A program made the position numbers and the translations under genes. This document shows, piece by piece, positions 1-47,761 of a DNA stretch of 47,761 bases. Position 1 is the stretch's first letter; every line of letters starts with the position of its first letter. Below the pieces are notes generated by a model. That model saw only the letters and a list, made by a program, of their open reading frames with translations. It was not told the origin of the DNA and made no database searches. Source of the stretch: Acidobacteriota bacterium (GTDB taxonomy: Bacteria; Acidobacteriota; Thermoanaerobaculia; Multivoradales; UBA5704); the NCBI GenBank assembly GCA_040005235.1, contig JBDTZG010000043.1:1-47761 (forward strand), written 5' to 3'.

Positions 1-961
1 CGTTCACCTCCACGGCGGCGTTGCGGGCGTCGATCTGCGCCTGGGCCTCCGCCAGCGTGGCCCCGGGCGCAAGCCGGGCGATCATGTGCGCGGTCCCGGA
101 ATGCCGCTTCTGGGGAGCACGCTCCTCAGGGCTCGACGCGAGCGGGAGGTAGATCTGGGTCTGGGACGAGAGGAAACTGAAGGTGGGCGGCAGGATCCCG
201 ACCACGGTCCTGGAGATGGCGTTAACGCGGATGCTGCGGCCAATCACGCCAGGATCGGCGACCAGGTGCTGCCGCCAGTAGCCGTCCGTGAGGAGGGCCG
301 CGTCGTTTTTCCCGATCAGCGTCTCCGCCTCCGTGAAGACGCGGCCCCTCACCGGGCCGAGCCCCAGGGTGGAGAAGAAGTCCGGAGAGACTCGCGTGAC
401 CGGCACCTGCTCCGTCGTACCCGCCTCCCCCACGACCGCCGTGGCGTCGCGGTAGACCGCCAGCCCCGAGAAGGCCGGGATTTCCCCCCGGCGCTCGTAA
501 TAGTTCGCCAGCGAGCAGCCGTCGTTGGGCACGCCGGCTTTGGGATAGGTGTTGTAGACGCTCACCAGCCGGCCGGCGGCGGGGAAGGGCAGCGGCCGGA
601 GCAGCACTGCGTCCACCACCGCGAAGAGGGTCAGGTTGGCGCCCAGGCAGAGCGCCAGGGTGGCCAGCGCGGTGGCCGTGAAGCCCGGTGTCTTGCGCAG
701 CAGACGGGCGGCGTAGCGCAGGTCTTGGCGGAGCTCGTCGAACAGGCGCAGGCCGCTCGCCTCGCGGCAGTCCTCCTTGACGTTGTCGAGGCTGCCGAAT
801 TCCTGGCGGGCGCGGCGCGCCGCCTCCGTCGGCGGCACACCGGAGAGCACGAGGTCCTCCGTATAGCGCTCGACGTGGAAACGCATCTCTTCATCCATGG
901 CGTCCTCGAAGCGGCCGCGGCGGCGGAGCGTCTGAAAGGTGGCGAGTAGGCCTCTGGCCAT
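1..961 (-). CDS. ADOP-family (Acidobacterial duplicated orphan permease, MacB-like) ABC transporter permease; runs off the window end
   Basis: Not in the ORF track because it has no stop in the window. Manual translation from ATG at 961: MARGLLATFQTLRRRGRFEDAMDEEMRFHVE...ARQEFG...QDLRYAARLLRKTPGFTATALATLALCLGANLTLFAVVDAVLLRPLPFP, the characteristic ADOP N-terminus. Starts immediately after the padR stop. Confidence 0.92.
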   Translation of the reverse strand, partial: MARGLLATFQTLRRRGRFEDAMDEEMRFHVERYTEDLVLSGVPPTEAARRARQEFGSLDNVKEDCREASGLRLFDELRQDLRYAARLLRKTPGFTATALATLALCLGANLTLFAVVDAVLLRPLPFPAAGRLVSVYNTYPKAGVPNDGCSLANYYERRGEIPAFSGLAVYRDATAVVGEAGTTEQVPVTRVSPDFFSTLGLGPVRGRVFTEAETLIGKNDAALLTDGYWRQHLVADPGVIGRSIRVNAISRTVVGILPPTFSFLSSQTQIYLPLASSPEERAPQKRHSGTAHMIARLAPGATLAEAQAQIDARNAAVEVN

Positions 962-962
962 C

Positions 963-1304
963 TCACGCCTCCTCGGGCTCGGCGCTCAGGGCCGCGGCGA
1001 TCGCCGACGCCAGCCGATTCCAGCCCGCCGTCTCCTCCTCCAGGCGGCTTCGCCCGGCCTCGGACAGGGTGTAGTACTTCGCCTTGCGGTTGTTCTCGCT
1101 CTGCCCCCATTCGGCCACGATCAGCCCCTCGTGCTCCAGCCGGTACAGCGCCGGATACAGAGACCCCTGCGGGATGTCCAGCGCGTCGCCCGAGATCTGG
1201 CGGATGCGCAGCAGCACTCCGTATCCGTGCAGCGGCTTCAGCGATACCGCCTTGAGGGTCAGCATGTCGAGGGTGCCGGGAAGCAGGTTCGCGGTCTGGG
1301 TCAT
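963..1304 (-). CDS. PadR-family transcriptional regulator (Acidobacterial type, paired with ADOP permease)
   Basis: LLPGTLDMLTLKAV...LHGYG...GSLYPALYRLE...AEWGQSENNRKAKYYTL is the typical PadR winged-helix signature; directly upstream of the ADOP gene. Confidence 0.95.
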   Translation of the reverse strand: MTQTANLLPGTLDMLTLKAVSLKPLHGYGVLLRIRQISGDALDIPQGSLYPALYRLEHEGLIVAEWGQSENNRKAKYYTLSEAGRSRLEEETAGWNRLASAIAAALSAEPEEA

Positions 1305-1309
1305 GGCGT

Positions 1310-1365
1310 CTCCCTTAGCCTAACTAGGAGTGTGCTGCGGTCTCTCCTAGTTTGTCAAGGAGAGA
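1310..1365 (-). promoter_or_regulatory. padR promoter with palindromic operator(s)
   Basis: Palindrome TCTCTCCT-N9-AGGAGAGA (1341-1365) overlaps a minus-strand TTGACA (1353-1358). AACTAGGAG (1322-1330) is the reverse complement of CTCCTAGTT (1344-1352). A weak -10 (CACACT) lies at 1329-1334. Confidence 0.55.
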
Positions 1366-1484
1366 GGCGTGTCACGAGCTTCCCGACAAGCCGCGGTCGA
1401 GGACGGGCGTGTTGACCTCCAGCCTAAATGGACATCGAAGAGTGCTGGTTGCCGCTCGACTCCCTCTTCCGTGCCGACCAACCG

Positions 1485-1733
1485 TTATGCAGGCCGTGAA
1501 GCGGAGCTGCTCCCTCGCAGGCGACGGGCGCGCTCCACGTCTTCGACCGGCGAGCCAGGCCCCACCCGAATTGTTCCTTGGCGGGCGAGAAAAGACGATC
1601 CGGCGACCGAGACCCGCGCGCCTCCGGAGATGATTTCCCAGCTGAGGACATCGCCCGAAGCGACACCCGATCGCTCGCGAATCTCCCGCGGTACTGTGGC
1701 TTGGTTCTTGGAGGTAATCGCCGATTGCGGCAT
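1485..1733 (-). CDS. AbrB/MazE/SpoVT-family DNA-binding protein (antitoxin-like), no cognate toxin seen
   Basis: 82 aa, MPQSAITSKNQATVPREIRERSGVASGDVLSWE, matching the AbrB swapped-hairpin pattern (ITSKGQxTIPxxIRxxLGLxxGDxL). Confidence 0.8.
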   Translation of the reverse strand: MPQSAITSKNQATVPREIRERSGVASGDVLSWEIISGGARVSVAGSSFLARQGTIRVGPGSPVEDVERARRLRGSSSASRPA

Positions 1734-2136
1734 ATCTGCTCTTTTACGGAATCGTCGATTTCGTAAGGCTAACGAGTGTGGGACGAGATGTCAAAGCCAG
1801 GTCGAAAGGGCCGAGAGATATTCTTCGAAAGCCCTTGGGGCTGTTGTTTTGAGCCGTAACCGCGGATCTGTTCGAACCGACAGGTGTCAAGCGACACCCA
1901 CTATTACGAGCTAAGGCGACAGCTACCTTTGCGAGGTGCTGGTGGGAAGAGAAGGCGGCGGAGGGGCCCGCGGGGAGTTCGGAAGGTAGGCCCGGGGAGC
2001 GCCGGCCAGGGGCGAAGGCCGGGGGGCGGGATGCTTTCAAGGGCCGCGCCGAGAGCCTGGCCGGCGAGGACACCGCTATAGAGGGCGGTGAGGAGGCCTT
2101 GGGAAGAGAGGGGGTCGCGCTAATTGTTGCCCAGGC

Positions 2137-2164
2137 ATAGCCCATAAAAGACGTTATGGGCCTC
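2137..2164. other. dif-like palindromic site (possible tyrosine-recombinase site or operator)
   Basis: ATAGCCCATAA-AAGACG-TTATGGGCCTC: perfect 8-bp inverted arms (GCCCATAA / TTATGGGC) around a 6-bp spacer, with the CATAA-N6-TTATG core of Xer dif sites. The outer XerD-arm bases do not match the canonical TTAAAT. Confidence 0.4.
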
Positions 2165-2446
2165 CGGCGAACGGAAGCTCGGGGTGACGAGAGGCAGGGA
2201 CGGCGCAGCGCTTCCAGAGGTTGAGAACTCCTCGCCCGGTTCTCCCCCTCAGTTCCCCCGAGCGGTCCGCCGCACTTCGTGGTGCTCCTCGCCGCCGTCG
2301 AGATCGTCCTCCGGCTCGGCGAGGGGAGAATTTCGTGGTGGAGGGGTACGCCGACCGTTCTCCTCGCGGCCGGGTCGGCGGAGCGAGGCGGGCGGCCGCG
2401 GGCGACCTATCGCGCCAAATCGCGGGCAGGTTCTGGGGAGGACTAC

Positions 2447-4324
2447 CTACTCCCCTTCCCCCGTCTCAAACATCCCCAACAGGCTCTGCGCATCGCGGCC
2501 TGCGAACCTTTTCCGCAGAGCTTCCACCCGATCCGCTTCCGGGTCGTGCCCGGCACGCACCGATAAATCCTCGTGTTCCTCGGCGACCACCAAGGCGAGG
2601 GCGCCCGCGACTCCGGCGAGGTTGGGCTGGTTGATGAGCACTTCGATCGCTTCACGGCTCGCCTGCCAGGCTTCGTCGAGCGCGCCGACCTCCTCGAGAG
2701 CTTTTCGGTAGACCCGTAGGGCCTGAGCGAGCCGGATTCCGTAGGCTTCGGTGTGTTCGGTCGCCAGAGTTCGGAAGACCTCCACCCCTCGTTGTGCGTA
2801 CTCTCGGGCTTCCGTCGGGCGATCTGCATCAAGACTCGATGCGGCGAGATTGGCCCAGGCTCCCGCCAGGTCGGCAGAATAGGCAGCCGGCTCGCGGGCG
2901 GCGAGCGTTTTCCAGAGATTCGCGGCTTCTTCGAGCGGCGGTATCGCCTCGGATCTACGGTCGACGATTCGCAGGGTGGTGCCCAGGTTATTGAGGGCTG
3001 TGGCGAGCTCGCTGACGTAGGTTTCCGGTTGCCGGGCGTGGAGAACGCGATAGATCCGGATGGCGTGGCGTCCGGAGCGGACGGCTTCCGCGAACCGTCC
3101 GCCGCGCACCGTGGCGAGGCTACGATGGACGAGCAGGTCCGCCCGGCACTCCTCCACACCTGCCAGGCGGCTATGGCGCAAGGAATGGGTGAGGGCGAGC
3201 CCCTCTTCGGTCACCGCGAGCGATTCCTTGGGGCGCGCGATCCCCAGCAGGTATCCGGACAGCTCGCGCAGGCTCTCGGCCAGGGCGAGCTGTCCCGCGT
3301 CTCCCCCGTCGGCCGCGAGTCGGCGGTAGATCTCGGCCGCCCGCTGCGCCGTCTCCTCCGCCTTTTCGTGAGACCCGAGGTCAGACTCGGCGGCAGCAAG
3401 GTTCTGGAGCCCCTGCGCGAGGCGGCTCGTGTAGGCCACCTCCAGCGCTTCGGCCAGCCTTTCGAACTGCTCGACGCTCTGGATGAAGTAACGCCGGGCC
3501 GCCGGGTAGTCGCCGATCCATCGATGGCGGATGCCAAGGGAAAGCTCGGCAAGCGCCAGGTCCGCCCGAAACCTTTCAGGATCTCGCCGGACGAGCCGCC
3601 GAAAGAGGGCGACCGAGCGGCGGACGTCCCGGAGCGCCCCGCGCTCGTCACCCAGCTCCGAACGGAGGGGGCCGAGGTTCAAAAAGGCGGCGGCGAGATC
3701 CGGAAGGTAGATCGAATCCTCGCGGGCGAGGTCGCGCATTCGCAGGATCGACTCGTCCGCGGCGTCGAGCGCCTCCTCTCGCCGGTCGAGATCGCGGAGC
3801 ACCATGGCGAGTTCGCCCGCGACGCTCGCCCGTTCGACTTTGTACTGCTCCGGATCGACCCCGCCGAGAAACTCGCGCGCGGCTTCGAGATGTTCCAGGG
3901 CCTGCTCGGGATCCCCGGCAAGAAGCCGGTAGCCGCCGAGTCGGATATGCATTCGGGCGATCTCGGCCAGCTCTTCGGCGTCGGCTGGATCCAGATCTTC
4001 GAGGAAGATTTCGAGCCGGCGGCGAGAGACCGCTTCGGCGATCGGGCGCAGCGGCAGTAGTCGCCGTCGGAGGTCCGTCTCGAACCGTTCGGCGAGCTGA
4101 TCGAGGATCTTGGCCGAGGCCTTGGTGGCGATCAGCGATTCGAGGATCGCCGGCAGCGGCGGCCCGAGAGCGAAACCCACTTCGAGAGCCGAAACGGCCA
4201 GCTCGTCGAGGTGCGTGGCCAGCAGGCGTTCGAGGAAGGCGTGTCTTTGCTCGTCGTCTCCCGCGGAGCGGGCGAACAACGTAAGGGCATGGAGGCGCTC
4301 GGTGGCGCCGATCGGCGACGTCAT
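2447..4324 (-). CDS. Tetratricopeptide-repeat protein (putative sensor half of an NLR-like system)
   Basis: 625 aa helical repeats such as PDLAAAFLNLG, SRLAQGLQNLA and SELATALNNLGTTL...EAIPPLEEAANLWKTLA; the ATG overlaps the upstream stop (ATGA). Confidence 0.88.
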   Translation of the reverse strand: MTSPIGATERLHALTLFARSAGDDEQRHAFLERLLATHLDELAVSALEVGFALGPPLPAILESLIATKASAKILDQLAERFETDLRRRLLPLRPIAEAVSRRRLEIFLEDLDPADAEELAEIARMHIRLGGYRLLAGDPEQALEHLEAAREFLGGVDPEQYKVERASVAGELAMVLRDLDRREEALDAADESILRMRDLAREDSIYLPDLAAAFLNLGPLRSELGDERGALRDVRRSVALFRRLVRRDPERFRADLALAELSLGIRHRWIGDYPAARRYFIQSVEQFERLAEALEVAYTSRLAQGLQNLAAAESDLGSHEKAEETAQRAAEIYRRLAADGGDAGQLALAESLRELSGYLLGIARPKESLAVTEEGLALTHSLRHSRLAGVEECRADLLVHRSLATVRGGRFAEAVRSGRHAIRIYRVLHARQPETYVSELATALNNLGTTLRIVDRRSEAIPPLEEAANLWKTLAAREPAAYSADLAGAWANLAASSLDADRPTEAREYAQRGVEVFRTLATEHTEAYGIRLAQALRVYRKALEEVGALDEAWQASREAIEVLINQPNLAGVAGALALVVAEEHEDLSVRAGHDPEADRVEALRKRFAGRDAQSLLGMFETGEGE

Positions 4325-6516
4325 GAGGCAAAAGGCGAGCCGCCGGTCGACGCGAACAGCAGCCGTTCGAGGTCGGATCCCGGACCCGCCTGGAGCGCCT
4401 CGCGCCAGGCGAGGTGCTCCCCCAGAGGATCGGGTTGGAGCGGCTCGATCCAGCGCTCTCCCGGATAGGTCTCGTGCAGCAGGCGGGCGACCGAGGAGAG
4501 GACCGCGGCCCGCTCGGTCGCAAACACGTCGAGCCGCCGGAGGATCTCGATCGCCTGCCGTTCGTTCGCGGCGCCTCCCGCGAGCGTAATCACCGCCATG
4601 GCGCGGCCGAGGCCTTCGGCGATCGCGGGATCGAGCCGCTGGACTTTGGCGCGGCGTTGCCAGTCGCGACGTTCGCGATCGAGGAGGTGGTCGTAGAGGC
4701 CCGTTTCGCCGCGGATCTCCACCCCTTCGAATCCCGCGAGCGCCGCCATGTGGAGCAGCAGGACCCGCTCATAGATTCGCGGCTCGAAATCGATCGAGTT
4801 TCCTTCCCGGACCGGTTGGCCCAGACGCTCGGCGAACGCCGTCGTGGCGTGATCGAACGAGCGGCGGCGATCCGCGGCGTTGAGCGCCACCGGACGGAGG
4901 CGTCGATGCTCGGTCGCCGGGCCGCCGAGAAGGCTGCCGACCGGGCCGGACTCGGCGCGCAGCCGATCCCACCATTCCCAGGCATTGCGCGCGAGCAGCA
5001 CCAGCCGGAAGGCTTTGGGTTTCTTCTCGCGGGCTCGATCGAGCAGGGCGACCACTGCGTCGCGGTGGCTCTCGGCGTAGTCGACGACGACGAGGGTCGG
5101 CTCTCGATCGAGGCGGAGGCTCCCTGTCCAGAGGGCCGAGCCGGTCCCGGCGTCCCGCGGTGCAAAGCCGGCGGTCCAACCCTCACGCCAGAGGTCGCGG
5201 CAGAGCTCGATCGCAAGGCGAGTCTTTCCCATCCCGCCAGCTCCGGTGTAGAGGCGCACGGCGATCTCGTCGCCGCTCCGACACCAGGCGCCGAGATCGG
5301 CAAGCTCCGCCTCGCGGCCGTGGAGCGGCACGATCGCGTGCTCGGCGAGGAGGAGGGCGGCGGGCGACTCGATCCCGCTGCGCCAGATGCGCTCGGGAAT
5401 CGAAAGATTTCGCGCACGGCGAGGGCGCTCCCCTGCATCCGCCGGGGGTCCGTCCGGATGCATGCACACCGCCTCAGGATGGGCGTAGAGCGCGTAGGAG
5501 AGGCGGGTTCCCCGATCGGTCGGAGCCAGGGCGACGCGCGCCTGGCGGACCGCCTCGGCAATCGGTATGCCGCGCCGGAATCGCTCGTAGAAGAGTTCGG
5601 CGAACCGGCTGGAGGAGCGATCCCGGACCGACCACTGCGGGCCGAGGAAAGCCCCCGCACCGAGTGCAAGGAAGCGCTCGGACCAACCGCCGAAACCGGT
5701 AAGTGTGAATCCGCGGCGGCCCGAGGTGCAGCTGTTGAGAAAGACGAACGGCGCTCCCCCGCCGGTGTCGAGCGACCGGAGGTCGTCGGGGCGCAGTCGG
5801 GCGCCGCCGCCCAGCTCAAGCGGCCAGCGGTCGGCGTTTTTCGCCCGGGCCGAGCTGTGCCCGATGAAATGCCAGGCGTCGTGCCCTCCACGGGCGATCT
5901 CGTCGACGACTTCGAGGGGCTCGGAGGAAATCTCGCGCACGCGGCGGTCGCGGTTTGCTAGACCCAGGACGACGGCGCGCTCCGAGAGGGCGTTCGGCAG
6001 CTGGGAGCCGGAGGCGACGACAAGGGCGATGTCTTGAAACGGAAGCTCGAGGATCTCGCGGCGACCGGGGAGCCAGCGCGCCAAGGCGAAAGCCTCGGCG
6101 AGAAAACAGCCGGCATCGGGCTCCGGACCACCCCCTTCGAGCCACGCGATCTCCCAAGGAATCCGGGGCTCGTCGGAGACGATTACCAGCGATCGGGGTT
6201 CGGTGGACCAGGCCGCGAGACACCGGCGCAGCGGCTCGGGCAAGAGCTGTTCCGCGAGCCGGGCACCCAGAGCGACTCGTCGTCGCTCCGCGAGGGTTCG
6301 CTCCTGGGGAGAGTCGTCGTAAGCCTCCTCCAGGTCGCTCCAAAGCTCCGACAGGTAGTCGGCAAGCGGGAGCTTGAGATCGACCGGACCAAAAGTCTGT
6401 ACTCGCGGCTCCTCGGGACGGGGCTCGCGCAGTCGCAGCTCGTAAGAAAGGGAGCTGGCTGTCGCGAACACGCGCAGCTCAAGCGCTGGAACGACGGACC
6501 GGTCGGGCTCGGCCAT
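4321..6516 (-). CDS. CHAT (caspase-like protease) domain fused to a P-loop NTPase
   Basis: CHAT motifs IPWE, WHFIGHS (catalytic His) and FLNSCTS (catalytic Cys), plus GAFLGPQWSVRD. NTPase: GREAEL, Walker A GAGGMGKT, Walker B LVVVDYAE, C-terminal LQPDPLGE. Start placed at ATG 6516 (MAEPDRS); the ORF track extends to 6633. Confidence 0.88.
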   Translation of the reverse strand: MAEPDRSVVPALELRVFATASSLSYELRLREPRPEEPRVQTFGPVDLKLPLADYLSELWSDLEEAYDDSPQERTLAERRRVALGARLAEQLLPEPLRRCLAAWSTEPRSLVIVSDEPRIPWEIAWLEGGGPEPDAGCFLAEAFALARWLPGRREILELPFQDIALVVASGSQLPNALSERAVVLGLANRDRRVREISSEPLEVVDEIARGGHDAWHFIGHSSARAKNADRWPLELGGGARLRPDDLRSLDTGGGAPFVFLNSCTSGRRGFTLTGFGGWSERFLALGAGAFLGPQWSVRDRSSSRFAELFYERFRRGIPIAEAVRQARVALAPTDRGTRLSYALYAHPEAVCMHPDGPPADAGERPRRARNLSIPERIWRSGIESPAALLLAEHAIVPLHGREAELADLGAWCRSGDEIAVRLYTGAGGMGKTRLAIELCRDLWREGWTAGFAPRDAGTGSALWTGSLRLDREPTLVVVDYAESHRDAVVALLDRAREKKPKAFRLVLLARNAWEWWDRLRAESGPVGSLLGGPATEHRRLRPVALNAADRRRSFDHATTAFAERLGQPVREGNSIDFEPRIYERVLLLHMAALAGFEGVEIRGETGLYDHLLDRERRDWQRRAKVQRLDPAIAEGLGRAMAVITLAGGAANERQAIEILRRLDVFATERAAVLSSVARLLHETYPGERWIEPLQPDPLGEHLAWREALQAGPGSDLERLLFASTGGSPFAS

Positions 6517-6713
6517 ACGAGGAGCGGTCTCCCTTGGAGTTTTCGGTGCCTTCGAAGCATATGGGAAATCGTCGGTCGGGGTGGAAGGTGGAGCCCGGCG
6601 CAGGGGCGATCTCGGCCTCAAGTAGGCGTGCAACCCTCCCGCCTGGCCCTCCGTGCGCTCGATTTTCGCATCTGTCTTTGTTGGTGATCCCGACAGGCTG
6701 TGCGAGGGGCGCC

Positions 6714-7255
6714 ACCCTCAGCTTCGAGCAGCTCACGCGGCCCCACGCCTCCATCCCGCGCAACCCGCTGCTGGCGGAACCAATGTTCCTCGCCCGATAC
6801 ATCGAGAAGGCGGAGAGCGGAATTCTCGACATGATCGCAATGTGCCACGAGGCCGGGCTTCCGGCACCGGGGTTCCGGCAGGAGGGCGGCGAGTTTGTCC
6901 AGACGCTCTGGCGGCCCGAGCTGGCGGAAGCCTCGAACGAGGAGACCGGACAAGATACCGAGCAGGATACCGAGCAGGATACCGAGCAAGTCAAACACAC
7001 GGAAGGAGAACTCTCGGCGAATCTACAGCGCCTCCTGCACGTGATGACGGGCGAAATGGCGAGCCGCGACATCCAAAGGAAACTCGGCCTCAAGCAGAGA
7101 GAGCATTTCCGAGCTTCCTACCTGGCATCCGCGCTCGCGGCCGGTCTGATCGAAAGGATCGCCCCGGACAACCGACGACTCGATACCAGCGTTACCGGCT
7201 CACCGAAAAGGGTCGAGGGTGGCGGGCGACCCGCGAACGGCGCAATGAGCCGTGA
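6714..7255 (+). pseudogene. 5'-truncated, frameshifted remnant of an HATPase_c_4 (RecG C-terminal-like) plus winged-HTH gene
   Basis: SIPRNPLLAEPMFLARYIEKAESGILDMI...FVQTLWRP then LGLKQREHFRASYL..AL.AGLIE..PD. The conserved tail PTTRYQRYRLTEKG is in another frame; one base is missing at ~7170 (GAC-AA-CCG). No N-terminal domain present. Confidence 0.75.
6951..6989 (+). repeat. 12-bp tandem repeat x3 encoding QDTE
   Basis: CAAGATACCGAG CAGGATACCGAG CAGGATACCGAG CAA, in the linker of the pseudogene. Confidence 0.9.
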
Positions 7256-7311
7256 ACGGGAAAGCACCCAGCAACCGAGAGGTACAACTATGGCCCTGCC
7301 TCGCTCAGCCG

Positions 7312-7330
7312 AGGACGAGCGCCTCGTCCT
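7312..7330 (-). terminator. Hairpin just downstream of tRNA-Glu
   Basis: AGGACGAG-CGC-CTCGTCCT 8-bp stem; no clear U-tract. Confidence 0.35.
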
Positions 7331-7354
7331 TCAGCGCGTGGGCCAGAAACGGTT

Positions 7355-7429
7355 TGGTATCCCCAACGGGACTCGAACCCGTGTTACCGCCTTGAAAGGG
7401 CGATGTCCTAACCTCTAGACGATGGGGAC
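7355..7429 (-). tRNA. tRNA-Glu (anticodon TTC)
   Basis: Reverse complement GTCCCCATCGTCTAGAGGTTAGGACATCGCCCTTTCAAGGCGGTAACACGGGTTCGAGTCCCGTTGGGGATACCA: acceptor stem, D-loop, anticodon loop CT-TTC-AA, GGTTCGAG T-loop, encoded CCA. Confidence 0.97.
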
Positions 7430-7470
7430 TTAAATCCGGCCGGCGGAACGGCGCCGCCAGCGGCAGGCGA

Positions 7471-7479
7471 ATATTACCA
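7471..7479 (-). promoter_or_regulatory. Extended -10 promoter element for tRNA-Glu
   Basis: Minus strand TGG-TAATAT about 40 nt upstream of the tRNA 5' end, followed by a GC-rich discriminator. Confidence 0.5.
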
Positions 7480-7587
7480 CAGCCGCGGCGGGGCGTCCCT
7501 TTTGAGGATGCGCGAGCACTCCAAAGAGTATGGGAGCCCCCGGCCTCGGTTACCGATCCGGTTGGGCCCCCGGAAAGGGATGTCTCT

Positions 7588-8778
7588 ATGATTCGCCGGT
7601 TGATTCGCGGTTCTCTCTTGGCGGTTCTGGGGGTGGGCTTGGCGGCCGGTGCCCTGTCGGCGCAGACTGTCACTTCCTCTTCTTCCCATGCGGTCGGTCC
7701 GCTGCTCCAGACCGATTCGGTGGTCACGGTCGGCCCTTCGGCGATCGACAAGTTCGGGATGCACCGGCTGCGCCGCGCCCATGGGGCGGTGAAGGGTGCC
7801 CTGCTGCTGCTGCCGCCTTTGGGCAACGGCTTCTCGTTCTTCACCGCCGACGACAGCGGAGACCCGCTGCGCTCGTTCGCGGCGTATTTCGCTCTGCGCG
7901 GCTGGGAGGTCTGGGGCTATTCGCCGCGTGCCTCGGACCTCGTCGCCGGGTCGTGCGAGTCGGCTGCGGTCGACTGCTCGTCGATGGCGCACTGGGGGGT
8001 TCAGGCGACGGTCGACGACGCGGCGTTCATCCGCTCTCGGATCGCCGCCGCTCTGCCGGCCCACCGGCCGGTGCTGGTCGGCGGCTATTCGCTGGGCGGC
8101 ATGACGACGATCGCCACGATCAACGCCCACCCGGGAGACTATGACGGAGCATTCCCTCTGGAGGGCGCCCTCTACGCCGAGAACCCGGCGGTCTTGGCGC
8201 TCAACCAGGGCTTTTGCGCCGGGCTTGAAGCGCAGCTCGCGGCGGGGCAGATCTACGACGGCCAGAATCTGCCGTTCATCCGCGCGGCGGTTGGGCTTGC
8301 AGCTTCGAGCCCCGCGGCGCCTTCGCCGTTCTTCCCCGGGCTTACCAACCACCAAGGGATGATCTTTCTGCTCGCTGTGCCGCAGGCCGGGCCGCTGTGG
8401 CCGACCGCGAATTTCATCCGCTGCGCGGGCGACGTGGGGCAGGACCGGTTCTTCTATAGCGATGAGTCGAGGGTGATCACCTTTTCCTCGTTCTTCATCG
8501 ACTACGTGGACAACCGGACGATCCGCGACATCTCCTGCTCGCTCGCCGGGGAGCGTACGTTCACCGGCAATCTGGGGGCGTTCACGAAGCCGATCTACCT
8601 GATGGGCGGCGGCCTTGGATTCGCCGAACAGAACCACGACCTGGCGAACATCCTCGGCTCGACCCACGTCACCTTCAATGAGATCCCCGCGTTCGGCCAT
8701 GCCGACCACTGGTTCACCAAGCACCACCGGCTGGTGTTGGAAGGCGATCTCGATCGCTGGTTGAATCGGTGGTTTTAG
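7588..8778 (+). CDS. Secreted alpha/beta-fold hydrolase
   Basis: Signal peptide (MIRRLIRGSLLAVLGVGLAAGALSA), nucleophile elbow GYSLGG, C-terminal FGHADH, upstream GAAAGGGA RBS. Confidence 0.85.
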   Translation: MIRRLIRGSLLAVLGVGLAAGALSAQTVTSSSSHAVGPLLQTDSVVTVGPSAIDKFGMHRLRRAHGAVKGALLLLPPLGNGFSFFTADDSGDPLRSFAAYFALRGWEVWGYSPRASDLVAGSCESAAVDCSSMAHWGVQATVDDAAFIRSRIAAALPAHRPVLVGGYSLGGMTTIATINAHPGDYDGAFPLEGALYAENPAVLALNQGFCAGLEAQLAAGQIYDGQNLPFIRAAVGLAASSPAAPSPFFPGLTNHQGMIFLLAVPQAGPLWPTANFIRCAGDVGQDRFFYSDESRVITFSSFFIDYVDNRTIRDISCSLAGERTFTGNLGAFTKPIYLMGGGLGFAEQNHDLANILGSTHVTFNEIPAFGHADHWFTKHHRLVLEGDLDRWLNRWF

Positions 8779-8794
8779 TTACTTAGGGGGAGGC

Positions 8795-8826
8795 AGGGAG
8801 TGCGACGGGAACGCCACGCACTCCCT
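8795..8826. terminator. Hairpin between convergent hydrolase and sulfatase genes
   Basis: AGGGAGTGCG (8795-8804) / CGCACTCCCT (8817-8826) perfect 10-bp inverted repeat. GGAGTGCG is shared with the REP-like element at 40057. Confidence 0.6.
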
Positions 8827-8834
8827 CTTCAGCC

Positions 8835-10373
8835 CTACAAATACCCCAACGACTTGAGCAGCGCCCGCGTTTCGTCGTCCATGTCGCGCCCTTGCGTTGC
8901 GGCGCAGCTCGCCGGCACCTGGGTGTCGGTTTCGGCGTTCAGGTGGGGGGCTCGGTCCCAGGCCCAGAGCTCTTTTTTGAGGCGCTCCAGGTCGTCGGGG
9001 TATTTGTCGGCAACGTTTTGGGTCTCGCCGGGATCGTTTTGGAGGTCGTAGAGGGTGAAGCGGATGCCTTCGCCGCCGATCCAGCGTTGCTCGGGGCGGG
9101 TCTGGGCGAAGATCAGCTTGAAGCGTTTGTCGCGGACGACCTTCTGCCATTTGTTGTCGGTTTCCCAGCCGGATTCGGAAAACGACGTGGCGACGGGCCG
9201 GACCCAGGGGTCGCTCTCTTTAGCTGGCGGCGCGGCGGGCAGCTCGATGCCGCGCAGGCGCGGGGTGAGGGAGTGCCCTTGGAGCGGCACGGTGGCGGGT
9301 AGGGTTCCGCCGGCCGCTTCGAGCAGGGTGGGGGCCAGATCGACCAGCTCGACCGGATCGCGGTCGACGCGCGGCGCGAGCACTTGCGGGTAGTGGACGA
9401 TCAGCGGTACGCGCAGGCAGGTCTGGAAGCTGAAGCGGCCGTGGTCGAAGTAGTAGCCGTGCTCACCGAGCGATTCGCCGTGGTCGGCGGTGAAGACGGT
9501 CAAGGTCTTGCTGAACATCTGGCGTCGCTTCATCTCGTCGAGCAGGCGGCCGATCTGGGCGTCGTTGTAGGAGATCTCGGCGTCGTAGCGGGCGCGGTAG
9601 AACGCCAGATCGGTGTGCCCTTCGAGCACCTGCTTCTGGCCGATGCCCATCATCTGCTGGTTGGGTTTGGCAACCACTTCGATCTTGGCGGTGGGATCGA
9701 AATGCTCATCGCCCTGGAACTTCGTCGCGTACTCCCCCGGCGGGGTGTAGGGCGCGTGCGGATCGAGGTAATGAACCCAGAGGAACCAGGGCTTGCCCCC
9801 TTTCGACGATTTGTCGAGCTGGGCGAGCAGCCCCTCGGCCAGCTTGGTCACCGCCTCGGCGCCGTTCGGGTCTTTGGTCGGGTCGGCGGCGCCGCCCTCG
9901 CCGGGATGATTGAGCTTCCAGGTTTCGATGTAGACGTCGAACCCCTGATCGAAATGAAACTCGCTGCCCAGGGCACCGTTCGCCACCACCGCCGCGGTCG
10001 CGTAGCCCTGGCGCTGGAGGTTTTCTGCGAGGGTGGTGAATTTGCACGAGAGCGGCACGCCGACCTTCCTCACCATGCCGTTGTCCTTGGCGTAGGTGGA
10101 GGTGAACATCGAAGCGAACGAGGGCGTGGTCTTCGGCCACTGGACACTCACCTGGTCGAAGCGCACCCCTTCGGCGGCGAGCCGGTCGATGTTTGGCGAG
10201 GTCTTTCGCTCGTAGCCCCAGGCGGAGAGGTGATCGGCGCGCAGCGTGTCGACCGTGATCAACAGGATGTTGCTCTTGGCCGGCAGCGGCTCTACCTTCG
10301 GCGCTTCGGGGCGGCAGCCGGCGGCGAGGAGCGCGGCGGCGCAGAACAGAGAGGTACGGCGGCGATGGGTCAT
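8835..10373 (-). CDS. Sulfatase-like hydrolase/transferase lipoprotein (alkaline phosphatase superfamily)
   Basis: True start MTHRRRTSLFCAAALLAAGC (lipobox). Motifs NILLITVDTLRADHL, TTPSFASMFTS, WVHYLDPHAPY, TADHGE, LYDLQNDPGE and C-terminal LKSLGYL. The ORF-track extension to 12788 overlaps the NRPS and is spurious. Confidence 0.9.
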   Translation of the reverse strand: MTHRRRTSLFCAAALLAAGCRPEAPKVEPLPAKSNILLITVDTLRADHLSAWGYERKTSPNIDRLAAEGVRFDQVSVQWPKTTPSFASMFTSTYAKDNGMVRKVGVPLSCKFTTLAENLQRQGYATAAVVANGALGSEFHFDQGFDVYIETWKLNHPGEGGAADPTKDPNGAEAVTKLAEGLLAQLDKSSKGGKPWFLWVHYLDPHAPYTPPGEYATKFQGDEHFDPTAKIEVVAKPNQQMMGIGQKQVLEGHTDLAFYRARYDAEISYNDAQIGRLLDEMKRRQMFSKTLTVFTADHGESLGEHGYYFDHGRFSFQTCLRVPLIVHYPQVLAPRVDRDPVELVDLAPTLLEAAGGTLPATVPLQGHSLTPRLRGIELPAAPPAKESDPWVRPVATSFSESGWETDNKWQKVVRDKRFKLIFAQTRPEQRWIGGEGIRFTLYDLQNDPGETQNVADKYPDDLERLKKELWAWDRAPHLNAETDTQVPASCAATQGRDMDDETRALLKSLGYL

Positions 10374-10471
10374 ATTGGAGGATTCTCGGGGAGTCGCACG
10401 ATGGACGCCGCTCGCCGTCAGGCGGTGAGCGGGCGCCGATCTTAGCCTAGACGGCCGGCAATCCCCGGGGC

Positions 10472-13400
10472 CTACGCCCCGACCGGCTCTCCCACGGGAC
10501 GAAGCGCGTCTTTCTGGGCTCCGGACATCGCCTGGAGGCGGAGCACGGCGCGGGCGATCTTTTCGGCCCGGCCCGGCTGGGGGTCGAAGTGGGCGATCTG
10601 GGCGGCGAAACCTTCGAGCGTCGGCTGCTCGAACAGCGCGCGCAGGGGCAGCGCGACCTGGAGCAGTCGCTCGGTCCGGGTTGCGAGCTGCGCGCCGAGG
10701 AGCGAATGGCCGCCGAGCGAAAAGAAGCTCGATTTGCGACCGATCCGCTCGACCGGGATTCCCAACACCTCCGACCAGAGCCGCGCCGAAAGCTGTTCGA
10801 GCGGGCCCGCCGGGGCGTCGAGCGCTTCGTCCGACGACCTCGCGACCGCGGGCAGCGCGGCGGATCGGGGGGTCCGGCTCCAATCGACTCGCAGCTGTCG
10901 GCGCTCCGCCTCGTCGAGCGCGGCCAGCTCGAGCGCCGGCCGATCCGGATTGGCCATGGCGCGGCCGATCAGCGCGGCGAGCTCGCCCGACCAGCGCTCG
11001 ACCGTCTCGCGGTCGAAGAGGTCGAGCGGGTATTCGATCGAGCCGCCGAGCCGGCCGTTGCGGTCCGCGAGACCGAGCGATAGATCGAACTTGGGCTGCG
11101 CGAAAGGAAGGTCGATCTGCTGAAACGAGAGGCCCGCCGATTCGAGCTTCGGCTCCGGGGTGTTGAGATAGGAGAACAATGCCTGGAAGATCGGCGTGAC
11201 GCCGAGATTGCGGTCGGGCTGCAGCTCCTCGACCAGGCGCTCGAACGGTAGGTCTTGATGGGCGAACGCGTCGAGCGCCGCCTGCCGCGCCCTGCGGATC
11301 AGCTCGCGGAACGACGGTTCGCGGGTCTCCGCGGAGAGGCGGGAGAGCATGAGCCGAATCGCCAGGGTGTTGACGAAAAAGCCGATCAAACCGGTGATTT
11401 CGGCCCGATTCCGGTTGGCGATCGGCGTGCCGACCACCAGGTCCGAAACCCCGGCGTAGCGGCCGAGGAACAGGCTCCAAGCGGCGAACAGGACCATGAA
11501 CGGCGTTGCGCGCTCCGCGCGGGCGAGCGAGCGTAGCGCCTCGGCCGTCTCCGGCGGCAGCTCGAAGTCCGCCCGGCCGCCGCGTGGCGTGCGCTCCCGC
11601 GGACGCGGCCGGTCGAGCGGCAAGTGCAGTTCGGGGGGCGCTCCGGCGAGCGAATCGCGCCAGAAGGCGAGCTGGCGATCCAGCTCCGGCCCCGAAAGGA
11701 ATGCGCGCTGCCAGACGGCGAAATCGGCGTACTGGATCGGCAGCGGAGGAAGCTCCGCGGGCTTGCCCAGCACCGCCGCCGCGTAGAACGCGGCCGATTC
11801 GGCGACCAGGATCGACGACGACCAACCGTCCGAGACGATGTGATGAAGGTTGAGCAGAAGCGCCTGATCGTCCGCCGCGAGCCGCACCGCTAGCGCGCGC
11901 AGAAGAGGACCGCGACGAAGCGAAAACGGCCGTGCCGATTCGGCCAGCAGCACGCGCAATAGCTCGGCCTCGCGGACCGGCTCCGGGCAGGCGGCAAGAT
12001 CGATCTTCGGCAGGGCCACCGGGGCGGGCGGCGAGATGCGCTGGACCGGCCCTTGTTCCGTCGGCGTAAACGTCGTCCGCAGCGCCTCGTGGCGGGCGAC
12101 CATCGCGGCGAGCGCAGCTTTCATGGCGGCGGGAAAGAACCGGCCGCGAATGCGCAACGAAGTCGGGATGTGGTACGCCGGATCGCCCGCGACGTCCGGC
12201 GTGTCCGCCTCGCCGGCTCCGCCTGAACCGAGCCGGTCGAGCACCCAGAGGCGGCTTTGGGCGAAGGACAGGGGCAGCGGATCGGGACGGACCGGGAGGC
12301 GCGGGATCGCGCGCGCCGAAGGACCGGCGGTTTCGGCGAAGTCCGTCTCCTCCGCCCTTACTGGGATCACCGGAGAGCCCCCGGCGAGGCTCTCGGCGAC
12401 GACGGCCAGAGTGGGGCTCTCGAACAACGTGCGGAGCGAGATCTCGACCTCGAACACGCGCTCGATCTGCAGCGCCAGTTGAACCGCGAGCAGCGAATGC
12501 CCACCGAGATCGAAGAAGCTCGATTGGCGGCCGATCTGGGCGAATTCGACGCCGAGCAGCTCGGCCCAAATCCGCGCCACCGTGCGCTCGACGGCTGAGG
12601 CCGGCGGCTCGAACGGCGGCGTTTCCTCCTTGGCCAGGACCTGAGTTCGGACGTGCGCGGCAGAATCCGCCGGCTCGGCCCGCTCGCGAGCCGTGCGCAA
12701 GAAACCCAACTGCGGGGAAAGGCCCCAGATCGGCCGGTCGGGCGCCGCGACGGCCGAGCGGATCAACTCCACCAGCTCCCTCTGCCAACCGGCCACGGTC
12801 GCGTCGGCGAACAGATCGGTCGCGTAGTCGAGCGACGCCGTGTACCTGCCACCCTGGTCGACGATCCCGAACCCCAGGTCGAATTTCGCGACGACCGTCG
12901 GCAGGTCGATCGGCTCGAAAACGAGCCCGGCCGCCTCCAAACGCGGCTCCGGATTATTCAGGAACACGAAGAGCGCCTGAAAGATCGGCGTCGCCCCTGG
13001 TCGGCGCGGCGCTTTGATCTCCTCGACCAGGCGCTCGAACGGCAGATCCTGATGGGCGAACGCGCCAAGCGCGGTCCGGCGGGCGCGACGCACCAGCTCG
13101 CGAAACGAAGGGGTAGTGGTTGCGTTGGCCTCCTCGCTCCTTCGGGCGCCTTCGGCAGCAGCCAGTCGCTGCGGGGCCAACGAAACCACTACCTCCCCCG
13201 GAGCGCCCAGCCCGATTCGCAGCGGCAGCAGGTTGGCGAACAGGCCGATCAGCCCGGCGGTCTCGGCGCGGTTTCGGTTGGCGATCGAAGTGCCGATCAC
13301 CACGTCATCCGCCTCCGCGAGCCCGCCGAGGAACAATCCCCAGGCGGCGAGCAGGACCATGTAAGGTGTCGCCCCTTCGGCGCGGGCAAGATCGCGGATC

Positions 13401-14287
13401 GCTTGGACGATCTCGGGCGCGAGATCGAAAGCCTGCGCCCGGCCGCGGCCCGAGGGCGAACCCCGGCGCTCCAGGTCGTGCGGCACGGTCAGCTCGGGCG
13501 GCGCCCCGGCGAGCGCGCCGCGCCAGTAGCCGAGCTGACGTTCGAGCTCCGCGCCGGTCAGATACCGCCGCTGCCAGACCGCGAAATCGGCGTACTGAAT
13601 CGGCAGCGGCGCCAGTTCCGCACGCGCACCATTGCCGGTTACCGCGGCGGTGTAGAGCGCCGTCGCCTCGGCGACCAGGATCGAAGCCGACCAGCCGTCC
13701 GAGACGATGTGGTGGAGGTTGAGCAGCAGCGCCTGGTCGTCGCTCGCGAGGTCGGCGAGCAACGCCCGCAACAGCGGTCCGTGGGCGAGCGAGAAGGGCC
13801 GAGCGGCCTCGGCGAGGAAGACGCGAGAAAGCTCGAACCCACGCGCCGGCTCCGGGCAGGCGGAAAGATCGATCCGCGGCAGCGGCACCGCTGCGAGCGG
13901 CGCGATGCGCTGCACCGGGCCCTCCTCGGCGATCGGAAAGGTCGTGCGCAGGGCCTCGTGGCGCGCGACCACGCCGCCGAGCGCCCCGGCCATCGCGGCC
14001 GGCGCGAACCGGCCGCGGATCCGCAGCGCGGTCGGAATGTGGTAGGTCGAATCGCCCGGATTCAAACGATCCATCAGCCACAGGCGGCCCTGGGAGAACG
14101 ACAGCGGCAGGGGCCCGAAGTCGGGCGGCAGGCGCGGGATCACCCCGGAAGCGGGCGTCCGTCCTCCGGCCGGTTCCGCGTTTCCCGCGCTCGCGTCGTT
14201 CGGCGGCGCCGGACCGCGGGCGCGCATTTTCTCGAACAGGCGCGCCTTCTCCTCGCGCGACAGGCCCGCGAACCGATCGCCGCTCAT
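10472..14287 (-). CDS. NRPS subunit 3: C-T-C-T, two adenylation-less modules, no TE
   Basis: N-terminal docking-like helix (LSREEKARLFEKMR), two closely similar C domains each with LHHIVSDGWS, two PCPs (FFDLGGHSLLA, FFSLGGHSLLG). No A3 (TSGSTG) or A5 (YGPTE) motifs and no GxSxG thioesterase. Confidence 0.9.
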   Translation of the reverse strand: MSGDRFAGLSREEKARLFEKMRARGPAPPNDASAGNAEPAGGRTPASGVIPRLPPDFGPLPLSFSQGRLWLMDRLNPGDSTYHIPTALRIRGRFAPAAMAGALGGVVARHEALRTTFPIAEEGPVQRIAPLAAVPLPRIDLSACPEPARGFELSRVFLAEAARPFSLAHGPLLRALLADLASDDQALLLNLHHIVSDGWSASILVAEATALYTAAVTGNGARAELAPLPIQYADFAVWQRRYLTGAELERQLGYWRGALAGAPPELTVPHDLERRGSPSGRGRAQAFDLAPEIVQAIRDLARAEGATPYMVLLAAWGLFLGGLAEADDVVIGTSIANRNRAETAGLIGLFANLLPLRIGLGAPGEVVVSLAPQRLAAAEGARRSEEANATTTPSFRELVRRARRTALGAFAHQDLPFERLVEEIKAPRRPGATPIFQALFVFLNNPEPRLEAAGLVFEPIDLPTVVAKFDLGFGIVDQGGRYTASLDYATDLFADATVAGWQRELVELIRSAVAAPDRPIWGLSPQLGFLRTARERAEPADSAAHVRTQVLAKEETPPFEPPASAVERTVARIWAELLGVEFAQIGRQSSFFDLGGHSLLAVQLALQIERVFEVEISLRTLFESPTLAVVAESLAGGSPVIPVRAEETDFAETAGPSARAIPRLPVRPDPLPLSFAQSRLWVLDRLGSGGAGEADTPDVAGDPAYHIPTSLRIRGRFFPAAMKAALAAMVARHEALRTTFTPTEQGPVQRISPPAPVALPKIDLAACPEPVREAELLRVLLAESARPFSLRRGPLLRALAVRLAADDQALLLNLHHIVSDGWSSSILVAESAAFYAAAVLGKPAELPPLPIQYADFAVWQRAFLSGPELDRQLAFWRDSLAGAPPELHLPLDRPRPRERTPRGGRADFELPPETAEALRSLARAERATPFMVLFAAWSLFLGRYAGVSDLVVGTPIANRNRAEITGLIGFFVNTLAIRLMLSRLSAETREPSFRELIRRARQAALDAFAHQDLPFERLVEELQPDRNLGVTPIFQALFSYLNTPEPKLESAGLSFQQIDLPFAQPKFDLSLGLADRNGRLGGSIEYPLDLFDRETVERWSGELAALIGRAMANPDRPALELAALDEAERRQLRVDWSRTPRSAALPAVARSSDEALDAPAGPLEQLSARLWSEVLGIPVERIGRKSSFFSLGGHSLLGAQLATRTERLLQVALPLRALFEQPTLEGFAAQIAHFDPQPGRAEKIARAVLRLQAMSGAQKDALRPVGEPVGA
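13112..13193. repeat. REP-like inverted repeat within an NRPS C domain
   Basis: GGTAGTGGTTGCGTTGGCC (13112-13130) / GGCCAACGAAACCACTACC (13175-13193), 18/19 match. Corresponds to the extra peptide EVVVSLAPQRLAAAEGARRSEEANATTT, absent from the paralogous C domain. Confidence 0.75.
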
Positions 14288-17200
14288 CGCACCTCCTCTG
14301 CGAGCAGCTCGGCGAACATGCCGTCGTCGAGCGCCGCCAGCTCGCGTACGACGATCCGGTCGGCGAGATCGCCGAGATCGCGCGCGTCGAACACCTCCTG
14401 GAGCGGCACCGCGACTCCGGCGCGCGCTTCGAGCTCGGCGACGAAGCGAGTCGCGAGCAGCGAATGGCCGCCGAGGTCGAAGAAGTTGTCGCGCATGCCG
14501 ACCCGCGCGAGTCCCAGCACCTCGGCGGCGACCGTGGCGATCTGGGCTTCGAGCTCGCTCGCCGGCTCGACGTGGCCGCTCGCGACGGCCACGTCGGGCG
14601 CCGGCAGCGCGCGCCGGTCGAGCTTGCCGTTCGCCGTCAAGGGGAGCGCGTCGAGCACCACGATCGCCCCCGGTACGAACGGCTCCGGCAGCCGCGCCGC
14701 GAGCCGGACCAGGACGTCGCGGGCGATCTCTTCCTCGCTCTGGCCGGCCCGACCGGAGACGCCGAGGTGGCGCAGTTTGTCGAGGTTCAAGGCATCGTCG
14801 CGCAACGCGACGTAGGCGACCAGGCGGCGATCGCCGGGGCGGTCTTCGCGCACGATCGCCACCGCCTCGCGCACCCTCGCGTCGGCGAGCAAGGCGGACT
14901 CGACCTCCCCCAGCTCGATACGGAAGCCGCGGATCTTCACCTGGCCGTCGCGCCGCCCTTGGAATTCGAGCACGCCCTCTCGATTCCAGCGCACGACGTC
15001 GCCGGTGCGATAGAGCCGGCCGCCGGAGCGGTCGAGCGAATCGGCGAACGGATCGGGGACGAAACGCTCGGCGGTCAAGTCGGGCCGGCGCAGGTAGCCG
15101 CGCGCAATCCCTTCGCCCCCGGCGTACAGCTCGCCCCAGGCACCCGCCACGACAGGCTCCAGATCGGCATCGAGAACGTAGACCCGGGCGTTGCTGATCG
15201 GCCTGCCGATCGGCATCGGATCGGGCACCTCGGCAGGATCGCCGACGCCGAAGCAGCAGGTGAACGTCGTCCCCTCGGTCGGCCCATAGCCGTCGATCAG
15301 CCGGCCGGGGGCGAGATCGGCGACCGCCTGCCGGACCGGCCCGGGCGACAGGGCGTCACCTCCGGCGAGCAGCTGCGAGAGCGCCGGCAACCCGGCGAAG
15401 CCGTAATCCGCCATCGGATGGAACAAGCCCGCGGTGAGCCAGAGGGTGGTCACCTGGAACCGCGCGAGGGTGCGTTTGATCTCCGCTGGAGAGAGCGGCC
15501 CCGAAGGGGCCAGCGCGATCCGGCCGCCGTTGAGCAGCGGTCCCCAGATTTCGAGCGTCGAGGCGTCGAACGCGATCGGCGCGAACAGCAGGAAGACGTC
15601 GCCGGTACCGAAGCGGATGTAGTCGGTGTCGCGCACCAGGCGGATGACGTTCCGGTGCGTGACCCAGACCCCTTTCGGCCTCCCTGTCGAGCCGGAGGTG
15701 TACATCACGTAGGCGAGGCTGTCGGCGCTCGGCCGCTCCGGCCGGCCGTCGAGCGCGGCGAAGAAGCCCCCCTCGGCATCGGCATCGAGCGGCATCTGCA
15801 CCGCGGCGAGCGAGGCGACCGACGAGGGGAGCTCGTCGAGCGCGGCGCGGCGACCGAGCAGGATCGCGGCGCCGCAATCTTCGAGCAGCAGCGCCTGGCG
15901 TTCCGGCGGGTAGGTCGGATCGATCGGCACGTAGCAGCCGCCCGCGGCGAGGATGCCGAGAATGCCCACCAGGGTTTCGGGCGCGCGTTCGGCGAGGATC
16001 GCGATCGGCATTTCGAGCGACACGCCGAGACCGGCGAGCCGGCGCGCGAGCTTCATGGCGCGGCGGCCGAGCTCGCCGTAGCTGATCGCGAGCGAGGCCC
16101 CTGCCTCGTCACCTTCGGCCTCTCCTTCGATCGCGATCGAGTCGGGGGTTTCCAGAACCTGCTCGGCGAACAGCTGAGCGATCGAAGCGTCGCGCGGAAA
16201 CGCCGTGGCGGTTTGGTTGCGCTCGACGAGCAGCACCCTCCTCTCCGGCTCCGCCAGCAGCGGCAGGGCCGAAAGACGGACGTTGCGGTCGGCGACCGCC
16301 GCGGCGAGAAAGTCGGCCAGCCGCTCGACCACACGGTGGATCGTCGCCTCCTCGAACAGCGCCGTCGCGTACTCGAACAGGCCGCGGATGCGCCCCGCGT
16401 CGCGCCCCGCGACCACCGTCAGATCGAACTTCGAGGTGCCCGAATCGGCGGGCTGCGGCGATAAGTGGAGAGCGCCGAGATCAGCTTCCGGAATGGCCGC
16501 GTTCTGCCAGGTCAGCACGGCCTGGACGATCGGCGGCCGGCTCCGGTCGCGCGCGGGTTTCAGCTCCTCGACCAGCTTTTCAAACGGCACGTCGCGATGG
16601 GCGTAGCCGTCGAGCGCCTCGGCGCGCACCCGCGCGAGCAGCTGGGCGAACGTCGGATCGCCCGAAGCGTCGATCCGCAGGGGAAGCGTATTGATGAAGA
16701 AGCCGATCAACCCTTCGAGCTCTGCCGCGTCGCGGTTCGCGATCGTGGTGCCGAGCACCAGGTCGCGCACCCCCGCCCACCGCGCGAGCACCGCCGCCCA
16801 AGCCGCAAAGACGAGCATGAAGTCCGTGGCGCCCTCGGCGCGCGCGAACGCGAACGCCGAGGCCGACAGGTCCTCGGGCAAGTCGATTCGCAGAGCTGCC
16901 CCAACGAGGCTCTGGAGCGCCGGCCGCGGCCGATCGGTGGGCAGGTCCAGGGCCTCGGGAGCGTCGCCAAGCCGCGAACGAAAATGGCCCACCTGGCGTT
17001 CCAGCTCAGGACCTTGGAGCCAGCCGCGCTGCCAGGCGGCGAAATCCGGATATTGGATGGGGAGCGCCGGCAGCTCCCACGAGGTCCGGCCCGCGACCAG
17101 CGCGCGATAGACCGCCGTCGCCTCGCGCACCAGGACCCCCATCGACCAGGCGTCCGAAACGATGTGATGCATCACCAGGAGGAACAGGTGCAGCTCCGGC

Positions 17201-20200
17201 TCGGCGCGCACCAGCGCCACGCGCAGAAGCGGCCCGCGCGCGAGATCGAACGGCCGCACCGCGGCCTCGTGCGCGATCCGCCGCTCCTCAAATTCGGCCC
17301 TGCGACCGAGCGCCGCAAGGTCGATCGAAGGCAACCGGAAACGTCCCGCCGGGGCGATCACCTGCACCGTCCGGCCGTCCGCCGCGACGTCGAATGTGGT
17401 GCGTAGCGCCTCGTGCCGCGACACCACCACGCCGAGCGCTGCGCCGAACGCGTGGGGATGTAGCGGCCCGCAGCAACGGATCGCGAGCGGCAGGTTGTAC
17501 ACCGCCCCGCCCGGTGCCATCCGGTCGAGGAACCAGAGGCGCTCCTGGCCGAACGAGAGCGGCAACGGGCCGCCGCGATCGATGCTTGAGAGGAGCCGCC
17601 GGGCGCCAGAGGCTCCTGGCGGGTCGTCCAGCCCCGCGTTGCCGGCCGCCGCGTCGAGCGCCGCAGCGAATCGGGCGAGGGTCGGGAACTGGAAGAACGA
17701 GCGCACCGGCACCGGCTTGTCGAGCAGATGGGCCAGCCGGTGCGCCACCTGGGCCGCGAGCAGCGAATGGCCGCCGAGGTCGAAGAACGAATCGTCCGCG
17801 CCGATCGGAGCGGCGTCCTGGTCGATGCCGAGCACCTCGGCCCAGACGTCGGCGACCAAGAATTCCGTGGTGGTGGACGGCGGCATCCAGAGCCCGCCGC
17901 CGCTTGAGGCGCCCGCATCGGGCGCCGGCAGCGCCGCGCGGTCCAGCTTGCCGTTGGTATTTCTCGGCAGGGCGGGCAGCAGCACGAACGCGCCAGGCAC
18001 GAACGCCTCGGGCAGCGCCGCGGCGAGAAACTCGCGCAGCTCGGCGGTAGAAGGCGCGGGCTCCGGCCCGGCGGAGACGACATAGGCCACCAGGCGCGTG
18101 CTCTTTTCATCCGCACCCCCTGGAATCGCCGGGCCGTCGTTGCGCGCGACGACCGCCGCCTCGGCCACCTGAGGGTGGCGCCTTAGCGCGTCTTCGATCT
18201 CGCCCGGTTCGATCCGCACGCCGCGAACCTTGACCTGGAAGTCCAGGCGGCCCTGGTATTCGACCGCGCCTTCGGCCAAGCGGCGGACCCGGTCTCCGGT
18301 CCGATAGAGCCGGCTGCCCGGCGCGCCGTAAGGGTCGGGTACGAAGCGCTCTGCCGTAAGCGACGGCCGCCCCAGGTAGCCGCGCGCCAGTTGCACGCCG
18401 CTCAGGTACAGCTCGCCGGAGACGCCGACCGGCGCCGGGTAGAACGACCGGTCGAGCACATGCACCGCGGTATTGGCGACCGGAAAACCGATCGGCACTT
18501 TAGGGACAGGACCGGTCGGCGGGCAGGGCCAGAACGTGACGTCCACCGAGGCCTCGGTCGGACCGTAAAGGTTGTGCAGCTCCACTCCTAGAAACCGCCG
18601 CCGGAACCGCTCGACCAGATCCGGGGCGAGCGCCTCGCCGCTGCATATCACCCGCTTAAGCGACGGGAACGCGCCAAGATCGGGCGCATCGAGAAAGTCG
18701 CGGAGCAACGACGGCACGAAGTGCAGCGTCGTGATCTTTTGCTCGCGAATCGTCGCCGCGAGATAGGAGGGATCGCGGTGCCCCTCGGGCTTCGCCACCA
18801 CCAGGCAGGCGCCGACGGCCAACGGCCAGAACAGCTCCCAGACCGACACGTCGAAGCTGAACGGGGTCTTTTGCAGCACTCGGTCTTCGGCGCCGAGCCG
18901 GTAGGCCGACTGCATCCAGAGCAGCCGGTTGCGAATGCCCGCGTGCGGCACCATCGCGCCCTTCGGCCGGCCGGTCGAGCCGGAGGTATAGATCACGTAA
19001 GCGAGGTTCGCGCCGTCGATTCGGCTCGGCGGCGGCAGGGTGGCCGAGTTCGGGGCGCCCGGGGCGAGCAGCTCCGTGCGGCTGCCCGCGGGCAGCGAGG
19101 CGGCGAGATCGGCCCGGCTCAACACCGCGGCGGGGCGCGCGTCCGCGAGGAGAAAGGCCAGTCGCTCCTCTGGGTAGGTCGGCTCCAAGGGCAGATAAGC
19201 CGCCCCGGCCGCGAGCACGCCGTAGAGCGCCACCACCATCTCCAACGAGCGATCCAGCAGCACCCCGACGACCGCGTCTTGCCGGACCCCCAGGCGCCGC
19301 AACCGCCAGGCGAGCGCGTTCGCTCGGAGTGCCAGCTCGCGGTAGGTCAGGCGCTCCTCGGAAAAGACCACCGCGGGGGCGTCGGGCGTACGCTCGCACT
19401 GCGCCGCGAACAGTTCGTAAAGGTTTCCATGGGCGCCCCCGGGCCAGCGCACCGCGGTGTCGTTCCATTCCGTGACGATCTGATGGCGCTCGCTCGGGGC
19501 GATCAGCTCCAGCTCGGAAAGCGGGCGCTCCGGCGCCGCGATCCCCGCCGCGATCAGCGCTTCGAGCCCGCGCTGCAAGCGCGCCACGGTCGCCGCCTCG
19601 AACACGTCGAAGTTCCACTCCAGGCGGCCGCGGATGTCGTCCGGCCATTCGTACAGGCCCCACAGCAGGTCGAACCGGCTGTTGCCGTCGTGGACCTCGA
19701 TCGCCTCGAACTTGAGGTCGGGCAACTCTTCGGTGGTGAAACTCTTGTCGAGCAGCAATGCGGCCACCTGAATGATCGGCGCGCGCCCGGTCGTCCGCTC
19801 CGGCTCCAGGGCATCGACCAGGCGGGTGAACGGCACGTCTTGATAGTCGAACGCGTCGGTTCCCGAGCGGCGGGTCCGCGTCACCAGCTCGACGAACGAC
19901 GGATCCGCCGAGAGATCGATCGGAATCGCCAGCTGGGTGATGAAGAAGCCGAAGATCTGTTCGAGCTCGGGCTGGGTGCGGTTGGCGCTTGGCGTGCCGA
20001 TGATCAACCGCTCCTGGCCCGAGAACCGGTGCAGCACCGCCGCGATCCCGGCGACCAGGACCATGAACGAGGTCGCTCCGGCGCGGCGCCCGAGCTGGCG
20101 CCAGGCCTCGGGCGCCGCGCTGCCGAAACCAACCTCATGGCGCCCGCCGCGCAGCGATTGGACCGGCGGCCACGGACGATCCGCGGGCAGATCGACGAAC

Positions 20201-23200
20201 AGCGGCACGCCATCGAGCGCCTGGCGCCAATGGGCGAGCAGCCGATCGAGCGCCTCGCCTCGCAGCCAATCGCGCTGCCAGAGCACGAAGTCGGGATACT
20301 GAACCGGCGGCTCGCGCAGCGGCGAGGGGAGGCCGCGGCGATAGGCGTCGTAGATCGCCGCCAGCTCCTTCCAGAAATACTGGAAGGTGATCCAATCGGT
20401 CACCGTGTGATGGACGGTGAGCAGGCAGATGTGATCGCGCGGCGCAAGTCGCAGCAGCTGCAGTCGCGCGAGCGGCCCGCGGTCGAGCGCGAAAGGGGTC
20501 CGGCTGTCGATCAGCTGAATGCGCAGCGCGGTCGCCTCGCCCGCCGGACCCGGCAGCGCCGAGAGGTCGATCGCGGGCATCAGCACCGGCGCCCAGGGCA
20601 GCACGCGCTGGACGACGACGCCGTCTTCTTCCGGAAAGAAGGTGCGCCAGGCGGCGTGGCGGCGGAAGATCTCCTGAGCCGCGGCGTAGAGCGCCGACAG
20701 GTCGACCACGCCGCGCATCCGCGCTCCGAGGTCGATGTTGTAGGCGGTGCCCCCGGGCTCCAGCTGATCGAGAAACCAGAGCCGTTCCTGGTCGAACGAC
20801 AAGGGCCAGTCGCCCGCGCCGTCTTGCGGCGTCACGCGGACGATCCGCGGCGGGGTCGGCGGGCCGGTCGGCTCTTCGGCGCCGAGCCGTTCGCCGTCGA
20901 TCCGCGCCCCGAGCGCCGCGACGGTCGGCGCGTCGAAGATGGCGGTGATCGGCAGCTCGAAGTCGAGCCGGGTACGCACCGCGGTCGCGAGCTGGATCGC
21001 CAAGAGCGAATGGCCGCCGAGCGCCAGGAAGTCGTCGTCCCTGCCGATCTCCGCGATGCCGAACAGCTCCGACCAGACGCCCGCGAGCGCCGTTTCGGTC
21101 GGGCTCCGCGGCGCGACGTACGGCGTCGCGAGGAGCCGTGCCGCCCGCTCGCCCGCCGGCTGGACGCCGAACGTAGCCAAGCGGCTGAGCGCGGCGGCAT
21201 CGACCGTCGCATCGTCGCGTAGCACGGTGGCAAAGTCGCGCGCCGAAACCACCAGCGACGGCACCCCGGCCGCGAGCAGGCGGATGAACGCCTCCGCGCT
21301 CTCGCCGGGCGGCGTCGCCACCGGGCTCAAAGGGCTGAGATCACCGCCGGCCGAACCGGTCAGCTGGCCGACCCCGGCCGCGAGCCAACCGCCCCACTGG
21401 TACGGATCCCAGAGCGGCGCGAACGCCCGCCGGCCGGAAGCCGCAAGCTGCTCGGCGAGGCACGCCTGGAAAGCGCCCGCGGCGGCCAATTCGAGCTGGC
21501 CGAAACTGCCGGTGGCACCTAGATTCGAAGGGAAGAACGCGAGGAACGCTTGGCGGTCGTCGTCCAGCAGATTCGCCCAACGGCGCGCCGCCGTGAAATC
21601 GGGCGCGAGTGCCCCGGCGAGCGCGCCGGGCTCCAAAAGCGCCGCGAGGCCGCCACCCGCACCGCTCGCGGTGTGGCAGACCCCGGCCAACCGGCCGAAC
21701 CGCGCCCGCGCGAGTTTCAGCGCGCGTTCCGGCTCGTCGGTCGAGCCGCGCCAGATCTCGGTCGCGCGCGAGGCGGCGAGCAGCGCGCGGGCGGCGGCCT
21801 CCTCGCCCGATCCCACGGCCCCCCTCGCGATCGCCTCCCACTCCCCTTCCGCCGGAAAATCCGGCGGCAGCAGCAGCGCGAGCCGCGCTCCGCGCAGGGC
21901 CAGCGCCTCGGCGAGCGCCGGCCCGACGCCATTCGCCGCGTCGGTGATCAGGATCGGCGCACCCGGCGCAAACGCCGCCGGGGGTTCGCGGCGCTCTAGG
22001 CGGACCGGCTGCCATACACGTACCCAGCGCGAACGACCGCGCCGGGCGATCAGGTCGGCCGCCCGGTCGGCCGGCGCGAGCGCCTCGGCCAGCAGGGCGT
22101 CGAGCGACGCTTCTACGGAAATGTCCGCCGCGAGGTCGAGAGCGCGCACCGCCCCGTGCGGCAGCTCGCGGCCGACGACGCGGAACGCCGCGGCGAGCGC
22201 CGCAAACTCCGGATCGCGCGGCTCCTCATCGGTTACCGCGAGCAGGCCGGACCCCACCAGCAGCAGATCCACCGGCAGCGCGCCGAGCGCATGGGCGAGA
22301 CGGCACAGCGCACCCAGCTCGCCGGCCACGTCGGGCGCGCCGAATCCGCCGAGCACGACGATCCGTCGAGGCGCCCGCTCCTCGATCAGCTCGACCCAAG
22401 GTTCGAGACGCAGCGGCTCCTCCGGTCGCACGATCGAGACTTCGGCCCCCGCCTGTTCCAAGCGCTGCGCGAGGGGCTCGGCGAGATCTTCGAAACCTCC
22501 CCCAGCCACCACCAACCAGGGCCCCGAGGCGGCCAGATCGGCGGGCGTGGGCACGTCCGGCGCGAGCGTTCGAGAGAGATCGGGCAGCGAGAACCATTCG
22601 GCGACGTCTCTTTTTTCGCCGATGCCCCCGGTCGCCACAGGGCGGACGAAACCGAGCGCGCCGTCTTTCGGCGCGTCGATCCAGTAGCGCTGCCGTTCGA
22701 ACGGATAGCTCGGCAGATCGACGATCCGCCGTCGCTCGCCGGCCCAAAGCGCCGAGGGCTCGAACGCGGCGCCGAGTGTCCAGAGCCGGGCGACCGCGCC
22801 GAGCAGCGGCGAGAAATCCGAGCCCCCTTCGCTCGCCCGCCGGACCGTCGAGATCGCGACCAGCTCGGCGGTCGCCGCCGGATGTTGGCGCGCGAGCGCG
22901 CCGAGCGTCGCCCCCGGCCCGACCTCGACGAGGATGCGCCGTGGCTCGACGAGCAGCTCACCGAGGGACTCGGCGAAGCGCACGGTGCCGGTCATGTGGC
23001 GCGACCAGTAGGCGGGGTCGGCGAGATCCTCCGGGCCGATCCAGGAGCCGGAAACGTTCGAAAGGCGCGGGATCTCCGGTTCCGTGGAATCGAGCCCGCG
23101 CACCAGCTCGGTCAGCCGATCGCCGAGCGGCGCCAGCGCCGGGGAATGGAACGCATGCGTGGTCGAGACCGGCAGGCAGGCGACCCCGTTTTCGGCGAGC

Positions 23201-25470
23201 CGGCGACCCGCCTCCGCGATCTCATCCGGCGGCCCCGAAAGCACCGAGAGATGCGGCCCGTTGGTGGCGGCGAGGGCGACCGACTCGGAAAGGTAGGGCG
23301 CCGCCTCCGCCGCGGGGAGCGGCACCGCGAGCATCGATCCAGCGGGCAGCTCGGCGATCCACCGCGCTCGTGTGGCGACCAGGCGCGCGGCGGCGGCGAG
23401 CGGCAGCGCACCCGAGACGTAGGCCGCCGACAGCTCGCCGAGGCTGTAGCCGACCAGGGCGGAAGCCTTCACGCCCCAGCGCTCGAGCAGCCGCGCAAGC
23501 GCCACCTCGACCGCGAACAGCGCGGGCTGAGCCCGTTCAGTTGGCGCGAGATCGCCGGCGGGCTCCGCTCCGCCGCGACGGAGCATCGCGCGTAGATCGA
23601 GACCTGTAGTTGACACGGCCGGAGCCGTACCGCCGAACAGCAGATCGCGAAGGTCGAATTCCAAATGGCTGCCGAGCGCCGCGGCCACCCGGTCGAATTC
23701 CTCGCGGAAGGCCGGCTCGGCGTCGTAGAGACCGCGGGCGAATCCGGGATATTGATCGCCGAGACCGGGAAACAGGAAGGCCACCGGCCGCCCGCCGTCT
23801 GAATCCGTGCCCGCCCCTTCGTCGATGGCGCCGTCGAGCCAGCGGCCCCGATCGCGCAAAGCTGCGGCGGCGGCGGCCGCGTTGGAGGCGACCACCGCCC
23901 TGCGAAATTTAAACGCCCGCCGGCCGACGGCGAGCGTCCAAGCTACGTCCGCAAGATCCGTCTCCGGGTGCGCCGCGAGGTAATCGGCCAGCCGCTCGGT
24001 CATGGTTTCGAGCGCCTGGGGGCTGTTCGCCGACAGGAACAACGGCTGGAGCGGTCGCGGCGAGGTTTCAGCCGGCAACGGCTCGGGCGCCTGTTCGAGC
24101 ACCGCGTGGACGTTCGTGCCGCCGAGCCCGAACGAACTGACCCCCGCGCGGCGCGGTCCGGCCCCGGCGGGCCAGGGCGTGGCCGAAGTCGGCACGTAGA
24201 ACGGGCTTGCGGCGAGATCGACCTCCCGGTTCGGCCGTTCGAAATGGAGCGTCGGCGGGATCGTCGCGTGCTCGATCGCGAGAGCGGCGCGCGCCAGGCC
24301 GGCCAAGCCGGCGGCGCTGTTGGCGTGGCCGAAATTCGATTTCGCCGAGCCGACGGCGCACCAGCCGGTGTCCTGCGAATCGGCGCGGAACGCCTGGGAG
24401 AGCGCCGCGATCTCGATCGGGTCGCCGATCGGCGTGGCGCTGCCGTGCGCCTCGACGAATGCGACGTCGCGCGCCGAGACCTCCGCCAGCCCGAGCGCTT
24501 CGGCGATCGCCTGCGCCTGCCCCTCGACGCTCGGAGCGGTGAACCCGACCCTTGAGGATCCGTCATTGTTGGTCGCGGTTCCCCGGATCACCGCGCGCAA
24601 CGGCCGGCCGGCGGCGCGCGCCCGATCGGCGCGTTCGAGCACCGCGACGCCAACGCCGGAGCTGGGCACCGTCCCCTCGGCGCGCGCGTCGAAGCTCCGG
24701 CAATGCCCGTCGGGCGACAGGATGTCGCCCTGCGAGTAGCGATACCCGCCGACCAGCGGCACGGCGATCGAGCTGCCGCCCGCGATCGCCACGTCGCACT
24801 CGCCCGCGAGCAGGCTCTGGCAGGCCAGGTGGACCCCGAGCAGAGCGGTCGAGCAGGCCGACTGGACGACCACCGCGGGGCCTTTCAAGTTCAGCTCGTA
24901 GGCCAGCCGGCTGGCGAGGAAATCGCGATCGTTCAAGATCATCGCCTGCAGGATGCCGCCCGACTTGAGCGCCTCGGCGTTCGGCAGGATGTTCGAGATC
25001 AGATAGCCGTCCACACCCGAGCCGACGAAGACACCGATCCGCTGCCCCTGGGCATCGAAGCGGCCGGGGTCGATCCCCGCCGCGTCGAGCGCCTCCCAGG
25101 CGACCTCCAGCAGCAGCCGGTGCTGCGGATCGGTCAGCTCCGCCTCGCGCGGCGTGAAGCCGAACAGCGCGGCATCGAAGCGGTCGGCGCCGTCGATCAT
25201 GCCCCGCGCCTTGACGTAGCTGGGATCAGCGATCTCTGCTTCGCTCACCCCTGCCGCCCGCAGCTCGTCGTCGCTCAAGCGCACGATCGTCTCCCGGCCG
25301 GCCGCGAAATTCGCCCACAGCGCCTCGACCGTGCTCGCGCCGGGGAAACGCACGGCGAAGCTCAGAATGCCGATTCCGCCCGGATCCGAATCGTCGTCGG
25401 GACGGGAGTCGAAAGCCGCGTCGCGGGCGCTCTTGGGCAGGTCGGGGGCGTCGGCCGGATTCGAATTCAT
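14284..25470 (-). CDS. Hybrid PKS-NRPS subunit 2: KS-AT(malonyl)-KR0-ACP-C-A(Ser)-T-C-A(Val-like)-T
   Basis: KS triad QSACS / EAHGS / FGHAN. AT GYSLG and HAFHS. Degenerate KR (LITDAANGVG). ACP LGGHSL. C motifs HHTVTDW and HHIVSDA. Hand-read A codes DVWHISLVDK (Ser-type) and DALWLGGTFK (Val-type). ATG at 25470 with GAGGAA RBS; stop overlaps the next ATG. Confidence 0.92.
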   Translation of the reverse strand: MNSNPADAPDLPKSARDAAFDSRPDDDSDPGGIGILSFAVRFPGASTVEALWANFAAGRETIVRLSDDELRAAGVSEAEIADPSYVKARGMIDGADRFDAALFGFTPREAELTDPQHRLLLEVAWEALDAAGIDPGRFDAQGQRIGVFVGSGVDGYLISNILPNAEALKSGGILQAMILNDRDFLASRLAYELNLKGPAVVVQSACSTALLGVHLACQSLLAGECDVAIAGGSSIAVPLVGGYRYSQGDILSPDGHCRSFDARAEGTVPSSGVGVAVLERADRARAAGRPLRAVIRGTATNNDGSSRVGFTAPSVEGQAQAIAEALGLAEVSARDVAFVEAHGSATPIGDPIEIAALSQAFRADSQDTGWCAVGSAKSNFGHANSAAGLAGLARAALAIEHATIPPTLHFERPNREVDLAASPFYVPTSATPWPAGAGPRRAGVSSFGLGGTNVHAVLEQAPEPLPAETSPRPLQPLFLSANSPQALETMTERLADYLAAHPETDLADVAWTLAVGRRAFKFRRAVVASNAAAAAAALRDRGRWLDGAIDEGAGTDSDGGRPVAFLFPGLGDQYPGFARGLYDAEPAFREEFDRVAAALGSHLEFDLRDLLFGGTAPAVSTTGLDLRAMLRRGGAEPAGDLAPTERAQPALFAVEVALARLLERWGVKASALVGYSLGELSAAYVSGALPLAAAARLVATRARWIAELPAGSMLAVPLPAAEAAPYLSESVALAATNGPHLSVLSGPPDEIAEAGRRLAENGVACLPVSTTHAFHSPALAPLGDRLTELVRGLDSTEPEIPRLSNVSGSWIGPEDLADPAYWSRHMTGTVRFAESLGELLVEPRRILVEVGPGATLGALARQHPAATAELVAISTVRRASEGGSDFSPLLGAVARLWTLGAAFEPSALWAGERRRIVDLPSYPFERQRYWIDAPKDGALGFVRPVATGGIGEKRDVAEWFSLPDLSRTLAPDVPTPADLAASGPWLVVAGGGFEDLAEPLAQRLEQAGAEVSIVRPEEPLRLEPWVELIEERAPRRIVVLGGFGAPDVAGELGALCRLAHALGALPVDLLLVGSGLLAVTDEEPRDPEFAALAAAFRVVGRELPHGAVRALDLAADISVEASLDALLAEALAPADRAADLIARRGRSRWVRVWQPVRLERREPPAAFAPGAPILITDAANGVGPALAEALALRGARLALLLPPDFPAEGEWEAIARGAVGSGEEAAARALLAASRATEIWRGSTDEPERALKLARARFGRLAGVCHTASGAGGGLAALLEPGALAGALAPDFTAARRWANLLDDDRQAFLAFFPSNLGATGSFGQLELAAAGAFQACLAEQLAASGRRAFAPLWDPYQWGGWLAAGVGQLTGSAGGDLSPLSPVATPPGESAEAFIRLLAAGVPSLVVSARDFATVLRDDATVDAAALSRLATFGVQPAGERAARLLATPYVAPRSPTETALAGVWSELFGIAEIGRDDDFLALGGHSLLAIQLATAVRTRLDFELPITAIFDAPTVAALGARIDGERLGAEEPTGPPTPPRIVRVTPQDGAGDWPLSFDQERLWFLDQLEPGGTAYNIDLGARMRGVVDLSALYAAAQEIFRRHAAWRTFFPEEDGVVVQRVLPWAPVLMPAIDLSALPGPAGEATALRIQLIDSRTPFALDRGPLARLQLLRLAPRDHICLLTVHHTVTDWITFQYFWKELAAIYDAYRRGLPSPLREPPVQYPDFVLWQRDWLRGEALDRLLAHWRQALDGVPLFVDLPADRPWPPVQSLRGGRHEVGFGSAAPEAWRQLGRRAGATSFMVLVAGIAAVLHRFSGQERLIIGTPSANRTQPELEQIFGFFITQLAIPIDLSADPSFVELVTRTRRSGTDAFDYQDVPFTRLVDALEPERTTGRAPIIQVAALLLDKSFTTEELPDLKFEAIEVHDGNSRFDLLWGLYEWPDDIRGRLEWNFDVFEAATVARLQRGLEALIAAGIAAPERPLSELELIAPSERHQIVTEWNDTAVRWPGGAHGNLYELFAAQCERTPDAPAVVFSEERLTYRELALRANALAWRLRRLGVRQDAVVGVLLDRSLEMVVALYGVLAAGAAYLPLEPTYPEERLAFLLADARPAAVLSRADLAASLPAGSRTELLAPGAPNSATLPPPSRIDGANLAYVIYTSGSTGRPKGAMVPHAGIRNRLLWMQSAYRLGAEDRVLQKTPFSFDVSVWELFWPLAVGACLVVAKPEGHRDPSYLAATIREQKITTLHFVPSLLRDFLDAPDLGAFPSLKRVICSGEALAPDLVERFRRRFLGVELHNLYGPTEASVDVTFWPCPPTGPVPKVPIGFPVANTAVHVLDRSFYPAPVGVSGELYLSGVQLARGYLGRPSLTAERFVPDPYGAPGSRLYRTGDRVRRLAEGAVEYQGRLDFQVKVRGVRIEPGEIEDALRRHPQVAEAAVVARNDGPAIPGGADEKSTRLVAYVVSAGPEPAPSTAELREFLAAALPEAFVPGAFVLLPALPRNTNGKLDRAALPAPDAGASSGGGLWMPPSTTTEFLVADVWAEVLGIDQDAAPIGADDSFFDLGGHSLLAAQVAHRLAHLLDKPVPVRSFFQFPTLARFAAALDAAAGNAGLDDPPGASGARRLLSSIDRGGPLPLSFGQERLWFLDRMAPGGAVYNLPLAIRCCGPLHPHAFGAALGVVVSRHEALRTTFDVAADGRTVQVIAPAGRFRLPSIDLAALGRRAEFEERRIAHEAAVRPFDLARGPLLRVALVRAEPELHLFLLVMHHIVSDAWSMGVLVREATAVYRALVAGRTSWELPALPIQYPDFAAWQRGWLQGPELERQVGHFRSRLGDAPEALDLPTDRPRPALQSLVGAALRIDLPEDLSASAFAFARAEGATDFMLVFAAWAAVLARWAGVRDLVLGTTIANRDAAELEGLIGFFINTLPLRIDASGDPTFAQLLARVRAEALDGYAHRDVPFEKLVEELKPARDRSRPPIVQAVLTWQNAAIPEADLGALHLSPQPADSGTSKFDLTVVAGRDAGRIRGLFEYATALFEEATIHRVVERLADFLAAAVADRNVRLSALPLLAEPERRVLLVERNQTATAFPRDASIAQLFAEQVLETPDSIAIEGEAEGDEAGASLAISYGELGRRAMKLARRLAGLGVSLEMPIAILAERAPETLVGILGILAAGGCYVPIDPTYPPERQALLLEDCGAAILLGRRAALDELPSSVASLAAVQMPLDADAEGGFFAALDGRPERPSADSLAYVMYTSGSTGRPKGVWVTHRNVIRLVRDTDYIRFGTGDVFLLFAPIAFDASTLEIWGPLLNGGRIALAPSGPLSPAEIKRTLARFQVTTLWLTAGLFHPMADYGFAGLPALSQLLAGGDALSPGPVRQAVADLAPGRLIDGYGPTEGTTFTCCFGVGDPAEVPDPMPIGRPISNARVYVLDADLEPVVAGAWGELYAGGEGIARGYLRRPDLTAERFVPDPFADSLDRSGGRLYRTGDVVRWNREGVLEFQGRRDGQVKIRGFRIELGEVESALLADARVREAVAIVREDRPGDRRLVAYVALRDDALNLDKLRHLGVSGRAGQSEEEIARDVLVRLAARLPEPFVPGAIVVLDALPLTANGKLDRRALPAPDVAVASGHVEPASELEAQIATVAAEVLGLARVGMRDNFFDLGGHSLLATRFVAELEARAGVAVPLQEVFDARDLGDLADRIVVRELAALDDGMFAELLAEEVR

Positions 25471-25495
25471 AAGTTCCTCGGTATCTATAGTGCAG

Positions 25496-39175
<13,680 letters not shown>

Positions 39176-39334
39176 CGATTCGACGGAACCGGTATTTCGT
39201 TCGGCGACGGCTTGCGCGGCGAACGCGCGGAGTGGGAAGAGTCTTTCGGCACTTTCAGTCGTCCGGCGCGGCCGAGGGTGCGAACAGGGAGCACCCGGGA
39301 TACGCGGTCAAACAAAGAGTGCCCACAAGGCCGA

Positions 39335-39994
39335 TTAGGGGGACTCCGAGAACACCTTTTCGCTCAGCCAGCGCTCCAGCATCCGCAACGCTTCGGGGCG
39401 GATCTCGTGAGCCATCGGGAACTCCCGATAGAGCAGCCGGACCCCGAATTCGCGCAGCCGCTCGCGGCTTTCGCGGGCGCGCTCGACCTCGATCATCCGG
39501 TCCTCCGTGCCGTGAAACATCAGCACCGGCAGACTCTCATGCTCCGGCAGCTTCGGCAGATCGACGCTAAGCGGCTCGGGAAGCCAGGTCGAAAGCGCCG
39601 CGATGCCGCGAAACCGCCCGGGCTCGCGCAGGCCCAGCTCGAACGCCATCAGCCCCCCCTGGCTGAACCCGCCGACCGCCAACCGCTGCTTGTCCACCGG
39701 ATACCTCTCGACCGCCTCGTCCAGCCACCCCCGCAGCTCCGCCGACCGCTCCCGGAACTCCGCTACGTTCGGCGGCTGGCCGGGCACCAGCTGAAACCAG
39801 CCGTAGCCGGACATCCCCGGGCCGACCTGCATCTTCACCTGGCCCTGCGGGCAGAGCACGATCGCCTCACCATTCTGAACGTGAGGCGCCAACCCCAGTA
39901 GATCGTGCGCGCTCGCCCCCCAGCCATGGCAGAGCACAAGGGTGGGAAACGGGCCGTCGCCCGCGGGAACGTGTGCGGTGTGGAGAAGTTTCAT
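39335..39994 (-). CDS. Phospholipase/carboxylesterase (alpha/beta hydrolase, Abhydrolase_2-like)
   Basis: LCHGWGA, GFSQGG nucleophile, HGTEDRMI, MAHEI; co-oriented just upstream of the NRPS. Confidence 0.9.
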   Translation of the reverse strand: MKLLHTAHVPAGDGPFPTLVLCHGWGASAHDLLGLAPHVQNGEAIVLCPQGQVKMQVGPGMSGYGWFQLVPGQPPNVAEFRERSAELRGWLDEAVERYPVDKQRLAVGGFSQGGLMAFELGLREPGRFRGIAALSTWLPEPLSVDLPKLPEHESLPVLMFHGTEDRMIEVERARESRERLREFGVRLLYREFPMAHEIRPEALRMLERWLSEKVFSESP

Positions 39995-40056
39995 GGGGGC
40001 GGAGGATAGCAGGCGCCCAAGAATTAACCTCCTCCCGGGTGAAGGGCTCCCGCAAA

Positions 40057-40110
40057 TTTGGAGTGCGGCGACAAGTCGCCGCTTTCAGAGTGCCGACGCG
40101 TCGGCGCTCT
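40057..40110. repeat. Extragenic REP-like palindromes
   Basis: TTTGGAGTGCGGCGAC-AA-GTCGCCGC-TTT followed by a second hairpin AGAGTGCCGACGCGTCGGCGCTCT. Confidence 0.65.
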
Positions 40111-40173
40111 CGTAGAGGAAACGGCGAGCCCAAGAAAGCGGGCGTTAAGTCTGGCGGTAGGCGACAATCGAAT

Positions 40174-40233
40174 TTAGTCGATCACGTTGACCACGATCCG
40201 AAGCTTCGGGTCTTGCCCGCTGAATCGCAGGAG
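40174..40233 (-). pseudogene. 3'-end fragment of a paralog of the adjacent hypothetical gene
   Basis: Encodes FSGQDPKLRIVVNVID*, paralleling the neighbour's C-terminus ANGSAPKLRITVDIQE*. Confidence 0.55.
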
Positions 40234-40240
40234 CCGCGTT

Positions 40241-40765
40241 CTACTCCTGAATATCCACCGTGATCCGTAATTTCGGCGCCGACCCGTTCGCGAATAGCTC
40301 CGTCCATCGAGTAACTGGGATTTTGAACTCCGCCTTCGGCGGAACGTAACTGCGGGACCAAGCGCCAAGGGTCAGATTGTTCCAGAACCTATGGCCTACC
40401 TCTTTGCCTTGCGAATCGATGAGCGCAACGGTGAGGTCGATATCCTGGAGAGGCCACTCGCTGACGAGCGTCAAGGACGCCTCGATCGCAACTTCGGTCG
40501 GAGACTCCGCAATCTTCTTGACCGTCAACATCCGAACGCGAGCTTGATCGCAGACGTAACGATCTGTCTCCGGGTAGGCCCGCGCCTTCCCAAGCGGTTG
40601 GCGGTCGAACGGCTCTCGAGCCTGCCCCTTTGGATCGACGTCAGCCCCGAGCGAAACCTCGATCGCCATTGGGTCGGCCACCTCGGTGCGGGTTCCTCCA
40701 GCGACCGTACCGGCGGTGACCTGGGCGAGGGTTAAGACGGTTCCGACCAAGAGTCCAACCATCAC
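40241..40765 (-). CDS. Hypothetical exported protein
   Basis: 174 aa, hydrophobic N-terminus, AAGGAG RBS, visibly less GC-rich than neighbours; no recognised motif. Confidence 0.7.
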   Translation of the reverse strand: MMVGLLVGTVLTLAQVTAGTVAGGTRTEVADPMAIEVSLGADVDPKGQAREPFDRQPLGKARAYPETDRYVCDQARVRMLTVKKIAESPTEVAIEASLTLVSEWPLQDIDLTVALIDSQGKEVGHRFWNNLTLGAWSRSYVPPKAEFKIPVTRWTELFANGSAPKLRITVDIQE

Positions 40766-40874
40766 CAGCTCCTTCCCGCAGCTCAGATTGCGGACGATCT
40801 TACTTCTTTGCTTGCTGACAGGTCGAATTCTGTCCTTTGCGGAGAAATCCGTCTTCCGGGGAAGGCTGCCCCCC

Positions 40875-41663
40875 TTACGGCACGGGCACCGCAGGCGCCA
40901 GCGGCGCCAGATCCGGTTCCCCTTCGTACGTCACCCGCTCGAGAAACAGCCCCGAAGGCGGCGCGGTCCAGGCTGCCGTGTTGGCGGCTCCGGGGATTGG
41001 CTTCGCGGCGAGGAGGGATTTGAAGTCGCGTTCGGACAGCTCTCCGGTGCCGACTTTGACCAGGGTGCCGACGACGCGGCGGACCATTTTCCAGACGAAA
41101 TGCGACGCTTCGATGCGGAACAGGATTAGCGAGCCGGAGGCGACGATCTCGGCGTGGTGGACCAGGACCTGGGTGCTCGGCTGGTCGTCCGGCCGTTCGC
41201 AGAAAAGGCGGAAGTCGTGGGAGCCGGCGAGCAGCGCCGCGGCGCGGGACATCGCTTTTTTGTCGAGCGGGTGCTTGACCCACCAGACGAAGCGCTTGAC
41301 CAGGGCGGTGCGGCGGGTGGAGATCTGGTAGAGGTAGACCCGCGAGGCCGCGTGGTGGCGCGAATGGAATCGGTCGGCCGCGAGCACGCAGGAGACCATA
41401 TGAATGTCGGAGGGCAGCCGATCGTTTACCCCCCAGCAGAACTCATCGATCTCGACCGGCCGGGCGAGCTTCAGGTGGGCGACCTGGGCGAGCGCGTGGA
41501 CCCCGGCGTCGGTGCGTCCGGCTCCCCCCAGCTCGCGGATTTCGCCCACGGTTTCTTCGATCGCGCGGCGCAGCTCGCCCATCACGGTGCGGGCGTTTTT
41601 CTGCTCTTGCCAGCCGCTGTAGCGGGTTCCTTCGTATTCGAGGGTCAGGCGATAGGTAGGCAC
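40875..41663 (-). CDS. truA: tRNA pseudouridine(38-40) synthase
   Basis: LEYEGTRYSGWQ, AGRTDAGVHALAQV (catalytic Asp), GSHDF, FVWKMVRRVVG, TAPPSGLFL. Confidence 0.95.
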   Translation of the reverse strand: MPTYRLTLEYEGTRYSGWQEQKNARTVMGELRRAIEETVGEIRELGGAGRTDAGVHALAQVAHLKLARPVEIDEFCWGVNDRLPSDIHMVSCVLAADRFHSRHHAASRVYLYQISTRRTALVKRFVWWVKHPLDKKAMSRAAALLAGSHDFRLFCERPDDQPSTQVLVHHAEIVASGSLILFRIEASHFVWKMVRRVVGTLVKVGTGELSERDFKSLLAAKPIPGAANTAAWTAPPSGLFLERVTYEGEPDLAPLAPAVPVP

Positions 41664-41741
41664 GACGGCGGATTATGACGGAAACTCGGCGCCGGACATC
41701 CGTCCCGCTCCGATCCGCCCGCCACACTGGTCTTCTCGGAC

Positions 41742-43115
41742 ATGAGCTCCAACTCCCCCACCTCCGCGTCTCCCCTGCTCGAACCTTCTCACCGCCGCAC
41801 GGCACGCAGCCTGCCGCGTGAAGATCGCGGCTGCGGCTGGATCGAGACGCTCGAAGCTCCAGCGCCTGCCTGGGTGCTCGCGACCGCTCCGGGCACTCCA
41901 TCGGAATTTGAGGCGGTGGTGATCGGCGCTGGGTTCACCGGCCTGGCCACCGCCCGCCGGCTCGCGGAGCAGCGTCCCGGCTGGCGCATCGCCCTGATCG
42001 ACGCGCAGCGGGCGGGGTTCGGGGCCTCGGGCCGCAGCTCGGGCTTCGTCGTCGATCTAGCCCATTTCATCGCCCGGATGGAGCCCGCGGCGAGCCGCAA
42101 GTTCGTGGCGCTTTCGCGCAGCGGGATCGGCGAGCTGCGCAATCTCGCCCAGGAGCACGAGATCGCCTGCGATTGGGACGAGCGGGGCTGGCTTCACGTC
42201 GCGGCGGGCGCAGTGGCGGAAAAATCGCTTCCCTTTCTCGCCTCCTGGCTCGACTCTCTCGACGAGCCGTACGAGAAGCTCGACGCCTCGGGTTTGGAGG
42301 CGATCATCGGCAGCGCTTTCTACCGTGCCGGGTTGCGCCTGCCGGGCAGCGTTCTGGTACAGCCCGCGGCGCTGCTGCGTGGCCTGGCCGCGGCGTTGCC
42401 GCGAGCGGTGGAGCTGTACGAGGAGTCGCCCGTGCGCGAGATCCGCCGGGAGGGGTCGACGTTCCGCCTGGCGGTCGCCGACGGCTTGATTTTCTCTCCG
42501 CTCGTCTTCGTCGCCGCGAACGGCTACGCCCCGGCGCTTGGGGTGTTCGAGCGGCGGCTCTTTCCGCTCTACACCTTCGGCAGCCTGACCCGGCCGCTCA
42601 GCACGGAAGAACAGGAGGTCCTGGGCGGCGAGCGGGAGTGGGGCCTGCTCGCCGAGGATGCGATGGGCTCGACCGTCCGGCGGACCCGCGATCAGCGCAT
42701 TCTGATCCGCAACAGCGCCCGATTCACCCGCAACCACGTCCTGCCGGACGGCCCGCCGGAGGCGATCCTCAACCTTCACCGGCAGGCGTTCGCCAAACGC
42801 TTCCCAAAGCTCGCCCACGTGCCGTTCGCCCATAGCTGGGGCGGCCCGCTCGGCGTCACCCCCGATCGCTCGATCGCTTTCGGCGCGGTCGAACCGGGGC
42901 TGTTCGCAGCGGGCGGGTACACCGGAGCCGGCATCGCGATCGGCACCACCGTCGGCCGGCTGCTCGCCGATCTCGCCCTGGGGGAAGCCTCCGAGATGCT
43001 CGCTGCGATGCAGTCGCTGCCGCAGCCGAAAAAGCTGCCGCCGCAGCCGTTTCTCGACTGGGGGATCCGCTGGCAGGTGCGGCGGATGAACGGATCGGCG
43101 GGGGTGACGCTGTAG
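41742..43115 (+). CDS. FAD-dependent oxidoreductase (DAO / PuuB-like family)
   Basis: VIGAGFTGL Rossmann motif, GFGASGRSSG, HSWGG, GYTGAGIAIG. Confidence 0.85.
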   Translation: MSSNSPTSASPLLEPSHRRTARSLPREDRGCGWIETLEAPAPAWVLATAPGTPSEFEAVVIGAGFTGLATARRLAEQRPGWRIALIDAQRAGFGASGRSSGFVVDLAHFIARMEPAASRKFVALSRSGIGELRNLAQEHEIACDWDERGWLHVAAGAVAEKSLPFLASWLDSLDEPYEKLDASGLEAIIGSAFYRAGLRLPGSVLVQPAALLRGLAAALPRAVELYEESPVREIRREGSTFRLAVADGLIFSPLVFVAANGYAPALGVFERRLFPLYTFGSLTRPLSTEEQEVLGGEREWGLLAEDAMGSTVRRTRDQRILIRNSARFTRNHVLPDGPPEAILNLHRQAFAKRFPKLAHVPFAHSWGGPLGVTPDRSIAFGAVEPGLFAAGGYTGAGIAIGTTVGRLLADLALGEASEMLAAMQSLPQPKKLPPQPFLDWGIRWQVRRMNGSAGVTL

Positions 43116-43189
43116 GGCGCCACGCCAGCTTTCTGTCCCTTTCGTCCTTGCTGCTCACACCTTCCCCAAGATAAGGTCCGCCGCTCCTT

Positions 43190-45757
43190 ATGATCCGCTC
43201 CAAGATTTCGTGCTCGATCCATAAATTCGGCGGCGCCGCGCTCGCCGATGCGGGATCGATTCGCCGCGCGGTCGAAATCTTCCGCTCCGAAGGGGGTCCC
43301 AAGGTCGCCGTGGTCTCGGCGATGGCGGGCGTGACCGACGCGCTGCTCGAAGTGGGCGCCCGGGCGCTCGCAGGCGACGAGCTCGAAGCGCTGGCGATCG
43401 TCGAGCGGCTGCGGGCACGGCATCTGGAAACGGCGCAGGCGCTCGCCCGCGATGGCCGCGACCGCGACGCGCTGCTCGCCCTAATCGTCGCGTCGTTCTC
43501 CGAGCTGGGCGCCCTCGCCCGCGGCCTCGCGATTCTGCGCGAGCTGTCGCCGCGCACCTCGGACGCGATCGTCGCCCGCGGCGAGCTGCTCTCGTCCCGG
43601 CTGTTTTCGGCCGGCCTCGCGGCGGTCGGCGAGCGCGCGCGATGGATCGAGCCGGGGTCGGTCATCGTCACCGACGGCCGCTACGGCAACGCCTCGCCCG
43701 ATCTGGCCGCAACTGACCGGGCCGCTTCGCGGATCCTCCCGCCGCTGTTCGCGCGCGGGATTTCGCCGGTGGTCGCGGGCTTCCTGGGGGCGAGCCCCGA
43801 AGGGCGCCTCGCGACCCTCGGCCGCGGCGGCACCGATCTTTCGGCGACGATGCTCGGCCGGGCGCTCGACGCATCGCGGGTCGTGCTGTGGAAGGACGTG
43901 CCCGGCCTGCTGACCGCCGATCCGCGGATCGTGCCCACGGCGCGCGTGCTGCCGAAGCTCGATCTGCGCGAGGCGGCAGAGCTGGCCTATTACGGCGCCA
44001 AGGTCCTACACCCGCGGGCGTTGATCCCTCTGTCCACCCCGAAGGCCCCGGGACCGGCGGGATCCGAGCTTCGCGGCGCACCGCCGCAGGTGCGGTTGAT
44101 CATCAAGCCGTTCGCCGACCCGGAGGCGCCCGGCACCGAAATCGCCGCGCTCGGCCGGCCGAAGCGCTCGCAGCCGGTGCGCGCCCTCTCCGCCGTGCGC
44201 GGCCAGGCGCTGGTCACGGTGGCGGGCAGCGGCATGCTCGGCGTCCCCGGAATCGCGGCGCGGACCTTCGGCGCGCTGCACCACGAAGGGATCTCGGTGT
44301 CGCTGATCTCCCAGGCGTCCTCCGAGCATTCGATCTGCTTTTCCGTGCCGCGCGCCGATTCCGAGCGCGCGCGGGTCGCCCTGTCCGAGGCGTTTCGCGA
44401 CGAGATCGTGCGCCGCGAGATCGACGGCGTCGAGGTGCGCGCTGGGGTGGCGACCCTCGCGGTCGTCGGCCTCGGCATGCCGGGCACTCCGGGCACCGCG
44501 GCGCGCACGTTCCGCGCGCTCGCCGAAGCGGAGATCAACGTCGTCGCGATCGCCCAGGGCTCTTCGGAGCTGAACCTCTCCATGGTGGTCGACGACCGCG
44601 AAGCGGAAGAGGCGCTGCGCCGGATCCACGCCGCGTTCCAGCTCGACAAGATCGGCGGCGGCCACGCCCACGCCCGGCCGAGCACCCTGCCCGCCGACGT
44701 CGTGCTGCTCGGTTTCGGCGCGGTCGGCCGCGAGCTGGCGCTGCTGATCGCCAAGCTCAAGAATGCCCCCGTCCGCGTGGTCGCGGTGATCGACCGGTCG
44801 GGCTACGTGTTCCGGCCGCACGGTCTGCCGGGCGCCACCCTCAAGAAGCTCGTCCTTTCGAAAGCGAAAGGGGGCGCGCTCGCCACGGCTCCCGGCGGTC
44901 ACGCGGCGACCCCCGAAGCGGCGCTCGCCGAAATCTGCCGTCACGCCCTCGCGCGGCCGATCCTCGCGGATCTCACCGCGGAAGACACCGCGCCGCTGCT
45001 TTCCACCGCGCTCGAAGCGGGAATGCGCCTGGCGCTCGCGAACAAGCGCCCGCTCTCCGGACCGCGGCGCGAGGCGGCGGAGCTGCTGGCGCTCGCCCGC
45101 GCGCTCGGCCGCGACCTGCGCTTCGAGGCGACGGTGGGCGCGGGGCTGCCGGTGATGGACACCTATCGCAAGCTGCTCGAATCGGGCGACCGGATCGAGC
45201 GGATCGAGGGGTGCTTCTCGGGCACGCTCGGCTTTCTGCTCACCGAGGTCTCGCGCGGCAAGCGTTTCTCCGAAGCGCTCCGCGCCGCGATGGCCGCCGG
45301 CTTCACCGAGCCCGACCCGCGCGACGATCTGTCCGGAATGGACGTGGCGCGTAAAGCGCTGATCCTCGGCCGGCTGCTCGGCTTCGACGGCGAGATCGGC
45401 GACGTGGCGGTCGAGCCTCTGGTCCCTGCCTGGGCGCGCGACCTATCGCGAGAGGAGTTTTTGGCCCGTCTGCCGGAGCTCGACGCGTCGTGGAAAAAGC
45501 GCGGCGACGAGGCGCGGTCGCGCAGCGAGGCGCTCCGCTACGTGGCGACCGTCACCCGGCGAAAGCTTTCGGTGGCACTCGCCGCGGTGCCGGCGACTTC
45601 GTCGTTCGCGGCACTTCACGGCACCGCGAACCAGGTGGTGTTCACGACCGCGCGCTACAAGACGAACCCCCTGGTGATCACCGGCCCGGGCGCCGGGCTC
45701 GGCGTCACCGCGGCCGGCGTGGCGAACGACCTGTTCGAGCTGGCGGGCGAGCCGTGA
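43190..45757 (+). CDS. thrA: Bifunctional aspartokinase / homoserine dehydrogenase
   Basis: HKFGGA, VVSAM, TLGRGGTD, two ACT domains (ISQASSE, IAQGSSE), GFGAVG, EATVGAGLP, GFTEPDPRDDLSGMDVARK, GPGAG. Confidence 0.95.
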   Translation: MIRSKISCSIHKFGGAALADAGSIRRAVEIFRSEGGPKVAVVSAMAGVTDALLEVGARALAGDELEALAIVERLRARHLETAQALARDGRDRDALLALIVASFSELGALARGLAILRELSPRTSDAIVARGELLSSRLFSAGLAAVGERARWIEPGSVIVTDGRYGNASPDLAATDRAASRILPPLFARGISPVVAGFLGASPEGRLATLGRGGTDLSATMLGRALDASRVVLWKDVPGLLTADPRIVPTARVLPKLDLREAAELAYYGAKVLHPRALIPLSTPKAPGPAGSELRGAPPQVRLIIKPFADPEAPGTEIAALGRPKRSQPVRALSAVRGQALVTVAGSGMLGVPGIAARTFGALHHEGISVSLISQASSEHSICFSVPRADSERARVALSEAFRDEIVRREIDGVEVRAGVATLAVVGLGMPGTPGTAARTFRALAEAEINVVAIAQGSSELNLSMVVDDREAEEALRRIHAAFQLDKIGGGHAHARPSTLPADVVLLGFGAVGRELALLIAKLKNAPVRVVAVIDRSGYVFRPHGLPGATLKKLVLSKAKGGALATAPGGHAATPEAALAEICRHALARPILADLTAEDTAPLLSTALEAGMRLALANKRPLSGPRREAAELLALARALGRDLRFEATVGAGLPVMDTYRKLLESGDRIERIEGCFSGTLGFLLTEVSRGKRFSEALRAAMAAGFTEPDPRDDLSGMDVARKALILGRLLGFDGEIGDVAVEPLVPAWARDLSREEFLARLPELDASWKKRGDEARSRSEALRYVATVTRRKLSVALAAVPATSSFAALHGTANQVVFTTARYKTNPLVITGPGAGLGVTAAGVANDLFELAGEP

Positions 45758-46713
45758 GCGACGCGCAGCGGACTTTCTCCCGCGTCTTCGCCCCGGGCTC
45801 GATCGGCAACCTCGGCCCGGGATTCGACACCTTGGGCCTCGCGGTCGCCGGGGCCGGCGACACGGTCACCGCGCGGCGCATCGACGCGAAAGCCGGCGCG
45901 GGGCAGATCACCATCCTCTCGGCGGGCCATCCCGATCTGCCGCTCGATCCCGATCTGAACTCCGGCGGCATCGCGGCGCGCGACGTCCTCCGTCAGGCGG
46001 GATCGAAGATCGCCGTCTCGCTCTCGATCGAAAAAGGGCTGCCGCTCTCGGCCGGTTTGGGCGGCAGCGCCGCCTCGGCGGTCGCCGCCGCCGTCGCGGT
46101 CAACCTGCTGCTCGGCTCGCCGCTCGACGAGAACGCCCTGCTCGCCGCGAGCCTCGCGGGCGAGGCCGCGGTCGCCGGCTGCCACCTGGACAACGTGGCC
46201 CCTTCGCTGCTCGGCGGCGCCGTATTGGTCCGCTCGATCGATCCGATCGACGCGATCCGCCTGCCGGTGCCCGCGGGCCTTCTCGCGGTGCTCGCGACCC
46301 CGGACGCCGAGCTGCGCACTGCCGAAGCGCGCCGCGTCCTGCCGAAGGAGGTTTCACGCGCGGTGGCGGTCCACCAACTCGCGCACACCGGAGCCTTGAT
46401 CGCCGGGCTCTGCATCGGTGATCTCGCGCTGATCGGCCGGGCGATCGACGACCGGATCGCCGAACCGGTGCGCGCGCCGCTGCTCGCCGGTTTCGCCGAA
46501 GCGAAAGCCGCGGCGCTCGCCGCCGGAGCGCTCGGCGCGTCGATCTCCGGCTCCGGCCCGACGGCGTTCGCGCTTGCGGGCGACCGGGCAACGGCCGAGC
46601 GAATCGCCGCCGCCATGCGCGACGCCTACGCCGCCCGCGGCATCGCATCGACCGTGCGCATCGCCGAAGTCGACCGCCAAGGCGCCCGCGAGCTTCCAGG
46701 AGACGACGCATGA
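45754..46713 (+). CDS. thrB: Homoserine kinase (GHMP)
   Basis: GTG overlapping the thrA stop; APGSIGNLGPGFD, PLSAGLGGSAAS, HLDNVAP, SGSGPT. Confidence 0.93.
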   Translation: MSDAQRTFSRVFAPGSIGNLGPGFDTLGLAVAGAGDTVTARRIDAKAGAGQITILSAGHPDLPLDPDLNSGGIAARDVLRQAGSKIAVSLSIEKGLPLSAGLGGSAASAVAAAVAVNLLLGSPLDENALLAASLAGEAAVAGCHLDNVAPSLLGGAVLVRSIDPIDAIRLPVPAGLLAVLATPDAELRTAEARRVLPKEVSRAVAVHQLAHTGALIAGLCIGDLALIGRAIDDRIAEPVRAPLLAGFAEAKAAALAAGALGASISGSGPTAFALAGDRATAERIAAAMRDAYAARGIASTVRIAEVDRQGARELPGDDA

Positions 46714-47761
46714 TTTTTGCCCCCGGTGCCGTAACGATCCAGGTCTGCGCCGCCTGCGGCACCGAGTTGCCCGCGCTGGACGCCCGCTCGCGCTGCGACT
46801 GCGGCGGTTTACTGGAGGCGCGGCAGCCGGCTCCGATCCGGCGCGGCGCGGACCTGCGCGCGCTGTTCGCCGAGCGCCGCGCATCCGGCCGCGGAGTATC
46901 CGGCTCGGGCGTCTGGCGCTATCGCGAGCTGGTGGCGCCCGGAGCCGCGGACGACGAGATCGTCAGCCACCCGGAGGGCAACACCCCGCTCCTCTGCCGC
47001 GGCGCAGTCAGCCGTTTCGCAGGAGTCGCCGACCTCACGATGAAGCACGAGGGGCACAACCCGACGGGATCGTTCAAGGATCGCGGCATGACCGCGGGGG
47101 TCACCCAAGGAAAGCGGGTCGGCGCCACGGCGGTCGCCTGCGCTTCGACCGGCAACACGTCGGCCGCCCTCGCCTCCTACGCCGCGCAGGCGGGCATCCC
47201 CGCCCTGGTGGTCGTGCCGGCAGGCCAGATCGCTCTGGGCAAGCTCGCGCAGTCGCTCGCCTATGGCGCGAAGACCCTGCTGGTGCGCGGAGATTTCGAC
47301 GACTGCCTGCGTCTGATCGAACAGGCCAGCCGCGAGCTGGACGTCTACCTGCTCAACTCGATCAACCCGTTCCGGCTCGAAGGGCAAAAGACGATCGTGC
47401 TCGAAATCCTGGAGCAGCTCGGCTGGGAAGTCCCCGATTGGATCGCGCTCCCCGCCGGCAACCTGGGCAACACCTCGGCGTTCGGCAAGGCACTGGTCGA
47501 AGCCCGAGAGCTGGGCCTGATCGATCGCCTACCGCGCCTCGCCGCGATCCAAGCCGCCGGAGCTTCGCCGTTCGCCCAGGGCTTCGCCGAAGGGTTCACC
47601 CAACGCCGGACGATGAAAGCCGACACGATCGCCACGGCGATCAAGATCGGAGATCCCGCCTCCTGGGACCGAGCGGTGCGAGCGATAACCGACACGAACG
47701 GCGTCTCGATCGCCGTCACCGACGAAGAGATCCTCGAAGCCAAAGCCGCGATCGACGCCTC
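46710..47761 (+). CDS. thrC: Threonine synthase, runs off the window end
   Basis: ATG overlapping the thrB stop; CAAC...CDCGG zinc ribbon, GVWRY, EGNTPL, HNPTGSFKDRGM (PLP lysine), CASTGNTS, NPFRLEGQKT, PAGNLGN. Confidence 0.95.
   Translation, partial: MIFAPGAVTIQVCAACGTELPALDARSRCDCGGLLEARQPAPIRRGADLRALFAERRASGRGVSGSGVWRYRELVAPGAADDEIVSHPEGNTPLLCRGAVSRFAGVADLTMKHEGHNPTGSFKDRGMTAGVTQGKRVGATAVACASTGNTSAALASYAAQAGIPALVVVPAGQIALGKLAQSLAYGAKTLLVRGDFDDCLRLIEQASRELDVYLLNSINPFRLEGQKTIVLEILEQLGWEVPDWIALPAGNLGNTSAFGKALVEARELGLIDRLPRLAAIQAAGASPFAQGFAEGFTQRRTMKADTIATAIKIGDPASWDRAVRAITDTNGVSIAVTDEEILEAKAAIDA

Follow-up and report, generated by a model that had tools for sequence, protein, structure and literature searches.

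Adenylation-free modules in a predicted non-collinear lipopeptide NRPS-PKS assembly line of an Acidobacteriota bacterium

The window, that is, the whole 47,761-nt stretch of DNA analyzed here, comes from a soil acidobacterium and carries on the minus strand (10472-39175) three uninterrupted genes which, by open reading frame analysis, form a lipopeptide NRPS-PKS assembly line. No stop was present in P0001, P0002, and P0003 (0/9573 codons), and the catalytic motifs were intact. Pfam analysis detected four AMP-binding stretches (one of them the FAAL), four Condensation, and five PP-binding domains in P0001; KS, AT, a weak KR, two Condensation, two AMP-binding, and three PP-binding domains in P0002; and two Condensation, two PP-binding, and zero AMP-binding domains in P0003. 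The resulting order is FAAL-ACP, C-A-T, C-T, C-A-T, and C-A-T in P0001; KS-AT-KR-like-ACP, C-A-T, and C-A-T in P0002; and C-T and C-T in P0003 (Table 1). This co-directional gene set includes five complete C-A-T modules and one KS-AT-KR-like-ACP module, and modules 2, 8, and 9 are composed of C-T only. The initial annotation had described nine extension modules after FAAL-ACP (eight of them NRPS), three A-less modules among the eight, uninterrupted genes, and intact HHxxxDG and carrier Ser motifs in the A-less modules. These claims were all borne out, the count of A-less modules by the agreement of Pfam with domain placement and the motifs by reading the translations.

FAAL and an ACP are followed by the starter-type C1, the arrangement of lipo-initiation, and C1 grouped with the post-FAAL-like C domains of the same genome (support 99, genome-wide C tree). 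The best NCBIfam names of the FAAL were fatty-acid--AMP ligase families (E 4.7e-137, with a score under the curated cut-off). The extracted A codes fit the order X-[?]-Ala-X-mal-Ser-Val and agree with the residue order predicted initially, on codes that we take to be Ala-type for A3, Ser-type for A5, and Val-type for A6; the HAFH motif of AT is presumably malonyl-type. The predicted product would be a lipopeptide of about eight residues with one malonyl-derived unit. A3 and the last subunit are located on different proteins, with A3 five modules upstream. The KR-like region gave weak matches to PKS KR chains of the PDB (E 1.6e-4 and 6e-3) and is conserved in two genomes of the same genus, G003 and G001. 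Its NADPH-binding and Tyr motifs look non-canonical by eye.

Stand-alone A, TE, MbtH, and PPTase genes were not found within the window, and a separate E domain was absent from the line by position, as no T domain has a C-like domain after it; both observations agree with the initial annotation. A six-frame A-domain profile search detected no A remnant in other frames of the window. In the genome, apart from weak acyl-CoA-ligase-like matches, the only A domains outside multimodular genes were those of one A-T-TE protein and one formyltransferase-A-T-TE protein. An MbtH-like protein and a PPTase are encoded elsewhere in the genome, on contig C73. Proteins of the A-T-TE type were considered as trans loaders and rejected, having no link to the cluster.

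Table 1. Positions of the genes, domains, and deletion scars, listed from the highest coordinate to the lowest
Feature	Position	Strand	Identification
Abhydrolase_2 esterase gene	39335..39994	-	Pfam E 4.2e-26; just upstream of FAAL gene
P0001	25496-39175	-	4559 aa, no stops
FAAL loading domain	37346..39088	-	P0001 aa 30-610; Pfam AMP-binding + PF23024
Loading ACP	37076..37303, approximate	-	Fifth P0001 PP-binding (Pfam), between FAAL and C1; limits estimated from translation
C1, lipo-initiation (starter-type)	35705..37027	-	Genome-wide C tree
A1	34184..35626	-	Code DAI?QGQVIK
T1	33932..34117	-	Domain placement
C2, A-less module 2	32546..33859	-	HHLICDG
Module-2 deletion scar	32396..32545	-	Alignment with G003 module 2
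T2	32210..32395	-	GGHSLL; 84% identity to G003 T2
C3	30791..32131	-	76% identity to G003 C3, A-less in G003
A3, taken to be Ala-type	29207..30721	-	Code DLFNNALTYK; sole A domain of the window's Ala block
T3	28934..29110	-	Best match G003 T4 (68%), A-less in G003
C4	27440..28840	-	Domain placement
A4	25880..27370	-	Code DGE?RGVVIK
T4, then basic C-terminal tail	25640..25813	-	Domain placement and translation
P0002	14284-25515	-	3743 aa, no stops
KS	24238..25374	-	Pfam PF00109 + PF02801
AT	22885..23778	-	Pfam PF00698; HAFH motif
KR-like region	21403..21954	-	Pfam KR E 7.9e-10; activity uncertain
PKS ACP	20908..21087	-	Domain placement
C5	19480..20805	-	Domain placement
A5, taken to be Ser-type	17926..19401	-	Code DVWHISLVDK
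T5	17665..17856	-	Domain placement
C6	16237..17562	-	Domain placement
A6, taken to be Val-type	14602..16098	-	Code DAL?LGGTFK
T6	14359..14541	-	Domain placement
P0003	10472-14287	-	1271 aa, no stops
C7, A-less module 8	12734..14107	-	HHIVSDG
T7	12392..12580	-	GGHSLL
C8, A-less module 9	10895..12274	-	HHIVSDG
Terminal-module deletion scar	10787..10894	-	..RQLRVDW/SRTPRSAAL/PAVA..
T8	10604..10786	-	GGHSLL; orthologous to relatives' terminal T
C-terminal tail after T8, 43 residues	10475..10603	-	Alignment with relatives
Sulfatase-family lipoprotein gene	8835..10373	-	Pfam Sulfatase E 1.4e-54; 98 nt downstream of last NRPS gene
Alpha/beta-hydrolase-type gene	7588-8778		

Pairwise identity of C domains within the window was 64% for C7/C8, 48% for C2/C3, and 28-50% for the other pairs, and the C tree placed C2 and C3 together as sisters (support 100). 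Judged by such comparisons, the C and T domains within one block are paralogs. C2 of G003, the ortholog of C2 of the window (82% identity), has an A domain next to it, whereas C2 of the window does not. When aligned with module 2 of G003, module 2 of the window lacks 469 residues, in frame, and the C-A linker is fused straight to an A10 remnant (..SINEGEL/LPNGKIDRRALP..). The Ala block is (C-T)(C-A-T) in the window, (C-A-T)(C-A-T)(C-T) in P0140, and (C-A-T)(C-T)(C-T) in G003, P0180, and P0214; at least one A domain with the code DLFNNALTYK is kept in all five of these proteins. A3 shares 77% identity with the module-2 A domain of G003 and is sister to the module-3 A domain of P0140, apart from the module-2 A domains (SH-aLRT 94, without bootstraps). 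As read from these arrangements, the position of the A domain within the Ala block is interchangeable among relatives. Elsewhere in the line, A5 is 96% identical to that of G003 (dS 0.084), and A1 looks like an A-domain swap because it shares just 57% identity with its G003 ortholog and has a different code.

In the last subunit, alignment with five same-genus orthologs indicated that the window keeps the orthologous terminal C and T domains with the A domain excised. The last module is C-A-T in four of the five (G001, G003, G006, and G007), and in G005 the terminal A domain is degenerate, with the A3-motif Lys replaced by Glu and the A8-A10 region missing. C8 is 80% identical to the terminal C domain of G003 and 75% to that of G001, an A domain being next in both, and the identity of T8 is 95% to G001 and 89% to G003. 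The code of the lost terminal A domain is DLFNCALTYK in all four intact same-genus orthologs; the code of A3 matches it at 9 of 10 positions, with position 278 depending on the alignment (hand versus profile), a match with which a different substrate is still compatible. The same-genus genomes G002 and G004 gave just ~47% matches with P0003 as the query, and the cluster was not found in them by that query. An identical terminal junction was present in the metagenomic proteins P0004, P0005, and P0006 (C-T-C-T; 91, 87, and 83% identity), in which HHIVSDG(W) and GGHSLL are invariant and no truncation is seen. The tail after T8 is conserved in six aligned genomes of the genus and in P0004-P0007, and may have a docking role.

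On the evidence of these alignments, the terminal and module-2 scars are clean in-frame deletions, each with one end in the C-A linker and the other at the A10 motif. The repeated loss of A domains claimed initially therefore holds for modules 2 and 9, each orthologous to an A-bearing same-genus module and each with one clean deletion. Module 8, a paralog of module 9, is A-less in all relatives seen (C7 orthologs of G003, 78%, and G001, 70%), so that it may have lost its A domain earlier or have arisen by duplication of a C-T unit. T7 and T8 share 42-44% identity with T3, no closer than with other T domains.

A-less modules hold 7 of the 78 C domains of the host genome, and of the 92 family genomes at least 49 contain an A-less C-to-T junction. 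Runs of (C-T)2-3 between complete modules were seen at five further loci examined. A one-genome-per-species search returned paralog-level relatives only (<50% identity), with a C-T module in just 3 of 77 loci; in the 77 loci from other genomes, C was followed by T in 4 cases, by A in 229, and by something else in 21. A-less modules are rare in general and common in the Thermoanaerobaculia family studied here. The under-explored phylum named in the initial annotation fits, since P0012 (= G007:C677) carries the NCBI label Thermoanaerobaculia bacterium, in Acidobacteriota.

We infer that a non-collinear pathway, as proposed initially, is the best reading of this locus. From the domain comparisons, it is fairly likely that the line is functional and that its C-T modules are aminoacylated by the A domains of other modules, with A3 as the most plausible one for the last subunit. 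The A-to-T pairing, residues incorporated, and chain release that we infer are as follows. Modules 2 and 3 would constitute one Ala block, in which A3 charges both T2 and T3 to give Ala-Ala. A single old in-frame deletion removed the Ala-like A domain of the last subunit (C7-T7-C8-T8), for which charging would take place in trans; the most plausible source is A3, whose code differs from that of the lost domain at one of ten positions. Chain release is assumed to depend on a trans hydrolase or on a partner that docks on the conserved tail. The product predicted on this reading is acyl-X-Ala-Ala-X-(C2 unit)-Ser-Val-Y-Y, and that of the G003-type line would be acyl-X'-Ala-Ala-Ala-X-(C2 unit)-Ser-Val-Y-Y-Y.

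The A-less modules could also be functional with the last subunit charged by an A domain other than A3, either A6 (Val-type by our code assignment, P0002) or an Ala-type domain from a different NRPS of the genome, which would make the peptide tail Val-Val or other residues. A6-T6 lies immediately before C7 in the line, other DLFN-type A domains are present in the genome (contigs C84, C91, and C132), and in earlier cases, according to one report, it is mostly an upstream A domain that supplies downstream modules (10.1101/560987). However, the A domain of this block in relatives has the Ala-like code DLFNCALTYK and not a Val-type code, and the C domain acting together with this Ala-like A domain is a paralog of C7 and C8, so their acceptor sites probably fit the substrate of the lost domain. 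A domains of other clusters, moreover, have no known docking to the line. We therefore regard charging by a domain other than A3 as unlikely.

Selection on the A-less parts was estimated from pairwise dN/dS, which was 0.18-0.36 for A-less C domains versus 0.18-0.30 for those in A-bearing modules, and 0.16-0.51 for A-less T domains versus 0.06-0.24 for T5 and T6. The values for C7 and C8 were 0.25-0.36 and 0.21-0.25, respectively. On the branch of the window, dN/dS was 0.32 for C7, 0.24 for C8, and 0.32 for T8 with the tail, these being branch averages with which a recent loss of function is compatible. Relaxed selection with decay had been raised in the initial annotation; decay was not found in the cluster (no stops, intact motifs, and omega of 0.06-0.51 throughout), and the dN/dS of the A-less modules overlaps that of the complete modules. 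By these estimates, the A-less modules are maintained and selection on them is not relaxed. It is accordingly quite improbable that the last subunit, possibly together with module 2, has become a relic without function in this lineage, with the line stopping at T6 or making nothing and the genes still free of lesions, or that the A-less modules are skipped. P0003 has no A domain left, the line has no TE, and the A domain of G005 is decaying at the same place, but the same scar is kept in four lineages (83-91% identical) with invariant motifs and no truncation, and the branch dN/dS of C7, C8, and T8 is in the range of complete modules. T8 and the tail are also among the best-conserved parts, and the presence of A-less modules in over half of the family genomes makes junk status unlikely.

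The terminal scar was further examined in independent contigs. Those of runs X1 and X2 (two samples) covered 10300-13048 with 0 differences and spanned both junctions of the last gene, including the scar, and a 332-nt contig from another study (X4; 10595-10926, 19 differences, ~94%) spanned the terminal scar as well. Of the two scars, this check covered the terminal one. Many contig joints with short sides (20-39 nt) were considered as variants and rejected, being read as cross-matches of NRPS repeats or of other organisms. The genome is a 140-contig draft metagenome bin in which NRPS contigs elsewhere break at repeats, and the contig check is confined to the last gene, but a short-read assembly artefact, in which the A domains were lost by collapse across repeated NRPS modules, is hardly credible given the contigs of two samples without a difference, the same joined form in a diverged relative from another study, the terminal scar in three database proteins of other sources, scar flanks that are not repeats of each other and share a microhomology of 4-8 nt, and two scars that are both in frame with the A-T linker kept.

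In yersiniabactin biosynthesis, the A domain of HMWP2 serves three carrier domains on HMWP2 and HMWP1, one of the three being on the other subunit, with the same residue repeated; unlike the window, this system has cyclisation domains, Cys, a siderophore product, and a TE. In the syringomycin cluster, whose multimodular line also includes A-less C-T modules, SyrB1 is a stand-alone trans A domain that is encoded separately. The principle that A-less modules are charged by the A domain of another module is already well documented, with demonstrations or arguments for CmnI/CmnA-A1 (PMC12400406), thalassospiramide (10.1101/560987), and the ferrichrome synthetases (PMC2644324). The initial annotation had proposed a probably undescribed lipopeptide. 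Our literature search found no paper on a cluster such as this one or on A-less modules in Acidobacteria, and the excerpted text of the Angelobacter paper (PMC9723581) does not mention A-less modules.

Among orthologs of the ferrichrome synthetases SidC/NPS2/sib1, single A domains have likewise been lost differentially, one A domain being degenerate, and tandem A-less C/T units also stand after or before a complete module; a single A domain that loads several T domains along a homo-oligomer stretch is proposed to make up for the loss (PMC2644324). These are fungal, single-protein, iterative siderophore synthetases ending in C (PMC2644324), whereas the line in the window is bacterial, three-subunit, and FAAL-primed NRPS-PKS, has a whole A-free subunit, and has nothing pointing to a siderophore. 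The thalassospiramide lines Ttc ("complete") and Ttm ("incomplete") resemble the window in being bacterial lipopeptide NRPS-PKS lines whose orthologs, here from two organisms, do not all carry the same A domains, without a stand-alone A gene as described there; their A-less modules are supplied by the A domains of upstream and downstream modules (10.1101/560987). By contrast, the thalassospiramide line belongs to Alphaproteobacteria, has a trans-AT module and a TE, and extends its chain by pass-back; its mechanism was shown by mutagenesis and heterologous expression, and its A-less modules are single (10.1101/560987), while the window has tandem C-T runs. In capreomycin and viomycin biosynthesis, the A-less C-T protein CmnI/VioI is charged in trans by CmnA-A1, an A domain from a module of another subunit that loads the T domain of that module as well; CmnI consists of one module for L-Dap, and the interaction was measured (PMC12400406), whereas in the window two tandem modules on one protein would need to be served. 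WS9326A has A-less C-T modules in a multimodular line as well, but its cluster encodes a separate A protein (PMC7539972) and the window none.

NRPS engineering is limited by a poor understanding of the way in which A domains find carrier domains other than their own. The present line is a probable further case of the known kind of A-sharing NRPS and is part of a useful natural series, in which several near-identical natural versions of a line differ almost only in the position or presence of A domains. The scarred forms have outlived speciation, and their clean boundaries and pairings could be copied into loading assays or minimal-NRPS designs. We tentatively suggest, as a possibility that we hold with less than even confidence, that "one A per homo-oligomer block" is a regular NRPS rule in this family of Thermoanaerobaculia and that A3 charges four T domains on two proteins. 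If so, blocks of paralogous C-T units would be the setting in which A domains are acquired, change place, and disappear, and a two-module subunit would have been A-free since before the divergence of four lineages. The genus would then hold a ready-made set of natural deletions, in which a block has no, one, or two A domains and comprises two or three C-T units, and the rules by which A and T recognize each other in trans, as well as the design of minimal NRPSs, could be read from it. For genome mining, prediction of peptide length and sequence from A domains only would fail in at least 49 of the 92 family genomes.

A release domain (TE, R, or terminal C) was not found in the line, as P0003 ends with T and the 43-residue tail; the orthologs seen likewise end in T and a tail with no release domain, and the PF00975 matches of the genome are located on other contigs. 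The two alpha/beta-hydrolase-type genes and the sulfatase gene beside the line had been absent from the initial annotation. The region of the Abhydrolase_2 esterase gene is collinear with G003 (81.6% nucleotide identity), and the esterase is a possible release or editing enzyme. The sulfatase gene shares 90% nucleotide identity with that of G003 and adjoins the end of the NRPS genes in both G003 and G001.

The region 10472-39175 of the window, which is one entire contig of a draft genome (G000; 6.22 Mb, 140 contigs), is filled by three stop-free minus-strand frames encoding P0001, P0002, and P0003. Their architecture, FAAL-ACP / C1-A1-T1 / C2-T2 / C3-A3-T3 / C4-A4-T4 // KS-AT-KR-like-ACP / C5-A5-T5 / C6-A6-T6 // C7-T7 / C8-T8, was agreed by Pfam, domain-seed placement, and profiles from the window's own domains. 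The KR-like region (a predicted KR only) is kept in relatives. No AMP-binding match was detected in P0003 by Pfam, and the A profile from the window's own domains found no hidden A-like sequence in other frames of the window. In all three A-less modules, both the catalytic His motif of the C domain (C2, C7, C8) and the GGHS motif of the T domain (T2, T7, T8) are intact. The initial annotation, which described three uninterrupted genes and, among eight NRPS modules, three A-less ones with intact C and T motifs, was therefore right on every countable point.

Coordinates of the assembly-line genes, their neighbors, and the related loci discussed in the text
Feature	Position	Strand	Remarks
P0001	25496-39175	-	4559 aa, stop-free frame
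P0002	14284-25515	-	3743 aa; GTG start overlapping P0001 by 20 nt; ATG 45 nt further in
P0003	10472-14287	-	1271 aa, stop-free frame
A1	34184-35626		in P0001
A5	17926-19401		in P0002
Abhydrolase_2 esterase gene	39335-39994	-	upstream of P0001, same strand
Sulfatase-family lipoprotein gene	8835-10373	-	98 nt downstream of P0003
Secreted alpha/beta-hydrolase-like gene	7588-8778	opposite to NRPS genes	next after sulfatase gene
Fic-like/HATPase_c_4 fragment	6534-7418
CHAT-domain/STAND NTPase gene	4321-6633	-
TPR gene	2447-4324	-
A5 counterpart in G003	G003:C36:38735-40210
FAAL-ACP frame in G003	G003:C36:59804-61930		709 aa, stop to stop
First NRPS frame in G003	G003:C36:46286-59800
Terminal A of G005 (L097)	G005:C74:1267-2478		degenerate
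Helper locus of G000 (L113)	C73:5295-7218
Strong C domains on C91 of G000	~12974-14293, 37068-38399, 45804-47111

Orthologs of P0003 were found in five of the seven same-genus genomes (62-77% identity); the cluster is complete in G003 and largely present in G001. The G003 line reads FAAL-ACP (separate gene) / C-A-T / C-A-T / C-T / C-T / C-A-T // KS-AT-KR-ACP / C-A-T / C-A-T // C-T / C-T / C-A-T, with no TE in the cluster, as in the window. Its FAAL-ACP frame lies apparently apart from the first NRPS frame, unlike in the window, where FAAL-ACP is fused to C1. When domains were paired by best-match identity, the A-less C2 matched G003 C2 (82%), which has an A domain, whereas C3, which has one in the window, matched an A-less G003 C3 (76%); A3 matched the module-2 A of G003 (77%, same code). 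The A-less C8 matched the A-bearing terminal C of G003 (80%) and of G001 (75%), and T8 the terminal T of each (89% and 95%, respectively). The repeated A-domain loss proposed at the outset is thus visible in orthologs that keep the A domain, in G003 for module 2 and in G001, G003, G006, and G007 for the terminal module. In these four genomes a full A domain of ~520-540 residues occupies the terminal-scar site, at which the C-A linker (..RRQLRVDW) of the window is followed by nine residues and then the A-T linker. In module 2, 469 residues are gone between ..KSI.EGEL and LPNGK.DR, and an A10 remnant, LPNGKIDRRALP, is kept. Both deletions are in frame and retain the A-T linker, and their ends share only 4-8 nt of microhomology. 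The terminal A of G005 is degenerate: Glu replaces the Lys of its A3 motif, its A5 region has changed, and it lacks ~100 residues that include A8-A10. The frame runs on, still open, into a T and tail that are well conserved. This A seems to have been inactivated in a second, independent event.

Modules 2-3 and their ortholog modules (the Ala block) are arranged as (C2-T)(C3-A-T) in the window, (C2-A-T)(C3-A-T)(C4-T) in the related protein P0140, and (C2-A-T)(C3-T)(C4-T) in G003 and the related proteins P0180 and P0214; at least one A copy remains in each of these five proteins. All Ala-block A domains form one clade (support 100), and A3 is sister to the module-3 A of P0140 (SH-aLRT 94; quick tree search without bootstraps). 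This grouping indicates that the window and G003 retain different A copies.

We consider that block-wide charging, in which one A domain would charge all carrier domains of its block, upstream and downstream, fits best because of the block structure, the interchangeable A position, the conserved A-less parts, and the lack of stand-alone A genes. The genome search for the latter, recommended initially, returned outside the large NRPS genes of G000 only one A-T-TE protein and one formyltransferase-A-T-TE protein. In module 2, T2 would be charged by A3 within the same protein. The code of the terminal A lost in the window is DLFNCALTYK in 4/4 intact same-genus orthologs, one position from that of A3; we therefore propose that A3 may charge the P0003 carriers in trans, without any A left on the subunit. 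Pre-existing charging redundancy could have made the terminal A dispensable, allowing its loss twice: it was deleted in the window's lineage and has decayed in G005. T8 is followed by a conserved tail of 43 residues, which points to a possible docking partner. That A6 or a foreign A domain charges P0003 instead is less probable.

That P0003 is a relic or a skipped subunit is unlikely, because the A-free subunit is old and conserved, shows no sign of relaxation, and comes from a bacterial family in which A-less modules are frequent. The database proteins P0004, P0005, and P0006, from different sources, contain Condensation and PP-binding domains only, align with P0003 over the full length (91, 87, and 83% identity, respectively) with the same junction, and have invariant catalytic motifs; P0007 (78%) is C-T-C-A-T. 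The shared junction points to one deletion of the terminal A, older than the split of at least four lineages. Relaxed selection, which the initial annotation had named as a potential refutation, left no sign in pairwise Nei-Gojobori dN/dS among G000, G003, and G001, although function lost very recently would escape branch averages. Values were 0.25-0.36 for C7, 0.21-0.25 for C8, 0.18 for C2, and 0.16-0.51 for A-less T domains, compared with 0.18-0.30 for C domains with their own A, 0.17-0.31 for A domains, and 0.06-0.24 for T5 and T6. On the window's own branch, three-taxon estimates were 0.32 (C7), 0.24 (T7), 0.24 (C8), and 0.32 (T8 plus tail), and 0.08-0.44 across C5 to T6, which make up the two complete modules (six domains).

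A-less modules also recur outside the cluster. C is directly followed by T in 7 of 78 strong C domains of G000, three in the window and four on C84. The C84 frame (L114; 7176 aa on a 21531-nt contig, open at both contig ends) reads A-T-[C-T][C-T]-C-A-T-[C-T][C-T]-C-A-T..., and the number of C-T units, two here, is three in the G002 counterpart. At five further loci, complete modules are separated by two or three consecutive C-T units. We searched 92 family genomes with the segment from the end of C8 to T8 and counted as contiguous the junctions covering query residues ≤6 to ≥229 in one frame; by hand count, ~84 of the 150 matches listed (a further 471 lie beyond) were contiguous, in at least 49 of the 92 genomes, including 8/8 of the genus. 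By comparison, 77 loci from other species contained 4 C-to-T, 229 C-to-A, and 21 other junctions. On C91 of G000, the stretch behind three strong C domains is neither A nor T but 0.3-1.2 kb with no domain assigned, after which come a weak C-like domain and an A with an ~0.8-kb insert; these extra parts are possibly cyclization or epimerization-like domains and methyltransferase inserts.

For P0003 an assembly artefact can be ruled out, since public contigs from two samples of one study (one possibly the source of the window) cover 10300-13048, including both C-to-T junctions, with no difference or gap, and the same joined form is seen across 10595-10926 in a contig of 332 nt that comes from another study and shows 19 differences; for module 2 an artefact is unlikely.

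That one A domain can serve the carriers of other modules is known in bacteria from yersiniabactin. Further bacterial precedents for A-less modules charged by another module's A are the thalassospiramide lines (10.1101/560987) and CmnI/CmnA-A1 (PMC12400406). In the account by Bushley and co-workers, fungal ferrichrome synthetases show the same evolutionary pattern as the window's line, with differentially lost A domains, one degenerate A, and iteratively charged T-C repeats (PMC2644324). The window's line is an uncharacterized new case of this known principle; what is new is the within-genus variant series, the two-module subunit without any A, and evidence for routine use of the design in a family assigned to Thermoanaerobaculia from NCBI's name for a same-genus protein. 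A literature search for such a cluster or for A-less modules in Acidobacteria found no paper.

A profile alignment with A3 as anchor gave the following ten-residue codes, in which position 278 is tentative: DAI?QGQVIK (A1), DLFNNALTYK (A3), DGE?RGVVIK (A4), DVWHISLVDK (A5), and DAL?LGGTFK (A6). We take A3, A5, and A6 to specify Ala, Ser, and Val, with no amino acid assigned to A1 and A4, and the AT motif HAFH to be malonyl-type. A5 is 96% identical to its G003 counterpart with a dS of 0.084, against 0.5-0.66 for the flanking C and T, which looks like a recent between-lineage exchange of the A domain alone. A1 shares only 57% identity with its G003 ortholog, which has another code (DAW?ARHVVK), below the 79-84% of C1 and T1, and A1 of P0140 has G003-type motifs by eye. 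These results suggest an A1 replacement in the lineage of the window, with residue 1 of the product probably differing between species.

Beyond the esterase gene lie truA and, on the opposite strand, a DAO oxidoreductase gene and thrA-thrB-thrC. In nucleotides, the sulfatase region shares 90% identity with that of G003, more than the NRPS itself (75-82%), and in both G003 and G001 the sulfatase gene likewise sits next to where the NRPS ends. PF13469 (sulfotransferase family) or PF00685 occurs in the Pfam lists of many NRPSs of the same family; in the C84 protein P0127, PF13469 probably accounts for a gap of 1.1 kb that follows the Ser module. Given these domains, a connection of the sulfatase gene with sulfated peptides is conceivable. 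The CHAT/STAND and TPR genes, the Fic-like fragment and, further along, a PadR regulator and, where the contig ends, a fragment of a MacB-type transporter have, as far as seen, no relation to the NRPS. As initially stated, the window contains neither a TE, MbtH, or PPTase gene nor a stand-alone A gene. On C73 of G000, consecutive genes for an MbtH-like protein, a type II thioesterase, and an Sfp-type PPTase make up a single helper locus; this type II TE and the two hydrolase-type neighbors of the cluster would be candidates for chain release. The helper locus is preceded by a histidine kinase/response regulator pair, and a second MbtH match in G000 lies within a 492-aa frame on C101.
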